In this document: positions 1 through 64,000 of the stretch, in pieces | Layout: each line of letters opens with the position of its first letter | How positions within the stretch are numbered: position 1 is the first letter of the stretch | Virus record (IMG/VR): IMGVR_UViG_3300029305_011823 | Length of the DNA stretch: 64,000 nucleotides | DNA from: a virus | Lineage: Duplodnaviria > Caudoviricetes | Reading direction: 5' to 3' (one strand) | The notes under the pieces: model-generated | What the model was told of the DNA's origin: nothing | Seen by the model: only the letters and a program-made list of their open reading frames with translations | Database searches by the model: none | Translations under genes and position numbers: made by a program

Positions 1-1521
1 TAATTTATATAATGATTCTATACCTGTTATTATTCCTTGATCGAATAATGTTGAAACTGTTTCTATATTAAGATTTTCTATTCTCATTTTATTTATATAA
101 TTTACAACATTACCTATTATTCTAGAAGGACATTCTTCATTAACACATTTTAATAAAGGATCTTCTATTAACAAACTACCACAATGTTTACAATGAGTTG
201 GGACATAGAAACGTTTTCCTGTTTCATTTATTTTACATGTATGGTCTAAATCCATATACGGAATTATTTCATATCTTACTATTATTTCACTTCCTGATGT
301 AAGATGGTCCATACTTCTAAATCTATCTATAGAACCCATTGATATTGAACTTATAGTTTTACCTAACATTACTACTGGTTCTATTTTAGCTACTGGAGTT
401 ACATTACCTCCTAATCCGTATGAGAAATCTATATCTAATAAGATTGCTTTAGTTGCTTCTGCTGGGAATTTATATGCAACCTCATATCTATTTATTGCTC
501 CATCTCTACCTAACTTTTCTTGAAGTTTCTTGTTTGTTAAATGTAACACAACTCCATCAGTTACTTTACCATCAGCTTTTGCATGTTCGTTTATTTCCTT
601 AATACATTCTCTTATATTTCTTAAATCAAATAGATTTGAAATCATATCATAATTTTCATTAGGAATTATCTCAGGTTGTTTACCAACATATTGAATTCTT
701 AATGGTTCTACTGTAAGATATTTTGTTAACTTTGGTTGTAACACTTTTTCATTTAATATTGAAGATGTCGCAGATCTTGGTGATTTAAAATCTTTATATT
801 CTACAATAATTTTCTCATAATCTGCTTGGTTCATAAGAACTTCTGTTTGAACTGCAAACTTATCTTTACCATTTGCAAATATTTGGAAATCTACAAAATC
901 TTCAAATAATTTAACTATATCAACTGCTAGATTCTTTTCTGTATCCCCTCTCATTAATACATGTTCAACATTACCATTTTCATCACATTCAAATACTGCT
1001 GAACAACCATCCCATTTAGCTTGTAATCTTACTTCAAATTCTTCTGTGTTATTTATTCCTCTTCCTAATATATTTTCTATAGTTGTTATCCAATCTTCTA
1101 TACTTCTTCTTTTGTCTCCTTCTTTATCAACATTGAATACAAAATGAACTTTATTTAAAGTTCCTCTTAAATCTGGATAACGATGTTCTCTTACAGGTTT
1201 ACCTTGACTATTCACGGAACCTACAATATCTCCTAATCCTGCATCTAACATTATTTGATATAATTTATCATAAGTTGAATCTGATACTGGTGGAACAATG
1301 TCTGTGTTATTATAGATAAATTGTAATATCTCTACCAGTTTTCTACATGTGAATAAATCCATATCATCCATTTCTTTTGTACTATTAAAATATTCTACAA
1401 TTCCTTCAAAGTTTATCCCTTTTAACATTTCAACTATTTCATTTATAACATCACTATCCATTTTTAATAATTCTTTATGGATTGTATCTAATTGATGATA
1501 TATAGATATTTTCTTACTCAT
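1..1521 (-). CDS. ligA: NAD-dependent DNA ligase (3' end runs off window)
   Basis: Manual translation from ATG at 1521 (AGGAGG RBS): VSDSTYDKLY, adenylation motif AKWDG, DGVV, AYKFP, GNVTPVA OB-fold segment, zinc finger CKHC...C...C. Confidence 0.93.
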   Translation of the reverse strand, partial: MSKKISIYHQLDTIHKELLKMDSDVINEIVEMLKGINFEGIVEYFNSTKEMDDMDLFTCRKLVEILQFIYNNTDIVPPVSDSTYDKLYQIMLDAGLGDIVGSVNSQGKPVREHRYPDLRGTLNKVHFVFNVDKEGDKRRSIEDWITTIENILGRGINNTEEFEVRLQAKWDGCSAVFECDENGNVEHVLMRGDTEKNLAVDIVKLFEDFVDFQIFANGKDKFAVQTEVLMNQADYEKIIVEYKDFKSPRSATSSILNEKVLQPKLTKYLTVEPLRIQYVGKQPEIIPNENYDMISNLFDLRNIRECIKEINEHAKADGKVTDGVVLHLTNKKLQEKLGRDGAINRYEVAYKFPAEATKAILLDIDFSYGLGGNVTPVAKIEPVVMLGKTISSISMGSIDRFRSMDHLTSGSEIIVRYEIIPYMDLDHTCKINETGKRFYVPTHCKHCGSLLIEDPLLKCVNEECPSRIIGNVVNYINKMRIENLNIETVSTLFDQGIITGIESLYKL

Positions 1522-1591
1522 AATGTTACCTCCTAATTTTTAATTTATAATTAATTGTCACAGCCAAAATAAAAAGATAAGAGCTAAGCTC

Positions 1592-2293
1592 TTATCTTAA
1601 TCCTGCAAATAATGCTTTTAAATTTAAAGTTCCATTTTCATTTACACTTGTTCTAACAACATTCCAAGTTTTAAATGCATCAAATTCTTCTTCTTTAACT
1701 TCTGGTTGTTTTTCTTCTATAACTTCTTCTTGTTTAGGTTCTTCTGTTACTTTTGGTTCTTCTTGTTTAGGTTCTTCTTCATGATTAAATTCATTATTAT
1801 TAAGATTTAAATGTTCTGTTACATCATACTTACTTCCATTAACTTCTAAATCTTTTATTGTTTTACTTACAGCTTTAACACCTTCTTCTGGTAATGGAGC
1901 TTTTGCAAATGCTAATGCTTGTTCTACTGTATGAGGTATTAATAATCTTCTTACTATATAAGGTCTAACTGATTTTTCTTTAACGTTCATTACAGCTACT
2001 GTCATAGTTTCTGGATTTAAATTTAATAAATCATATTCTTTATGACCTCTGAATGTTAATTCTATAACTGCAGCAAATTTACTAAATCTATAAACTTTAT
2101 TAACTTCTAATCCATCTATTATGTCATAGTTTAATAATTTGTAAACTTTTATCCAGTTTTCAAATTTTCTAGCTTCTTTAAGAGTTAATCCTTTTATAGA
2201 TTCATGAAATTTAACTAATTCTTGTTCCATTAAATCATCACAATCAACTATTAATTCCTCATTATCTTTTAATACTAATTCAAATTTTTTCAT
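1592..2293 (-). CDS. hypothetical early protein with acidic EEPK-repeat linker
   Basis: ORF; GGAGG RBS before MKKFEL; preceded by early-type promoter motif. Confidence 0.7.
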   Translation of the reverse strand: MKKFELVLKDNEELIVDCDDLMEQELVKFHESIKGLTLKEARKFENWIKVYKLLNYDIIDGLEVNKVYRFSKFAAVIELTFRGHKEYDLLNLNPETMTVAVMNVKEKSVRPYIVRRLLIPHTVEQALAFAKAPLPEEGVKAVSKTIKDLEVNGSKYDVTEHLNLNNNEFNHEEEPKQEEPKVTEEPKQEEVIEEKQPEVKEEEFDAFKTWNVVRTSVNENGTLNLKALFAGLR

Positions 2294-2328
2294 AATTACT
2301 ACCTCCAAATATAATTTTTATTGTACTT

Positions 2329-2366
2329 CACTATTATAATATGGTATTGAAATTTCACGTTTTACA
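2329..2366 (-). promoter_or_regulatory. putative early (virion RNAP) promoter, representative of ~11 copies
   Basis: GTGTAA-N9-TTTCAATACCATATTATAATAGTG; near-identical motifs at ~6532, 14603, 17738, 20479, 28650, 30484, 34195, 34264, 44690 and a variant at ~5366, all intergenic and upstream of minus-strand genes. Confidence 0.7.
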
Positions 2367-2399
2367 CATCTGGAACATATAAATTAGAGCTATGAGGAT

Positions 2400-2957
2400 T
2401 TATTCCTCATAGCTCATCATGTTCAAACAGTTTAAAACTCTATCTAATATACTATCATAGTTATTTGTATTTACCACACCGTATGATTGTCTAGACATTA
2501 CTAATTCTTTTAAAGTTAAGTTATCTATTTCTTTAGATTGTTCTAAATCTTGTAATCTTCCTTCAGTTTTGTATTCGATTCCTTCTCTATTTAACATTAT
2601 GTTTAAATTATTAAATTTATTAAATGCTGTTCTAACTAATCTTTTTAAATCACTTCTAAATTCATCATCAGGTAAATATAATGAGGCATAAATATTAGTT
2701 AATAATATCGGTCTATCTGTAATAACTATATCAACTTTATCAATAACTCTAAATAATCTATGATGCTGTTTTGCGAAGATATATAATTCATCTTTCATGG
2801 TTTCTTGTCTTTGTTCATAAACTAAATCCTTAGCAAATTCAGAAACCATTTCAACATTATATCCTCTTGTTTTTAAATCAGCGAATAATCTAGCCATTGT
2901 AGTTGATTTACCACATCCTGGACCACCGAATAAATTTATAACTAATGCTTCTTTCAT
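2400..2957 (-). CDS. P-loop kinase/ATPase (AAA_28/NadR-like nucleotide kinase)
   Basis: INLFGGPGCGKST Walker A, EFAK, ITDRP motifs. Confidence 0.8.
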   Translation of the reverse strand: MKEALVINLFGGPGCGKSTTMARLFADLKTRGYNVEMVSEFAKDLVYEQRQETMKDELYIFAKQHHRLFRVIDKVDIVITDRPILLTNIYASLYLPDDEFRSDLKRLVRTAFNKFNNLNIMLNREGIEYKTEGRLQDLEQSKEIDNLTLKELVMSRQSYGVVNTNNYDSILDRVLNCLNMMSYEE

Positions 2958-2984
2958 AATTATTTACCTCCTTTAATTTTATGA

Positions 2985-2996
2985 TACATTATTGTT
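2985..2996 (-). promoter_or_regulatory. putative late (non-virion RNAP) promoter AACA-N6-TA, representative of ~22 copies
   Basis: AACAATAATGTA here; same spacing upstream of many genes on both strands (see findings); matches AR9 late promoter consensus. Confidence 0.75.
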
Positions 2997-3031
2997 ATAC
3001 CGTCTATAAAAAATGAACTATAGGATTTCTC

Positions 3032-5317
3032 CTATAGTTCAAAAGTTGTTTCTGATGCTTCTTTCATAAACTTGTCAAACAATTCTTTTTTCTTTTCTTC
3101 AAATTCTTCCATTGTTCCTATGAATATCTCTTCTTCAAAATGTTTCTCAACTTTATAATTGATTAGAAGTTCTTTATACTTCTCATCTGTAACTAAAACT
3201 TTCTCACCATCAGGTAATGTTCTTTCGTGTAAATCGTTGTCTATACAATCAAAGATAATTTCTTTAATTGTTTCAGATTGTTGTAATTTATATCCCATTG
3301 TTTTAAGATATGCATTAAATACTTCAATGTTTCTATTGATAACTTTATCATCATCTCTTAATTTATCAATCATACCTTGTTTTAATAATTGAACAGGTAG
3401 ATCATGAGTTCCTTCAATTGAGTTTCTATAACTCATACTCATCTTAGCTAGGTCATATGGATCCATTCCTATTAATAAGTTTAGAACCTCATCAAGACCT
3501 AATCTACAAGGAGTTTTACTATATAAGATTTTATTCTCTTTAGCTTGTGCATCTTTAACAGGAACCCCTATTAAATTCACTCCACCAACAGATCTTGTAC
3601 TTAAACCTTTAGATGCTGTTTGTTTTAATCTTATGATATACATTTCTCCTACTACTAAGTTATTCATAATTGGTCTATATCTTCCATTCTTTTTAATGAA
3701 TGCTTTATATGGAGTTAACCAATCATACTTTTGATAAATTTCTGTGATAACATCAAACAATGGTCTTTCATGCCAGAATGGTGGAATGTGTACATATATT
3801 CCATTCTTATAAACATCTTGAATGAAATCTTGTCTTCCATCCTTATCTAATTTAGCATACATCTCTCCCATTTCTTTTGCTTGTCTTGTATTAAAATGAC
3901 TTATCATTGTAAATATTACACTTGCTCTTTGATCATCAGTTTCTAATGTTTTAATTCTATCTATAGTTCTATTCATTATAAAGTTTATTGACTGTTCAAA
4001 TAATTGGAATGAATTAAGACGGTTGATAACACCTAAGCAGTTAAATAATACATCTACAACTTTTCCATTTTCTAATACTGGCATTTCATCATCTGGAACT
4101 ATCTTAGATATAACACCTTTATTACCAAATAACCCTGTTATCTTACTTCCTTCTTTTAATGGAACTTCTCTTTCAACTGTGAATTCTATTATGATATTAC
4201 TAAATGGTTTCTTTCCTTGTTGCTCACTCCATTTAACATTTTCATTTAGAATATCTTTACTTTTCTTATACATATAGTTGAAGTTTCTACTATGCTCTTT
4301 ATTATCCATTACTATATCTTGAGTTGCTTCAATCATTTCTTGATAATATCTTTGTTCATTTTTGAAATACTTATTAACTTGCTCATGATATTCATTTAAT
4401 CCCATTTCTTCTAACGTTTTATTAGAATATACTCTAATGTCTATTATCTTACCTCCATATCCATGTTCTATACATAGAACATCTTCTCCAAAGTTTATCT
4501 TTCTTAAATTTGTTTCTTTAAAATCGTAAAAGATTTGTTCATTGTTTATCCTTCTAGTTGCACATATTATTGCGTCATTTATATATTCTCCAACATCTGG
4601 AAAACATTTATAATTATTCTCATCACCATAAAGATTTAATAACACGTCGTTGTCATTTATTGACACTTTGATATTCTCAACTTCAACACATCTGAAACTA
4701 TCTGCAAATGATTCACTTACTAGAATAGCATCTTCTGTAGTTCTTACATCAGATGTATAACAGAATGTTGCATTAACTCCAAATCTATAATTGTTATATT
4801 CATCATATGAAGTTGATTTATATAATACTGAATCTTTTGGAATCAAATCTCCAACTTGATACTTATCTAATTCGTCTGTGTTATATCTGAATCCAAATTT
4901 TTCTGTTAAATCTTCTACTAATTTCTTTTGTATAACATCATAATATCCTGTAGCCTCATCTTTAACTACTAACGTATAAAGATGATTTCCTTCTTCAAAT
5001 TTATATATCTTATCAACTATTCTCCATTCTCTTTTAGCTTTTTGAATCCCTGTTGAATTCTTCCCTACCATGTTTTCATATTCTGTAAACACTTTAGGGA
5101 ATTGAGGATTGATTGGTGTCATAGCTTGTTTAAGATGTCCTGTTGTCATGATACCCCTGTTCCCAGAGATATAACCTATTCTTGTTAAAGCTGTCATACC
5201 AAAGATATCATCTTTACCGTAATACTTCTCTTCAAGTTCTTGAAGTTGTTCTTTTAAGAACGCATTATCACTATTAAATTTAACATTTACTTGTTCATTT
5301 TTCTTTTCTCTAGCCAT
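3032..5317 (-). CDS. multisubunit RNA polymerase beta C-terminal subunit (likely non-virion RNAP)
   Basis: SGNRGIMTTGHLKQA (region D-like), EDAILVSE, GSKITGLFGNKGVISKI (region H), VDVLFN, GEMYIIRLKQ (region I); lacks the N-terminal half of beta; start refined to MAREKK by RBS spacing. Confidence 0.9.
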   Translation of the reverse strand: MAREKKNEQVNVKFNSDNAFLKEQLQELEEKYYGKDDIFGMTALTRIGYISGNRGIMTTGHLKQAMTPINPQFPKVFTEYENMVGKNSTGIQKAKREWRIVDKIYKFEEGNHLYTLVVKDEATGYYDVIQKKLVEDLTEKFGFRYNTDELDKYQVGDLIPKDSVLYKSTSYDEYNNYRFGVNATFCYTSDVRTTEDAILVSESFADSFRCVEVENIKVSINDNDVLLNLYGDENNYKCFPDVGEYINDAIICATRRINNEQIFYDFKETNLRKINFGEDVLCIEHGYGGKIIDIRVYSNKTLEEMGLNEYHEQVNKYFKNEQRYYQEMIEATQDIVMDNKEHSRNFNYMYKKSKDILNENVKWSEQQGKKPFSNIIIEFTVEREVPLKEGSKITGLFGNKGVISKIVPDDEMPVLENGKVVDVLFNCLGVINRLNSFQLFEQSINFIMNRTIDRIKTLETDDQRASVIFTMISHFNTRQAKEMGEMYAKLDKDGRQDFIQDVYKNGIYVHIPPFWHERPLFDVITEIYQKYDWLTPYKAFIKKNGRYRPIMNNLVVGEMYIIRLKQTASKGLSTRSVGGVNLIGVPVKDAQAKENKILYSKTPCRLGLDEVLNLLIGMDPYDLAKMSMSYRNSIEGTHDLPVQLLKQGMIDKLRDDDKVINRNIEVFNAYLKTMGYKLQQSETIKEIIFDCIDNDLHERTLPDGEKVLVTDEKYKELLINYKVEKHFEEEIFIGTMEEFEEKKKELFDKFMKEASETTFEL

Positions 5318-5481
5318 ATACATTACCTCCCTAATAATTATAAATTTTTCCACAATTTTCACATTTGTAATATGATATGAATCTACATCTACCTTCTTCA
5401 TTAGAAATTTCTTCAATTTCTTCTAATTGACTTTCACATTCTTCACAACAAAGATAAACTGATTGATCCATATCTATCATA

Positions 5482-5835
5482 TTAAGCCTCCTCGATTTCT
5501 AATTCAAATACTGTAAATATATAATCATCTGGATCTGGATAAGTTATTGCTCCTAACGCTTCCCAATCTTTTGGATCTCCACAATAGCATCCTACTGGTC
5601 CTGCTAAACCTGTTAATTTCTTTCCTGGGAACATAGATTTTAATATATTAACAGCTCCTTCAAAAAGTTTGAAATCTCTAAGATGATAAGCAATTGATAA
5701 TACTCTAACATATACTTCATCGCCTTCTTCTATATAATCAACTGCACCAATTTCTTCACCATCTAATAATATGCTATATACTTCCCCAAGCCATTCATCG
5801 TAATATCTTTCTCCAAATTTTATATTCATACACAC
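5482..5835 (-). CDS. GNAT-fold acetyltransferase paralog (degenerate AcCoA motif)
   Basis: Aligns with the two neighbouring ORFs (IGAVDY, ITG, W..LGA, DDY..T.F). Confidence 0.55.
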   Translation of the reverse strand: MCMNIKFGERYYDEWLGEVYSILLDGEEIGAVDYIEEGDEVYVRVLSIAYHLRDFKLFEGAVNILKSMFPGKKLTGLAGPVGCYCGDPKDWEALGAITYPDPDDYIFTVFELEIEEA

Positions 5836-5841
5836 AACCTC

Positions 5842-6162
5842 CTAATAATTTTTTAATATAAATGGTGTTAATATTACATCATCATTATCAAATGCGTCAT
5901 AGAATTGTACATTCATTGATTTCCAAAACTCAATTGCTTCTGGTAATGCGTCACCAGTTATTGGTACATTTTCTTTCTTTAATTCATTAATAACTCTTGT
6001 AGCTATACCCATACGCCTATATTCTTTATGAATCTTTATATACTTTATCTCTATCTCATCTCCATAATCTATATATTCTAATACACCAACTACGTCGTCA
6101 TTCAAATAAATATAATACCTATCTTTAACTGTATTGGTTAATATTAGTTTAATCATATACAA
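5842..6162 (-). CDS. GNAT family N-acetyltransferase
   Basis: YRRMGIA AcCoA motif, AIEFWKSM. Confidence 0.8.
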   Translation of the reverse strand: MYMIKLILTNTVKDRYYIYLNDDVVGVLEYIDYGDEIEIKYIKIHKEYRRMGIATRVINELKKENVPITGDALPEAIEFWKSMNVQFYDAFDNDDVILTPFILKNY

Positions 6163-6166
6163 CCTC

Positions 6167-6502
6167 CTAGAATTCTATTATAAATGGTGTACAATAATCA
6201 TCATCTGGATCTTCATAAAATTCTGCTCCCATGCTTTCCCAAAACTTAATAGCACCTGGTAATGAATCACCAGTTATATACTTACCTTTATGATTTTCTT
6301 TAAATCTGTTTATAACTTTAGAAGCTAAACCTTTTCTTCTATATTCATCACCTATCTTAATATAACAAATATGAATTTTCTCACCTCTTATATAATAATC
6401 TATTATACCTACAGGTGTATCGTTATAAGTTATAACTCTAGTTCCTGGAGTTGCTACTCCAAATAATTTTATAGCATTATCATCATATATTATATCTATC
6501 AT
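6167..6502 (-). CDS. GNAT family N-acetyltransferase
   Basis: YRRKGLAS motif, AIKFWESMG. Confidence 0.8.
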   Translation of the reverse strand: MIDIIYDDNAIKLFGVATPGTRVITYNDTPVGIIDYYIRGEKIHICYIKIGDEYRRKGLASKVINRFKENHKGKYITGDSLPGAIKFWESMGAEFYEDPDDDYCTPFIIEF

Positions 6503-6599
6503 AACTCAACCTCCAAATTTATTTTATTCACAAATATAATATATAATTGAAATAATACCTTTTTACACTATAAAAAGACGGATGAAATTAATCATCCGT

Positions 6600-7895
6600 C
6601 TAGTCTTCATTCACAAGTTTCATTAATGCGTCATTATTTATCCCCTCGTTATTTTCCATCATTTCTTTTTCTTCATCTTTATTAACTCTTGATAATAAAG
6701 CTTCTAAATGTGGATATACCCATTTATCAAATGCCGCTCTAACTTCTTCTCTATTCCGATATTCATTTACTATATCCTTTTCATTAAATTTAACACTATC
6801 ATCATCCCCAAGATATCTAGCTGCTACCCTAGCTCCATTTATTAATCCTAAATCTCTTGCATACTCTAATAATGATCTTTCCATACTAAATCCATGATCT
6901 TGATCATATATCATTGGAACTTTTGCTCCAGATATATTTGTTCTAGATTTTATTATCTCTGCATTTATTCTAAATCCTGAATATCCATCTTCTTCTACCG
7001 TACATTTAGAACTTCCCACTGCAACATGTTTTATTAATGTGTTAGCAAAATATATTGGAGCATTTCCTCCAGGCAAACTTTCATCTTGCTTTAGATATAA
7101 AACTTGTGCTTGTGATTTTGCAAATGGATTTATTTCTATCTTTTGATTTATATGGTTAATACTTATTATAGTTATATTAAACTCTTTTATTATAGGTATT
7201 AATCTACTAAAGAATTGCTTTAATGCTCTTGCAACCCTCATTGCATATGTTTGACCTTCTATTTCTTGGTCTTCAACATAATAATCTTCTTGACCTGAAC
7301 CTTTCTTAGCTTTAACTTTCTTTTGATCTGGTCTTGTAGCCAATACCGGTATCGAATCTATTATAAAGACAGTTGGTTCATATAATGTTATTGGTTGACC
7401 AAACTCATCTTTAAAATCAGTTGTATACTGATAAAGTTTTTTATTCTTTTGCTTTTCATTTGCTATATCCATAATCGTATCAAATATATCTTCAATATAT
7501 GAACGTGAAGATTTTAATACATAATGGTCCATATATTCTGCATTTGTTAATCCTGTTACATTCATAACCCTTGTTGGGTTTAATGCTTGTTCTAAATCAT
7601 AATGTAAAACGAAACTTGATTTATGATTTTTAACTATTTCAGCTCCCATTTTACATGCTATCGCTGTTTTAGCAGTTCCTGATTTTCCTATGATAGTTAT
7701 AAAACTACCACCAACTAAACCAAGACAATCATGTGTCCCAGTTACTGCTCCATTACTATCTTTAGATACTAATGTATATCCTAATTGATAATCTAATGTT
7801 GGTATCCCTGTTGGATAACATACCATTGCTGGTGATGCATTAAATAAACCTTCTTTATCATTCTCTCTTAACGCACTTAATAAAGGATTTGCCAT
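6600..7895 (-). CDS. RecA/UvsX-like recombinase
   Basis: TGIPTLD, GKSGTAKT Walker A, DLEQA, IIDS Walker B, INH, PGGNAPIYFA, IKSR. Confidence 0.85.
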   Translation of the reverse strand: MANPLLSALRENDKEGLFNASPAMVCYPTGIPTLDYQLGYTLVSKDSNGAVTGTHDCLGLVGGSFITIIGKSGTAKTAIACKMGAEIVKNHKSSFVLHYDLEQALNPTRVMNVTGLTNAEYMDHYVLKSSRSYIEDIFDTIMDIANEKQKNKKLYQYTTDFKDEFGQPITLYEPTVFIIDSIPVLATRPDQKKVKAKKGSGQEDYYVEDQEIEGQTYAMRVARALKQFFSRLIPIIKEFNITIISINHINQKIEINPFAKSQAQVLYLKQDESLPGGNAPIYFANTLIKHVAVGSSKCTVEEDGYSGFRINAEIIKSRTNISGAKVPMIYDQDHGFSMERSLLEYARDLGLINGARVAARYLGDDDSVKFNEKDIVNEYRNREEVRAAFDKWVYPHLEALLSRVNKDEEKEMMENNEGINNDALMKLVNED

Positions 7896-7987
7896 AATTA
7901 ATTACCTCCTTATATTTTTTATTATAAATATAATTAGTTGTTATTAAACAAATAAAAAGTTAATAAGGATTATATCCTTATTAACAA

Positions 7988-8164
7988 TTATACTAATAAT
8001 AAATAAAATACAACGTAAAATGTTATTATTATAAATGAAATTATAGTTGTTGCTATTTTTTTATCTTGAATACTTTTAATGAATGCATAAACTGTTAATC
8101 CAGCACCTATAATATATAATATTACAAATATAATTAATAATATTAAAATATTTACAGGAATCAT
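7988..8164 (-). CDS. small 2-TM membrane protein (58 aa)
   Basis: Manual ORF MIPVNIL...; GGAGG RBS, overlaps stop of upstream gene. Confidence 0.6.
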   Translation of the reverse strand: MIPVNILILLIIFVILYIIGAGLTVYAFIKSIQDKKIATTIISFIIITFYVVFYLLLV

Positions 8165-8898
8165 TTAGATACCTCCTTTGTAGTTATAATAGGTTCATAT
8201 TTACTATTTACTCTTCCAACAACCCAATGTTGAAATATAGTTACTATAATATAACCTAATACAACTGCTAAATAACAAAACTGAATTGGAATATTTATAC
8301 CTAAATTTATTAAATGTAATGGCATTCTAGTTGTCGATGTATAATTTGTGCCGAATATAAAATTAATTATTGTATTAATCGTTAACAAAATAGTTGTTAT
8401 TATACAACACATTTTTACATCCTCTCTAGTTGAACCAATCTTTTTGACAAACAGATAGTTGCCTGATATTAACATAATATATACGTGTAATAATACAGTT
8501 GTTATTTGTAATATATGCGGGAAAGGATATTTAAATATTGTAGGGAATATTAACCCTGCTATACCCCCATAAAATCCCCAATAACTACCTAATTTTAGAC
8601 AAAACTTATTATTACAAAATATGCCTATTGTAAATAAATACAACACTATTCTACATGTATACAGAGGTAATCCTTTTAGAAACAAACTCTCAGGTCCTAT
8701 TATATACCAACCATATAATATAATTTGTAATCCTAATATAAATAAAGTTGATATTTTTTCAATAAAAATATTTTGTTTTTGATATTTAACCATCCAATTT
8801 AAAAAGGTAAAACTTCCGACCAATAAACATATGTGCCATAATCCTAATAAATGTAGACCGCTTTCGGATTGAATTGTAGCAAACATAACTCTCATCAT
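8161..8898 (-). CDS. YwaF/TMEM164-like integral membrane protein
   Basis: Multiple TM segments, LPLYTC, FPHI...LH, NY motifs. Confidence 0.7.
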   Translation of the reverse strand: MMRVMFATIQSESGLHLLGLWHICLLVGSFTFLNWMVKYQKQNIFIEKISTLFILGLQIILYGWYIIGPESLFLKGLPLYTCRIVLYLFTIGIFCNNKFCLKLGSYWGFYGGIAGLIFPTIFKYPFPHILQITTVLLHVYIMLISGNYLFVKKIGSTREDVKMCCIITTILLTINTIINFIFGTNYTSTTRMPLHLINLGINIPIQFCYLAVVLGYIIVTIFQHWVVGRVNSKYEPIITTKEVSK

Positions 8899-8951
8899 AA
8901 ATATTACCTCCCTTATTTTTTATATTTATTTGTTATATTATTTATTATTTT

Positions 8952-9371
8952 CTATCTATCTCTTACTGTGCAGAATATATAAACTCTCATAACTTCTAAT
9001 AAAGCTAATTTATCATTTATATATCTTATCAATTCATAATCATCATTATCATCACACATTTTAGTTGCATCGTGTATCATTATAACTACAGGATCATAAT
9101 AAATACCTTTAGAATAGAAATCGTGATATATAACATAAAGTTGTTCCTCTAATTCTTCTAGTGTATAATCATTATATTCTGAATAAGATGTATAATTTAT
9201 AGGATAAGTTAAATCATCTATTGTTATTTTACTATAACTACCTGTAAGGTTAATATAGGTTAATATTATACCATCTTCATTCTCAAGTCCTATATCGTAG
9301 GCTTTATTGAATAATTCTACTAAAACAGTACCTTCATCATCTTCGCAAAAGTATGAAATTGTAGCATTCAT
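8952..9371 (-). CDS. hypothetical protein
   Basis: ORF with GGAGG RBS. Confidence 0.6.
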   Translation of the reverse strand: MNATISYFCEDDEGTVLVELFNKAYDIGLENEDGIILTYINLTGSYSKITIDDLTYPINYTSYSEYNDYTLEELEEQLYVIYHDFYSKGIYYDPVVIMIHDATKMCDDNDDYELIRYINDKLALLEVMRVYIFCTVRDR

Positions 9372-9431
9372 TAGTAAATTAATACCTCCTATGAATTAAA
9401 AATGTATAAGGAAGTTTCCTTCCTTATACAA

Positions 9432-9653
9432 TTAATATCTCCAAACTATTCTTCCTGTTGTTAAATCATAAACAGAAATTTCAAAATCTACCTTATCATT
9501 TTCAACTATAGCTATTTTATTTTGTCTTAGTTTACCTGATAAAGAACAAGTTGCTGTAACTTCAACTTCATCAGCTTTCACTATAAATTTTGCTCCTGGT
9601 AAGCATTTTATAACCGTACCTTTTAATTTCATTATATCTTTACTTTTTGCCAT
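9432..9653 (-). CDS. infA: translation initiation factor IF-1
   Basis: MAKSKDIMKLKGTV..LPGAKF..SGKLRQNKI..D.V..E.S.YDLT.GRIVWR. Confidence 0.93.
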   Translation of the reverse strand: MAKSKDIMKLKGTVIKCLPGAKFIVKADEVEVTATCSLSGKLRQNKIAIVENDKVDFEISVYDLTTGRIVWRY

Positions 9654-9669
9654 TCTCTAACTCCTTTTT

Positions 9670-12066
9670 TTATTTAAACCATATTTCGTCCCCATACTGC
9701 TTGATAGTCCTATCAGTTGTAAATGGGAAACTGTTTGCTATATTTATTAAACATTTTTTGTTCCATTCTCTTCTGTTATTTTTGTATAAACTATTCATTT
9801 CATATGTTTTATCAAGATATTCTTGTAAATCTGTTAATGTGAAGAAATGGTCATTTGACATTAATTCCCAATATAATTCTTCACCAGCTCTATCAATTTG
9901 TTTTAACATTTCCATTGCTTTTTCTATCTTGTTGTTTGTTTTAACTATATGTCTTCCACTTAAATCTGTCCATGTAGCATATCTATTTAAAACTTCATCT
10001 TTACGTAAACCGAATAAGAATATATTTTCTTCTCCTACATATTCAGTTATCTCAACATTAGCACCATCTAATGTACCTAATGTTAAAGCACCATTCATCA
10101 TGAATTTCATATTTGATGTTCCAGATGCTTCTTTAGATGCAGTTGGTATTTGTTCAGATATATCTGTAGCAGGTATTATTAATTCTGCTTTAGAAACATT
10201 GTAATCTTCTATAAATACAAGTTTCATTTTTCCATTTACTCGTTCGTCATTATTTATAACTTTTGCTAATTTATTAAATACTTTTATAACATTCTTAGCT
10301 GATCTATAACTAGCTGCCGCTTTACCAGCCATTATAAATGTCATAGGATAAAATTCTTTTTCTGGATTTTCTAATAAATCGTTGTATATCATCATTATTC
10401 TTAATACGTTCATTATTTGTCTTTTATACATATGAATACGTTTTATCTGAACGTCGAATATACTATTAGGATCTAAATCCAATCCTGTCTCTCTTATAAA
10501 TCTTTGTTTATTAAGCATTTTAATATCATTTATTGTCCATAATATTGCACCTGTATCATGGAATTGTTCTAATTCTTTCATTTGTTTAAGATCCTGTTTC
10601 CAACCTTCTCCTAATATTGTAGTTATGAATCTAGTTAAATCAGGATTTGCTAATAATAACCATCTTCTATGTGCTATACCATTTGTTTTGTTATTAAATG
10701 CTTGTGGTTTATCCATATAGAAATCTTTAAGAGTTTCTTCTTCTAATATTTCTGTGTGTAATGCAGCAACTCCGTTTATACTATAGCTACACATACAATC
10801 CATATTAGCCATACGTACGTTTCCGTAGTTATCTATTATTTTCATTCTATCTATTTTAGATGTATTATATCCTTTTACTTTTCTTAAATACTCTACATAT
10901 CTTCTGTCTATTTCTTGTATTATCATATATATTCTTGGAATTAAAGATTGTAACATATACCCACTCCATACTTCAAGAGCTTCTTGCATTATTGTGTGGT
11001 TTGTATAACTACAAACTTTAGTTGTTACATTCCAAGCTTCATCCCATCCTAATCCTTCTTCATCCATTAACACCCTCATTAATTCAGGTATAACTAAAGA
11101 TGGATGTGTATCATTTATATGAACTGCAAGATGTTTATCTAGTTCTCTTAAATTCACTCCACGTTTTTTGAATTTATTAACTAAAGATTGTATACCTGCA
11201 GAACATAGGAAATATTCTTGTTTTAATCTTAATTCTTTACCTTCATGTGTAGAATCATCTGGATAAAGATTCTCACATATTTGATTTATTAATGTCCTTC
11301 TTCTTTGCATGTTATTATCATGACAATAGTTTATTCCACATTCATCAAGAATATTATAAGAAGGCATATCAGCTTCCCAAGTTCTTAAATAGTTCACTGT
11401 ATTATTTTCATAACCAGGAACTGGTATATCATATGCTCTTGCTACTATTGGTTCATAGTTTTCAAGAATTGGAACTAAATCATTTCCATTAGTTTCAAAT
11501 CTAACCGAACCTCTAAGTTTGATTATATATTCTTCACCTGATTTTGAATCCCAAGCATAATAACCATTCTTAAGCCATCTATCAGGTAACTCAACTTGCT
11601 CATCATTAAATATTTCTTGTTTGAACAACCCATGTCTATATCTTATAGTTTGACCATAACCTGCATATTCTAAACACGCCATTGAATCTATGAAACAAGC
11701 AGCTAATCTACCTAATCCTCCGTTTGCTATAGCTGGTTCTGGTTCTACTTCAACTAATTCATTTAAATCCCAATCAAGGTCATCCATAACTTCATTCACT
11801 ACATCTTCTAATCCTCTATTTAAAATTATTGATTTAAGTTGTTTTCCTAATAAGAACTCTATTGAAAAATAATGTACCTCTTTCTTCCCTTCAAGATTTT
11901 GATTACATCTTTTCCAATCTTCTGACATTGTATCTTTTAAAGAATTTGCTAAAACGTCAAATCTTTCAAATACATTTAATTGATCTACATTCTTTTGAAA
12001 TATTTTAGTTGCGTTTTTTTCAATTAACTTTTTAAAATTATCAACTCTATCAAATTCTTTTATCAT
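9670..12066 (-). CDS. glgP: glycogen/maltodextrin phosphorylase
   Basis: NGGLGRLAACF, LYPDDS, LRLKQEY, HINDTHP, NKTNGI, QIKRIHMYKRQ, PLP-site EASGTSNMKF, GTLDGANVE. Confidence 0.96.
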   Translation of the reverse strand: MIKEFDRVDNFKKLIEKNATKIFQKNVDQLNVFERFDVLANSLKDTMSEDWKRCNQNLEGKKEVHYFSIEFLLGKQLKSIILNRGLEDVVNEVMDDLDWDLNELVEVEPEPAIANGGLGRLAACFIDSMACLEYAGYGQTIRYRHGLFKQEIFNDEQVELPDRWLKNGYYAWDSKSGEEYIIKLRGSVRFETNGNDLVPILENYEPIVARAYDIPVPGYENNTVNYLRTWEADMPSYNILDECGINYCHDNNMQRRRTLINQICENLYPDDSTHEGKELRLKQEYFLCSAGIQSLVNKFKKRGVNLRELDKHLAVHINDTHPSLVIPELMRVLMDEEGLGWDEAWNVTTKVCSYTNHTIMQEALEVWSGYMLQSLIPRIYMIIQEIDRRYVEYLRKVKGYNTSKIDRMKIIDNYGNVRMANMDCMCSYSINGVAALHTEILEEETLKDFYMDKPQAFNNKTNGIAHRRWLLLANPDLTRFITTILGEGWKQDLKQMKELEQFHDTGAILWTINDIKMLNKQRFIRETGLDLDPNSIFDVQIKRIHMYKRQIMNVLRIMMIYNDLLENPEKEFYPMTFIMAGKAAASYRSAKNVIKVFNKLAKVINNDERVNGKMKLVFIEDYNVSKAELIIPATDISEQIPTASKEASGTSNMKFMMNGALTLGTLDGANVEITEYVGEENIFLFGLRKDEVLNRYATWTDLSGRHIVKTNNKIEKAMEMLKQIDRAGEELYWELMSNDHFFTLTDLQEYLDKTYEMNSLYKNNRREWNKKCLINIANSFPFTTDRTIKQYGDEIWFK

Positions 12067-12265
12067 ATTAATTATTCTCCTTTTCCTATTCCATAATTTT
12101 ATTAATTCATTGTATATACCCATATAAATTTTAACAAAAAAGGAAGCTTCGAAACTTCCTTTTTATTCTCATTATTAATGTTTCCTTACGGTTCATTGAT
12201 GTAACTGAACCATTTGCTATTAAATATTTTGTAAGTTTTGTCATCTGTTTTTTCTCCTCACATGA

Positions 12266-12796
12266 TTATTTTAATACATCTTTTATCCAACTAGGACATG
12301 TTGTTTTAGCACCTGATCTTCTCCAAGCTTTCCACAACTCTTCACGTTTCTTTGTTTCCTCATCTACAACTGTATATGTTATTTTAACATTAGTTGTATT
12401 CGGGTCTCTCCAAATTTCTAAGAATTCATTAACAGCTTCAGCTTCAGATACTTCTCCTTCTAATGGTGTATTCTTTTCTAAATCGTAAACCATAGTTCTA
12501 GCATTATTACTTAATTCATCATTTCGTCTTGCTAAATCTAATATCACTGATATATGAATGAAATCTTGTTCATCTGGATAAACGTCACCATATTGATCCG
12601 TGAAACTAACAGTTATTGTATCTTTATATTCATCTTTTATATCATTCCATATTATTGAATACGTATGCATTCGGTACCCAAAATAATTTCCAATATCTTT
12701 ATATTTCACCCATATACCGTCATTATAAGCAACATAACCAATTTCAACTTCTTTACCATACTTCATTAATTTGTAAAATTTTAATTCACTATTCAT
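12266..12796 (-). CDS. BRO-N-like DNA-binding protein
   Basis: IWVKYKDIGNYFGY...FIHISVILDL pattern resembles Bro-N. Confidence 0.5.
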   Translation of the reverse strand: MNSELKFYKLMKYGKEVEIGYVAYNDGIWVKYKDIGNYFGYRMHTYSIIWNDIKDEYKDTITVSFTDQYGDVYPDEQDFIHISVILDLARRNDELSNNARTMVYDLEKNTPLEGEVSEAEAVNEFLEIWRDPNTTNVKITYTVVDEETKKREELWKAWRRSGAKTTCPSWIKDVLK

Positions 12797-12825
12797 AATA
12801 TCATTCTCCTTTATTTTTATAATTT

Positions 12826-13181
12826 TTATTGTTAACATGATTAAGTCTAATAATGTTGTATATACTTATTATATCCTAATTACTCGAGCTTGGCTGGTAC
12901 TCATACCATTCACACCTTTTCAGGTTAACCCCTCTCTTTCTCTCAGGATTAATGTCTTCAGCATAGATTTTAAAATCCTTAGCTTACTATAACATTAGAA
13001 TATCCATTCACCTAATTACTCGAGCTTGGCTGGTACTCATACCATTCACACCTTTTCAGGTTAACCCCTCTCTTTCTCTCAGGTTCATACTTTTGGCATA
13101 GTCTTAGACCTTAGCCTACGGTATTAGAATATTCAGTTTTGTATTTTTAATTATTATTAAACTTAATCATGTTAACAATAA
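12826..13181 (-). ncRNA. unknown structured RNA: two tandem domains inside a 29-bp terminal inverted repeat
   Basis: IR 12826-12854 / 13153-13181 (one G-U on minus strand); identical 73-nt direct repeat; covarying hairpins; late promoter at 13179-13190. Confidence 0.7.
12875..13083. repeat. perfect 73-bp direct repeat, 2 copies (12875-12947, 13011-13083), period 136
   Basis: cctaattactcgagcttggctggtactcataccattcacaccttttcaggttaacccctctctttctctcagg read twice. Confidence 0.95.
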
Positions 13182-13205
13182 TTACTTGTTATATTAAATA
13201 TAGTT

Positions 13206-13237
13206 AATCAATAAGGATAAATTTATCCTTATTGATT
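13206..13237 (-). terminator. intrinsic terminator-like hairpin
   Basis: aatcaataaggata-aatt-tatccttattgatt after the 13251 gene stop. Confidence 0.6.
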
Positions 13238-13250
13238 ATTTGATTCATCA

Positions 13251-14165
13251 TTAGAATAAATGTTTAAATTTTTCGTTATTGATTTTAAATTTGTTCATTT
13301 TAGCATATGCTAATTTTATATTTTCAGGAACTTTCATATCTTTATTATTTACAACTGCTTCTAATAATTTATAATTAAGATATTTATCTATTAACGTTTC
13401 TTTTCTTCCTGTTCTTTCATTAAATCTTACTATTGAATTACAAGCTGCGTGTAATGCTTTTTCAAATTTTTCTTCAGATAATGCACCACAAGTTTTATAT
13501 AAGAATGATTGTATTCTTGTTGCATATGGTTTATGTTTTTCATCTATATTCTTATCTATTCCTGCTTTACAACATGCTGTTACAAATTCTTCTGGTTGTA
13601 AATCTGGAATTGCTTGTGTTAATATTGCTCCTAAAACATTTTCACTTATAGCACTTATTGAATATTTACCATTATATGCTTTAAATAATATCTCTGGTAA
13701 ATTTTCTAAAATGTTTTCAACTTCTTTAGATCTAAAGAATGGAGTTACTTCATATCCCCTAACTGTTTTAACTGAAGACATTAATATTACTATATCAGTT
13801 TCTTTATGTCCTGTTATATTCATTCCTAATTCTATTTCTCTTAATTGATATCCTAACATATAAGCTTCATTTGCTAATTCTTTATCTTCTATATGATGTG
13901 TTGCTGTATATAATACAAATGCCATATTAAAGTTAATTCTTGAATCTCCTGAATTTATTAAATATGAAATTGTATTCATAAATCTTTTTCCTCTAATGAT
14001 TTCACACACTTCATTAAATTCTTTCTTAGCTTTATAATTATACATGTTATTTACAAAATAATCTATTATCACTTCTTGATAATCTATTACAGCTGCTTCT
14101 AATTCTTGCATTGTTAAATCATAACTCATTTCATTTACAAATCCTTTTATATTTAGTTCTCTCAT
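13251..14165 (-). CDS. hypothetical protein (304 aa, helical)
   Basis: ORF with AGGAGG RBS. Confidence 0.7.
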   Translation of the reverse strand: MRELNIKGFVNEMSYDLTMQELEAAVIDYQEVIIDYFVNNMYNYKAKKEFNEVCEIIRGKRFMNTISYLINSGDSRINFNMAFVLYTATHHIEDKELANEAYMLGYQLREIELGMNITGHKETDIVILMSSVKTVRGYEVTPFFRSKEVENILENLPEILFKAYNGKYSISAISENVLGAILTQAIPDLQPEEFVTACCKAGIDKNIDEKHKPYATRIQSFLYKTCGALSEEKFEKALHAACNSIVRFNERTGRKETLIDKYLNYKLLEAVVNNKDMKVPENIKLAYAKMNKFKINNEKFKHLF

Positions 14166-14216
14166 ATACTTACCTCCTAAAATTTTTATAATTTATTTTT
14201 TGGAACATATAAATTA

Positions 14217-14567
14217 CTAATCTAAGTTATCCCATTCTTTAAATTGTGCTTTTAAGCTCTCAACATGTGTTTGCTTCCATTCATCTCTAACTTCTGGTAT
14301 CCTTTTAACAAATTCATCTTTTATTACAGACTCTTCTGCCCAAGATATAATTTTCTTACAAAAATCATTCACATATAATTCTCCTAATTCATCTAAGGCT
14401 TCTTCTTTTTCTTTATCACTCATTGAATTATGAGTTAAGCAATACATTGTTATTGCTCTACTATATTCATTTCCTTTCATTGCTTCAACAGCTGCTAAAT
14501 CTATCGCTTCACTAAGACTAAACTCTTTATTTCTTTTTTTCATTATATCTTCTCTTTTTATAGCCAT
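14217..14567 (-). CDS. hypothetical early protein
   Basis: ORF, RBS, early promoter at ~14603-14639. Confidence 0.65.
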   Translation of the reverse strand: MAIKREDIMKKRNKEFSLSEAIDLAAVEAMKGNEYSRAITMYCLTHNSMSDKEKEEALDELGELYVNDFCKKIISWAEESVIKDEFVKRIPEVRDEWKQTHVESLKAQFKEWDNLD

Positions 14568-14676
14568 GGTATCTACCTCCAAATATTTTTATTTTACTTC
14601 ATCTATATAATATAGCATTGAAATAGCACCTTTTTACAGTAATAAAATAAGTTATGGTGACTTAAATCACCATAAC

Positions 14677-14865
14677 TTATTCTTTATTTTTATCATGATT
14701 TTTCTTTATTACTAAATATAGTTCTTTCAATTTAAGGAATATTGCTGCACAAGCTACAGCAGATAATAAACCTTTCATAACCACGTCTTGTATAACGATT
14801 AATCCTGTGACTAATAACATACCTATTATAAGCACATCGCAAACTAAATTGAAAGTTCCTTTCAT
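14677..14865 (-). CDS. small 2-TM membrane protein
   Basis: Hydrophobic ORF with basic tail. Confidence 0.55.
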   Translation of the reverse strand: MKGTFNLVCDVLIIGMLLVTGLIVIQDVVMKGLLSAVACAAIFLKLKELYLVIKKNHDKNKE

Positions 14866-14867
14866 CT

Positions 14868-15074
14868 CTACTCACCCTTATGTCTTATTTTGTAATGCCC
14901 ATATATTCCTAATCCAGCTAATCCTATTAAACCTAATAGGAATCCGATTGCTGCCCAAATTCTAGCGTCAAAATTCATTCCATGTTCAACATTTAATTTC
15001 TCTGCCCATCTAAATCCTATGAATCCAAATAATATCCAAGCTATTAATTGTATTAACATTTCCATTTTTTTCAC
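14868..15074 (-). CDS. small membrane protein, paralog of 52020-52232
   Basis: WAAIGFLLGLIGL vs WSAVIGFIFGASGL. Confidence 0.55.
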   Translation of the reverse strand: MKKMEMLIQLIAWILFGFIGFRWAEKLNVEHGMNFDARIWAAIGFLLGLIGLAGLGIYGHYKIRHKGE

Positions 15075-15113
15075 GCTCCTTTTCTAAATAATTGTATATC
15101 GTATTATAAAAAA

Positions 15114-15782
15114 TTATTCTGATATATAAAATACAATCAATCTACCATTCTTAACACTATAATCACATGTATATAATCCAACTATATGACTATTCTCATC
15201 ATATTCAACACCATTAATAAAATAATCACTATTTTGTTTTATCAATGCCACAGCATCAGATGTTTCCATATTGTCAATTTGTTTATAAAAGAAATTGTTA
15301 TTTGTAACATAATAAGCAAACGGCTTGAATGTTTTTGTATTTTCTGCCGTTTCTATAGTCAATACAGACTCTTTAAATCTTTGATGGTCTTTTTGAAAAT
15401 AATGTAAGTTATTAAACATTGTTCCATTTTTCATACTATGTCCGTACAACATTGTATACTTACCATCAAAAGGTTCATCACTAGAGCAATAGAATATAGC
15501 TCCACTATTGCTTTCATTCCCTTGATAATCGTGATTGATATAAAAAATATTATCTGTATATGTCATAACAGGATAGTCTATAGCAGTTCCTTCTACTGTT
15601 ATCCAATCATATCCATGCTCTTTTAAATACTTACTAGTATCATTTGATCGTGTTTTTTCGTTTTGTACTTCTTCATAAGTTTTCTTAGCTTTATAATATT
15701 CCCATTGCTTTTGACCAATTTCCCATGAACTTATAGATAATACTGCAATTAATATTACATTTATAACATTCTTTAATTTCAT
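15114..15782 (-). CDS. srtB: class B sortase
   Basis: N-terminal TM anchor, WI.VEGT.IDYPV, FYINHD...SGAIF, catalytic YGH, LYTC and R (GRLIV). Confidence 0.9.
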   Translation of the reverse strand: MKLKNVINVILIAVLSISSWEIGQKQWEYYKAKKTYEEVQNEKTRSNDTSKYLKEHGYDWITVEGTAIDYPVMTYTDNIFYINHDYQGNESNSGAIFYCSSDEPFDGKYTMLYGHSMKNGTMFNNLHYFQKDHQRFKESVLTIETAENTKTFKPFAYYVTNNNFFYKQIDNMETSDAVALIKQNSDYFINGVEYDENSHIVGLYTCDYSVKNGRLIVFYISE

Positions 15783-15845
15783 AAATTATACCTCCTATAC
15801 TAAAATAAAAAATAGAGTGGAGAATCTTTCTCCACTCTATTTTAC

Positions 15846-16439
15846 TTATTCTTCATCTTTCTTTTTATTAACTACAAATAATCCTATACTTGCTGCTGCT
15901 ACTGTTATTGCTCCAACCATCATACCAGCATCTCCTGTATTTGGATCATGTATTTCTGGTTCTTCTTCTACTGGTGGATCGACTGGTTCGTCATCTTTAA
16001 AATCAGGCACACCGTTTCCATCTTCATCTTGTGGATATTTATAATCTATTCCTATTTTTACAGTTTTTACATCTGATGCTCCAAGAGGATCGTCAAGATC
16101 GTCAAGATCTACACTATTACGTATCAATCCAGACCCATTATTTTCTACATTTATTTTTTCCATTGGTACATTAACTTCAGATCCATCTTTTAATATTAAT
16201 TTAACGTATGTTATATTATAATTTTCAACCCATGCTGCTTTTATATCTGCTAATAAAATATTAGATGGTCCATCTAGTTCTAAAAAAACATTGTTATCTT
16301 GGAATATGAACACTTCATCTAATTTTATATTTTCAACAATTAACGCATCATTAACATGTACATCGTCTGCAAATACATTTCCGCTCATTCCAAATACTAA
16401 TAAACCTGCTACTAATAAACTTTTAACTTTTTTGTTCAT
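15846..16439 (-). CDS. secreted cell-wall-anchored protein, putative sortase substrate
   Basis: Signal peptide (..NVFA), acidic Pro-rich stalk, sorting signal DPNTG + hydrophobic helix + KKK tail. Confidence 0.8.
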   Translation of the reverse strand: MNKKVKSLLVAGLLVFGMSGNVFADDVHVNDALIVENIKLDEVFIFQDNNVFLELDGPSNILLADIKAAWVENYNITYVKLILKDGSEVNVPMEKINVENNGSGLIRNSVDLDDLDDPLGASDVKTVKIGIDYKYPQDEDGNGVPDFKDDEPVDPPVEEEPEIHDPNTGDAGMMVGAITVAAASIGLFVVNKKKDEE

Positions 16440-16524
16440 ATAAAATCTCTCCTTTTTAATTTATATTTTTTATTTAGTTTTCTCGATGCTTTTCTATTAA
16501 TATTTTGTTATTTGTTATATAAAA

Positions 16525-17004
16525 TTATATAAACTCGTAATTATTATTTATTATTTCTTCTATTTCAATCATTAGTTCATTCATTCTATCTAATACTAAA
16601 GTTATTTCTTCTTCTATTTCAGCTTTTTCTTGTTCGTTTGCAGCTATTGTATATTTTAATCCTAATTCCATTAATTCGTCTAAGCAATTATCTAATTCTA
16701 TAGTTAGTTTTTGTGTTGGTTTGATTCTATTTTTTGTCATATAATCAAATAAATTAATCGCATCGTTCATTGTTAAATCTTCGTCTTCTGTTATTGTAAA
16801 TAACACATTATCTATCAATCTCATTATTGCAAAATATTCTTGTTCTAAAACAACAACATCAATTTCTTGTTGAATATTTTCTTTTGTTGGTTCAGGTTCA
16901 TTATTTTGACATCCTGTCAACCCTAAACAACATAAAGTTAAGATAAGGGCTAAACCTATAATTGCTATATTTTTTATCAATTTTCCAATTATAATCTTTT
17001 TCAT
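16525..17004 (-). CDS. putative lipoprotein
   Basis: MKK + hydrophobic stretch + lipobox LTGC. Confidence 0.65.
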   Translation of the reverse strand: MKKIIIGKLIKNIAIIGLALILTLCCLGLTGCQNNEPEPTKENIQQEIDVVVLEQEYFAIMRLIDNVLFTITEDEDLTMNDAINLFDYMTKNRIKPTQKLTIELDNCLDELMELGLKYTIAANEQEKAEIEEEITLVLDRMNELMIEIEEIINNNYEFI

Positions 17005-17054
17005 TTATATCATTCCCCTTTCTATTCTAAATATTTGTTATATATGTTATAAAA

Positions 17055-17082
17055 AAATAAGATACCTTGAGGTATCTTATTT
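17055..17082 (-). terminator. terminator hairpin of AGATAC...GTATCT family
   Basis: aaataagatacc-ttga-ggtatcttattt overlapping stop codon; similar at ~17782, 20523, 22164, 30539. Confidence 0.65.
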
Positions 17083-17703
17083 CCATTCCATTCCATACAT
17101 GTCTTCGTATATTTTGTTGAATTCTTCTTCATTCATTATTATTTTTCTTGACTCATTTAACATGTCTTCTGCATATTTTGTATTGAATCTAGCATATCCT
17201 TTTTCTCCATATTTGTCTTGTAAATGACTTATTACTTCTTCATATATTTCTTTGTTGTTTTTATCTGGATAATGTTTTCTGTTCCATTTATATGTTCTTT
17301 CTATCATTGTGTATATATCATTCATTCTGTCTGCGTCTGAAACTATCTTGCTATATATACTTGTGTATTCTCCTTTGTAACTTGCTCTATGCTCTTCTAC
17401 TGCTTTTGCTATTATTTCAATTTGCTCTTCGTTAAAGTATTCTTTTAACTCTTCTTCTCTTCTTACGATTTCACCTGATTTTAGGTGATGTGTTTCTCTG
17501 TCATATTTTAATCCTAGGTCGTGCATTGCTGCTATTGTTTTTACCATGTTTATGTTTAACTCAACATGTTCATCTTTCATCATGTTTTTTGCAATGTATT
17601 CTGAATTTTGTATTACCATTCTTGCATGATCTTTGTTGTGTGCTGGATCGAAACTTTCATATCTTTCTATTATACTTTCTAAATATTGATTTAATTTTTT
17701 CAT
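17077..17703 (-). CDS. HD-domain phosphohydrolase
   Basis: H...H, AAMHDLG, HH, EH, DAD motifs. Confidence 0.85.
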   Translation of the reverse strand: MKKLNQYLESIIERYESFDPAHNKDHARMVIQNSEYIAKNMMKDEHVELNINMVKTIAAMHDLGLKYDRETHHLKSGEIVRREEELKEYFNEEQIEIIAKAVEEHRASYKGEYTSIYSKIVSDADRMNDIYTMIERTYKWNRKHYPDKNNKEIYEEVISHLQDKYGEKGYARFNTKYAEDMLNESRKIIMNEEEFNKIYEDMYGMEWK

Positions 17704-17802
17704 AATATCATTTCTCCTTCTAATTTTTATTTTACCTCACTATTATAATATGGTATCGTTTTTCTACAAATTACAGAAAAAAATAAGATACCTTAAGGTA
17801 TC

Positions 17803-18522
17803 TTATTCATCTAAAGTTTTTGGTAAGAAATAGTCGTTCATTACTAAGTCTGTCATTAATCCTGCACCTATAAAGAATACTGCTGCAGAATTTAATGTTG
17901 TTTTATTTGATAATTTATCTGTTAATTCATTCATTGCAACATAACCATCTCTTGCTATCTTTTTATTCATTTCAGCTTTCATAACCATATCATCAGCTCT
18001 CATAGACATAAGTTCTTTTAATGAAACATTTGCACCTACTGTAAGTAACGCTATAGTTTCTTGGTCAGAGTTTCTTGAGTTTTTATCATGACCTGCAACC
18101 TGACCAGTTATCATATTTCTTTCACTTATATCCGTAGATATACCTATCTTCTTGAAGTTAAGTTGTTGTAAACGTTTTATATTTAAATATCCAACTAGAC
18201 ATTCATGTTTAGTTATTATTGGATTATTTGGATCTTGACTTGCATAAGGTAAAACAACTTTTTCAAATAATGGTACATCTAAAAATTTTGCAGCCTTTTC
18301 TATATTTTCTATTTTTAATGGATTTTCGTAATCAACCATAGTTGCTGTTAAATATGGGTCATCTTGTTCAAATAGCAATTTAAAGTATTGATCGAATTCA
18401 GCATCTGACATACTTTTAAACTTATTTCTATAATATTCAGTGTTTCTTCCAGATGGGTCAAATAAATCAAAGAATCCATATATTAAATCTTCCATCTCTT
18501 TTCTTTTAGCTTTATTCATCAT
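17803..18522 (-). CDS. RNA polymerase beta extreme C-terminal subunit (virion RNAP, phiKZ gp149-like)
   Basis: VGYLNIKRLQQ...ITGQV...SDQETIALLTVGA..LKELMSMRADD parallels beta region I (GYMYMLKL...TQQP...EMEVWAL...LQEMLTVKSDD). Confidence 0.8.
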   Translation of the reverse strand: MMNKAKRKEMEDLIYGFFDLFDPSGRNTEYYRNKFKSMSDAEFDQYFKLLFEQDDPYLTATMVDYENPLKIENIEKAAKFLDVPLFEKVVLPYASQDPNNPIITKHECLVGYLNIKRLQQLNFKKIGISTDISERNMITGQVAGHDKNSRNSDQETIALLTVGANVSLKELMSMRADDMVMKAEMNKKIARDGYVAMNELTDKLSNKTTLNSAAVFFIGAGLMTDLVMNDYFLPKTLDE

Positions 18523-18537
18523 AATTATATATCACTC

Positions 18538-19719
18538 CTATCCTATTATTGAATATCTAATATAAACTACAGTATATAAATAAAATGCTCTCTTACATGC
18601 ATTTATAGTTGCACTTCTTGTTGTTTTTATATTAGAATTTTTAAATATTTTATCAACTATAGCTTTAAGTTCCTGTAAGTTTTTATCATTTATTTTTTGT
18701 GTTTTATAATAATCTTTCATTTCTATTTCAAAATCGTACGTTTTTAAGTCTTCTACTTTTTTCTTTTTATCGAATAAATAAACTTGTATTATAACTCTAA
18801 CTAATTTCTCGAAATCACGCTCATGATCATTATATACATAATGTAACATGTTTCTGAGATTATTCATAGAACAATCTTTTTCACGTTCACAAACTTGTTC
18901 CATTATCTTCCCGTTAGGATATGTTGATAGTATAAATTTATTCATTACTTTTTGTGTATTTTTTTCAACCATAAATGATACATTATCTGATTCTATGTAT
19001 TCATCTTCAGTATCTATATCTTTATCAACGTTGGAATAATTACCAGCGTCAAAGTCTTTTCTAAATTCAGCATAAAAATTATTCAATAATTTAGCATAAT
19101 CTCTATGATTTCTATTTACCATATCACAAATTGTCTTATCTGTAACTTCAACCCCAACAGTTTCTTTTTTACGTTCAACTAACCAGTTATTTAAAAAAGA
19201 ATCGCCTTTTTTCATTAAAGTTTTTAATATAGAACCACATTTTTTAAAGTCGTTTTTATAAGACAATCTATCAATTGTTGCCTTCATACAATTTATAGTT
19301 TTCTCACTTGTTTGTCTAAAATATTTAGATCTGACATTCTTATAAGCATAAATTGAACAAATTAACATAGATAAGTTAACCATATCTGTTTTTTTCTTAT
19401 TATTGAAATATATAATTAATAGTATCAATAATACATACATTGGATTTTGGACAGTGTGCCAATTATCACCCACATAATCAGAAGCTTTAAGTGCTTGCAT
19501 AACTTCTTCAGGTTGTATATCTATCGCCTGATAAAATTTTGCTTCAACTCTTCTATCAACAAAAACAGTTTTACTAGGTATAGTATCAGATAAAGCTTCA
19601 TTATTTCTTGATATAACTTCATTATAAAACTCTTTTAATTTAGCTACGTTATTAGATTGTGATAAAGCTTTTTCTAATCTTGGATATAAACGTGTATAAA
19701 TAACAGTACTATCAGCCAT
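18538..19719 (-). CDS. hypothetical late protein co-transcribed with vRNAP subunit
   Basis: 393-aa ORF, RBS, late promoter 19756-19767. Confidence 0.7.
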   Translation of the reverse strand: MADSTVIYTRLYPRLEKALSQSNNVAKLKEFYNEVISRNNEALSDTIPSKTVFVDRRVEAKFYQAIDIQPEEVMQALKASDYVGDNWHTVQNPMYVLLILLIIYFNNKKKTDMVNLSMLICSIYAYKNVRSKYFRQTSEKTINCMKATIDRLSYKNDFKKCGSILKTLMKKGDSFLNNWLVERKKETVGVEVTDKTICDMVNRNHRDYAKLLNNFYAEFRKDFDAGNYSNVDKDIDTEDEYIESDNVSFMVEKNTQKVMNKFILSTYPNGKIMEQVCEREKDCSMNNLRNMLHYVYNDHERDFEKLVRVIIQVYLFDKKKKVEDLKTYDFEIEMKDYYKTQKINDKNLQELKAIVDKIFKNSNIKTTRSATINACKRAFYLYTVVYIRYSIIG

Positions 19720-19804
19720 TTAAATCACTCCTCTCATTAAATTCAAAACAGTTCTTAGTCAATTGTTTCGGGACATAGAAAAAAAGATAGCTTATAAGCT
19801 ATCT

Positions 19805-20443
19805 TTAATTATTATTAAAGAAAGGTAATAATTTATCAAAATCTATATCACTTTCTTCATCTTTTTTATCTTTGACTGATTTGTTTACACTATAAGCGGC
19901 TGTGCTAATTGTAACATCTATTAGTTCTGGAACATAAATAGCTGGGTATGTCTTAAGCAATTCTTTTGTAGCAAATATCTTATTTTTATTTGGAAATTGA
20001 TTTTCCCATGAAATTGCTGTACTCACATTATTCCCACATTTATAAACATTTGTTATTGTATGTGTTATTAAAACATTATTGACCGCATTAAACTTAGAAT
20101 TTTTATTATTTAGTTTATTATTATAATCGTTTAATTTTTCTGCTGCATAGTTAACACCAAAAACGCTAACATATTTTTTAACTACAGTTTTAGCAGATTC
20201 TGCAGTTTCATTGTTTAATGAACATAACATTCTACAATTTGGTAAAGTTGTTGCTTGTGCTGTAGCATATACTTTTAATGCAGTTGTTGCAACATTCACT
20301 GTCGCTTTAACAGGATGTTCTTTAGCATATGCTATTTCTTTTTTAATTTTATTTTTAACTGGATGTGTTACTCTAGACATTTCAGCCTCTATTCTACTAT
20401 ATAATATACTACTTTCAACTTTTCCTTTTAATTTTTTAAACAT
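19805..20443 (-). CDS. hypothetical early protein
   Basis: ORF, RBS, early promoter ~20479. Confidence 0.6.
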   Translation of the reverse strand: MFKKLKGKVESSILYSRIEAEMSRVTHPVKNKIKKEIAYAKEHPVKATVNVATTALKVYATAQATTLPNCRMLCSLNNETAESAKTVVKKYVSVFGVNYAAEKLNDYNNKLNNKNSKFNAVNNVLITHTITNVYKCGNNVSTAISWENQFPNKNKIFATKELLKTYPAIYVPELIDVTISTAAYSVNKSVKDKKDEESDIDFDKLLPFFNNN

Positions 20444-20546
20444 AAACATTACCTCCAAATTATATTAATATTGTATTTCACTATTATAATATGGTATCGA
20501 AATTCTATAAATTGCAATAAAAGAATAGATACCTTAGGTATCTATT

Positions 20547-21230
20547 CTACATAACTTTACAAAATGCAAATTTTACTATCTTTCCAGATTCTGAATCATA
20601 CCATACCCAACCACCATCGCTTATTAGATAAACCTTTTCCCTGTGAAACAATTTAAATCTTCTAGCAGATTCTAAAATTTTATTTCTCTGCTCAATATCC
20701 CAAGGATTGTAATGTGGTAAGATTACAAAATCTTTTATAAATCTTATTCCCCTAAAGCACTTATATCCAGCATAATCATTATCAGGATATACGAAAAATC
20801 TTCTACTCCAAAACATAGATCCAGCCGATTCCCCTACAACTATTTTACATTGTTTTATCATGTTGGTTAATTTAAGTTCTTTTAATATTTTTACTATATT
20901 TTCTGGAAATCCTCCTGGTAGATAAACTATCGTATTATCTGCAAGAAGTTTATGTTTTATTAATCCTATAGAATCTGTAAATCTATTAATAACTACAACC
21001 CTATCAGGATTTATACCTATATTAACAAAAGGTTCTATAGTTTTCCAAAATATAGATTCCTTATTAAATGGATTTCTGTCAAAACGTTTATAAATATCTT
21101 CAGCACACCTTAAATACTCAAAATGATTTGCAAATGGAAGAACCACTAATTGAGTTTGACTATTTATATTCTCCTTTAAATAATCTATGGATTCAACTCC
21201 ACTTGAAACGCTTGTTAAAAATAATTGCAT
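20547..21230 (-). CDS. peptidase S51 / PepE-like (class I GATase fold)
   Basis: LFLTS, YLPGG, GESAG nucleophile elbow, LPHY. Confidence 0.8.
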   Translation of the reverse strand: MQLFLTSVSSGVESIDYLKENINSQTQLVVLPFANHFEYLRCAEDIYKRFDRNPFNKESIFWKTIEPFVNIGINPDRVVVINRFTDSIGLIKHKLLADNTIVYLPGGFPENIVKILKELKLTNMIKQCKIVVGESAGSMFWSRRFFVYPDNDYAGYKCFRGIRFIKDFVILPHYNPWDIEQRNKILESARRFKLFHREKVYLISDGGWVWYDSESGKIVKFAFCKVM

Positions 21231-21242
21231 GATTTCAGCCCC

Positions 21243-21698
21243 CTATTTTTTATTTTTTTCTTTAAGATATTTTTCCTCCCTAGCATTGTCTCTAGCTTTA
21301 TAATCATTATGGAATGTTTTGAAAAGTGCACCCCAACATAATAATCCTATCAGATTGGCTGCTCCAGCACTCATGATACCAGCTGCATTTAAGCCACAAG
21401 AAGCAGCATCAACAGCAAGTATTTTCATTACACCACTTTGACGCTTTCTCCATTCTTCGAAATCTTTGGCATATTTTTTAGCTAAGGCTTCTCTTTCTTT
21501 ATCAGTTTTAGCATTTCTAAATTCATATTTTATATTTTTGTCTTCATATTTATATACAAGATAATTTATAAATGCAAACTTAAATTTCGATTTATTCATT
21601 TTATCAGATTCACTTTTATGTGCTTCTAATATAGTGCTATTATAAGCACCGTATATATTTTCCATTCTTTCTTCTACATATTCTTTAAAATTATCCAT
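21243..21698 (-). CDS. hypothetical late protein, paralog of 21716-22099
   Basis: Shared IY.AY.STILE and EF.NAK...A.A.KY..DF. Confidence 0.65.
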   Translation of the reverse strand: MDNFKEYVEERMENIYGAYNSTILEAHKSESDKMNKSKFKFAFINYLVYKYEDKNIKYEFRNAKTDKEREALAKKYAKDFEEWRKRQSGVMKILAVDAASCGLNAAGIMSAGAANLIGLLCWGALFKTFHNDYKARDNAREEKYLKEKNKK

Positions 21699-21715
21699 GT
21701 TAACACTTCCCTTCT

Positions 21716-22099
21716 TTAAAATCCTTTACTTAATTCTCTACCGTAATATTGAATATCATCTGCTAACATTATTTTATACATTTTGTTAGTAACATCTTTA
21801 GGTATAAGTCCTGTAAAGTCAGCCGCTATTAATCCCCAACGTATTGCGGATGGTATAAATTTCTTAGGCTGTTGTTTTATAAACCTTTGAAAGTCATCTT
21901 GATATTTATCAGCAACTGCTTTGGCGTCTTCTTTGTTTTTAGCATTTGTGAACTCTTTTTTATCAAAATCAGGATATTGTTGTTTTAAATATCTATAGAA
22001 ATCATTTCGCATCATGTCAGCTTTTATATATTCTTTTTGTTTTCTAAATTCTTCTAATATAGTACTGTCATACGCTTCATATATTCTTTCAATATCCAT
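21716..22099 (-). CDS. hypothetical late protein, paralog of 21243-21698
   Basis: Same shared motifs; late promoter 22136-22147. Confidence 0.65.
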   Translation of the reverse strand: MDIERIYEAYDSTILEEFRKQKEYIKADMMRNDFYRYLKQQYPDFDKKEFTNAKNKEDAKAVADKYQDDFQRFIKQQPKKFIPSAIRWGLIAADFTGLIPKDVTNKMYKIMLADDIQYYGRELSKGF

Positions 22100-22182
22100 G
22101 TTATCACCTTCTTTTTTGTTATATATTTCAATCATTAATGATTTGTTTCAGTTGAGGTAAAAAAGAATAGATACCGAAGTAT

Positions 22183-24582
22183 CTATTCTACAACTAATTC
22201 CAGAACAATATCCTTATTCTTTAATGTTACCATTTTCTTACAAGGATGATTTCTTGTTAATTCTGGAATATCTTTTACTTTAAATTCGTTTTCTGTAAAT
22301 TGCGTATAAACCATTACTCTATTTGTCATCTTAACTGATTTAACACAAACTACAACTTCATTTTTCTCCAATCTAGTTAATTGTAATGTTGGAGATTTTC
22401 TTTTCATTGTTTTAAATTGATTTAAGTTGCATAATTTCATTTTACCTTTTGAAGTTAATACTACTATATATTTATGATTCTTATTTATTATAGCAGTTCC
22501 TGCAACTTCATCATTACCTGCTAAATCTATTGTAACTATACCATAAGCAGCTCTACCACATTCTCTTATATCATCTGTACTTATTCTTATAGCTCCACCT
22601 TCTTTTGTATATATAACTATATCTTTCTTTCCAAATAATACGTCAACTGAAACTAATTCATCATCGTCTGCTAATTTAATAGCTGTTACTGTTCCTCTTA
22701 TCTTTTGGAAATTCTTATAACTTAATTTCTTACTTAAACCTTTCTTAGTTGTTAATACTAAGAATACCTCTTCATCTTTAATAGTTTCTGGTGGTTTAGG
22801 GAATGATGTTACTATATTCCCTGCTACTGTAACCATTGTGGATATATCAATTCCACCACTATCTATTGGAGTTGAACTTATATCATTTACATCTATATTA
22901 CTCATATTACCTCTTTTGTCAAACACTAATATACTGCCTCTATTATTTACTGGGAATAAATCTTTACCTTTATCACCATCTTCTAACTGACCTATTCCAT
23001 TTACATTCGCATCTAATTTCTTTATTCTACCATTTTTAGTTATCACTATCTTATGATCTGAATCAGGTATAAACTTACTATCACCAAATGTTACTATATC
23101 ACTGCTTCTTGGTCTACTAAATAATTCTATACCTTCTTTTAATTCATCTTTGATTATATTATCTATCAATTTAGATGATTTTGTTATAACTAATAATTCA
23201 TCCAATTCTTTATTGATTTCTTCTAATTCTTCTCTATATTTTCTATGGGCTTCTTTGTTAAATGCTGTTACTCGCATCTTAGCAATATTGTTTGCTTGTA
23301 ATGTTGATATACCAAACGTTGAAACTAATTTACTTTGGAATTCTTCTGTATTTTCAGATTTAGTTGCTAATGATATCGTAGTTTTACCATTCTTTTCATT
23401 TGTTATAAATATTAGAACTTCTAAGATATGTTTTCTTTCCATCTTCTTAGTTATCTTTTTATTTATCTGTCTTCTTTTAATATCTCTTCTAAATGCTATC
23501 CAATCCAATAATAAAGTTCTAACTGTATAATGCTTAGAACAATATTCATCTATTAATGTAAGGTCATAACTAGCTGTAGATAACATTGTTGTTTTCTTAT
23601 ATAACAAATCTAAATTTTTATCTAAATCACTACCTGGTTTAAATAATATTTCTATACTTAATTTACCTTCTTCACCTTTTTTCTTTTTACTTTTATTATG
23701 TCTCTGATCGTTTATGTTATGAACATCAATAAATCCGACTAACTCTCCTGATTTACCCATTTCTACAACTTTTTCTGTTATAGCAGCTAGGTTAGTTCCT
23801 TGAGGTACTGATAAAACTTCTATCTTGCATTCCTCATAATTTATATTAACTTTAGATTTCATTCTAAAGCTTCCCTTACCAGTTCTTCTTATTTCATCAA
23901 ATTGTCCGTCATCTACTATCTCACAATTATTAGGAATGTCAGGATATAATAATTTGTCATATGATGGATTATCCATTAGTTTTAATGTAAACTCAACCAA
24001 CTCTTTAAAGTTGTAATTTGGATATTGTGAATAAGCCCCATAGCCTATACTTTTATTTGATTTTGTAAGAGCTATTGGATATCTTGATGGTAGATATTCT
24101 GGCTCATATATACCTTCTATAAAACCAGGTTTCATTTCTACTAAATCTTCATCAAAATCTTCAAAATAACATTTATAAGCAAACTTGCTCAATCTAAGTT
24201 CAAGATAACGACTAGCGGCTGCTTCATCCCCAACTATATTACCATAAGAACCAGATCCATCTATAAACTCACATGCATTCTCCCAAGGTCTAGCTAATTT
24301 AACTGCTGTGTTGTAAATATTTACATCACCGTGCGGATGTCTTGTCATTGTAGCCCCTATTGCTAAAGCCATCTTTTTATAATTCGCCCAAGGATAAGCT
24401 TTAACATCATGGAACATACTATAAAGCAATCTTCTTTCACCTGGCAACAATCCGTCATTCATTGATGGTATATGTCTATATAAATTTTTATTAGGGGCGT
24501 AGATGCTAATAGCATCATACGCCTTATCCTTTAATTCCATTTCTGTAACATTTTCTTTAAATTTAAATTCATCTTTTCTCAT
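22183..24582 (-). CDS. gyrA: type IIA topoisomerase subunit A (GyrA/ParC-like)
   Basis: DGLLPGERRLLY, HPHGD, catalytic AAASRY, C-terminal beta-pinwheel repeats. Confidence 0.9.
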   Translation of the reverse strand: MRKDEFKFKENVTEMELKDKAYDAISIYAPNKNLYRHIPSMNDGLLPGERRLLYSMFHDVKAYPWANYKKMALAIGATMTRHPHGDVNIYNTAVKLARPWENACEFIDGSGSYGNIVGDEAAASRYLELRLSKFAYKCYFEDFDEDLVEMKPGFIEGIYEPEYLPSRYPIALTKSNKSIGYGAYSQYPNYNFKELVEFTLKLMDNPSYDKLLYPDIPNNCEIVDDGQFDEIRRTGKGSFRMKSKVNINYEECKIEVLSVPQGTNLAAITEKVVEMGKSGELVGFIDVHNINDQRHNKSKKKKGEEGKLSIEILFKPGSDLDKNLDLLYKKTTMLSTASYDLTLIDEYCSKHYTVRTLLLDWIAFRRDIKRRQINKKITKKMERKHILEVLIFITNEKNGKTTISLATKSENTEEFQSKLVSTFGISTLQANNIAKMRVTAFNKEAHRKYREELEEINKELDELLVITKSSKLIDNIIKDELKEGIELFSRPRSSDIVTFGDSKFIPDSDHKIVITKNGRIKKLDANVNGIGQLEDGDKGKDLFPVNNRGSILVFDKRGNMSNIDVNDISSTPIDSGGIDISTMVTVAGNIVTSFPKPPETIKDEEVFLVLTTKKGLSKKLSYKNFQKIRGTVTAIKLADDDELVSVDVLFGKKDIVIYTKEGGAIRISTDDIRECGRAAYGIVTIDLAGNDEVAGTAIINKNHKYIVVLTSKGKMKLCNLNQFKTMKRKSPTLQLTRLEKNEVVVCVKSVKMTNRVMVYTQFTENEFKVKDIPELTRNHPCKKMVTLKNKDIVLELVVE

Positions 24583-24596
24583 ATATTTACCTCCTT

Positions 24597-27023
24597 TTAG
24601 TTATCAAAGATATCCCTTGAAGGTTTTAATTCTTCAACTAATTTTCTTCTACTCTCCATATTAGATTTACCTTTTCCTAATAGTTTGTCGTACATTTTAT
24701 ACGTTTCCATTAAATCACTTACTGTTAATTGAATTAATGTTCTTTTCTCCGGGTTCATTACTGTTTCCCACATATCTACGCTCGAAAGTTCCCCCAACCC
24801 TTTATATCTTAAATCTATTCCTGGTTGTAACTTAACTGTTAATTGTAAGAATTCACCAATACTAAGTTTCCCTCTAAATTCTCTTCCATCTTTATATTTT
24901 TCAACCACTTTATAATATTGACTATTATTTTTATCCATAAGATCTTTAAGTTTTTCCGTTTTCTTATCAAATAATCTATCAACTGTAAATATTTGATATG
25001 CCCCCTCATATATTCCTTCAACTATCATGTCAGTTTTATTATCTTTATCAAATTCAATTTTTATCTCTGGGAATTTCTTAGCCATATTTTTCTTAAAGTT
25101 TTTATCATTTTTATATTTTATAACATATTCTATTAATGTCGAATTTGCACTATAATGATCTTTACATCTATTTAATTCATCAAGATAATATTGATTTAAT
25201 TGTAAAAATTCTAACATTTCTCTCTTAGTTAATTCTTTTCCTCCATCTTCTTGTAATGTATATTTATCTAAGATATTTCTAAAATATACATTTTGATATT
25301 GTTCTTTATCTGTTACGAATGGAGTTTTCTTATCTTTTATTTTATATAATGGGGGAACTGATAAATATAATCTCCCATCATATATTAAATCAGGCATATG
25401 TTTTAAGAAGAATCCACCTAATAATGAGAAGATATAGAATCCATCTACATCTCCATCACTACACATTATCACTTTATCAAATCTACATTTACTTACGTCA
25501 AAATTATCTCCAATACCTGCATTAATTGCTCTTGTTAAATTCTTAAATGTTTCATTCTTTGTATATACATCATTACTACTCATTGTATATGCTTCTCCTG
25601 GAACACCTCTCATTGTATACATTGCTTGATAATCTGCATCTCTTGCTTGTGTACCATTTGATTTAACTGATAACCCCTCAAATATAAATAACTCTCTATA
25701 ATCCTTTTTACCTTTCTTATTTGCAGGGAAATAATTTGGTATTGAATGTTCTGCAACTGCTCCAACTTCTCTTTTAATTACTGCTTGTTTTGCTTTTGTA
25801 GATTCATATCTTGCTTTAGCATTTGCTTTAATTAAATTTGTGTATGTTTTAAGTTCCTTAGGATTATTCTCAAAGAATACTGTTAACTGAGATCTTACTA
25901 TTTCTTTTAATGGTTTAACCATCTTAGCATTTTCTATTTTTGTTTTTGTTTGCGATGTGAATCTAACTTCCATAGATGTACTTATATTTAATGCAACCAC
26001 CAAACAAGATGTGATATCGTTATATATGATACTATATTTTTCTTTTTCTTTATCTGTTAATATATCTCTAGTTTTTCTACTTAGATATTCACATATTGCT
26101 GTAACTACTGCATTTAAATGGTCCCCACCATCTTCTGTATATACAAAGTTACAGAAAGATTTGGCTTGAGTTTCTAATAAATTCACGTTTAAAGCAAATG
26201 CGAATTCTAACTCTAATTCTCTAGGCATCATTTTTTCTTCAACTTTACCACCAGGTTTAATTATTCTAACCTCTTCTTCAACTTTTGCTAAACCTGAAGC
26301 TCTGGTTATATTTGTATTATTTTTAGGAGACATTTCAACTAATAAATCTCCAACACCATTCTTACTACGTTCAAAGGTATATCTTTTAATTTTACCTTTC
26401 TTTTCAATTTCAAGTTCTATTATAATACCGTCATTTAAGAAATGTTTTATATTTTCAAGCCATTCTATTAAATACTCACCCCTCATTTGACACGGTCCCA
26501 TATATTTTTCATCAGGTGTAAATGTTACTATCGTACCATGTCTTTCTTTATCTTTACATTTTACTACAGTTCCATCTTGAACTTGAACACCATTTTTAAA
26601 TTCAACTACACCATATTCTCCTAATTTATATACTTCTAATTTAAAATATTTAGAGAAAGCATTTGTAGCTTTTATACCACAACCATTAACTCCTGCTGAG
26701 CGTTGTCCATATAACTTATTAAATTTTGTACTTGACTGTAATTTTGTACACGCATCTAACATTTTATCAAATGGTAAACCTCTACCATCATCTTCAGACG
26801 TAAACGTATTTGTATCTTCATTTAAATATAAATATATATTTTCTCCTGGTGAATTGACATTTATACATTCATCTATGTTATTATTAATACATTCTTTTGC
26901 TAGATGTATTGCTCCTAATTCTCCAAGACGAGATATATACATATATGGTGCACTACGTAACTTATCCAAATCATTTTCAACAACTTGCATTGTTTCTTCA
27001 ATAAATTTTTTATTTTTAGCCAT
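24597..27023 (-). CDS. gyrB: type IIA topoisomerase subunit B (GyrB/ParE-like)
   Basis: P.MYI, ECINNNIDE, DDGRGLP, GVNGCG, TOPRIM FEG / DGDVDG, PPLY, RYKGLGE. Confidence 0.9.
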   Translation of the reverse strand: MAKNKKFIEETMQVVENDLDKLRSAPYMYISRLGELGAIHLAKECINNNIDECINVNSPGENIYLYLNEDTNTFTSEDDGRGLPFDKMLDACTKLQSSTKFNKLYGQRSAGVNGCGIKATNAFSKYFKLEVYKLGEYGVVEFKNGVQVQDGTVVKCKDKERHGTIVTFTPDEKYMGPCQMRGEYLIEWLENIKHFLNDGIIIELEIEKKGKIKRYTFERSKNGVGDLLVEMSPKNNTNITRASGLAKVEEEVRIIKPGGKVEEKMMPRELELEFAFALNVNLLETQAKSFCNFVYTEDGGDHLNAVVTAICEYLSRKTRDILTDKEKEKYSIIYNDITSCLVVALNISTSMEVRFTSQTKTKIENAKMVKPLKEIVRSQLTVFFENNPKELKTYTNLIKANAKARYESTKAKQAVIKREVGAVAEHSIPNYFPANKKGKKDYRELFIFEGLSVKSNGTQARDADYQAMYTMRGVPGEAYTMSSNDVYTKNETFKNLTRAINAGIGDNFDVSKCRFDKVIMCSDGDVDGFYIFSLLGGFFLKHMPDLIYDGRLYLSVPPLYKIKDKKTPFVTDKEQYQNVYFRNILDKYTLQEDGGKELTKREMLEFLQLNQYYLDELNRCKDHYSANSTLIEYVIKYKNDKNFKKNMAKKFPEIKIEFDKDNKTDMIVEGIYEGAYQIFTVDRLFDKKTEKLKDLMDKNNSQYYKVVEKYKDGREFRGKLSIGEFLQLTVKLQPGIDLRYKGLGELSSVDMWETVMNPEKRTLIQLTVSDLMETYKMYDKLLGKGKSNMESRRKLVEELKPSRDIFDN

Positions 27024-27036
27024 TTTACATACCTCC

Positions 27037-27856
27037 TTAATTATATAAATCAAACTTATAATTTTTCATAGCAACATAAATATCTTCGGGAATTTTTCCT
27101 TTATAAAATTCAGCACAATCTTGTATATATTTTTCTTTATATTTTTTGTATATATTAAATGCCTCATCTAATGTTTCGGTTGAAACTTGTGTTAAATGAA
27201 CCTCTCCATCTTTATTAACATATCTTAATTTACATGTTCTATAAGGTTTACTTTTATTATTACTATCAAAATATACACCTATAGGTAATTCATTCTCTTT
27301 TTTAGGTTGTTGCTTAAATAATTGATTTATACTATCAGGAACTAATCTACATGTTTCTGGTGAATAAATCTTATTTTTAGGAAATAATATATCTTTATCT
27401 AAGCATAATTTTTCTTTACATGTATATTTATTTTCGTTATACCATTTAGCAAAATTTTGGAAACACCACCATTCTTTACAAATTGTAACATCTGCATAAG
27501 ATGGTTTATTCCCAATATAATTTTCAGCACGTCTATGCATAGCTAACCATACATTGAATTCGGGTGTCATATACTTTTTTCCGTTTTCACGATAACCTGT
27601 AATATATGGACCTTTACCGACATAACCATTAAACCCGTATTCTACTCTGTTATAATTTTTTTGCAATACCATCTCTAAAGTTACTATATTTTATGTTTAT
27701 TATACATTCATTTCCGTCTAAAAACTTTACATCAACTCTATAATCTGGATAACATTTTATTATTTCCATACGTTCACCTAATTTATTTACACCTATCTGT
27801 CCTACCCGTTCTTCTATAGGTTTATATTCATTTAAAAATTCTTTATTTTTACTCAT
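27037..27856 (-). pseudogene. HNH/AP2-type homing-endonuclease-like gene split by a frameshift in an A7 run
   Basis: ORFs 27650-27856 and 27037-27672 join as ...FRDGIAK-NYNRVEYG if one A is removed at 27656-27662; W..M..R, EWWCFQNFAKW, LDKDIL, YSPETC, LPIGV motifs. Confidence 0.65.
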
Positions 27857-27932
27857 ATAATACCTCCTATTAATGGTATTTACACTTATTTGTTGGTAAA
27901 AATATAATAATTAATACAGAGTAACCCCTGTA

Positions 27933-28613
27933 TTAATTATTATAATCATCTTCTTCTTCATAATACCAACCTCCTTCAGGTTCCTCCCAATCACTAAGAT
28001 TGAAATGTAAGAATGTTGAATCTATTTCGTCTGAAACATTCTTTAGACAATCACTAAATCCTTCTCTATAAGGAACCCAAAGTTTTCTATTTTCTAATAT
28101 ATCCATTGCTAATACCGTCATACATCCATTTTCTATGTCATGTCTAAAATCTCTATTTATATATTCAATATAATCTATAAAATCATGCGTTTCATAAATA
28201 TCAAAATCGTGTGTATAACCAATAGATTCTAATGCTTTTCTTGCATTCTCTATAAATAATTCAACTTCTTTTTCATCTGTAGCATGTATAGAATCCTGTA
28301 CATGCTTATTAGTTTCATGATCTGTCATCCAATCTCTATAGAAATGTCTTTCATCCTCCCACGTAACAAATCCATAAAATTCTACACTCCATTCTAACGC
28401 TATATCGAACAAATTATATTTAGCTTTCCATTCATCATATTCTTCTCGAAGTTTTTCTATTTTCTCTTCTACTTTCCTAGCTCGTTCATTTTCCATTTCT
28501 TCTTCTAATGCACTCATACCTTCTCTAAAATGTCTAACTCTTTCATAACCTAATTCTCTAAATGTTTCATGCCATTCCATATATTCTTTCTTTAATTCTT
28601 CTAAATTTTTCAT
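27933..28613 (-). CDS. hypothetical acidic early protein
   Basis: ORF, RBS, early promoter ~28650. Confidence 0.65.
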   Translation of the reverse strand: MKNLEELKKEYMEWHETFRELGYERVRHFREGMSALEEEMENERARKVEEKIEKLREEYDEWKAKYNLFDIALEWSVEFYGFVTWEDERHFYRDWMTDHETNKHVQDSIHATDEKEVELFIENARKALESIGYTHDFDIYETHDFIDYIEYINRDFRHDIENGCMTVLAMDILENRKLWVPYREGFSDCLKNVSDEIDSTFLHFNLSDWEEPEGGWYYEEEDDYNN

Positions 28614-28712
28614 ACCAATACCTCCAATATTTTTTATTTTTATTTCATTGTTATAATATATAATTGAAATAACACCTTTTTACGATAGCAAAAAAAAGAT
28701 AAGGAAGCACCC

Positions 28713-28895
28713 TTATCTTTTCTTTCCTTGTTTTAATTTATATTCATCAGACACAACCTGATAAAATACCATTCGATCTTCATTAATTTCATTATAATGT
28801 TTACACCAATGCTTAGCATCCCATTCAAGAATTAAATCATCTCTTACTAATTCATCCTCATATATCATATAAGCACATCTTTTAACTATTTTCAT
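28713..28895 (-). CDS. small hypothetical protein
   Basis: ORF with GGAGG RBS. Confidence 0.55.
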   Translation of the reverse strand: MKIVKRCAYMIYEDELVRDDLILEWDAKHWCKHYNEINEDRMVFYQVVSDEYKLKQGKKR

Positions 28896-28976
28896 AATTA
28901 ATTACCTCCTAATTATTTTATTATATTAATGTTGAGGAACATATAAAAAATAACAGGATAAATCCTGTTATTATAA

Positions 28977-29129
28977 TTACCAAAATCTTTTACAATGTGC
29001 TTCTTGCATTGCTTTTACAACTACATCAAGTTCTTCATCGTTTAAATTTTTAAACAGTTTTCCTAAAGCCCATACTGCTACAGCTTCTACTACTATAACT
29101 ACTCCAAATATTACCATTACATTCATCAT
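28977..29129 (-). CDS. small membrane protein (50 aa)
   Basis: Manual ORF MMNVMVIFG..., AGGAGG RBS. Confidence 0.55.
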   Translation of the reverse strand: MMNVMVIFGVVIVVEAVAVWALGKLFKNLNDEELDVVVKAMQEAHCKRFW

Positions 29130-29142
29130 ATATAACTACCTC

Positions 29143-29292
29143 CTAATTAAATTCATTATATTTATCTATTGCTTCTACTTCATTATCAAACAGGTAGAAA
29201 TATAATATTCTACCTGCATATATAACATTAACTTTCCAATCATCATGAATTACTTCTACTTCATATCCAATTCTATTTAATTTCTTTTTCAT
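29143..29292 (-). CDS. small hypothetical protein (49 aa)
   Basis: Manual ORF MKKKLNRIG..., AGGAAG RBS. Confidence 0.5.
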   Translation of the reverse strand: MKKKLNRIGYEVEVIHDDWKVNVIYAGRILYFYLFDNEVEAIDKYNEFN

Positions 29293-29307
29293 AATATCAC
29301 TTCCTAA

Positions 29308-29478
29308 TTAAAATAAATAACCAAAAGCTGCCCATAATAATAAAGGTATCATTAATATCGGACAGAATGTAAATATTAAGAATATACCAAAACATGCAGC
29401 AACCATATATAATATATATTTTATAAAATTTCTAAAACCAAGCATTAATAATAACACTAAAAACGCAACTATCCACAT
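29308..29478 (-). CDS. small hydrophobic membrane protein (56 aa)
   Basis: Manual ORF MWIVAFLV..., GGAGG RBS. Confidence 0.55.
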   Translation of the reverse strand: MWIVAFLVLLLMLGFRNFIKYILYMVAACFGIFLIFTFCPILMIPLLLWAAFGYLF

Positions 29479-29571
29479 AATAATACCTCCACCTAATTAT
29501 ATTATTTTAAGGATCATATAAATCCTATTGGAAGGAGGCTTTTAGAGATGCCTCCTAGAACTCTTTATTAT

Positions 29572-30195
29572 CTATCTTCTACGTCTTCTTCTAACTCTTA
29601 CATATCCTCTTGGTTTGTATACGTGTTCCCATTTAACTAAATCCCACCAGAAGCTTAAGAATCCACCTATTATAAATATAGCTGCTATGAATCCTAATAC
29701 GTAAAATAATATGTCAAATAAGAATGCTATTACAGCACCTAATACGTTAAATAATAATACTATTAAAGCTATACCCCCTACTACCATTCCTATACATATA
29801 AGAACACCAATTACTTTACCTGCAAATGCTGCTCTCTTTTCTGTTTTTTCACTTATATGATATTCTCCATTTTCATCAGTTCCTTCTGCAATCTTTTTAT
29901 CAAGTTTTTTGTCCCATTCATCAAATTTAGCATTGATTCTATCTGTTATTGTAACTCTTTCTTTAACAGGTTTTTCTTTTTTAACTTTAACTTTTTCTTT
30001 AGGTGCTTCAGCTTTTATTACTTTAACTTTTGCTACTAGTTTTCTATTAGCGAATATAAATATTGCTGCAAATATTCCATAGAATACAATTAAAGTTGGA
30101 TCTAAACATAATACACCTATTACTGTAGCGAATACATTTATACCAGCTAATATACCACATATCATCATTAATACTTGTAAACTTAATTTTTTCAT
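29572..30195 (-). CDS. 4-TM membrane protein with Arg-rich tail
   Basis: Hydropathy pattern, RBS. Confidence 0.65.
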   Translation of the reverse strand: MKKLSLQVLMMICGILAGINVFATVIGVLCLDPTLIVFYGIFAAIFIFANRKLVAKVKVIKAEAPKEKVKVKKEKPVKERVTITDRINAKFDEWDKKLDKKIAEGTDENGEYHISEKTEKRAAFAGKVIGVLICIGMVVGGIALIVLLFNVLGAVIAFLFDILFYVLGFIAAIFIIGGFLSFWWDLVKWEHVYKPRGYVRVRRRRRR

Positions 30196-30246
30196 AACTT
30201 ATTACCTCCATTTATTTTTTATTTTTTTAATTGGAACATATAAATC

Positions 30247-30444
30247 TTAACATTCTATTGTATAGCTTTTTAGTTCTTCTATTATCATATCACATTTAAC
30301 TAATGCTTCTTCATATCTTTCTATATACATATCCATTTCATTTGTATTGTATTCTTTATTATATTTATGATATTCATTTAAATACTCAACTATCATAGCT
30401 CTTCTTGTTTCCATTTCCATTAATTTAGCTTCTATTTTCATCAT
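30247..30444 (-). CDS. small early coiled-coil protein
   Basis: RBS before MMKIE; early promoter ~30484. Confidence 0.55.
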   Translation of the reverse strand: MMKIEAKLMEMETRRAMIVEYLNEYHKYNKEYNTNEMDMYIERYEEALVKCDMIIEELKSYTIEC

Positions 30445-30574
30445 ATAAAATACCTCCAAAATTAAATTATTTTTATTGTACTTCACTATTATAATATGGT
30501 ATCGAAATTCTACGAATTACACTTCTTGGAACATAAAAAAGAATAGATACCTCATAGTATCTATTCTTATGCTA

Positions 30575-30892
30575 TTAATCTAGTTTGTCTTTTAATTCTT
30601 TAAGCTTAGCTTTTGCTTTTTCTTTAAGAATGCCAAATTTTTCTTTAACTTTTTCCCATTCTTCTGTAATTATCTTATCTAATTCTATATATCCTGCCAA
30701 TCTTTTTGCTTCTTCTATTTCAGGTTGTGTGGCTAATCTAGCACCAACTATAGCATCACCTTTCTTAGTTACTTTATACGTGAATCTAATCCATTCACCT
30801 TGAACTGCATAATCTACATCATCTATTCTTATATATATTTTATCCTCCATGAATTTAACTTTATGATACGTACTTCCTATTTCTCTAATCAT
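30575..30892 (-). CDS. hypothetical protein
   Basis: ORF with RBS. Confidence 0.6.
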   Translation of the reverse strand: MIREIGSTYHKVKFMEDKIYIRIDDVDYAVQGEWIRFTYKVTKKGDAIVGARLATQPEIEEAKRLAGYIELDKIITEEWEKVKEKFGILKEKAKAKLKELKDKLD

Positions 30893-30914
30893 ATCCCGTT
30901 ACCTCCAATTGATT

Positions 30915-31718
30915 TTAATTATATATTTTTCCATTTAGATATCTTATCATCATTGATATAAAATCAACTTGTTCTTTTAAACTATCTTTTGTTTCAATTT
31001 CTTCTAATATCATATTGTATATCTCTTTAAAATCTGAATCTGTTTTTTCAGGATTAACAGTTATTATCATTTTAGCTATTTCACTTGAATAATCTTCTAT
31101 AGTTCTAATATCTTCTTCTAGGGTATAATTAACATATGCTGTAACATTATGATCTTTAACATAATGCTCAAGAATATATTCATTATTAACCTGATGAATG
31201 TTACCGACATATCTATCTTCCATATCTATATAATCTAATCTAAACTTTAGTGATGTATATTTATATCTATTAACCCAATTAGTTATAAGTTTAGTTGGTG
31301 GTGTCATCGTTGTAGTAAATAATGAATTTATTTCATTATCTTCTTTGTGAATATTCTCACCATAAAACATTTCTGAATATTCTAATATTTTTCTTATTGT
31401 ATAAGCATTAAATTTATCTATATCATATGGTGTATAATCATAATCATGTTTATACAGTATAGTTATTTCATTACTAAAATCTTCATTATCTATTAAAAAT
31501 GGAGTTCCCCAATTATTCATTCTCCATCGGTACACATTATCTTTGTTATCTTCAATATCTTTAGGTGTTGGGTATAATTTACCAAAAAATAAAATAAGAT
31601 TAGAAGGATATACACCATCACTAGGATGGTATATATCTTCTACATAATTATCATTTATAAACATCACAAGGTCTTTAATACTACCTGTAACTTTCAGTTT
31701 ATTTTTCACCTTGCTCAT
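30915..31718 (-). CDS. DUF1281/YubB-like protein paralog
   Basis: NKLKVTG, PTP, WRMNNWGT, FTT..TPP. Confidence 0.6.
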   Translation of the reverse strand: MSKVKNKLKVTGSIKDLVMFINDNYVEDIYHPSDGVYPSNLILFFGKLYPTPKDIEDNKDNVYRWRMNNWGTPFLIDNEDFSNEITILYKHDYDYTPYDIDKFNAYTIRKILEYSEMFYGENIHKEDNEINSLFTTTMTPPTKLITNWVNRYKYTSLKFRLDYIDMEDRYVGNIHQVNNEYILEHYVKDHNVTAYVNYTLEEDIRTIEDYSSEIAKMIITVNPEKTDSDFKEIYNMILEEIETKDSLKEQVDFISMMIRYLNGKIYN

Positions 31719-32517
31719 CTTTCTTTTCATCCCCTTCTTGTAACCATTTGTAATACTTATCAAAGATATCTGCTATTAATGTAGCAGCATCTTCTGTCTT
31801 ACAATTGTTAAGCACTTCAGCAACTTTAGCTGATATTAATTCAGCTTCTTCAGCACTATGCATTTCTTGTATCATATCAGCACATTCATCAATATACCAT
31901 TCTCTACATTCCCAACCTTCTGTTAATAGATATTCTATATAAGCTTTTCTATCATTATCATCTATAACTTTATCACAATATTCATCACCACTAAACCATA
32001 ATTCACCTAGAACACAACATCCTGGTTCATAGAATTTCATTGTGATTTCTAACACGTCATTATATTTTTCATACCATTTATTAAACATTCCTTCTGGTGG
32101 TCCCCAAGGAGTTTCACAGAAACAAGATAATTCTAATTTCATTTTACAATCATCATCTGGTATACTATTTACGAATGATTCATTAAATATTTCATTATCT
32201 TCGTTTTCATGTTCACCGTAAACTATTTTAACACCTTCTTCATCTTCATGTTCTATTGATAATTGAATACATTGTTCATAAGAAGGGGACCATTTACATC
32301 CCCAATTAGCTAATCTCCAATTGTACCATTCACTAAATACTTCACCTTTTTCATCTAATGGTGTTGGACAGAACTGTTCAAAATCTAATATATAAGCATA
32401 CTCATTACTATCTTCTTTATAAGGATATTTATTAGTTCTGAAATTCTCTTGTATGAATTGTTTTACATCTTTTCCTTTACCATTTACTATTATATTATTA
32501 GCACACCAGTTTGGCAT
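31699..32517 (-). CDS. DUF1281/YubB ferredoxin-like domain protein
   Basis: MPNWC.N, WYNWR..NWGCKW, ETPWGPP, FYEPG. Confidence 0.75.
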   Translation of the reverse strand: MPNWCANNIIVNGKGKDVKQFIQENFRTNKYPYKEDSNEYAYILDFEQFCPTPLDEKGEVFSEWYNWRLANWGCKWSPSYEQCIQLSIEHEDEEGVKIVYGEHENEDNEIFNESFVNSIPDDDCKMKLELSCFCETPWGPPEGMFNKWYEKYNDVLEITMKFYEPGCCVLGELWFSGDEYCDKVIDDNDRKAYIEYLLTEGWECREWYIDECADMIQEMHSAEEAELISAKVAEVLNNCKTEDAATLIADIFDKYYKWLQEGDEKKDEQGEK

Positions 32518-32561
32518 ATGCATTACCTCCATTTAATTTAATTTTTTATTTATATTTTTAT

Positions 32562-33551
32562 TTACTTATTTTCATTCATAAATTTTTCATGCATTTTTGT
32601 TAATGCTGCATACATTTTAGCTAATGTGAAATTATCACCATTGTTTGCTAATCCATAAATTGTATTTGATATACTTCCATATGTTACATTATATTTAAAA
32701 GGATTATTACTATTAAATGCCACTTCACCTTCAGGCACTTCTTTAAGTTCTAAATCAATCTTAACTGGGAAATTATCTTTCATGTCATATAACATATTGC
32801 ATACATCTATAACCATTGCATGACAATCTAACCATTTACGCACACATAACATTTCTGTGTATCTTTGTAAACTCTTTTCAGCAGTTATATGCTGTACATA
32901 TTTATCTTCAGATAAATCTTCAGGATCATCTTGATATCTTGCATATATTAAGAATTCATTTTCATCAGCCCAATGTGCTCTTACACTTAAATTATATTTG
33001 CTTCTCCAAGCATTAAGAATTTCTACAGGGAAAGCATATGTGAAAAATTCTATTTCTAACATTGATGAAAGATTCATTCGTCTTATTAATTCATCTTGAT
33101 CTTTGCGTGAATTAACACTTCCTAATGAGAAATAATTAAAGAACTCACTCATAAATTCTTTAGGTCTTTTTACAAACTCATCTTTAAAACATACTTCTTT
33201 TTCATATACTTTAGTTACATCAAAGAAGCAACCGTGATTTTGAATTTCGAATTCATATATATTTTTAGGTCTTTCATCATAATCATAATATTCGTCATCA
33301 TAATATTCTTTATATTCAACATTGGATACAAATACTTTTGTATTAATACATATATCTTTAAGATTAACACCATATTGATCTTTCATAAATAATTCATCAT
33401 GTTCTTTCATCAATTTACCAAAATCTAAGCCAACTATAAATTTAACTCCAACATCACTTACTTCAGAGAACTCCATATTGTCTACCATAAATTTCATTAT
33501 TTCCTTTACAGGACCATTGAATCTAACATTACATTTATGCATTTTATTCAT
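32562..33551 (-). CDS. divergent DUF1281-like paralog
   Basis: N-terminal ...FNG.VKEIMKF..DN...LDF and F.T..FP...W..KY.L pattern align weakly with neighbours. Confidence 0.45.
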   Translation of the reverse strand: MNKMHKCNVRFNGPVKEIMKFMVDNMEFSEVSDVGVKFIVGLDFGKLMKEHDELFMKDQYGVNLKDICINTKVFVSNVEYKEYYDDEYYDYDERPKNIYEFEIQNHGCFFDVTKVYEKEVCFKDEFVKRPKEFMSEFFNYFSLGSVNSRKDQDELIRRMNLSSMLEIEFFTYAFPVEILNAWRSKYNLSVRAHWADENEFLIYARYQDDPEDLSEDKYVQHITAEKSLQRYTEMLCVRKWLDCHAMVIDVCNMLYDMKDNFPVKIDLELKEVPEGEVAFNSNNPFKYNVTYGSISNTIYGLANNGDNFTLAKMYAALTKMHEKFMNENK

Positions 33552-33657
33552 AATTATTTACCTCCTAAAATTTTATTATAATATTTTGTTATACGAAAAA
33601 TTCAATTTTAAGCAAATAAAATAAGGTATAGACAAATTGTCTATACCTTTATATATC

Positions 33658-34119
33658 TTAAAGCTTACTTTGATTGTAGCTTGCACCTCTTCTTTGATTG
33701 TTATTATTGTTATTATTGTTCTTGTTAACATTTCCTTGTTTTAAGATTATTCTTTCATATAATGCTAATAAGCTATCAACACCTTCTTCTATCTTAGCTA
33801 AGCTAGGTGTTAAATCTGAACTAGATGCTATCTTAATAGCTTCTATTATGTTTATAACTTCTCTTAATTTTCTATCTACTTCAACTTTGTTTTGCATTTT
33901 AGCATTGATCTTGCAACCACAGATTCTACATACTAAAACACCGTCTTCTTGTCCTTGTTGTACTGCTGGTCTACCGTGACCATCTTTATGGTCACATCTA
34001 AATCTAATTTGTTTATCTCTTCTATCTAAGTTTTGTCTATCTATTTTCATTTGTCTTAATTCATCTGCTATTCTATTTCCATTTCCTTGATTTTGGTTAT
34101 TGTTATTTAATTGGCTCAT
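33658..34119 (-). CDS. small Zn-ribbon protein with Asn/Gln-rich termini
   Basis: CDH...CRIC; two tandem early promoters upstream. Confidence 0.6.
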   Translation of the reverse strand: MSQLNNNNQNQGNGNRIADELRQMKIDRQNLDRRDKQIRFRCDHKDGHGRPAVQQGQEDGVLVCRICGCKINAKMQNKVEVDRKLREVINIIEAIKIASSSDLTPSLAKIEEGVDSLLALYERIILKQGNVNKNNNNNNNNQRRGASYNQSKL

Positions 34120-34331
34120 ACTTGTTACCTCCTAATAATTTTAATATATTTTTTTATTCTGGATCATAGAAATTAATATATTATTATTTCTATTCACTAT
34201 TATAATATAGCATTGAAATTCTACGTTTTACACTTTTAATAATATATTAATATTTCTATTCACCTATATAATATAGCATTGAAAATCTCATCAATTACAC
34301 TTTAGAAATTTGTTTATCAATATATAAATTT

Positions 34332-34610
34332 TTAGTCTAAAATATCTCTTAGTACTATAGGTTTTCCTATATCTTTTACTGTATACACTTGAACTATTTC
34401 AGATACATCTAAATACGAAACGGCTTCTCCTCCCATTGTATCTTTATGATATAATTTAAGAATCTCCATTCCTCCAATTGTTACAAAATCTTCTGCTTTT
34501 AAAGCATAACGGCTCCAATAAAATTTAGTTCCATTCGCCATTCTCATACCGACTATATGATCAAAACCTCCTGCATCATTAGCTATAGCTTCAACTACTG
34601 ATTTTGTCAT
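34332..34610 (-). CDS. hypothetical protein
   Basis: ORF. Confidence 0.6.
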   Translation of the reverse strand: MTKSVVEAIANDAGGFDHIVGMRMANGTKFYWSRYALKAEDFVTIGGMEILKLYHKDTMGGEAVSYLDVSEIVQVYTVKDIGKPIVLRDILD

Positions 34611-34777
34611 TTTCTTTTACCACCTTTCTTCTTTTTTCTTTTACCTTTACCATGTTTCTCAATACCTAATTGTTTCATAATTCTTTCAATTCTTTCCTCT
34701 TTGGTCTCAGGAGGAGACCAATTAGTTTTACTCCTTCCTGTACCTCTAAAGGTTTTTTCTAAGTTTTTAGGTATCAT
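34607..34777 (-). CDS. small basic protein (56 aa)
   Basis: Manual ORF MIPKNLEK...KGKRKKKKGGKRK; AGGAG RBS; ATGA overlap with next gene. Confidence 0.55.
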   Translation of the reverse strand: MIPKNLEKTFRGTGRSKTNWSPPETKEERIERIMKQLGIEKHGKGKRKKKKGGKRK

Positions 34778-34789
34778 AATATCAACTCC

Positions 34790-35980
34790 TTAATACGCAT
34801 ATATTAAACCTTCTCTTGCCCTAGTTATTCCTGTATAGTTCAATTTGTTTTGAATATCTCTATCACCTCTTCCAAATGGTTCTGACATAAATAACACATT
34901 TTCTGCTTGAGAACCTTGGGATAAATGTACTGTAATACAATCTCCAAATTCAAACATATCATACACAGAATAACCTTTTTTATAAACTCCATTATCTGTT
35001 TGTATACTTTGGATTAAAGTTTTATAATCTATTCTTACATTATTAAATATTAATTGATCGTTGAAATCTGGTGAAAAGGATATATCAACTGTTCTTGTAT
35101 TATATGTTGACTTATTTACGTCAACAACATAACCCAACATACCATTTACTAGATATACACCGTCACCGATAATTCTATTTCTATTATTTTTACGACAAAT
35201 TAATTTTTCTCCTACAACTGGTAAATCTGAATCAATACCTCTTAATTCTTCTCTTATATATTTATTAATTCTAGCTCTACTAGCATTAGTTGGTGTTAAT
35301 ATCATATCTGCTTTTAATAACATATTATCATTAACCTTATCCTTTGGTATAACATAACATTTATCCCCATATTTACCATAAGGAATAGGTTCACCTCTAG
35401 ATGCTAATTGACTTAAATATATTATAGGATTACCTTCTGCCTGTCGCATTATTTTTGTCAGTACATAATCAGGTCTAATAAGGTATTTAGTTCCTCCTAT
35501 AACTGGGGGAAGTTGTTGTAAATCTCCTAGACAAATGATAGGGATGTTAAAAGACTCTATGTCAACTCCAAATGATTCATTTACCATAGGAGCTTCATCT
35601 ATTACTATCAATTTGATATTTCTAGGAATTTTTTCCTTCTTTATAAATTCAGGTCTTGTAACAACTTTCCCATTCTTTATAACTGGTTTTCCGTCATCAT
35701 CTTTTACAGGTACAAAATCTATATCGTAGAAAGCACTATGTATAGTTCTACCATTTACACCACTTCTGGTTAATTGTAGAGCCGCTTTCCCGACATAAGC
35801 GACAAATAAAACATCTTCCATATTCAATCCTAGGTTCTGAATTATAGTTCTAACTATAGTCGTCTTACCCGAACCTGCAGGACCGCTTATCTCAAATGTC
35901 TGTTTAGACGAATAATTGTTAAACCATTTAACTGCCATTTTAACACATTCGTCTTGTTGGTCATTTAAGACTATTCCCAT
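34790..35980 (-). CDS. SF1B helicase, RecD/Dda-like
   Basis: GPAGSGKTT, GKAA, TIHS, IDEA.MV, GD..QLPPV, RQA, ITVH.SQGS, YTGITRA. Confidence 0.9.
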   Translation of the reverse strand: MGIVLNDQQDECVKMAVKWFNNYSSKQTFEISGPAGSGKTTIVRTIIQNLGLNMEDVLFVAYVGKAALQLTRSGVNGRTIHSAFYDIDFVPVKDDDGKPVIKNGKVVTRPEFIKKEKIPRNIKLIVIDEAPMVNESFGVDIESFNIPIICLGDLQQLPPVIGGTKYLIRPDYVLTKIMRQAEGNPIIYLSQLASRGEPIPYGKYGDKCYVIPKDKVNDNMLLKADMILTPTNASRARINKYIREELRGIDSDLPVVGEKLICRKNNRNRIIGDGVYLVNGMLGYVVDVNKSTYNTRTVDISFSPDFNDQLIFNNVRIDYKTLIQSIQTDNGVYKKGYSVYDMFEFGDCITVHLSQGSQAENVLFMSEPFGRGDRDIQNKLNYTGITRAREGLIYAY

Positions 35981-36068
35981 ATACTTACCTCCTTTAAAAC
36001 GGAATCAATACATATTTGTCTATTAAATTATACAATATTATAATTATTAAATTTTAAGGAGGAATAAA

Positions 36069-36515
36069 ATGGATTTATCAAATTTAGAGGAATTGCAGGT
36101 TAATTTATTGGAATATTGTACTGTAGCAGAGAAAACTTATTTACCTGCTGAAACTGTTAAAGTATATATACCTAAGTTAACTGTTGATACGAGTAAAACC
36201 ACTGTCAGAGCACAGGAGTCTATATTGGTTAATGATCCTGAATGTAAACCAAAAGTTGTTAATCCTATCAAATTATCGGATACTATAACAGTTAAAACAT
36301 TCTCAGGATTAGAACTGTCTAAATCTGCAGTTTTAAAGAAAAAAGAATGTGGATGTAAAGTAGTAAACCACGTTTTAATAAAAGACTGTCTAGGTGACGA
36401 AATGACATTTATAGATGGTCATATAGTTGAAGCATATCTACCGAAAGGTGCTAAGATGATTGTATGTTTTATGAACGGAAATATAAATGATGCATATTTG
36501 ACAAACTTCCTATAA
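36069..36515 (+). CDS. hypothetical protein, possibly baseplate-associated
   Basis: ORF with AGGAGG; VKVYIPKL...F.NG pattern; adjacent to wedge-like gene. Confidence 0.5.
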   Translation: MDLSNLEELQVNLLEYCTVAEKTYLPAETVKVYIPKLTVDTSKTTVRAQESILVNDPECKPKVVNPIKLSDTITVKTFSGLELSKSAVLKKKECGCKVVNHVLIKDCLGDEMTFIDGHIVEAYLPKGAKMIVCFMNGNINDAYLTNFL

Positions 36516-36526
36516 GAGGTGATTAA

Positions 36527-36973
36527 ATGGCTAGAAGTAATTTTAGAAATAGATCTACAATGAAAGAAGTAATTGAAGAGGGATTAGAACTAAAAATGAC
36601 AATAAAGGATTTATGCTTTAAAGAAGTAATTACAAACAGTTCGGGTGATATGTTTGTAATTAATATGTATAACCTTTATGAAAAATATTATGAACTATTA
36701 CTAGAAGATGTTACGACTGTAGTATTAACTGAACAAGAATATCTTAAATATAGATATCAACCAAGATTATTAGCTAAAGACCTTTATGGTAATCCTGATA
36801 TATATTATTTATTATTACGTCTTAACTATGTTTATTCTGTAATAAACTTTGATTTTAAAGAAGTTAGAGTATTCAAACCTTCAATTGTTTCATTGTTAAA
36901 TGAAATTTTAGTAATGGAATCTGAAGATTATATAGACAACGAAATGTCGGTACTTAAGAAGATAAATGAGTAG
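36527..36973 (+). CDS. putative baseplate wedge protein (T4 gp53/LysM-like)
   Basis: YRYQP.LLA.DLYG.PD.YY.LL.LN motif. Confidence 0.6.
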   Translation: MARSNFRNRSTMKEVIEEGLELKMTIKDLCFKEVITNSSGDMFVINMYNLYEKYYELLLEDVTTVVLTEQEYLKYRYQPRLLAKDLYGNPDIYYLLLRLNYVYSVINFDFKEVRVFKPSIVSLLNEILVMESEDYIDNEMSVLKKINE

Positions 36974-37001
36974 TGTATACTCATTTATCTTCGTTTTGTT
37001 G

Positions 37002-37087
37002 TATTGAGACCGACTGATATAAAAATACCAATCGAAAGAATAACTTTCGCTATTCCCTACCCATAAACTGCATGGATAATCTCAATA
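37002..37087 (-). ncRNA. candidate four-way-junction small RNA
   Basis: Closing stem UAUUGAGA/UCUCAAUA enclosing three hairpins; G-U pairs only on minus strand. Confidence 0.4.
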
Positions 37088-37146
37088 TAAAAATATAAAA
37101 TAATAAAAAATTAATTCTAAATATTCATCATTTGTTTATTGTGTTA

Positions 37147-39087
37147 CTAAGCTGCTATCATACCTGCTAATGCAGGATTTCCAAAACCACTATCTGGTAA
37201 TGTATCTAAAACGTTTCCTTCTCTATTTAAATTACATTCAGGTGTTACTGTTACTTGCTTTTTCTTACTAGGTTTATCAAATAATCCAGTTGTATTACTT
37301 TGTTTAGTTTTAGGTAATTGAGACTTATCACCTTTAAATTCTAATTCTTTTACTGTTAACCAAATAGGTTTACCATGTTCATCAAATAAATCGTAATCTT
37401 TTTGGAATGCTATCTGACTTCCTTCAACATAAGGTATAAAACATCTTGCCGCATTATGTCTACCTGCTCTTGATTTTATAACTAATGCCTCTAAATGTGT
37501 AAATTTGATAGCATCTGATAATTCATCTCTCTCATAATTTTCTGATGTTTGTGCAAATACTAATGCGAAATCGGCACATTCAACAACACCTTTTGATTCT
37601 GAGAATACTGTCTCAGGACAATCTTTAGGTATTACACTTGTCTCCATTTTTCCTCTTGCTTTGAAAACTTCGTTACTCATTTCAACTTTAACTTGTGATG
37701 CTGTTATAACTGCAACGTCACATTCTATTGCTAAAGCACGTAAATCTGAAGTTATATTATCTATTCTTATTCTGTTTTCAACATGGTTTTCAACTGGTTT
37801 AAATCCTTTAAGATAATCGGCAATTACTGCTACTACTTGTAATTTTTCTGACTCTCTTAATATTTCTATATCTCTTATTATTTCATTTTTAGAATATGAA
37901 TTATTTGGAACTTGTATAAATCTTATTCTAGTTGGTGTATGTCTTGATAATATTCTACTTGCTTCAACTAATTCATTTTCTATTTCTTCATTACTTAATC
38001 TCATTTTTTCTCTTGTTAATTCATCTTCCCAAGATATATCTGTACCAGTTAACATTTTTATATATCTACCTTTTATATCTTCTACACCTGTTTCTGCAGA
38101 AATGTATAATATACATGGTGTTAATCCTGGTTCATGTTTAACTTGTGGATTATATAATGCCATATCTATTGCAGAACTTATCATCATTGTAGTTTTACCG
38201 TTTCCTGATGGAGCACCGTAAACCATAAGTTGTTTTGACTCTAATCCTCCACCTGTTATCATATTTAACCAACGATGACCAAATCTAAATTTATTACAAC
38301 CATTTACTTGTAATTGTAAGTTTCTTTGGTTCTCATCTCTACATTCTTCTTCATTTAAGTTTGCTGTAAATCCTGTTTCTAACGCACTTTTTCCTACTTT
38401 ATTATCCATATTTAATCTATAGAATTTTTGTCTATTTCTCTCTATTTTTTTCTTTAAATTTATATAATCTTCTTCAACGTCTTTACCTTCTCTCAATCCA
38501 TCGATTGTAGCTTGTAAAGCTTCATAATCTTCACATTGTTCAAATAAGAATTTATTTTTTGATATTCTATTTACCATATAATTAAATGCTGATTCTGAAA
38601 GATATTTATACATATCTGAATCACTCATATGTCCTAAATATTCATCTATCGGTAATTCTTTTTTAACATGATTTACTAAATCTAAATATCCTATTTCTTT
38701 TTCCACTCCTGTATCGCAATAATCTAGAAACGCATATCCCGAACATATACCTTTATTTCTAGCGTCTATTGCTGTTTTACACCATTGAATCATATCATAT
38801 ATCTTAACATCTTTAATGTGTTTTAATGTTAATTGATTTACAAATGTCTCTAATAATCCTGTTATATAATTACTTTTCTTTGGATATTCGTCAAATAAGA
38901 AATATAAAACCATATCCTTTATTATAAATTCAGGCAGACCCTGTAATAACTGTTCCGTATCAGTTTTCTTCATTTTATTATAATTCTCTAAGAATTTATT
39001 TTTTCCACTTGTTTGTATTAAGCTATTTCCTGAAACTGTTCCATCTCCATGGAATGTTACGGGTGCTTGTAAATTGTTATTATCCAT
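37147..39087 (-). CDS. DnaB-like replicative helicase
   Basis: GGLE, GAPSGNGKT, YISAE, IADYL, LRALA...VITASQ, ES..V...AD, KSR. Confidence 0.88.
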   Translation of the reverse strand: MDNNNLQAPVTFHGDGTVSGNSLIQTSGKNKFLENYNKMKKTDTEQLLQGLPEFIIKDMVLYFLFDEYPKKSNYITGLLETFVNQLTLKHIKDVKIYDMIQWCKTAIDARNKGICSGYAFLDYCDTGVEKEIGYLDLVNHVKKELPIDEYLGHMSDSDMYKYLSESAFNYMVNRISKNKFLFEQCEDYEALQATIDGLREGKDVEEDYINLKKKIERNRQKFYRLNMDNKVGKSALETGFTANLNEEECRDENQRNLQLQVNGCNKFRFGHRWLNMITGGGLESKQLMVYGAPSGNGKTTMMISSAIDMALYNPQVKHEPGLTPCILYISAETGVEDIKGRYIKMLTGTDISWEDELTREKMRLSNEEIENELVEASRILSRHTPTRIRFIQVPNNSYSKNEIIRDIEILRESEKLQVVAVIADYLKGFKPVENHVENRIRIDNITSDLRALAIECDVAVITASQVKVEMSNEVFKARGKMETSVIPKDCPETVFSESKGVVECADFALVFAQTSENYERDELSDAIKFTHLEALVIKSRAGRHNAARCFIPYVEGSQIAFQKDYDLFDEHGKPIWLTVKELEFKGDKSQLPKTKQSNTTGLFDKPSKKKQVTVTPECNLNREGNVLDTLPDSGFGNPALAGMIAA

Positions 39088-39238
39088 AATTATATTCTCC
39101 CTTCCGTATTTGAAAATTCAAATTTCTTTTTATAATATCAGTTTGTTAATAATAAAATATAATTTTATTCAATCGTTATAATAATGTTATTAAATAAAAA
39201 ATCACTGCTTCAGAGCCGTCTACTAGCTCTGAAGCATT

Positions 39239-40384
39239 TTATTTAACAGCGTTTCCTGATATCATTGACCTGATCCTGTCTAAACTTATTTCTTTTCCTG
39301 TTTTAAGTTTTATATATTCTTGTATCTTCTCATCGTAGCCTACAGATTTATCGAATATGAAATTATACTTATCCATCAATAAACTAACCTTTTCTTTTAA
39401 CTCTTTATCTAATTTAAGTTTACTATTTTCTATAATCTGTAATTTAACATTTTTCATGTCATTAAATACTACATTCATACTATCAACAAATGTTGCTGAA
39501 TTGATCATATCTTCTGGTGTATATATTTTTATTCTAAGATAATCTCTACAATAATTCTTAACAAGATTTTTGAAATAGTTTATTTGCTCGTTTACCATAT
39601 AACTAAATACGCAGTTATTAGGTTTAATTTCTATTGTATCGTATTTCATAGTTAATTCATTTTCAATAAATGTGAAATCCGTTTCTTTAGTTTCTTCATC
39701 AAAATCTACTATATAAAATCCTTTAGCTTCTTCTTCACCAAATCTACTTCTAACTAAACTTCCTGTATATTGAATTCTATCTCTTATTCTTTGAGCTGTA
39801 TGAATATGACCAAATACTATAGGTCCTTCGCATATTTCTTCCATCTCTTTAGAATTAAATATTGGATATTTCTTCATTCCTGTATGTTGTTTAGTTGAGA
39901 AATTAGTTTCTTCAAACATACCATGACCAAATACTAATTGATATTTTTTATTGAAATATTCTTTATAATATTCTTTAGAATCTTCCATATATTCTTCAGG
40001 TATATATAAAACATTCATACCTGGGAATATTTCCTCTTCGTCAACTGTTAAAATAAGTTTATAATCACATTTACTACTATTCGCTATTTGTGCTAAATTC
40101 TTTAATTGATTCTCAGGGTCATGTGAATTAGTACCTTTAATTTGTCTAACTTTAATACCTTTTTCTTCACATGATTTAATTAAATCTGAAAATGCTTTTA
40201 CTGAATATACTGAATGAGCACTAGCCATAGATAATTTAGTATCGTAATAATCTCCTGCTATAACCACACAGTCGATAGCATTATCTTCAATTGTGTGTAA
40301 TATTAATTGAAACTCTTTGTATAATAATTCAGGAGGGTAATACCCAAAATGGATATCACCCACTACTAAAAATCTTTTCATCAA
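39239..40384 (-). CDS. SbcD/Mre11-like nuclease subunit
   Basis: GDIH, AGDYYD, GT.SHD, HG, GHIH, YTGS metallophosphoesterase motifs. Confidence 0.88.
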   Translation of the reverse strand: MMKRFLVVGDIHFGYYPPELLYKEFQLILHTIEDNAIDCVVIAGDYYDTKLSMASAHSVYSVKAFSDLIKSCEEKGIKVRQIKGTNSHDPENQLKNLAQIANSSKCDYKLILTVDEEEIFPGMNVLYIPEEYMEDSKEYYKEYFNKKYQLVFGHGMFEETNFSTKQHTGMKKYPIFNSKEMEEICEGPIVFGHIHTAQRIRDRIQYTGSLVRSRFGEEEAKGFYIVDFDEETKETDFTFIENELTMKYDTIEIKPNNCVFSYMVNEQINYFKNLVKNYCRDYLRIKIYTPEDMINSATFVDSMNVVFNDMKNVKLQIIENSKLKLDKELKEKVSLLMDKYNFIFDKSVGYDEKIQEYIKLKTGKEISLDRIRSMISGNAVK

Positions 40385-41028
40385 AGCATATCACCCCATT
40401 CTTCATTTAATTCATAAACCATATAAAACGTATTCATTAATGAGTTAAATAAATCTATATAAGGTTGCATTTCTTCTACTGACATTACCTTAAGTTTGAC
40501 TCCTTCTTCACTAACTCTAGCTATTGCAACTTGTTCTACTTTTATATCGTTATATTCTAATAATTGTATATAAGCTCCTAATTGTATAAAATGAGATGAA
40601 TAAAATCTCTTAGATGTTTTAAAATCTAATATTGTTAATTTTTCTTCTAATTCACATAATAAATCTATAGTTCCACCATATAGTTCACAACTGAATGATT
40701 TTTCTCCCCATATCGGTTTGACTTTATATTCTTCTAGAAATACTTTAAATCCGTCAATATATTCTTTAATAAGCTCAACTGTTCCTGGTTGACTTATATC
40801 AAATTTCTTTCCTTCCTTAAACATAAATTCATGCAATAACTCATGGACAAATGTCCCATGATCTGCTTTTTCTTCCAATACTTGTTTGTAAGATTGTCTT
40901 TTCCAACCTAAACTATTAGCCCACATAGGAATAGCTGGCTTATTTAAGACTTTCATTATAGTTGTAACTGATGGAACTTCTTCCATCTTTTTATTCATAT
41001 AAGTTGAATGATCAGAATATTTCCCCAT
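40381..41028 (-). CDS. PD-(D/E)xK exonuclease (Cas4/RecB-like phage nuclease)
   Basis: PSVTT, GT.VH, E, GTID, DFKTS, QL.AY. Confidence 0.85.
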   Translation of the reverse strand: MGKYSDHSTYMNKKMEEVPSVTTIMKVLNKPAIPMWANSLGWKRQSYKQVLEEKADHGTFVHELLHEFMFKEGKKFDISQPGTVELIKEYIDGFKVFLEEYKVKPIWGEKSFSCELYGGTIDLLCELEEKLTILDFKTSKRFYSSHFIQLGAYIQLLEYNDIKVEQVAIARVSEEGVKLKVMSVEEMQPYIDLFNSLMNTFYMVYELNEEWGDML

Positions 41029-41045
41029 ATATTTTTACCTCCTAA

Positions 41046-41246
41046 TTAATCCCAATGTGTTACATCTTTTATATCATTTTCATCAGCCCAACCACCTGCA
41101 AACTCTACTCTTGTTATACTTACAATATAATCTGGGTCTTTATCAATTTTACCCGTGTTTATTATTTGCCAAATATTATATGCTTTAACAAACTCTGTTG
41201 TATAATCACTATATATTATACACCATATACCTAAACTATTAGCCAT
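41046..41246 (-). CDS. small hypothetical protein
   Basis: ORF with GGAGG RBS. Confidence 0.55.
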   Translation of the reverse strand: MANSLGIWCIIYSDYTTEFVKAYNIWQIINTGKIDKDPDYIVSITRVEFAGGWADENDIKDVTHWD

Positions 41247-41260
41247 TTATTTGTACCTCC

Positions 41261-41596
41261 TTATATTTCGTCTTCTTTAAATTGATAATAGCTTCCGTGT
41301 ATTTGACAGAATTTTGCAAACATGTCTCTAAAATATTTTTTACATAAATCATTATTCTCTTTTGTATAAGCCATTTGAGAAGTTAATATTTTATAACCAT
41401 TAACTATATTTACAATATCTTGTCTTAGATCTTGTTTTACTCTCTCAGGTAAATACATTCTTTCTAATATTTCTTCAATATTATCTCCTTCAACTCTTAT
41501 TTTGTAAGTTTGTTTTTCAGGTAATTCCTCTACATACATTAAATCAGTTTTTATTAAATGCTCAAATCTATAAAGCGTAAATGTTGTTCTCTTCAT
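41261..41596 (-). CDS. hypothetical protein
   Basis: AGGAGG RBS before MKRTT. Confidence 0.6.
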   Translation of the reverse strand: MKRTTFTLYRFEHLIKTDLMYVEELPEKQTYKIRVEGDNIEEILERMYLPERVKQDLRQDIVNIVNGYKILTSQMAYTKENNDLCKKYFRDMFAKFCQIHGSYYQFKEDEI

Positions 41597-41873
41597 ATCA
41601 TTTCCTCCTATATTATTCAAATTACAGTAATGTTCTATAGTTGATATAATTTCATTCAAATGTGTTTATTGTTATAATATATAAAATTTCATAGAAACCA
41701 TATAATTAATTATCAACAGTACAACAACTTATTAATGCGATAGCATTAATTAGAAATGAAGCGACTCTCCAAAAGAGGAGCGGATAATAAGTTGTTAAAT
41801 ATTAGAATACGGTTAGGAAGATACGTCCATTTGCATGGACGGTTTTTTCTGAGATTTTGATTAATTGGCTCTT

Positions 41874-41914
41874 TGTAGATAGTTGGTGACATTAACCAAC
41901 TATCTACATTTTTT
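41874..41914 (+). terminator. intrinsic terminator
   Basis: tgtagatagttggt-gacatta-accaactatctaca + T run. Confidence 0.7.
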
Positions 41915-41975
41915 AATTTTAAACAATTTAGTAAGAGAAATAGTTAACTAAGAAAATAAAGGAGTTGAATAAGAT

Positions 41976-42914
41976 ATGGCAGGATATAAACCAATTACTA
42001 GTACATTCTTATTTAAGAATTTAGGAGGAAGTGTACTAACTGGAAAAATAAATGAAGCAGCTAGTAAAGGAAAAAGATATTCTGAACAAGACTTATTAGA
42101 ACAATTTGTTTATATAAGAAATTATGAAAAATCTTTATTAAAACAAAGGGTAATGACAGAGTTTAAAGAAGGAAGAATAGAAGTAATATATGCTGATAAT
42201 GTTCAAGTATCTAAATTAATGCCATTTGTATTAATACCATCACAAATGGGTCATAAAGCTGTAGTATTCTTAAATCCTTTCTGTAATATGAGATCAGATG
42301 GATTATTAAATATTAGAGGTAACTTATTATACACTTTATTAGAAAGTGCTTACTTAGCTAAGAACTTTGCTGATAATTACAATGCTATTAAAAACGATAC
42401 ATTAGTAAGACAACAAGGTGCTTTAATGTATGCTAATATATTTATAAAACCGATAAATAAAATGTTTAATACTAATTTAGATAGTGTAAGAGAAGGTAAG
42501 ATATTATTTTTAGCATCTAAATTTTATTTAAAAAATGTATTAGGAATAGATAATGATGAATATATATTTAACGTAGGATCTAAGATAGCTAATAGAGTAT
42601 CTCCATATACTTTAAAAGAAACTGATAGTTTAGTAGATGAAGAAGCGTATCAAGATTTAGGAACATTTATTCAAGCTTTAGGTGATGAGAGATTACAATT
42701 AGGATTCGAAGGTAAATTACAGATAAGAAATTACTTATTCAATTATATTTCTATGTACGGAGAATCTGCACCATTTGCCTTAGAGTCAATGATATATTTT
42801 ATATTTATGGTTAACACTGTAAGAAGAGGAGCAGAAAAAGTATTTAATCAAATACAATTAGAACCGATAATAGAAAAAAGTGGAGAAAAAATGCTAAGAA
42901 ATTTATACAGATAA
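41976..42914 (+). CDS. hypothetical late protein (possible virion component)
   Basis: 312-aa ORF, RBS, late promoter 41922-41933. Confidence 0.65.
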   Translation: MAGYKPITSTFLFKNLGGSVLTGKINEAASKGKRYSEQDLLEQFVYIRNYEKSLLKQRVMTEFKEGRIEVIYADNVQVSKLMPFVLIPSQMGHKAVVFLNPFCNMRSDGLLNIRGNLLYTLLESAYLAKNFADNYNAIKNDTLVRQQGALMYANIFIKPINKMFNTNLDSVREGKILFLASKFYLKNVLGIDNDEYIFNVGSKIANRVSPYTLKETDSLVDEEAYQDLGTFIQALGDERLQLGFEGKLQIRNYLFNYISMYGESAPFALESMIYFIFMVNTVRRGAEKVFNQIQLEPIIEKSGEKMLRNLYR

Positions 42915-42930
42915 AGGAGTTGATTAATAT

Positions 42931-43374
42931 ATGAATGCTGTGGTACTTATAGCTAGACATGTCGATGAAAACGGTGTAGGATTAGTAATAGAACAAAGTA
43001 TAGATTGTAGAACTATAGTTATTACACCAGAAGGAGACATTGTTGAGCCTATAGATTATGATGGAATTAATTATATACCTTGTGGAATAAATGATAAAAT
43101 ATTAGTTCATTATCAAAATAATCAAGGTGTTAGAACATTCAAAGTTGTTGCTATAGAAAGAAGTGGACATTTCTTTGAATGTGAAATAATTTATGATGAA
43201 GAAGAACTAATAGAAATGGAATTACTTTCTATAGCTGAAAAAGCTATAGCTGGAGAAATTACTGTAAATAAAGCTCATTTAAAAGCTGATGAGTTAATAA
43301 TTACTTTATTAAGATATAAAAAATTAAACGTTATAGCTGATGCTTATAGTAAAGTTCCTAAGTTTTATGATTAA
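42931..43374 (+). CDS. hypothetical protein
   Basis: ORF with RBS. Confidence 0.6.
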   Translation: MNAVVLIARHVDENGVGLVIEQSIDCRTIVITPEGDIVEPIDYDGINYIPCGINDKILVHYQNNQGVRTFKVVAIERSGHFFECEIIYDEEELIEMELLSIAEKAIAGEITVNKAHLKADELIITLLRYKKLNVIADAYSKVPKFYD

Positions 43375-43415
43375 AAAAAAATAATAGAATATCCTAATGG
43401 ATATTCTATTATTTC

Positions 43416-43607
43416 TTATTTATTTATTATATTAAGTATATTAACTTTCTTATATAATTCCCAATTGTTCTTTAAAGCTTGGGTACATAAGTTTCTTATT
43501 GTATTTGTAAAAGTATTATCATTAGCAACTATTTGTAGCATATTATTAATATTTTCTTCATACATTTTTCTAAACTCAACATTCATTTCCATATAATCTT
43601 TATACAT
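43416..43607 (-). CDS. small hypothetical protein
   Basis: GGAGG RBS before MYKDY. Confidence 0.5.
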   Translation of the reverse strand: MYKDYMEMNVEFRKMYEENINNMLQIVANDNTFTNTIRNLCTQALKNNWELYKKVNILNIINK

Positions 43608-43666
43608 AAAACTACCTCCATTATTATTTGTTTTTATTATTAAAGAACACATAAAGTGTGACTTGA

Positions 43667-44184
43667 TTAACAAGTCACACCATTACATATATCAAATAGA
43701 TGTTGTATTCTTATTTCCATTTCTTGTATACCTTCAACGTTTTCTCCATTACTAGTTTTATCTAATACTTCTTGTAATTCTTCCAATGCAAATATAGCAC
43801 TTTGATATCCCATTTGTTTTGCAGCATATTCATCAGCTTCAAATTCATCATTTATATCTCTTTCATATTCATTATTGAATAATTTATCTTCTGTAGCATG
43901 TAGATTAAAATGTCCTATTCATGTGCTATTGTAAATTTTCTACCATTTTCACTCATTTCCATAAATCTATCATCTACAACTATCATAGGAACATAGTTAT
44001 CCATATTATCGAATTGTAAGAATCCAGCCATTGCTATAGCTAATCCGTTGTACATTAGTAATTCATTATTTCTTATTGTAACGTATCCATATTCATTTAT
44101 ATCTTTATCAGTTATAGCATCGTTTTCATCTACAAATACTCTAGTTTCTAATCCATTTATTATATTCATTAAATTATTTAACAT
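43667..44184 (-). pseudogene. HExxH metallopeptidase-like gene with a 1-nt deletion inside the zinc motif
   Basis: CATGAATAGGACAT: adding one A restores HEIGH and the frame continues ...EFEADEYAAKQMG... to stop at 43667. Confidence 0.7.
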
Positions 44185-44233
44185 ATTAATACCCTCCATA
44201 TTTTTTATAATTTTTTATAGGAACATACAAATC

Positions 44234-44647
44234 TTACTTAGCAAATAATTTTATTAATAAACGTCTAGTTTTTAATTCTCTTGATGGTATAAATTTTATT
44301 GTTTCTGTTATTGCTTTTAAGGCATTTTCTTTACCTAATAATTTAACTGCATGGAAATCTGCTTGTATTTCTTGTTTTACTACTAATCCAAATCTATGGA
44401 ATAATTTTCTTTTGAAGTTTGTTATTGAATTATCTACTTTATTATGTCCATAATATATATGTCCGAATTCATGATATAATACGAATTTTTGTGTATTCTC
44501 ATCTTGTTCCATAAATTGTTGATTTACATATATTCTATCTAAATCATTTACTCTACAGAAGCAAGGAGAATATTTCATTATCGTAACTTCTCTACCTTCA
44601 AAGTTAAAATATTCAAAACCAAATTTATTTTTAGATATATTATACAT
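44234..44647 (-). CDS. HExxH zinc metallopeptidase (M48/M78-like)
   Basis: FVLYHEFGH...EIQADFHA. Confidence 0.75.
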   Translation of the reverse strand: MYNISKNKFGFEYFNFEGREVTIMKYSPCFCRVNDLDRIYVNQQFMEQDENTQKFVLYHEFGHIYYGHNKVDNSITNFKRKLFHRFGLVVKQEIQADFHAVKLLGKENALKAITETIKFIPSRELKTRRLLIKLFAK

Positions 44648-44762
44648 ACAAGTACCTCCAAATTAAATTATTTTTATTATACTTCACTTTTATAATATGG
44701 TATCGAAATCCTGAGAATTACGGTTCATACAAATAAAAATAGATATATCCATATGGATATAT

Positions 44763-45191
44763 CTATTTCTTTTCATCTTTACTATCAGAGGATTGTTCTT
44801 TTTTCTTTTCAACACTTTCGGTTAGTGTTGGTTTATCATGTAAATCAACCTTATCACCACGTTTAATCATTTGGTAAGTTTGATAGAATTTAAATAAACC
44901 GTCTATATTGGATAATCTTTCAAATAATTCAAAACTAAGCAGTCCTACAAAAAAAGCGAGGACGACTATCTCTTTAAGTCCTATATGTTTTAAAAGCCAG
45001 CTTTCTAGTCCAACCATTACAAATGCACTAAATAATGATCCTATTAAAATTCTATATAATCTAAAGGATGTGTCTGTACCTCTGATACTATTATACATAT
45101 CCTTTACAAAAGATCCAGCTAATGTAATTAAAAAATACAATGATAAAGGTATAGCTATAGATAAGAATACATCAATATTCATTCCTTGCAT
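44763..45191 (-). CDS. 3-TM membrane protein, holin-like
   Basis: Three hydrophobic helices, charged C-tail. Confidence 0.45.
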   Translation of the reverse strand: MQGMNIDVFLSIAIPLSLYFLITLAGSFVKDMYNSIRGTDTSFRLYRILIGSLFSAFVMVGLESWLLKHIGLKEIVVLAFFVGLLSFELFERLSNIDGLFKFYQTYQMIKRGDKVDLHDKPTLTESVEKKKEQSSDSKDEKK

Positions 45192-45208
45192 GGCATCAAC
45201 CCCTTGAT

Positions 45209-46201
45209 TTAATCAAGGTCATCTGAATTTTCTTTTATTTGTATATTCTCATCATCTATATTTTTAATCACGACCATTAATATAATTATAGTTGCTGTTA
45301 CTAAGAATATATTGATCAATGCATTTGTAAATTCAGTAGTATTTCTGTATTGGATAATTTTAATAGTTACTGATTGATCGCATTGTTCTAATAAAGGTAA
45401 ATAGTTTTCTAAAATTGTCCCTAGAGAAACTGATTTAAATACATATATCTTATTAACGTTTGGATTTTTAGCTAAGAAGTGACTATCAGTCTCTCCAAAT
45501 ATATCACCATTTTCAGTTATAACTCCCATAGTCACAATCATATATTTATCCATATTTTTCATACCATTATTATGGTATTCTGTTATAACGTCCTCTATAG
45601 TATAGTAAGTTCCATTAGGATAATAACCGTCAGTTCTGATTATAGCATAATCAACTCTATTTAATGCTATGTCTTCATATGCTTGTTTCATTACACCTGA
45701 CCCATCCACTTGTTCATAGTATTCATCCCAAGTTAAATATTTACCTTCGGATTCGATATATTTATATTTATCCAAATCTATATTTGATCTACTATAAAAC
45801 ACATAGTCTTTTGTACCGACTGTAATTATTATTTCATCTTTTTTATCAGATAAATCAAATACTTCATCTAATATACCTATAAAGGTTTTATCTAAATTCA
45901 TATTAACTATATTATCATATATTTCATCAATATTCATCGATTCTATCATTATTCTATGCAATGTTAATGAATCATTTTTTGTATTTCGTTCAGTCATATC
46001 ATGTGTTTCCATTAGAATTGCTCGTAATATAGTATGAATATTTTCATCAGTATTTTTTTCTATAGCTGCTATTTCTTGATTATAACTTTTATATGTCTTG
46101 TATAGATTGAATGCTCTAAAACCTCCTGCAAAAAATAAAATCAGACATGCCACCATGAGCAAATATTTTCTAAGCACGTTTTTCTCAAAAATAGATTTCA
46201 T
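45209..46201 (-). CDS. membrane protein with two TM helices flanking a large extracytoplasmic domain
   Basis: N- and C-terminal hydrophobic segments. Confidence 0.6.
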   Translation of the reverse strand: MKSIFEKNVLRKYLLMVACLILFFAGGFRAFNLYKTYKSYNQEIAAIEKNTDENIHTILRAILMETHDMTERNTKNDSLTLHRIMIESMNIDEIYDNIVNMNLDKTFIGILDEVFDLSDKKDEIIITVGTKDYVFYSRSNIDLDKYKYIESEGKYLTWDEYYEQVDGSGVMKQAYEDIALNRVDYAIIRTDGYYPNGTYYTIEDVITEYHNNGMKNMDKYMIVTMGVITENGDIFGETDSHFLAKNPNVNKIYVFKSVSLGTILENYLPLLEQCDQSVTIKIIQYRNTTEFTNALINIFLVTATIIILMVVIKNIDDENIQIKENSDDLD

Positions 46202-46971
46202 TATATAAACACCACCATAAAGTCAGATATTTCTAAAGACGATCCTACAGCACAGTCTCCAAATATCTTAATATCTAAAGCGTATGGCTTTCCTTCTTCT
46301 TTTACAAATTCAGGTATTTCAAAAAAGTCTGCAGATAATATTGCTTCATTAGCATTAAACCAATGAGGGTTAGCATCTAATGCATTGAAAGTAATAGAGC
46401 AACCAAGAGTAGGAGCTCCAAGCATTTCTATAATATGTTTTATTTTATATTTTTTAGGTTGGGTAATTAATTCTATAGGTTCAGTTAATCTAACATCTAT
46501 ACCATATCCTGGTAAAGCTTTAACAGATCCTGGTACATGTAAACCAGTAACTAGATTAAGATGTTCTAAGTCTCTAAAGTTTTCTCTAAATAAAACTTTT
46601 AACACTAATCTATGATCTAACATTCCTGCTAATTCATATACTAAAGTAGCAACATCGTCAGATAATGCTTCTTGAGTAGATTGAAGAACAGTATTATTTT
46701 GTGTTATTATGCTACTATCTTTGTATATATCTGTTATTACAATATCAGTGAAATTATCAGGAACTATTGGTCCAGTAACACCATCTTTAGTTATAGTAAC
46801 AACTTTGAATATACCATCTTGTTGTATTATAACACTATCACCTTTATTATATATTTTATTCTCATCGTATATTTCAGGTATTTTACCACCGAATAAAACA
46901 TTTAATATTAAGTTATAACTATTTATAACTTCTTCATTTACAACTTTTTTAACAAATGTAAGCTTAGCCAA
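46201..46971 (-). CDS. putative virion structural protein
   Basis: Late operon; YDENKIYNKGD.V motif, ITFNA.D..P.W beta-rich C-terminus. Confidence 0.5.
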   Translation of the reverse strand: MAKLTFVKKVVNEEVINSYNLILNVLFGGKIPEIYDENKIYNKGDSVIIQQDGIFKVVTITKDGVTGPIVPDNFTDIVITDIYKDSSIITQNNTVLQSTQEALSDDVATLVYELAGMLDHRLVLKVLFRENFRDLEHLNLVTGLHVPGSVKALPGYGIDVRLTEPIELITQPKKYKIKHIIEMLGAPTLGCSITFNALDANPHWFNANEAILSADFFEIPEFVKEEGKPYALDIKIFGDCAVGSSLEISDFMVVFI

Positions 46972-46983
46972 TTTTCACACCTC

Positions 46984-47616
46984 CTAATGATTTATAGTCA
47001 CAAATAGGTTATGTAATAATATTGTATTATTAGCACCGATATTTGCAGCTTTTCCTATAGTAATATTCATTATTTTTATAGAAGATACTTTTCCTTTAAG
47101 CTCTAAAGGAATTTTATTAAAGTTTATACTAGATAAATCTTTATCTACACGCACATATCTAGTAACCCCGTCTTCTACAATTTCTATTAATATTTTAACG
47201 TTACCATCACTATGGATTAATTGAGGATCCCCGTTTAATATCTTATATTCATCTAGGTCTAAATGAATAAGTAGTTCTTTAGCATCTACAGGTATATTAA
47301 TAGGTTCTTGTTGAAGTATATTGTCATCATAATCTACGAATCCAGGCAATACTATATTTTCAAAATCTACATGATATATGTCACCAGTCATACCAACTAA
47401 TTCTGCAATTCTTACAGCTTCATTAGTTGCAGCTTTAGCACGGTTCATTATATCTGCAGATAGGACTATACCTTCTTTAGTTTTGATATAGAATTCTCCA
47501 GAATATTTACCTACTAATATTTCTTCATTAAGAGCTTCTGCTTTTCTCTCTCTAGACAGAGCAGATATAGCAAATCTTTGTATTAATTCACTCAAAGCTT
47601 GATTACTCATAATCAT
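46984..47616 (-). CDS. putative virion structural protein
   Basis: Late promoter 47646-47657; beta-rich. Confidence 0.45.
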   Translation of the reverse strand: MIMSNQALSELIQRFAISALSRERKAEALNEEILVGKYSGEFYIKTKEGIVLSADIMNRAKAATNEAVRIAELVGMTGDIYHVDFENIVLPGFVDYDDNILQQEPINIPVDAKELLIHLDLDEYKILNGDPQLIHSDGNVKILIEIVEDGVTRYVRVDKDLSSINFNKIPLELKGKVSSIKIMNITIGKAANIGANNTILLHNLFVTINH

Positions 47617-47690
47617 TTACTCTCCTTTCAAATTTATAAATTTATTAAATAATTGTTTTCTGGGGCAATCCCCAGAAAACAATTATAATT

Positions 47691-50600
47691 CTAAGCATCA
47701 GGGTTTACAGGTAATATAGTTTTTTCATCATCTTTTCTATTTTCACCATATACATCAAATCCTAAAATTAATGGACCGCTTTCATCAGTAAGATCTTTAT
47801 AAGTATTAATTTCATATTGTGATAGTTGTAAATAATCAGGGTTAATCATACCAAATGATCCTACCAAGAAATTATAAAGCTGTCTCACAACATAATCTAA
47901 AGGATTAATTGTAGTACCAGTATTAGGAACTTCATCGTCTGTTAAATTTTCGTTATCTGCTACAGAACCATTTAAATTATCAGCAAAATCTTTATCAGTT
48001 TCAAATAAATCATCTATTATATCTCTAAATACATCAAATCCACCAAAGTATTCTCTATCTCTAGAGTTTTCTATTATTTCTAATCCATGTAATGAATCAG
48101 ATTTTAATATCTTAATTAAATTTGCAGAAACTATCTCAACGTCTTTTTTAACTAGTTTCTTACCATTTAAATAAATATCATACCATTTAAAATCAAATGG
48201 TTTATCTATTTTACCCTTTAAGTTAATTACTTTATCGCTAGGGATGGATTCTAAATAACAAACTTGTTTCATCATATAAGGCATACATTCAACAGATATA
48301 TTATAATGAACTCCTAGCATACGCTTAATCCCTAATCTTAACTCTGCTTCTGAGAATATAGTATAATCAGGGAAACAAACTGAGGCTATATGTCTAGGTA
48401 TTAATCTACCATTATTATATACTCTAAAATATCTATAATCATTCTTAGACATAGTTTTAAATATTATAGGGTAGAAGTCTAATTCTGGATCTCTATCCCA
48501 GTTAAGTGGTGCCGTTGCTAACCTACCATTATATGTCATTAATATAAAGAAATAACCATTTTCATCTTCAATATGTATTTCATTGCATACTTCTACATCT
48601 TTTGTACATAATTCAGTTGATAGTCTATTATGATCGTTAAGGAAAATTCTATAAACCGCATTATCATTAACATCTTCAGTATACATATCTTTGAAAATGA
48701 TTGAGTTGTCTAGGTCAATTTCAGATTCGTCTTCAATAGGAATTAGTTGTAGTCTTCCTTTGAATATATCTGCTTCATATAAGTCACCTTCATCATTTCT
48801 GAAGTATAAACTTGGGCATTCATGAATATTATAAAATCTAGATCTTATTTGATCTTTTAATACAGGAACTTTACGAGGTGTACCATCTACATCATATATT
48901 AACATTTCTTCTACTAATAAATCATCTTCAATAACTTCATAGTTATGATGTTTTTTAATGTATAATGATAAATCTTTTCCTATATATTCATTATCTAATA
49001 TTCTTATTTTTATTTCTTTAGGACAAGGTAAGAATACATCATTTATATCAACTAAACTTAAACCACCTTCAGCTAATGTTTTTCCTTTACCATCATCTTC
49101 AGTGATTTCTATTTTAACAACTCCATTATCCATTTTGAATTGATATACCATTTTCTTATCCATAGATCTAACTTTATTTGTAAGATAACCGTTTATAGAG
49201 TCAACTTTATTAAATTTAGCTTTATTATTTTCCATATCAAATTGATAGAAATTATTATCATCACTTTGTAATGCTAGGAAGAATGCGTTATCTGCAATTT
49301 CCATTTCATCGTCAGTGTATATCTCTATTAATCCATGGTCTAATATAGCTAATTGGAAATAACCGCTATCTGTTTCAGTTATAACATAGTCTAATATAAT
49401 GTCAGATTCTATATCATCCATATGGAATTTAACTGGTAATATTATTTGATAAGCGTCTGTAGGTAAATATTTGCCTGTAGCTTTATCAACTATAAATAAG
49501 TCATTATAAAGAGTTTTGTTTCTTACAGCAAAATCACCTATATTAATTCTAATTATATCAGTTAAATTTCTAGCTCTAAATGGTATTTCTTTTTTAACAT
49601 CTGTAACTTTTTCTATTTCTAATACAGTATCAGGTTGAACTAGTTCACAAGGTATATAAACGTAGTCTAACATATCAGTTCTAAATACTTGAATTTGTTC
49701 TTGATATCTAGTACCATCGACATGAATTATTATCTCATCATACATACCTCTAAAGTCATTTCTGAATACGAACATGTACATATCTTCTTCAAATTCAGCG
49801 TAAGTTAATTTAGTATCTTTATTATCTTTTCTTTTTCTTAAACTTAGGTCTATTTTAGAAACATCCACGTAGTAATAATTATTTCCTAATCCTAAGTTTC
49901 TTAAATAACGTTTAAAGTTATTTGGGTCAGCTTTAATGAATTCTCTCATCTTAGCTATTTTATATCTGAAGTGATCATCGTATTCTTCAGACTTATGATA
50001 GTTATCGATTGTATAATCTACTACAGTAGGATCAAAATCTCTAACCATTGGATTTATTGTACCATTTTTATATTTTTCAAGATAATCTGGTACGTATTTA
50101 TGATATGCTGCTAACATATCTAAATGCTTAAGTTGATTATATTTATTTTCATAATAGAATACGTATACATATAAATCAGTCACTTCTATTATTTCATCTA
50201 TATTTTCTATAGAATAAACGTTAGGATAATAATGAGTAACTTTAGCATCATGAATAAATTTACCAGTTATATCTGTAACTAAACAGTTCTCTACAGCAAC
50301 TGGATAATCTTGCATTGGTATTTCGAACCATTTATTACCTTTTTGAATAGGTATTCTATCTAAAAGATGTCTTAAAGGAATTAATGTTATATCTGTTGCA
50401 GTATTGTTAGGATTAGTTCTTATCATCTCATTTACATCATCATTATTTATAAATAATCCAGTATCCGTAAGTTCACCAGAAGTAGCTACAGAACTAACTG
50501 AATCAACATGATTCATATAAATTAATGAATTATTGTAATCTATATGTTCTGGTAAATTAAGGTTTCTTAAAGGAATACCTGTAGAATTATTTAATGTTCT

Positions 50601-51170
50601 TATTCTATATGCGTTAGTTGATATATTTTTAATTCCTATATTAGGTATAAAATATATTGTAACTCTTGCATCGTTTTCTAAGAATTTTCTCATAGCATCG
50701 ATAGTTATACCTTCTTTAGAAGGTAGTTCTTGACAATTTATTACAAGATAAGTTTTATCTTCTTTACATAATATTTGGATACCTCTAAGATATAATGTAC
50801 CATCGATAAATAATAAGAAAGTAGAATCGAATAAATCTGGTCTATTTTTTATATCATCGAAAGATAATTCTTTTTCATATAATTCCGATCTCTTATATGC
50901 TAGACGTTTACCTACATTTATAAATTCATGCTCTAAGTAGAAAACCCATTTTCTAGGAACTAATGTGTAAGTATGATTAACTTTATTAGTTCTATAAATT
51001 TCTCGCATTCCGAAATCAAATCGTCTATATCCAGTAGAATCTAATTGGAATTTTCTTAGATATTGGAACGCTGACATTTTTGATTCTTCTATAGATTTTT
51101 CTACTGTATCTAAATCAAAAGTGTTATTTTTATAAGCGTCATATCTAAATTGATATCTCTCTATATCCAT
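47691..51170 (-). CDS. large putative virion (baseplate/tail) protein
   Basis: 1159 aa, recurrent LFIDG / VYNNGR / IYLNG.K motifs seen in jumbo-phage structural proteins; late promoter 51205-51216. Confidence 0.55.
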   Translation of the reverse strand: MDIERYQFRYDAYKNNTFDLDTVEKSIEESKMSAFQYLRKFQLDSTGYRRFDFGMREIYRTNKVNHTYTLVPRKWVFYLEHEFINVGKRLAYKRSELYEKELSFDDIKNRPDLFDSTFLLFIDGTLYLRGIQILCKEDKTYLVINCQELPSKEGITIDAMRKFLENDARVTIYFIPNIGIKNISTNAYRIRTLNNSTGIPLRNLNLPEHIDYNNSLIYMNHVDSVSSVATSGELTDTGLFINNDDVNEMIRTNPNNTATDITLIPLRHLLDRIPIQKGNKWFEIPMQDYPVAVENCLVTDITGKFIHDAKVTHYYPNVYSIENIDEIIEVTDLYVYVFYYENKYNQLKHLDMLAAYHKYVPDYLEKYKNGTINPMVRDFDPTVVDYTIDNYHKSEEYDDHFRYKIAKMREFIKADPNNFKRYLRNLGLGNNYYYVDVSKIDLSLRKRKDNKDTKLTYAEFEEDMYMFVFRNDFRGMYDEIIIHVDGTRYQEQIQVFRTDMLDYVYIPCELVQPDTVLEIEKVTDVKKEIPFRARNLTDIIRINIGDFAVRNKTLYNDLFIVDKATGKYLPTDAYQIILPVKFHMDDIESDIILDYVITETDSGYFQLAILDHGLIEIYTDDEMEIADNAFFLALQSDDNNFYQFDMENNKAKFNKVDSINGYLTNKVRSMDKKMVYQFKMDNGVVKIEITEDDGKGKTLAEGGLSLVDINDVFLPCPKEIKIRILDNEYIGKDLSLYIKKHHNYEVIEDDLLVEEMLIYDVDGTPRKVPVLKDQIRSRFYNIHECPSLYFRNDEGDLYEADIFKGRLQLIPIEDESEIDLDNSIIFKDMYTEDVNDNAVYRIFLNDHNRLSTELCTKDVEVCNEIHIEDENGYFFILMTYNGRLATAPLNWDRDPELDFYPIIFKTMSKNDYRYFRVYNNGRLIPRHIASVCFPDYTIFSEAELRLGIKRMLGVHYNISVECMPYMMKQVCYLESIPSDKVINLKGKIDKPFDFKWYDIYLNGKKLVKKDVEIVSANLIKILKSDSLHGLEIIENSRDREYFGGFDVFRDIIDDLFETDKDFADNLNGSVADNENLTDDEVPNTGTTINPLDYVVRQLYNFLVGSFGMINPDYLQLSQYEINTYKDLTDESGPLILGFDVYGENRKDDEKTILPVNPDA

Positions 51171-51306
51171 ATTAAAGCCTCCTTTTTAAAATAGTTTTTA
51201 TCCTTAATAGTTTGTTTTTTGAGTAGTTGGAGAAAGGGTTGTTAAAAATTATATAGTATATAACAAAATAATATGAAAGAAAATAATTAAATGGAGGTAA
51301 TTGAAT

Positions 51307-52005
51307 ATGAGTGAAAAAAGAGATATGAAAGAAGTAATAGAAAAAGCATTAAAGGAAGTGTTAAAAAAACATAAAGAAATAAACCATACAGAAGAGGAAG
51401 AGGTTGAAGAAGAGGTTGTTATAGAACCTTTTATTTTAATAGATTCAGAGTTAGTTGAAGAAATAGGAGAAATACAAGAATTTACAAATTTATCAGATAT
51501 AGTTCATCCTGAAGCATGCCCTTCAGTAGAAATACATGAAGAAGACATAGTTCCAGATGAATTCAAGGATTCATTTGTATCAACAGAGGAATTATTAGAT
51601 ATAGCAGATGAAATTAAACCGTTAGATGCTGATAATATAATATTATGTGATGTAAGTGGAAATGAAAGAATTTTAGTTAATGGAGAGAACTGTAATATAA
51701 GAAGAATTCCATTATTAAAATTAGTATTATTAACACCACCAAACTTACAAATATTAGATGACATAATGATTAATGGTAATCTAGAAAGTGTTGGTGAAAT
51801 AGAATTGAAAGTTGTATTTAATATTGACGGACAATATATAGTAATTAATAGTGATATACAATCATTAATAACAGTAGGTTTATTATCAGTTCTTGAAGAT
51901 GATGACGAAGACGTTATACCAACTTATTCTTGTTCTCCAGTTGAATGGAGAGGAATAGTTAGTAAGATAACTCTAGAAGAACTTGAATCTATATTAAATA
52001 ATTAA
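51307..52005 (+). CDS. acidic hypothetical protein
   Basis: ORF, GGAGG RBS, late promoter 51262-51273. Confidence 0.65.
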   Translation: MSEKRDMKEVIEKALKEVLKKHKEINHTEEEEVEEEVVIEPFILIDSELVEEIGEIQEFTNLSDIVHPEACPSVEIHEEDIVPDEFKDSFVSTEELLDIADEIKPLDADNIILCDVSGNERILVNGENCNIRRIPLLKLVLLTPPNLQILDDIMINGNLESVGEIELKVVFNIDGQYIVINSDIQSLITVGLLSVLEDDDEDVIPTYSCSPVEWRGIVSKITLEELESILNN

Positions 52006-52019
52006 AGGAGTGAACTAAT

Positions 52020-52232
52020 ATGTTAGAATTTTTATTATCATTAGCATTAATGGTTTTATGTGCATTTGTTGCACATGAGGGTGTGAAAGTAGGGAATGAT
52101 AATTTTCCAGATTTAAACATGAGTCCTAATTGGTCTGCTGTTATAGGCTTTATATTTGGTGCTTCAGGTTTAATAGCATTATTATTATATGCAGTATTAA
52201 AAATAATGATTAAACGTATGATTAAACATTAA
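52020..52232 (+). CDS. small membrane protein
   Basis: Hydrophobic ORF, RBS; similar to 14868-15074. Confidence 0.55.
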   Translation: MLEFLLSLALMVLCAFVAHEGVKVGNDNFPDLNMSPNWSAVIGFIFGASGLIALLLYAVLKIMIKRMIKH

Positions 52233-52280
52233 AACAAATAATCTATCATATAAGCATATGCTTATATGATAGATTATCTT

Positions 52281-52649
52281 TTATTCATTTTCATAATACT
52301 CATCTAATCCTTCTTTTATTTCTTTTCTTATATCATTTTCATTTTCTCTCATCATTTTTGATTTCTTTGTTTCTACAACTCTATTATTTATTATATCATC
52401 TCTTAACTTTTTCAACTCACATAAATATTTTTTATTGTTGGATAACCTAATTAAACTTTCTATAAAATATAAATCATTATTTCTTGGTAATTTATGTTTT
52501 GCTGCCAATTTACATAAAGCTTTTCCAGCCTGAACTGAACTTACATGTGAATGACATTCATAACCTGATTTTGTATTTACTACAACAAAACCTCCATCAG
52601 TTGTTTTTCTAACAACGAACTGATCGTATCTATAAACATAGTTATTCAT
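52281..52649 (-). CDS. hypothetical phage protein
   Basis: ORF with RBS. Confidence 0.6.
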   Translation of the reverse strand: MNNYVYRYDQFVVRKTTDGGFVVVNTKSGYECHSHVSSVQAGKALCKLAAKHKLPRNNDLYFIESLIRLSNNKKYLCELKKLRDDIINNRVVETKKSKMMRENENDIRKEIKEGLDEYYENE

Positions 52650-52715
52650 ATCAACCTACTCCTTAAAAATATTTATGCAGGATGGGAGCATAGCCCATCC
52701 TTCTATTTAAATTTT

Positions 52716-54609
52716 TTATACTAATACTACATAATCTCCTGATAGGAATCCTTGTTTTCCATTAAAGATAACTCCAAACCATCCATCTAAGCAATATCCA
52801 ACTGTTATAACATCACCTTTTTTGAATTGACCTAAAATTGTATTATAGTTTCCACTTCCAGGTCTTCCTGCTCTAACATTTAAGCTAGAAGCTGTAACTT
52901 TAACCTTAGCATTATAAGTTCCATTTTTCCATGGTTTACCTGTAGAAGGTAATTTAGTTGGTTGAGTTGTTTCTTTAACAGGTTCTTTAGCAACACTTGG
53001 AGCTTTATAAGTTATACCAAAATGTTCGCATATTCCTTTTAATGTTGCTTCACATAATAAATCTCTTTTGTTTTTTAATAAAGCCACTCCTGCTTGATTA
53101 GTATAGAATTCATATTCGATTAACCATTTATAATTTATTTTCAATCGGATTCGCTACTATCCGACCCGTCTTTACAAGACTGCTCATACTTTCATATGAG
53201 ATAAGACTATATCACTTACCAATAGGTAAATCTTCCACTTCCATTCGCTTGAATGTACTCTCTTACGAGATAGTCGTTGAACCTTTATAATTATTCATAG
53301 TATATTTTAAATCCATATGTTGTAGGTCTTATTCCTGCTAAAACTTTATCTATTGACGTTTTAGCTGTTTTAAACGTCCCCTTACAAAGTCCAGTTTCTA
53401 TAAACCAATGAGCACAATCTGTTATACTATCAAATCTTCTAACAAATTCATCTGTATGCTTATCATATAAAACGATTGGTTTTTTAAGATATTCTGAACC
53501 ATTCATTTTATCTTTAACTTTTTCCCAATGATTGTTTATATCCATTATACCATTATTTATGGCATGATTTGTATTTTCTTTAGCTGTACACCATTCGAGA
53601 TTTTCTACCGTATTATTAGTTTTATCACCATCAATATGATTTACAAAAGGTTTATTTTCTGGATTAGGTATAAATGTTTCAGCAACTAATCTATGAACTC
53701 TAAATCCTTTAGAAACACCATTGACTTGAATATGAACATAATAGTATCCATTATTAGGTTGTAAAATTAATGATAATATTCTTTCTCTACTTTTTCCACT
53801 ACGTCCTTTGTTAACAACGCTTTGTTGATAAGCGTATGGTTTAATATTTTTAACTCTACCTAAATTAGATACCATCGTATTTTCTAAATACGGATGATTT
53901 TTCCATATCTCTTCCATGTTATACAACACTCCCTTTTAAATGAAATTAAAGATATGTTATATTTTTATTGAATAATTATACTTGGCTGCGGATTGCCCAA
54001 TCTTAAACCTTTTTACTATACCTAGGGTAATTACTCCTAGCCACTATAATATCACTATTATAGTTTAGTAGTTTAAGCTCTAAGGGTGTTCCCGCAATTC
54101 GAAAGATTTTTACAGCCGCATTAATCGTTTACGGCTGGCATGTTTGTATTTTTAACAACATAATAGTTATTTGATTTATGTCCTCTGTTTTTAAATCCTT
54201 TATCTATAGCATAAACGTCTTTATAAATTGCATTACAAACCTTTTTAGCAGCATTAGCAGATTTAGATGAACATCCTACAGATGTGAATACTTCAACACC
54301 TCTTGCAGTTGACCATCCTCCACTACCAGCAGCATTTGCATGTAATGAAACATATAATGTATCACCTGGTTTACCTTTTCCTGCCCAATAGCTATTTGCT
54401 TTTGAACATCTACTTGCTAGAGAAACTTCAGCACCTTTTTCAGGATTTGGATTTACTAAATAAACTATAAATCCTAACTGTTCTAATCTAGCTTTTAGTT
54501 TATACTGCATTGCATTATTGAACTCCCATTCTTTTAATGTACTATCAGGAGAACGCTTTCCTGCAGTTACAGACGCATGACCTGCATCTAATATTATATA
54601 TCTAGCCAT
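52716..54609 (-). CDS. endolysin: N-acetylmuramoyl-L-alanine amidase (Amidase_3) + SH3b; exons 54609-54131 and 53124-52716 (295 aa spliced)
   Basis: ILDAGH, E, SLHANA, G.EVF in exon 1; splicing restores MPAV-LIEYEF with catalytic Glu; LNVRAG...GW SH3b in exon 2. Confidence 0.9.
53125..54130 (-). mobile_element. group I intron with internal HNH homing endonuclease
   Basis: P1 CAGCCGU/GCGGCUG with U-G at the 5' splice site; P AAUUGCGGGAA, Q AAUCCGCAGCCAAG, R UCAACGACUA, S GAUAUAGUC; terminal G; P10 CGAUUAAU/GUUAAUCG; in-frame exon joining. Confidence 0.92.
53291..53917 (-). CDS. NUMOD4-HNH homing endonuclease (intron-encoded)
   Basis: EIWK, VSNLGRVK, VHRLVA, VNHIDGDKTNN...NLEW...N..HA. Confidence 0.9.
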   Translation of the reverse strand: MEEIWKNHPYLENTMVSNLGRVKNIKPYAYQQSVVNKGRSGKSRERILSLILQPNNGYYYVHIQVNGVSKGFRVHRLVAETFIPNPENKPFVNHIDGDKTNNTVENLEWCTAKENTNHAINNGIMDINNHWEKVKDKMNGSEYLKKPIVLYDKHTDEFVRRFDSITDCAHWFIETGLCKGTFKTAKTSIDKVLAGIRPTTYGFKIYYE

Positions 54610-54721
54610 ATTCAACACTCCCTTTAAAATTTGCTATTATTGAATTTCTTTATCCAATTTAATTAGTTGTTTCATGTCAACAAATATTTAATAAAAACTA
54701 AATTGAGGGAGTGGAATTCTA

Positions 54722-55054
54722 ATGTTTAAGATACGTCTTATCAAAGACAAAATCAAACGTAAAAGAATGAAATCACATAGTAGAACAAGTAAATGGATAA
54801 TAGCATTTGTTATCGTGTCTTTATTTACTTATACTACTGCAGCAATATGGTTACAATTAAAAATAGGAATAGAAATATCTCCTACATTAACTACATGCTT
54901 TTATGCATTTTGTACTGGAGAACTTTGGTTATTAGCTTCTATTAAAAAATCTAAAATAGCTAACGGACAAAAAGCTAGAGCATATGATAGTGAAATAGAA
55001 AACTATAAAGGTGAAGCAAACTTAAGCGAAAACGATGAAGAACCTAAAGGATAA
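54722..55054 (+). CDS. 2-TM membrane protein, holin candidate
   Basis: Two TM helices, divergent from endolysin, late promoter 54679-54690. Confidence 0.5.
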   Translation: MFKIRLIKDKIKRKRMKSHSRTSKWIIAFVIVSLFTYTTAAIWLQLKIGIEISPTLTTCFYAFCTGELWLLASIKKSKIANGQKARAYDSEIENYKGEANLSENDEEPKG

Positions 55055-55143
55055 AATGAGTATAGACTTTGGTCTATACTCATATTCTTTATTAAAAAAA
55101 CAATTAGGTAAGCAATAAAAAATAATAGAAAGGAGATGACAGT

Positions 55144-56208
55144 GTGAGTAAAAAATACAATGAAGAAAATTTATTAGGTCTTCATTCGATACTTATCGGT
55201 GATGGAATACCTAATAATAGACGCCATTATACTAAAGGTTGTATTATTGTAAATGTTGGAGAAAAAAGAGAAACAGAACCTATGTATATATGTGTAGAAG
55301 ATGGTTGTCCTGGTAAGTGGGCTGTTGTAGGTGGTGGATCAGAAGGTGGTGTTGGACCACAAGGACCACAAGGTGAACAAGGACCTAAAGGTGATAAAGG
55401 TGACCAAGGTGAAGTTGGACCACAAGGTGAAAAAGGAGAGAAAGGGGACCAAGGTGAACAAGGACCACAAGGTGAAAGAGGGGAACAAGGAGAAGTTGGA
55501 CCTCAAGGACCACAAGGTGAACAAGGACCTCAAGGTGAAAAAGGAGAGAAAGGGGACCAAGGTGAACAGGGTATACAAGGACCAGAAGGACCTCAAGGAC
55601 CTGCTGGAAAAGATGTTGACCCTGAAGTATTAGCTGGATTAGCTACTAAAGAAGAAGTTGCTGAATTAGTAAAAGAAAAACATGTGATAGGTGGAGTACC
55701 AGAAGGAACTATAGTTGACTATAGAGAAGATGAAATAAGAATAATGTGTCCAAAAGAAGCAGTGTTCAAACAACAAGAAGTTGGAGAAACTGGAAACCCT
55801 AATATGTATTATATGTCAATGACTACAGAAGCTCCAGAAGGTGCGGTTGCTTTCAATGAAGGTGACAAAGGTGTTATTGCTGAAAGAAATGTTAGATTAG
55901 AAGGTAAAAAATCTAAAACTATATGGTTAGCTCTTGCTAGTTTAAGTGGAGGAAATTGGACTTATTTCGGTAAAAACTCTACAGCTGCAAAACCTATAGG
56001 ATGGGATTATATAATAGAATGGTTAGATGATGAAGGCAATATTATAAGAACTGATGCTATAAGAATAAACTTAACTAACGAAGAGTGTCATGGAATAAGT
56101 TTATTCTCTGCTGTTAAAGAATTAGCAAATATGTTTAAATTTAATGAAAACGGAGAACTAGTTGTAACTATAGGTGGAGTTTCTAAAGTATTTGTACCTA
56201 AAGAGTAA
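55144..56208 (+). CDS. collagen-like (Gly-X-Y) fibre protein
   Basis: About 29 GXY triplets ([13 protein letters not shown]...) at ~55350-55610. Confidence 0.85.
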
Positions 56209-56249
56209 GAAAAAACAAGACTATAACCATAAGAAAGGAGTGAAATAAC

Positions 56250-56849
56250 ATGGGTGTAAAGAGAGTAGTTACAATCGCTACAGAAGAATTTGTACGTGAT
56301 GCTATAAAAGGACTTGAAGTTAAAAAATTCGAACAATTACAAACTTCTGATAAAACTGTACTTGGTGCTATTAATGAAGTTAACGACATGCTTGGTATGT
56401 TCGTTGTTCCTGAATATGATATTACTGCACAAATGTATTATGGTATATTAGATCCTAAAGAAGTTGGTAATATACATTCATTCAAAGATATAACATTTGA
56501 AATGGTATCTAGAGATGACTTTATATCTACTAAACCAGGTGAAAGAGCATTATCTATTGGTCATGTCGAACAAGGTCAACTTATAGTAATAGCTATACCT
56601 GTAATATTTGATTTAGTTGCTAATAAAGATGATGGATTTGGTGGAGCTATGAAATTCGACGAATCTGTTCTTGGAGCAAATGGTGTTGATACTGTATTCA
56701 ATGGTCAAGACTATATGTTATATGGAGAATTTGTTATAGTTGATGGTAGTAGAAGAATCAATATAATTAAGAGAGTTCCAATTGAAACTGGATGTGAATG
56801 TCCTCCTGTTACTGATGAAGATATCACAGATATAATAGATGGATTATAA
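56250..56849 (+). CDS. putative tail-fibre-associated protein
   Basis: LQT.DKT..GAINE motif typical of phage fibre proteins. Confidence 0.5.
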   Translation: MGVKRVVTIATEEFVRDAIKGLEVKKFEQLQTSDKTVLGAINEVNDMLGMFVVPEYDITAQMYYGILDPKEVGNIHSFKDITFEMVSRDDFISTKPGERALSIGHVEQGQLIVIAIPVIFDLVANKDDGFGGAMKFDESVLGANGVDTVFNGQDYMLYGEFVIVDGSRRINIIKRVPIETGCECPPVTDEDITDIIDGL

Positions 56850-56958
56850 GATAAAACAATGATAAAGAGAAGATAATTCCTATCTTCTCTTTATTTTTTC
56901 TATTCAAAAACAAATAGATAATGTATAATTTATTAAAAGAAAGGAGAAAAAATAAATT

Positions 56959-59900
56959 ATGAAGATTATATATAGAGGAAAAAGTATAGAAGGAAGATAT
57001 CAAAATGATATAATTGATCAAATATTATTTGATGAAAAAATTGACAGAATAACAAAAATAACTGTTAAAATTCCTTATGATAATTATTCACTAAAAGTAG
57101 TGTCTTCAACTGATCACATAACTGAGGATGATGCGATTATCAGTTGGGGAGACGGTAGTGGAAACTTTTTACAAATTTCTGAAGATAATATAGCTTCAAC
57201 GATAGATGAATCTGTGATTGGTCAAGAAAACGAAGATCCGACTGTGCATATATATAATAAAGCTGGTATTTATGACATAAGTGGACACTTCACATTCGGT
57301 AAAAGCTCTGCACCTACAGATAGTATGAAAGAGTGTCTTGTTGAAGTAAAAAACTTAACTGCCAAATCAGATAATTTAGGTGGTGCATTTAATGGTTGTG
57401 AAAACTTGAGAAAATTTAGCATACAAACACAATTATCACCAATTAATACTCGTTATATGTTTAATAATTGTGCAAATTTAATAAAAGCTGACGTTGCAAT
57501 GATAGACATGACAAATGTTACAGATGCTATGCGTATGTTCTCTAACTGTAATATGTTAACTACATTAGATGTAAGTAATTGGAATACTGGTAATATAAAG
57601 CACATTGGATGGATGTTTTGGCGATGCTATGAATTAACTACATTAGATGTAAGTAATTGGAATACTAGTAATGTAACTTCTATGGAAGCAGCATTCCACC
57701 ATTGTTATAAATTAGAAGCATTAGATGTGTCCAATTGGGATGTTGGTAAAGTTGAACATTTAGGTCACACATTCGCAAGATGTGAAAGTATATCAACATT
57801 AGACGTATCTAAATGGGATGCTAAAGTAGTTACTAATATGAATAGAACATTTTATAAATGTATTAATTTAACTTCATTAAATGTAAGTAAATTTGATACT
57901 AGTAATGTAACTACTTTCCAAGGAACGTTTGAAGAATGTACTAACCTGACAGTAATAGAAGGGATGATTAACTGGAATACTGCTAAAGTACAAAAAATGG
58001 GAAGTATGTTCAACGGTTGTGAATTATTACAAGATATAAGTACAGTTATAAATTTTGATACACAAAATGTAACTAATATGTCTTGCTTATTTAAAAATTG
58101 TAAAGCAATAACTTCTCTAGATTTATCTAATTTTAATACTGTTAATGTAACTGATTTATCTGGATTATTGGAAGGATGTTCAGGATTAACTAATGTCAAT
58201 ATTTCTGGATTAAATATGACTAAAAATAAAACAATTGCTAATATGTTCAAAGATTGTATCAATCTAGAAAGTATACAAGGTATAAGAGATTTAAATGTTT
58301 CTAATATAACAAACATGGACTATATGTTCTACGGATGTGAAAAATTAGCAACGTTAGACTTAAGTAACTGGGTTACTAGTGTTAAATTAACTAGTATGAA
58401 AGCTATGTTCTATGGATGTAAAGCTTTAACTAGTTTAAATGTTAGTGGATTTAATGTTAGTAATGTAACTGATATAGTTGGTATTGTGGATGACGTTGAC
58501 CATGGATTATTTGATAGTTGTAATGCTATTACTGAAATAATTGGGATAGATAGATGGCATACTGGTAATATAACTAATATGAGAAGTATGTTTGCTGGTT
58601 GTAATAATTTAACATCATTAGATGTAAGTAATTTTAATACTAGTAATGTAACTAATATGAGTCGTATGTTCACAAGTTGTAAATCATTAACTTCATTAGA
58701 TGTAAATGGATTTGACACTAGTAATGTAACTACTACAAGAGACATGTTCTATAACTGTCAATTATTAACTTCATTAGATGTAAGTAAATGGGATACTCGT
58801 AATTTTACTACATTATGGGGTATGTTTAATCAATGTTATGAATTAACTACATTAGATGTAAGTAAATGGGATACTAGTAATGTAACTAGTATGTGGTATA
58901 CATTTAATCAATGTTATAAATTAACTTCATTAGATGTAAGTAATTGGAATACTAGTAAAGTAACTAGTTTAGCTTTCACATTCCGTGATTGTAGAGTTAT
59001 AAAAGAATTAAAAGTAAGTGATTGGGATACTAGTCAAGTAACTGATATGAGATGTACATTTGCAACTTGTAGAGAGATAACTGAACTTGACCTACATAAA
59101 TGGAATACTAGTAAAGTAACTAATATGGATAGTTTTATTCCATATTGTACTAATTTAGTTAAATTAGATGTATCTGGTTGGGTTACTAGTAACGTAACTA
59201 ATATGTATGGTATGTTTATTAGTTGTATCAATCTACAAAAACTAGACCTAGGAACTTGGTCTGCTAGAAACGTTACTAATATGAAGCAAATGTTCTATAA
59301 CTGTCCAAGTCTTACTACATTAGGAGATACTACTTATTTTAATCCTGAAAAAGTAACTGATATGAACCAAATGTTCTATAACTGTGAAAAACTTGAAGAA
59401 ATTAGAGGTATTGGTAACTGGGTTACTGGTGAATTAACTGATATAGCTGCAATGTTTGCTAACTGTAAAGCTCTTAAATATTTAGACTTAGGTGGATTTA
59501 ATGTAAGCAAAGTTGTATATCCTTGTGCTAATATAAGTGGAATTGAGTATGGATTATTTAGAGATTGTAATAATATAGAATACATAAACGGCTTAGAAAA
59601 CTGGGAAACTAAAAATATGACTCAGATGCACTATATGTTCATGAGATGTCATAATTTAAAAAGACTTGATATAAGTAATTGGAACACTGCTAATGTAACT
59701 TATATGTATCATATGTTTGATGATTGTGAAAAAATGGAAGAGTTGATAATTGGAGAAAATTTTGATACTAGTAAAGTAACTAGTATGCAATATATGTTCT
59801 ATGATTGTAATCAGTTAACTTCATTAGATGTAAGTAATTGGAATACTAGTAATGTAATGTATATTGAAAATATGTTCTATAATTGTAATAGATTAACTTC

Positions 59901-62900
59901 ATTAGATGTAAGTAATTGGGATACTAGTAAAGTAACTAGTATGAGATATTTATTCGGTAACTGCCGCTCATTAACTACATTAGATGTAAGTAATTTTGAT
60001 ACTAGTAATGTAACTGATATGCAAAATATGTTCCATGAATGTCCTAAATTAACTTCATTAGATGTAAGTAATTGGGATACTAGTAAAGTAACTAGAATGG
60101 ACCGTATGTTTGATAATTGTCAATCATTAACTTCATTAAATGTAAGTAATTGGGATACTGGTAATGTAACTAATATGAGTCATATGTTCTATCAATGTAC
60201 TAATTTAACATCATTAGATGTAAGTGATTGGGATACTAGTAAAGTAAATCATATGGATAATATGTTCCGTAGTTGTCAATCATTAACTTCAATAGATGTA
60301 AGTAATTTTGATACTAGCAATGTAACTACTATGTATGCTATGTTCTATAACTGTAATCATTTAACTTCATTAGATGTAAGTAAATGGGATACTGGTAATG
60401 TAATTAATATGAGTTCAATGTTCAATATTTGTAATAAATTAACTTCATTAAATTTAAGTAATTTTGATACTAGTAATGTAACTAATATGAGTCATATGTT
60501 CTACGGGTGTAATGAATTAACTTCAATAGGAGATGTAAGTAACTGGGATGTTAGTAATGTAACCGATATGAGTGTGTTGTTCTGTGCTTGTAATAAATTA
60601 ACTTCATTAGATGTAAGTAAATGGGTTACTAGTAAAGTAACTAATATGTATGCTACGTTCTATAGATGTGAATTACTTCCTGTAATAAATGTAAGTAACT
60701 GGGATGTTAGTAAAGTAACTGATATGAGAAGTATGTTCGATAATTGTAGATCGTTAACTTCATTAGATGTAAGTAAATGGGATACTAGAAATGTAACTGA
60801 TATGGATACTATGTTTGCAGCTTGTAAAGCTTTAACAGCACTAGATGTAAGTAATTTTAATACTGGTAATGTAACTACTATGGCAGGTATGTTCAGAGAG
60901 TCTAATCTTCTTACTGAAATCGTAGGATTAAACAATTTCAATGTCTCTAAAGTTGAAAATATGGCTATGATATTCCATGGATGTTCTAATTTATTATCAC
61001 TTAATTTAAGTAACTGGAATACAGATAGTCTAATATATATTACTAACGATAATGAATCAGGTGGTATGTTTAGTGGTTGTCATAAATTACAATCAATAAC
61101 TTTTGGAGAAGGATTTAATACAAGTAAGGTTATTAATATGAAATATATGTTTGCTAGCTGTTTTGAGTTAGTAAATCTTGATGTAAGTAATTTTAATACT
61201 AGTAATGTAACTGATATGCAATATATGTTCTATTATTGTAATAAATTAACTTCATTAGATGTAAGTGGTTTTAATACTAGTAAAGTAACTAATATGCAAG
61301 CTATGTTCTACCAATGTACTGATTTAACTTCATTAGATGTAAGTAATTTTAATACTAGTAATGTAACTACTATGAATCATATGTTCTATAAATGTAGTAA
61401 TTTAACTTCATTAGATGTAAGTAAATGGGATGTTAGTAAAGTAAATAATATGTATTATATATTCCGTGCTTGTATGAGGTTAACTTCATTAGATGTAAGT
61501 AAATGGGATACTAGTAATGTAACTACTTTATATGGATCTTTCCAAGATTGTGCATCATTAACTTCATTAGATGTAAGTAATTGGAATACTAGTAATGTAA
61601 ATACTATGCATTATTCATTCGCCAACTGTGCTCAATTAACAACACTAGATCTTACTAGATGGGATACTAGTAAAGTAACTAATATGGCAGGCATGTTCCA
61701 TACATGCGTAAGATTAACTTCAATAAATGTAAGTAATTTTGATACTGGTAATGTAGGTACTATTGGACAAATGTTCTTCAATTGTCGTTTACTAACTGAA
61801 ATAATAGGTTTGGAAAACTGGGATGTTAGTAATGTAACCGATATGTCTGGTTTATTTTCTAAGTGTGAACAATTATCAATATTAAATATTTCTAATTGGA
61901 ATACTGAAAAACTAATTTATACAGTTTATACTGATGCTAATGGTGTTAAACAAGGTATATTCACTAATTGTAAAAACTTAACTTCATTAGATTTAAGTAA
62001 TTGGAATACCAGTAATGTAACTGATATGAGTTATATGTTCTCTGATTGTCAGTCATTAACTTCATTAGATGTAAGTGGTTTTAATACTAGTAATGTAATT
62101 GCTATGCGTTGGATGTTCCAAAATTGTCAATCATTAACTTCATTAGATGTAAGTGGTTTTAATACTGGTAATGTAACTGATATGACTTACATGTTCTTTG
62201 GTTGTCATAAGTTAACATCATTAGATGTAAGTAATTTTGATACTAGTAATGTAAATGCTATGCAAGGAGTGTTCCAATATTGTAAATCATTAACTTCATT
62301 AGATGTAAGTAATTGGGATACTAGCAAAGCACTTATTGTACATGGAATGTTTAATAATACTAAACTAATCACTGTCAATATTAGTAAATTTGATCTATCG
62401 AGTTTACAAGATGCTGGTAATCCTGCTACTCATATATTCTCTTGCGATGGTGCTAATACAGAACAAGGAATGTCATTAAAAACTGTTTATTTTACAGATG
62501 TAACATTACCTTATAAAGATTATAGTTCAATGTTCGCTAATAGAATAGGACTTAAATACGTTCAATGTAATAATGTTAATAACATTAATATGATAATAGG
62601 ACAAATTCCAGCTAGAACAGTAGAAGACCCAGGATTCTTTGTAACTAACGCTGATTATACATTAGATATGGAAGTTAATCTAGCTGCTAAAAACTGGAAT
62701 ATTGTTAACTTAAAAGAAGTTGGTAACGTTGTAGTTCAATATAAATATGATATGAATATCTATAGAGATTTGCTTCCAGTATTCAATCCTGAATTTACTG
62801 GATACTTCTGGATAGATGAAATTGAAGATGAAACTAAACCTAATATAGTAACTAGAACTATAAAATGTTTAGATGAGAATTTACCTACAATGGTTAGATT

Positions 62901-64000
62901 TGGTACATCCATTTCAGTAGATGTTGATTATGTACCTGGAGATGAAAAAGCATTAATAAGTGTCGATTACTTGAATACTGAAAATTTAACTTCATGTAAA
63001 TTAATGTTTAAAAAATGTGCAAATCTTACAAACGTAAATACTAGTGGATGGAATACTAGTAATGTAACTGATATGTATAGTATGTTCTCATATTGTGATA
63101 AATTAACTTCATTAGATGTAAGTAATTTTGATACTAGCAATGTAACTAATATGCAATATATGTTCTATAATTGTAATAAATTAACTACGATAGATGTAAG
63201 TAATTTTGATACTAGTAACGTTGCATACTTAACTAGTATGTTCTCTAGTTGTCAATTATTAACTTCATTAGATGTAAGTGGATTTAATACTAGTAAAGTA
63301 ACTAATATGCATGGAATGTTTAACTTATGTAGATCGTTAACTACGATAGATGTAAGTAATTTTGATACTAGTAAAGTAACTGATATGGCTGGTATGTTTT
63401 ATAATTGTCAATCATTAACTTCATTAGATGTAAGTAATTGGGACACTAGTAAAGTAACTCAGATGCATAATATGTTCTATAATTGTAATAAATTAACTTC
63501 ATTAGATGTAAGTAATTGGGATGTTAGTAATGTAATTACTATACAAGGTATATTCCATCAATGTAAATCATTAACTTCATTAGATGTAAGTAATTGGGAT
63601 ACTAGTAAAGTAACTAGAATGGATTATATGTTTTTCTATTGTAATAAATTGAATGCTTTAGATGTAAGTAAATGGAATACTAGTAAAGTAGTTAATATGT
63701 GTGGTATGTTCCAAGATTGTTATGGCTTAACTTCATTAGATGTAAGTAATTGGGATACTAGTAAAGTAACTACTATGCATTGTATGTTTTTATCATGTAT
63801 AGGATTAACACAAATTGATTTAAGTAATTGGGATACTAGTAAAGTAACTAGTATGAGTGAAATGTTCCGTAATGTTTCAAATGTTAATAAATTAGATTGT
63901 GGTAATTTTGATATGTCGCAAGTCGATATTATCAATTCCATGTTTAAAGCAATGGCACGATTAAAAGTACTTGATTTAACACATGTTGAATTTACTGCAG
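56959..64000 (+). CDS. giant BspA/DUF285-type leucine-rich-repeat protein (>2340 aa, runs off window)
   Basis: AGGAG RBS, ATG 56959, frame open wherever checked through 64000; N-terminal ISWGDG PKD-like motif; 26-aa repeat LTSLDVSNWDTSKVT.M..MF..C.. Confidence 0.9.
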   Translation, partial: MKIIYRGKSIEGRYQNDIIDQILFDEKIDRITKITVKIPYDNYSLKVVSSTDHITEDDAIISWGDGSGNFLQISEDNIASTIDESVIGQENEDPTVHIYNKAGIYDISGHFTFGKSSAPTDSMKECLVEVKNLTAKSDNLGGAFNGCENLRKFSIQTQLSPINTRYMFNNCANLIKADVAMIDMTNVTDAMRMFSNCNMLTTLDVSNWNTGNIKHIGWMFWRCYELTTLDVSNWNTSNVTSMEAAFHHCYKLEALDVSNWDVGKVEHLGHTFARCESISTLDVSKWDAKVVTNMNRTFYKCINLTSLNVSKFDTSNVTTFQGTFEECTNLTVIEGMINWNTAKVQKMGSMFNGCELLQDISTVINFDTQNVTNMSCLFKNCKAITSLDLSNFNTVNVTDLSGLLEGCSGLTNVNISGLNMTKNKTIANMFKDCINLESIQGIRDLNVSNITNMDYMFYGCEKLATLDLSNWVTSVKLTSMKAMFYGCKALTSLNVSGFNVSNVTDIVGIVDDVDHGLFDSCNAITEIIGIDRWHTGNITNMRSMFAGCNNLTSLDVSNFNTSNVTNMSRMFTSCKSLTSLDVNGFDTSNVTTTRDMFYNCQLLTSLDVSKWDTRNFTTLWGMFNQCYELTTLDVSKWDTSNVTSMWYTFNQCYKLTSLDVSNWNTSKVTSLAFTFRDCRVIKELKVSDWDTSQVTDMRCTFATCREITELDLHKWNTSKVTNMDSFIPYCTNLVKLDVSGWVTSNVTNMYGMFISCINLQKLDLGTWSARNVTNMKQMFYNCPSLTTLGDTTYFNPEKVTDMNQMFYNCEKLEEIRGIGNWVTGELTDIAAMFANCKALKYLDLGGFNVSKVVYPCANISGIEYGLFRDCNNIEYINGLENWETKNMTQMHYMFMRCHNLKRLDISNWNTANVTYMYHMFDDCEKMEELIIGENFDTSKVTSMQYMFYDCNQLTSLDVSNWNTSNVMYIENMFYNCNRLTSLDVSNWDTSKVTSMRYLFGNCRSLTTLDVSNFDTSNVTDMQNMFHECPKLTSLDVSNWDTSKVTRMDRMFDNCQSLTSLNVSNWDTGNVTNMSHMFYQCTNLTSLDVSDWDTSKVNHMDNMFRSCQSLTSIDVSNFDTSNVTTMYAMFYNCNHLTSLDVSKWDTGNVINMSSMFNICNKLTSLNLSNFDTSNVTNMSHMFYGCNELTSIGDVSNWDVSNVTDMSVLFCACNKLTSLDVSKWVTSKVTNMYATFYRCELLPVINVSNWDVSKVTDMRSMFDNCRSLTSLDVSKWDTRNVTDMDTMFAACKALTALDVSNFNTGNVTTMAGMFRESNLLTEIVGLNNFNVSKVENMAMIFHGCSNLLSLNLSNWNTDSLIYITNDNESGGMFSGCHKLQSITFGEGFNTSKVINMKYMFASCFELVNLDVSNFNTSNVTDMQYMFYYCNKLTSLDVSGFNTSKVTNMQAMFYQCTDLTSLDVSNFNTSNVTTMNHMFYKCSNLTSLDVSKWDVSKVNNMYYIFRACMRLTSLDVSKWDTSNVTTLYGSFQDCASLTSLDVSNWNTSNVNTMHYSFANCAQLTTLDLTRWDTSKVTNMAGMFHTCVRLTSINVSNFDTGNVGTIGQMFFNCRLLTEIIGLENWDVSNVTDMSGLFSKCEQLSILNISNWNTEKLIYTVYTDANGVKQGIFTNCKNLTSLDLSNWNTSNVTDMSYMFSDCQSLTSLDVSGFNTSNVIAMRWMFQNCQSLTSLDVSGFNTGNVTDMTYMFFGCHKLTSLDVSNFDTSNVNAMQGVFQYCKSLTSLDVSNWDTSKALIVHGMFNNTKLITVNISKFDLSSLQDAGNPATHIFSCDGANTEQGMSLKTVYFTDVTLPYKDYSSMFANRIGLKYVQCNNVNNINMIIGQIPARTVEDPGFFVTNADYTLDMEVNLAAKNWNIVNLKEVGNVVVQYKYDMNIYRDLLPVFNPEFTGYFWIDEIEDETKPNIVTRTIKCLDENLPTMVRFGTSISVDVDYVPGDEKALISVDYLNTENLTSCKLMFKKCANLTNVNTSGWNTSNVTDMYSMFSYCDKLTSLDVSNFDTSNVTNMQYMFYNCNKLTTIDVSNFDTSNVAYLTSMFSSCQLLTSLDVSGFNTSKVTNMHGMFNLCRSLTTIDVSNFDTSKVTDMAGMFYNCQSLTSLDVSNWDTSKVTQMHNMFYNCNKLTSLDVSNWDVSNVITIQGIFHQCKSLTSLDVSNWDTSKVTRMDYMFFYCNKLNALDVSKWNTSKVVNMCGMFQDCYGLTSLDVSNWDTSKVTTMHCMFLSCIGLTQIDLSNWDTSKVTSMSEMFRNVSNVNKLDCGNFDMSQVDIINSMFKAMARLKVLDLTHVEFTA
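57380..64000 (+). repeat. coding tandem repeat, ~78-bp unit, roughly 70+ copies in two blocks (break ~62400-62950)
   Basis: ttaacttcattagatgtaagtaattgggatactagtaaagtaact recurs with ~33-bp variable segments; copy number estimated from length. Confidence 0.9.

What the first reader, a model, noticed from the sequence alone, without database searches (positions are those of the whole stretch)
12826..13190. Unknown ~350-nt tandem-domain structured RNA with its own late promoter
Seen (minus strand): a late promoter AACAAGTAATTA (13190-13179) puts +1 at the start of a 29-bp inverted repeat (13181-13153 pairing with 12854-12826, one G-U). Inside are two ~135-nt domains. Each has a hairpin whose sequence differs while pairing is kept: GGC-UAAG-GUC/GAC-UAUG-CC versus AGC-UAAG-GAUUU/AAAUC-UAUG-CU, and basal stems AUAC/GUAU versus UAAUGU/ACAUUA. 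An identical 73-nt block follows, with ACCU-GAAA-AGGU and UGGUA-UGAG-UACCA hairpins and palindromes GGUUAACC and CUCGAG. Known: CUAAG/UAUG is the 11-nt GAAA-tetraloop receptor, and AGUA/GAA (in one copy) is a loop-E motif. Inference: a tertiary-folded bivalent RNA, such as a ligand or protein sponge, antitoxin/anti-defence decoy, ribozyme, or tandem riboswitch for the downstream BRO-like gene. I cannot match it to any family I know.
Basis: partly seen in the sequence, partly recalled or inferred. Interest (0 to 1): 0.85.

Follow-up and report, generated by a model that had tools for sequence, protein, structure and literature searches.

The report
Folded RNA paired with Bro-N gene
Giant viruses of cattle-gut bacteria carry a movable two-part cassette: an intricately folded RNA that is in no catalogue and occurs in one, two or four tandem copies, always placed in front of the same DNA-binding-type protein gene, which suggests an undescribed RNA-protein partnership.

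Summary
The structure is real and conserved. Window 13179-12826 (minus strand) is a structured RNA of an AR9-like jumbo phage found in cattle gut. It starts at an AR9-type late promoter, a motif enriched in this genome (39 sites versus 4-11 for other spacings). Fifteen homologous domains give 31 pairs, 13 with compensatory changes; the 11-nt receptor and GAAA loop are invariant. Domain number is 1, 2 or 4. Rfam has no match. All nine homologue groups checked, down to about 21% protein identity, have such a leader or its 3' end; distant ones keep the topology but lack receptor and GAAA loop. Promoter, RNA and gene move together: sister strains have an empty site and relatives carry it elsewhere. 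No riboswitch platform, ribozyme core or antisense target was found. Best reading (0.5): the RNA binds its own Bro-N protein, in the layout of type III toxin-antitoxin and AbiF loci without belonging to either. Expression and binding are not shown. The scan had noted only this same stretch before.

The parts
13205..13238 (-). Perfect hairpin, likely terminator of the upstream 304-aa gene; lies inside the stretch missing in empty-site strains
13179..13190 (-). AR9-type late promoter AACA-N6-TA, +1 inferred at 13179
   Evidence: same motif before the RNA in L046, L054, L055, L058; absent in L041, L043, L048, L049
13153..13181 (-). 5' arm of closing stem P0, with a short motif (UAAG-U-Y-UA like) kept even in distant homologues
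13141..13144 (-). 5' strand of P1, which closes the domain array
13127..13134 (-). Self-complementary 8-mer in the leader of domain A; predicted to pair with its copy in the linker
   Evidence: pairing probability 0.73 here, 0.89-0.98 in L048 and L046, 0.01 in L041
13011..13135 (-). Domain A: P2, loop-E-type loop, 11-nt receptor (13115-13110 with 13100-13096), then P4, purine-rich loop, P5, P6, three-way junction with GAAA hairpin (13057-13054) and variable hairpin
12875..13006 (-). Domain B: longer P2 with AGUA/GAA loop, receptor (12983-12978 with 12965-12961), GAAA at 12921-12918; self-complementary 8-mer 13005-12998
12862..12865 (-). 3' strand of P1
12826..12854 (-). 3' arm of closing stem P0; no U-tract follows
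12806..12811 (-). Shine-Dalgarno sequence, predicted unpaired (P paired 0.04)
12266..12796 (-). 176-aa gene, Bro-N/KilA-N fold in residues 1-111, basic tail ending in a conserved S/T-C-P-x-W motif; the RNA's constant partner
12251..13250 (.). Whole cassette: missing in sister strains, where the 304-aa gene is joined directly to the 35-aa ORF
   Evidence: joints 12244/12250 to 13251 in four runs of four studies

Best explanation
Promoter, RNA and Bro-N gene are one accessory module of AR9-like jumbo phages. The late phage polymerase makes one transcript (inferred). Its 5' part folds into 1-4 compact domains inside a 27-29 bp stem (structure shown by covariation). In this subfamily each GAAA loop docks into an 11-nt receptor, and the self-complementary linkers pair two domains, or two single-domain molecules, into a dimer (inferred). 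The long stem protects the RNA or is cut by a double-strand nuclease such as RNase III, freeing a stable RNA from the mRNA (inferred). The RNA then binds its own Bro-N protein, probably mimicking its nucleic-acid target, and so holds it inactive or sets its amount, as RNA antitoxins do in type III toxin-antitoxin and AbiF loci (inferred from layout and linkage only). Extra domains raise the RNA-to-protein ratio.
For: RNA or its 3' end lies directly before the gene in every homologue with upstream DNA: close family L041-L044, L046-L050, L052-L053, 47% identical P0070 (L045), 21-27% identical P0076, P0098, P0077 and P0081 (3' arm only), although flanking genes differ completely. Both parts are lost together and sit at three positions near the 304-aa gene and at an unrelated locus in a close relative. 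One copy of each in the 128-kb contig. RNA sequence diverges with the protein while topology is kept, as for a co-evolving pair. Partner has a nucleic-acid-binding fold and a basic tail. Variable repeat number before a single gene is the type III TA layout (PMC3401426); a two-motif RNA binding its cognate protein in cis and trans is known for AbiF (10.1101/2025.04.15.648962).
Against: No binding, toxicity or transcript was shown. Bro-N/KilA-N proteins are known as DNA binders (own knowledge; MBP1 among the fold hits). There is no intrinsic terminator between RNA and gene in the close family, unlike type III TA. The protein matches no PADLOC model and is net acidic. Linkage fits any cis leader equally well. 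Sequence homology between the close and distant RNAs is not significant by covariance model (E about 4.5); it rests on position, promoter, P0 motif and topology.
Confidence: 0.5

Rival explanations
1. The RNA is a free, abundant decoy or scaffold aimed at a host factor (a defence protein, ribosome-related factor or nuclease); the Bro-N protein is a helper or fellow traveller that regulates the cassette at DNA level.
For: Own late promoter, protective stem, rigid tertiary motifs and possible dimerisation resemble orphan multimeric RNAs such as ROOL (PMC12990946). Presence/absence between strains is typical of counter-defence cargo. A and B 5' halves stay distinct across phages (85% within type, 64% between) while 3' halves are homogenised.
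Against: A host-directed decoy would be expected to keep its binding surface; the distant RNAs share little sequence with it. It does not explain strict adjacency to one gene family.
Confidence: 0.22
2. It is a cis-acting leader only: a tandem riboswitch or sensor that controls expression of the Bro-N gene through a metabolite or through processing.
For: Always 5' of the same gene, P0 ending 30-39 nt before the start codon; receptor and GAAA loop occur in riboswitches (own knowledge: c-di-GMP-I, Moco); tandem aptamers are known.
Against: SD unpaired in all six close homologues (P 0.01-0.13) and no partner inside the RNA in any of nine; no terminator; no Rfam match and no riboswitch core motif; junction sequence not kept in distant members, unlike a ligand pocket.
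Confidence: 0.15
3. It is a ribozyme of a new class that processes the transcript.
For: Compact fold with invariant junction nucleotides in the close family.
Against: No core of hammerhead, hairpin, pistol, twister, glmS, group I or II; the CUGANGA-like 7-mer in domain B lies in a covarying helix; variable copy number is not expected.
Confidence: 0.05
4. It acts as DNA: terminal inverted repeats of a miniature transposon or operator sites for the Bro-N protein.
For: Near-perfect arms with a conserved motif; mobile cassette; DNA-binding fold.
Against: The unit lost in sister strains is not bounded by the arms; the arms tolerate G-U on the transcribed strand (7 G-U positions in 8 loci); the inner covariation and RNA tertiary motifs make sense only for RNA; L055 lacks the long arms.
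Confidence: 0.08

Closest known systems
Type III toxin-antitoxin loci (ToxIN, CptIN, TenpIN; PMC3401426)
   Same: Promoter, tandem RNA repeats of variable number, then one protein gene; mobile two-part module.
   Different: Repeats are 125-137 nt multi-helix domains, not 31-60 nt pseudoknots; array is enclosed by a long stem; no terminator before the gene in the close family; protein is Bro-N fold, not a MazF-like ribonuclease.
AbiF system with RNA RCd22 (10.1101/2025.04.15.648962)
   Same: Phage-borne, two conserved RNA motifs upstream of the cognate protein gene, Bacillota hosts.
   Different: No Abi_2/HEPN protein, no Rfam match, larger domains with receptor and GAAA loop.
C4/CI antisense RNAs before phage antirepressor (Bro-N/KilA-N) operons (own knowledge)
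   Same: Structured RNA in the leader of a Bro-N-fold gene, probably processed out.
   Different: No conserved antisense target near the start codon or upstream was found; much larger; lytic-type jumbo phage with its own polymerase; no ANT domain.
Large orphan multimeric RNAs ROOL, GOLLD, OLE, ARRPOF (PMC12286853, PMC12990946)
   Same: Tetraloop/receptor and loop-E motifs, possible self-assembly, gut or rumen phage origin, unknown task.
   Different: No Rfam match, small repeated domain, fixed protein partner gene.
RNase P type B specificity domain, c-di-GMP-I and Moco riboswitches, group I introns (own knowledge)
   Same: 11-nt receptor plus GAAA loop; receptor helix with a loop E as in RNase P P10.1.
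   Different: None of the other defining elements; the loose pattern search returned group I intron-like sequences that do not score with the model.

Membership tests
Type III toxin-antitoxin | Tandem RNA repeats upstream of one gene | tested here: met
   1, 2 or 4 domains
Type III toxin-antitoxin | Terminator between repeats and gene | tested here: not met
   none on the minus strand between 12826 and 12796; a hairpin lies there only in L055
Type III toxin-antitoxin | ToxN/CptN/TenpN ribonuclease | tested here: not met
   positive Bro-N/KilA-N fold instead; no such Pfam or PADLOC hit
Type III toxin-antitoxin | Short pseudoknot repeats | tested here: not met
   nested 31-pair fold of about 130 nt
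Type III toxin-antitoxin | Toxicity neutralised by RNA binding | not testable with these tools
   needs experiment
AbiF system | Abi_2/HEPN protein and abiF RNA motif | tested here: not met
C4/CI antisense RNA | Rfam match and conserved antisense targets in the same transcript | tested here: not met
Riboswitch (c-di-GMP-I, Moco, glycine, T-box, c-di-AMP) | Family aptamer core | tested here: not met
Riboswitch (new class) | Expression platform (terminator or SD masking) | tested here: not met
   a processing-based platform is not excluded
Riboswitch (new class) | Ligand binding | not testable with these tools
   needs in-line probing
ROOL/GOLLD/OLE/ARRPOF | Covariance model match | tested here: not met
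GAAA tetraloop / 11-nt receptor motif | Receptor sequence and GAAA loop both conserved | tested here: met
   invariant in 15 of 15 domains, outer pair flipped to G-C; both absent in L054, L055, L058; docking itself not shown
Bro-N/KilA-N fold (partner protein) | Fold of the N-terminal domain | tested here: met
   Z 9.1 (rmsd 3.6, 95 aligned) to 4ye7, Z 6.8 to MBP1; viral Bro-N hits E<1e-3; Pfam Bro-N only weak, 2 of 21 members

The most novel reading that the evidence does not exclude
Bro-N/KilA-N proteins of these jumbo phages work as ribonucleoproteins: a dimerising, copy-number-variable folded RNA scaffolds or gates the protein, forming a new class of RNA-protein module for counter-defence or phage-phage competition, unrelated in parts and mechanism to known RNA antitoxins.
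Probability: 0.25. Interest if true: 0.9.

Novelty: new variant of a known kind. Interest (0 to 1): 0.75.

Why it matters
Bro-N/KilA-N domains are among the commonest uncharacterised proteins of phages and large DNA viruses and are thought of as DNA binders; a constant RNA partner would change that and give a handle on their function. The RNA is a new family with natural monomer, dimer and tetramer versions and a subfamily that gained a tetraloop/receptor pair, a good object for cryo-EM and for asking how RNA multimers arise by tandem duplication. Empty-site strains supply a natural control.

Tried and rejected
Rfam on the window and on four homologous loci: nothing credible. Exact and degenerate DNA patterns in IMG/VR, JGI metagenomes and GTDB: no true homologue; looser patterns gave chance hits or group I intron-like sequences that fail the model. 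blastn and tblastn of cultured phages: none. AR9, SA1, BpSp, LPJP1, phiR1-37: no convincing RNA or protein match. 401 genomes of one bacterial phylum: not found in those searched. Protein-pattern scans of viral and metagenome contigs: none. The 14-nt complement between domain B and the upstream gene (13772-13785) is not conserved: chance. Expression: an RNA library (X17) has contigs over part of the RNA and the gene, but contigs cannot show level or strand and DNA may be present, so not counted. The linker palindrome is weak against shuffles (p 0.32, 0.05, 0.08) and is a lead only. The shared abstract shape appears unaided in L055 and with a minor extra hairpin in L049 and L054, but L058 needs constraints. 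The supplement of the viral structured-RNA catalogue (PMC10690425) is not held, so prior listing there cannot be excluded. Paper searches for Bro-N with RNA found nothing relevant. No complex prediction was run.

Full report
Setting. The window lies in a 128-kb virus contig of 28% GC with split RNA polymerase beta subunits whose closest cultured relatives are Bacillus phages AR9 and PBS1 at 36% identity. Runs that hold the stretch are cattle gut and faeces metagenomes. A sortase and a glycogen phosphorylase 46% identical to a clostridial one suggest a Bacillota host (inference).

Observation. The region folds at z -7.6. The AR9 late promoter is AACA-(6N)-TA/G with the last purine as start (PMC5312081). 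In this genome that spacing occurs 39 times on the sense strand before genes, against 4 to 11 for other spacings, so the promoter call is sound and +1 is 13179. Rfam has nothing for the RNA body.

Homologues. DNA searches failed, so I went through the downstream protein. It has 21 clusters at 46-100% identity. Their contigs carry the RNA: two domains in L041, L046, L048; four in L043; one in L049 and L050, two independent assemblies. A joint from 13145 back to 12859 in a DNA run (table 5c) fits the same dimer duplication as L043 (inference). On 15 domains RNAalifold gave the same 31 pairs that I had drawn by hand; 13 show changes on both sides, 98.7% of cells pair, and no shuffle of 500 reaches this. 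Relatedness inflates that test, but covariation touches six of seven helices and slid registers fall to 24-45%. Receptor and GAAA loop are invariant. The closing stem also covaries and tolerates G-U pairs on the transcribed strand.

Anatomy. P0 (27-29 bp) encloses P1, which encloses the domains. Each domain is a self-complementary linker, a hairpin arm (P2, loop-E-type loop, receptor) and a second arm (P4, purine-rich loop, P5, P6, three-way junction with a GAAA hairpin and a variable hairpin). Domains A and B keep different 5' halves across phages (85% within type, 64% between types), while 3' halves are more alike within a genome (88%) than between genomes (77%). This explains the exact 73-nt block as homogenisation and suggests two non-equivalent positions in a dimer. 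The linkers are predicted to pair with each other in three of four two-domain RNAs, and single-domain RNAs gain 6-13 kcal/mol on dimer cofolding; two sister strains carry the change at 13004 that makes linker B a perfect palindrome. This dimer idea is a lead only.

The partner gene. The model (pLDDT 74) has a Bro-N/KilA-N fold in residues 1-111 and a conserved C-terminal motif. A profile search found distant relatives at 20-27% identity. Three with long contigs were read. L054 and L058 have the same promoter, 28-29 bp arms with the same central motif, and a 136-nt inner RNA, ending 33-39 nt before the start codon. L055 has the promoter and an inner RNA of the same topology, followed by a hairpin. 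The two short contigs L045 and L057 show the 3' end of such an RNA. The distant RNAs lack both receptor and GAAA loop. Their topology is rare among shuffles (0-4 of 300, none as stable), but the close-family model does not score them significantly, so common descent is inferred from context.

Mobility. Four runs of four studies join 12244/12250 to 13251, dropping hairpin, promoter, RNA and gene and restoring the order seen in L041, L043, L048 and L049, where the 304-aa gene precedes the 35-aa ORF. Relatives carry the cassette before that ORF, after it, or after the IF-1 gene. L055 comes from a close relative (neighbours up to 90% identical) with a distant cassette beside the helicase gene. An empty site here does not prove that those strains lack a diverged cassette elsewhere.

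Mechanism. Shown: structure, promoter motif, copy-number variation, linkage and joint loss. Not found: terminator, SD masking, ribozyme or aptamer cores, conserved antisense target. Inferred: release of a stable RNA by cutting or protection at P0, tertiary docking, dimer formation, and binding to the cognate protein. I put 0.5 on the cognate RNA-protein pair, 0.22 on a host-directed decoy, 0.15 on a pure cis leader, 0.08 on a DNA-level role and 0.05 on a ribozyme.

Comparison. It works like type III toxin-antitoxin or AbiF loci in layout but fails their defining tests on protein family, repeat type and terminator. It shares motifs with ROOL-type RNAs but matches no model. I found no paper linking Bro-N proteins to a structured RNA; the library is incomplete and one catalogue could not be checked. 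Verdict: a real, undescribed RNA family in a mobile RNA-plus-Bro-N cassette; function unproven; interest 0.75.

Noticed in passing
window 9670-12123 (-): Phage-encoded 817-aa glycogen phosphorylase, 46% identical to an Acetoanaerobium protein; absent from the same position in related phages.
   Followed up: partly
window 9432-9653 (-): Phage-encoded translation initiation factor IF-1; the RNA cassette lies next to this gene in several relatives.
   Followed up: partly
window 12140-12244 (-): Conserved ORF of about 35 aa (M-x-x-L-x-K-Y-L-I-A start) that marks the cassette's insertion point.
   Followed up: partly
window 17056-17082 and 17781-17807: The same 27-nt self-complementary hairpin ends both the RNA polymerase beta gene and the HD-type gene next to it.
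   Followed up: no
window 14215-14584, 14624-15115: Sister strains skip these small genes too, so the neighbourhood is a hot spot of accessory genes.
   Followed up: no
window 15114-16439 (-): Sortase-like gene beside a protein with a sorting signal; homologous loci carry Pfam Sortase hits.
   Followed up: no
L054:2262-2570: A second structured non-coding stretch with long hairpins lies upstream of the cassette promoter.
   Followed up: no
P0073, P0078, P0084: Long proteins with 6-10 weak matches each to the Bro-N-like profile; may be Bro-N repeat proteins or noise.
   Followed up: no
L068-L143 (several): Many IMG/VR hits of the receptor-plus-GAAA pattern look like phage group I introns.
   Followed up: no

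What the first reader, a model, noticed from the sequence alone, without database searches (positions are those of the whole stretch)
14677..17039. Phage-encoded sortase system: SrtB with an adjacent sorting-signal substrate, lipoprotein and small membrane proteins
Seen: late promoter (16498-16509), then a secreted protein with signal peptide, acidic Pro-rich stalk and DPNTG + TM + KKK (15846-16439), a hairpin, and a class B sortase with intact His/Cys/Arg (15114-15782), then two small membrane proteins. A lipoprotein with its own late promoter lies upstream. Known: class B sortases anchor adjacent-encoded substrates to peptidoglycan via NPQTN or (S/P)PxTG-type motifs. Inference: the phage covalently decorates the infected cell wall with its own protein using its own transpeptidase. 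Possible roles are superinfection exclusion, receptor masking, lysis timing or adhesion. I know of no described sortase-substrate pair in a lytic jumbo phage.
Basis: partly seen in the sequence, partly recalled or inferred. Interest (0 to 1): 0.85.

Follow-up and report, generated by a model that had tools for sequence, protein, structure and literature searches.

The report
Jumbo-phage sortase B with its substrate
An uncultured giant phage of Gram-positive gut-type bacteria carries its own cell-wall "stapling" enzyme (a class B sortase) next to the one secreted protein built to be stapled, so it probably displays a swappable protein of its own on the infected cell; a preprint of October 2026 first reported this kind of module, and it is still untested.

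Summary
On the minus strand lie a lipoprotein gene (16525-17004), a secreted protein ending in DPNTGD, a membrane helix and KKKDEE (15846-16439), a strong hairpin, a class B sortase with His115/Cys206/Arg214 (15114-15782) and two small membrane proteins.

The record is a 128-kb fragment of an AR9/PBS1-related jumbo phage; the identical substrate sits on contigs up to 324 kb.

The sortase-substrate pair recurs in every related phage lineage examined. The phage sortases form one long-stemmed clade, at most 34% identical to any bacterial sortase found. This rules out a recent host fragment or a chimera.

The lipoprotein and small membrane proteins are lineage-specific neighbours, not conserved parts.

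New here:
- Lipoprotein and substrate genes have AR9-type nvRNAP promoters (AACA-N6-TA, about 4.7-fold enriched upstream of genes).
- The sortase has none and lies behind a conserved hairpin.
- The Ig-like passenger domain is exchanged as a cassette between a conserved signal peptide and sorting signal, at a recombination hot-spot.

The novelty claim is outdated: bioRxiv 10.64898/2026.10.24.761521 reports 24 such SrtB-substrate modules in gut huge phages. This scan also noted class E/F sortases in actinophages on other DNA.

Biological role and enzyme activity remain untested.

The parts
17053..17084 (-). Terminator-like hairpin closing the upstream HD-domain gene. It isolates the lipoprotein/substrate unit from upstream transcription.
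   Evidence: -14.7 kcal/mol, z -5.84, followed by U7
17028..17039 (-). AR9-type nvRNAP ('late') promoter motif AACAAATATTTA in front of the lipoprotein gene. It is embedded in the extended motif TATAACAAATA (17032-17042).
   Evidence: The orthologous site is conserved in L002.
16525..17004 (-). 159-aa lipoprotein (lipobox LTG|C) with an acidic helical mature part. It is a lineage-specific neighbour and not a conserved part of the module.
   Evidence: Found only in the identical phage and in L002 (47% identity); absent in L066, L003 and L061.
16498..16509 (-). AR9-type nvRNAP promoter motif AACAAAATATTA, 58 nt upstream of the substrate start codon. It is preceded by TATAACAAATA (16509-16519).
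   Evidence: AACAAAATA is also present upstream of the L002 substrate.
15846..16439 (-). Sortase substrate, 197 aa: signal peptide 1-24, Ig-like beta-sandwich passenger about 30-135, acidic Pro-rich stalk 136-164 with invariant Lys148, sorting motif DPNTGD 165-170, hydrophobic segment 171-190, tail NKKKDEE.
15809..15843 (-). 16-bp hairpin plus U-run between substrate and sortase genes. It is the presumed attenuator or terminator that sets substrate expression above enzyme expression.
   Evidence: The same position holds a hairpin with a different stem sequence in L002 and L003.
15114..15782 (-). Class B sortase, 222 aa, with an N-terminal membrane anchor and catalytic His115, Cys206 and Arg214. 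It has no promoter motif of its own.
14868..15074 (-). 68-aa (65 aa from the internal ATG) small membrane protein, co-transcribed with the sortase. It is found only in this phage type.
14677..14865 (-). 62-aa small membrane protein. It is conserved only in L002 (65% identity).
14646..14681 (-). Terminator-like hairpin closing the sortase transcription unit.
   Evidence: -22.3 kcal/mol, z -8.53

Best explanation
This is a two-gene surface-display module of an AR9-related, uncultured jumbo phage of a low-GC Bacillota host.

Proposed mechanism:
1. During infection the phage's own non-virion RNA polymerase transcribes the substrate gene from an AACA-N6-TA promoter.
2. A conserved hairpin lets only part of this transcription run on into the sortase gene, so much substrate and little enzyme are made.
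3. The substrate is exported by Sec through a highly conserved signal peptide and is held in the membrane by its C-terminal hydrophobic segment and KKK tail.
4. The membrane-anchored phage sortase (Cys206) cuts it between Thr168 and Gly169 of DPNTGD.
5. The sortase transfers it to the peptidoglycan precursor, as in Clostridioides difficile SrtB, where the link is Thr to meso-diaminopimelate.
6. The result is an Ig-like domain on an acidic proline-rich stalk fixed covalently to the wall of the infected cell.

The display domain is a cassette. It is exchanged between phage lineages while the signal peptide, stalk base, sorting signal and sortase stay together.

Shown: gene content, class B fold and triad, motif, conservation, promoter motif enrichment, hairpin, cassette exchange.

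Inferred: expression, cleavage, anchoring, and the purpose. The most likely purpose is changing the surface of the infected cell against competing phages (receptor masking or superinfection exclusion), at roughly 30-40%. Adhesion or aggregation is the next option.
For: Sortase:
- Pfam score is above the cut-off and srtB gives E 9.4e-38.
- All 15 PDB sequence hits are SrtB.
- The AF2 model has pLDDT 87.6 and pTM 0.83. Its top 19 fold hits are all class B (C. perfringens and C. difficile, TM 0.79-0.80), followed by a gap to classes C and A.
- His115 and Cys206 are invariant and Arg214 is at least 90% conserved in 20 homologs.

Substrate:
- It is the only sorting-signal protein in 128 kb.
- T-G-D is invariant and D-P at least 90% conserved in 40 homologs.
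- 77 of 79 homolog clusters carry the signal, mostly DPETGD or DPNTGD.

Pairing: a substrate lies directly upstream of the sortase in L002, L003-5, L060, L061, L062, L063 and L066. The sortases there are 51-77% identical to this one.

Phage origin:
- Split multisubunit RNAP genes are closest to AR9/PBS1 (36%) and Staphylococcus S6-type phages.
- The identical locus was seen on at least 24 contigs from several samples, up to 323,618 bp.
- 19 phage sortases form one clade (SH-aLRT 100, stem 1.08) separate from bacterial SrtB, which are at most 34% identical.

Motif type: the nearest bacterial SrtB loci carry NPPTGD, SPKTGE, VPGTGD and GPKTGD substrates. C. difficile SrtB uses (S/P)PxTG and links Thr to mDAP (PMC5270738).

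Expression signals: promoter enrichment is 42 sense, 12 antisense and 9.0 in shuffles. There is no motif before the sortase. Hairpins occur in three lineages, and the genes overlap by 11 nt in L060 and L062.

Cassette exchange:
- Window vs L002: sortase 75%, signal peptide 92%, sorting signal 73%, passenger 25%.
- Window vs L063: sortase 61%, passenger 72%.
- L060 vs L062: sortase 73%, passenger 20%.
- L066 has flanks 81-98% identical to the window, but its sortase is only 77% identical and its passenger is a different type.
Against: - There is no expression, cleavage or anchoring data.
- The sortase scores below the NCBIfam equivalog cut-off (129.8 against 153.75).
- Asp at the first motif position has not been tested for any sortase.
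- The passenger fold is a generic Ig/FnIII-like sandwich (best Z 6.5, Foldseek E 0.012), so it gives no functional clue.
- The host is unknown.
- If the hairpin terminates fully, the sortase would lack a promoter.
- In one relative (L006) the substrate gene is frameshifted.
Confidence: 0.75

Rival explanations
1. Pilus-like polymerisation. The class B sortase joins substrate monomers head to tail, Thr168 of one to the invariant stalk lysine of the next. This would build a covalent fibre on the infected cell rather than single anchored molecules.
For: - Pilus-assembling class B sortases are among the top fold matches (Spy0129 3psq, E 1.1e-15; S. pneumoniae PI-2 4y4q).
- Lys148 is invariant in 40 homologs.
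- A K[GD]D[ET]P-like motif lies a median of 19 residues before the sorting motif in 66 of 77 proteins, across all passenger types.
- The passenger is Ig-like.
Against: - The nearest sequence and fold relatives are the anchoring-type clostridial SrtBs.
- There is only one substrate gene and no accessory pilin or SipA-like gene in 128 kb.
- No YPKN-type pilin motif is seen on reading the sequence.
- No significant match to pilin or CnaB domains was found.
- The conserved Lys-Pro motif may simply be a hinge or a recombination flank.
Confidence: 0.08
2. The phage sortase mainly serves host proteins. It replaces or boosts the host's sortase after host shut-off, or re-sorts host xPxTG proteins. The neighbouring protein would then be only one of many substrates.
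For: Bacterial relatives use very similar xPxTG(D/E) signals, so cross-recognition of host substrates is chemically plausible.
Against: - The sortase is always paired with its own substrate.
- The signal peptide and sorting signal co-vary with the sortase.
- Asp at motif position 1 is found in 70 of 77 phage substrates, but in none of the bacterial neighbours seen. This suggests a private enzyme-substrate pair.
Confidence: 0.08
3. Lysis or wall-integrity role. Massive anchoring of the substrate, together with the lipoprotein and small membrane proteins, consumes lipid II or alters the wall to time lysis or stop cell division.
For: - The sortase is co-transcribed with two small membrane proteins, and a lipoprotein lies directly upstream.
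- The genes carry late-type promoters.
Against: - The small membrane proteins and the lipoprotein are absent from close and distant relatives that keep the pair.
- No endolysin or holin family hit was found in the cluster.
- Rapid passenger exchange fits an outward-facing interaction better than a housekeeping lysis role.
Confidence: 0.05
4. Artefact: a recent, unexpressed host fragment or an assembly chimera.
For: IMG/VR labels the record 'provirus', and CheckV estimates 58% completeness.
Against: - The same gene order appears on at least 24 contigs from several samples.
- GC stays at 26-29% across the region.
- Phage promoter motifs precede the genes.
- The phage clade is monophyletic and long-stemmed, at most 34% identical to bacterial sortases.
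- Synteny with the RNAP beta gene holds in several lineages.
- No integrase or resolvase was found.
Confidence: 0.02

Closest known systems
SrtB-substrate modules of gut huge phages (Yuan & Chen, bioRxiv 10.64898/2026.10.24.761521, Oct 2026)
   Same: Both have a class B sortase with His/Cys/Arg and a substrate gene immediately upstream. The substrate carries a signal peptide, a variable region and a PXTG sorting signal. Substrates there are 175-1,047 aa, and the nearest bacterial sortases are from Bacillota. Both propose surface display, with receptor masking as one possible role.
   Different: I could not check whether this phage is among their 24. Not described there, and found here:
- AR9-type promoters on the substrate but not on the sortase;
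- the conserved inter-gene hairpin;
- the full DPxTGD consensus and the invariant stalk Lys;
- exchange of the passenger independent of the sortase;
- the locus as a recombination hot-spot;
- roughly 85 sortase and 79 substrate clusters in metagenomes.
This short substrate has one orphan Ig-like domain, not the SHIRT/FctA domains they describe.
Clostridioides difficile SrtB (CD2718) and its (S/P)PxTG substrates such as CD2831
   Same: The fold is class B (4ux7 TM 0.79; 5gyj, 6kyc). The motif has Pro at position 2 and Thr-Gly at positions 4-5. The expected link is Thr to mDAP. A proline-rich stalk lies next to the anchor.
   Different: Sequence identity is only 27-30%. Motif position 1 is Asp rather than Ser or Pro. 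The genes are carried by a virus and read from viral promoters. No PPEP-1-like releasing protease was found, but that search was inconclusive.
Staphylococcus aureus SrtB-IsdC (NPQTN) and TIGR03064 equivalogs
   Same: The enzyme class is the same, and the substrate is encoded next to the enzyme.
   Different: The sortase scores 129.8 bits, below the equivalog cut-off of 153.75, and is about 20% identical in fold alignments. The motif is not NPQTN. There is no convincing NEAT domain (Z 5.1, within background) and no iron-uptake genes.
Phage superinfection-exclusion surface proteins, for example the Ltp lipoprotein of Streptococcus thermophilus phage TP-J34 (from my own knowledge, not checked here)
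   Same: A phage-encoded, Sec-exported envelope protein that could block incoming phages. A lipoprotein gene lies directly upstream here.
   Different: Those proteins are held by a lipid anchor or a membrane helix, not fixed covalently to peptidoglycan by a phage-encoded enzyme. No sequence relation was found.

Membership tests
Sortase superfamily (Pfam PF04203) | Domain match above the gathering cut-off | tested here: met
   38 bits against 26.6, residues 61-218. 38.3 bits in the genome search.
Class B sortase | Catalytic His-Cys-Arg triad in the conserved YGH, TC and GR contexts | tested here: met
   His115, Cys206 and Arg214 align with Listeria and B. anthracis SrtB. His and Cys are invariant and Arg is at least 90% conserved in 20 homologs.
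Class B sortase | Nearest solved relatives by sequence and by fold are class B, clearly ahead of classes A, C and D | tested here: met
   All 15 phmmer hits are SrtB. Foldseek ranks 1-19 are class B (E 1e-17 to 6e-12, TM by target 0.60-0.80); class C and A follow at E 7e-9 or weaker and TM by query at most 0.47.
Class B sortase | Extra helical segment between the last strands (beta6/beta7 region) and an N-terminal helix, as in solved SrtB structures (feature recalled from my own knowledge) | tested here: met
   The predicted model has helices 165-171 and 174-184 between strands 149-160 and 200-207, and helix 49-56 before the barrel. This rests on a prediction only.
Class B sortase, NCBIfam TIGR03064 equivalog | Score at or above the curated equivalog cut-off | tested here: not met
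   129.8 bits against 153.75. It is a diverged class B enzyme, not an equivalog of the Isd-type SrtB.
Class B sortase | Transpeptidase activity on the cognate motif | not testable with these tools
   Needs a peptide cleavage and transfer assay.
Cell-wall sorting signal (PF00746 / TIGR01167) | Pentapeptide with T-G, then a hydrophobic stretch, then a basic tail at the C-terminus, plus an N-terminal signal peptide | tested here: met
   DPNTG, then a 20-residue hydrophobic stretch, then NKKKDEE. PF00746 scores 20.7 against 20. TIGR01167 scores 15.8 against 15.9, just under. The signal is conserved in 77 of 79 homolog clusters.
Clostridial SrtB substrates, (S/P)PxTG | Ser or Pro at motif position 1 | tested here: not met
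   Asp in 70 of 77, Glu in 3, Thr in 4. Positions 2, 4 and 5 (P, T, G) do fit.
Huge-phage SrtB-substrate module (bioRxiv 10.64898/2026.10.24.761521) | SrtB gene with a substrate directly upstream that carries a signal peptide and a PXTG sorting signal, in a phage genome over 200 kb | tested here: met
   Gene order. The identical substrate lies on a 323,618-bp contig, and relatives lie on 216-330 kb contigs. An animal-gut habitat was not tested.
AR9-type nvRNAP (late) promoter | AACA-(6N)-TA/G shortly upstream of the gene, and the motif enriched at gene starts in the genome | tested here: met
   Motifs at 16498-16509 and 17028-17039. 42 sense, 12 antisense and 9.0 +/- 3.1 in shuffles; leaders mostly 20-50 nt.
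AR9-type nvRNAP (late) promoter | Mapped transcription start and late or continuous kinetics | not testable with these tools
Sortase-assembled pilus | Pilin-type domains with a pilin-motif lysine, usually several pilin genes | tested here: inconclusive
   An invariant Lys148 exists. However, there is one substrate gene only and no significant pilin or CnaB fold match.

The most novel reading that the evidence does not exclude
The phage sortase does not merely anchor its partner but polymerises it through the invariant stalk lysine (K[GD]D[ET]P, about 19 residues before DPxTGD). This would make a phage-encoded covalent fibre, a 'viral pilus', on the infected cell, with an interchangeable Ig-like tip domain.
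Probability: 0.08. Interest if true: 0.8.

Novelty: new member of a known kind. Interest (0 to 1): 0.45.

Why it matters
Sortase-mediated wall anchoring was regarded as a cellular trait. A virus that brings both the enzyme and its private substrate can rewrite the surface of a Gram-positive cell from within, independently of host transcription.

The details added here make the idea testable:
- a defined DPxTGD signal for peptide assays;
- a compact 222-aa enzyme with a confident model;
- a promoter and attenuator architecture that predicts a substrate-to-enzyme ratio;
- a passenger cassette that is swapped between otherwise near-identical phages.

That last pattern is typical of loci under arms-race selection, such as superinfection exclusion or receptor masking.

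An orthogonal sortase and tag pair with Asp at position 1 could also be useful for protein ligation or surface display.

The discovery itself belongs to the October 2026 preprint. This locus is a well-dissected example of it.

Tried and rejected
- blastn of the locus against 50,697 phage records gave no match.
- PHROGs has no family for the sortase, the substrate or the small membrane proteins.
- tblastn of the sortase against deposited phages gave only hits of at most 34% identity, in unannotated Listeria, Streptococcus and fecal records. I did not follow these up.
- Passenger fold searches found no specific family. Foldseek against PDB gave a best E of 0.012. The ESM Atlas gave TM below 0.5. 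VIA-align wide gave a best Z of 6.5, within the tool's stated background. NEAT domains appear only at Z 5.1.
- An exhaustive HMMER search with the passenger found only its own cluster plus weak multi-repeat matches. The best, P0166, is a Bacteroidota T9SS adhesin with 15 identical repeats at 25 bits each. I rejected this as homology.
- The stretch D-E-D-G-N-G-V-P-D-F-K-D-D looks like a thrombospondin-type-3 calcium loop by eye, but no Pfam hit supports it.
- A PPEP-1-like (M34) protease search in the record found nothing, and the control genomes did not ring either, so it is inconclusive.
- Integrase and resolvase searches were negative in the 128-kb fragment.
- The atlas search for the lipoprotein gave only scores below 0.9, to small Bacillota lipoproteins of unknown function.
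- Host assignment was not achieved. The best bacterial sortase hits (Paraclostridium, 33-34%) are too distant to name a host.
- I did not run complex prediction, because the tool advises against enzyme-substrate pairs.
Full report
WHAT IS THERE

On the minus strand of window 14646-17084 lie, in order of transcription:
- a hairpin closing the upstream HD-domain gene;
- an AACA-N6-TA motif (17028-17039);
- a 159-aa lipoprotein gene (16525-17004, lipobox LTGC);
- a second AACA-N6-TA motif (16498-16509);
- a 197-aa secreted protein (15846-16439);
- a 16-bp hairpin with a U-run (15809-15843; -21.2 kcal/mol, z -5.35);
- a 222-aa sortase (15114-15782);
- two small membrane proteins (68 and 62 aa);
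- a closing hairpin (14646-14681).

All five genes have Shine-Dalgarno sites.

THE GENOME

The window is part of a 128,249-bp IMG/VR record. Its features are:
- GC is 26-29% throughout the window, apart from one 2-kb bin at 34.5% far from the locus (54001-56000).
- It carries split multisubunit RNA polymerase beta genes, topoisomerase II, UvsX, helicases and tail-fibre genes.
- Its RNAP beta piece is closest to Bacillus phages AR9/PBS1 (36%) and to Staphylococcus S6-type jumbo phages (32%).
- No integrase or resolvase is present in the fragment.
- The identical substrate protein occurs on at least 24 contigs from several samples, the longest 323,618 bp. Related phages give contigs of 216-330 kb.

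So this is an uncultured, AR9-related jumbo phage. The 'provirus' label is probably a pipeline artefact.

THE ENZYME

Sequence evidence:
- Pfam Sortase scores above the cut-off.
- NCBIfam srtB gives E 9.4e-38, though below the equivalog cut-off (129.8 against 153.75).
- All 15 PDB sequence hits are class B sortases. His115, Cys206 and Arg214 align to their catalytic residues.
- His and Cys are invariant, and Arg nearly so, in 20 homologs.

Structural evidence: an AlphaFold2 model (pLDDT 87.6, pTM 0.83) has class B sortases as its top 19 structural matches. C. perfringens and C. difficile SrtB are best (TM 0.79-0.80). Other classes follow after a clear gap.

THE SUBSTRATE

- It has a signal peptide (1-24), an all-beta domain (30-135, pLDDT 80-90), an acidic Pro-rich stalk, DPNTGD, a 20-residue hydrophobic segment and NKKKDEE.
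- It is the only sorting-signal protein in the whole 128-kb record.
- Across 79 homolog clusters, 77 keep the signal. DPETGD occurs 51 times and DPNTGD 12 times. Asp precedes Pro in 70 and follows Gly in 73.
- A Lys-Pro motif (K[GD]D[ET]P) sits a median of 19 residues upstream in 66 of them, and Lys148 is invariant in the 40-sequence alignment.
- The passenger is a generic Ig/FnIII-like sandwich with no convincing relative by fold or by exhaustive HMMER.

IS THE PAIRING REAL AND VIRAL?

Yes.
- A substrate gene lies directly upstream of the sortase in every related locus with readable DNA: L002, L003-5, L060-L063 and L066. In L006 it is present but frameshifted.
- About 85 sortase clusters at 49-96% identity exist in metagenomes.
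- The best sortases among 185,579 bacterial and archaeal species genomes are at most 34% identical, with Paraclostridium first.
- In a maximum-likelihood tree, the 19 phage-type sequences form one clade (SH-aLRT 100) on a stem of 1.08 substitutions per site.
- Synteny with the RNAP beta piece is kept in several lineages.

This excludes a recent host fragment and an assembly chimera.

WHICH KIND OF SORTASE SIGNAL?

The nearest bacterial SrtB loci carry neighbours ending in NPPTGD, SPKTGE, VPGTGD and GPKTGD. C. difficile SrtB recognises (S/P)PxTG and links Thr to mDAP (PMC5270738). The phage motif belongs to this clostridial xPxTG(D/E) type. It has a private Asp at position 1, which may make the pair orthogonal to the host's.

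EXPRESSION SIGNALS

- AR9 late (nvRNAP) promoters read AACA-(6N)-TA/G (PMC5312081).
- In this genome the pattern occurs 42 times in sense orientation in upstream intergenic DNA, against 12 antisense and 9.0 +/- 3.1 in shuffles. Leaders are mostly 20-50 nt, and the motif lies in front of 40 genes.
- The lipoprotein and substrate genes each have one. The sortase has none.
- An extended form, TATAACAAATA, occurs 6 times in the record. Four of these are intergenic and 38-80 nt upstream of a start. They precede the lipoprotein, the substrate, a TMEM164-family membrane protein (8161-8898) and a 118-aa gene outside the window. The lipoprotein site is conserved in L002.
- The hairpin between substrate and sortase is present in three lineages with different stem sequences (-19.9 to -21.2 kcal/mol). 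In two other lineages the genes overlap by 11 nt.

I infer co-transcription, with attenuation giving more substrate than enzyme. No RNA data could be obtained.

WHAT BELONGS TO THE MODULE?

Only the pair.
- L066/L067 share flanking genes with the window at 98% (RNAP piece), 89% and 81% identity. Yet they lack the HD gene, the lipoprotein and both small membrane proteins. Their sortase is only 77% identical, and their passenger is of a different type.
- The lipoprotein recurs only in L002 (47%), the 62-aa protein only in L002 (65%), and the 68-aa protein nowhere else.

So the region is a recombination hot-spot in otherwise similar genomes.

CASSETTE EXCHANGE

Identities by region:
- Window vs L002: sortase 75%, signal peptide 92%, sorting signal 73%, passenger 25%.
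- Window vs L063: sortase 61%, passenger 72%.
- L061 vs L062: sortase 47%, passenger 66%.
- L060 vs L062: sortase 73%, passenger 20%.

The signal peptide stays 83-92% identical even where the sortases are about 50% identical. Synonymous differences occur in 3-7 of the identical codons, which speaks for selection on the peptide. This pattern is what one expects of an outward-facing protein under diversifying pressure. It is my main reason to favour a role in phage-phage competition, or in interaction with the environment of the cell. That role is an inference.

COMPARISON WITH THE LITERATURE

A preprint of 24 October 2026 (bioRxiv 10.64898/2026.10.24.761521) reports the following:
- 24 SrtB genes in 24 gut huge phages;
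- each with an upstream substrate carrying a signal peptide and a PXTG sorting signal (175-1,047 aa);
- conserved His/Cys/Arg;
- nearest relatives in Bacillota;
- a proposal of surface display, with possible receptor masking.

It states that sortases had not been documented in viruses before, and I found no earlier paper. The present locus is therefore a member of a kind that has just been described, purely computationally.

Earlier notes of this scan also record class E and class F sortases with substrates in actinophages on other DNA. I did not check those.

VERDICT

The accessory genes are not part of the system, and the novelty claim is outdated.

The added value lies in the promoter and attenuator architecture, the full DPxTGD plus Lys-hinge consensus, the monophyly and depth of the phage sortase clade, and the cassette exchange at a hot-spot.

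Noticed in passing
window 8161-8898 (-): A 245-aa multi-pass membrane protein of the TMEM164 family (PF14808, E 3.7e-20). It is preceded by the same extended promoter string TATAACAAATA (8927-8937) as the lipoprotein and substrate genes. This may mark a small co-regulated set of envelope genes.
   Followed up: partly
window 9670-12123 (-): An 817-aa glycogen/starch phosphorylase (PF00343, 878 bits), an auxiliary metabolic gene in the phage. It is also present in relative L066.
   Followed up: partly
window 20547-21230 (-); L006 6687-7295; L062 2447-3133; L066 290-976: A Peptidase_S51 (dipeptidase E / cyanophycinase-like) gene recurs in these phages. In L006 it lies directly downstream of the sortase.
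   Followed up: no
L006 5302-5990: In this relative the substrate gene is frameshifted after about 84 codons. The rest, including DPATGD, the hydrophobic stretch and KKDEE, continues in another frame. This is either a pseudogene or an assembly error.
   Followed up: partly
L002 2260-4029: The RNAP beta piece orthologous to window 17803-18522 is split into two ORFs by an insertion of about 290 nt. An HNH-endonuclease-like ORF lies directly upstream, which suggests an intron or a homing element.
   Followed up: no
window 56959-63999 (+), continuing beyond the window (G000 1884-14429): A giant ORF of about 4,180 codons preceded by an AACA-N6-TA motif. A collagen-like tail-fibre gene lies at 55144-56208.
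   Followed up: no
whole record G000: AACA-N6-T[AG] precedes 40 of the 90 genes that have at least 25 nt of intergenic upstream DNA. This extends the AR9-type nvRNAP promoter to an uncultured phage only about 36% identical to AR9 in RNAP beta.
   Followed up: yes
proteins P0128 and P0133 (substrate homologs): Two substrate homologs read DPETYD instead of DPETGD. The Gly at the cleavage site is lost, so they are possibly non-cleavable variants.
   Followed up: no
window 15960-15990 (-), substrate residues about 150-160: The stalk reads VDPPVEE next to the anchor. It resembles by eye the Pro-Pro sites at which C. difficile PPEP-1 releases sortase substrates. No such protease was found in the incomplete record.
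   Followed up: partly
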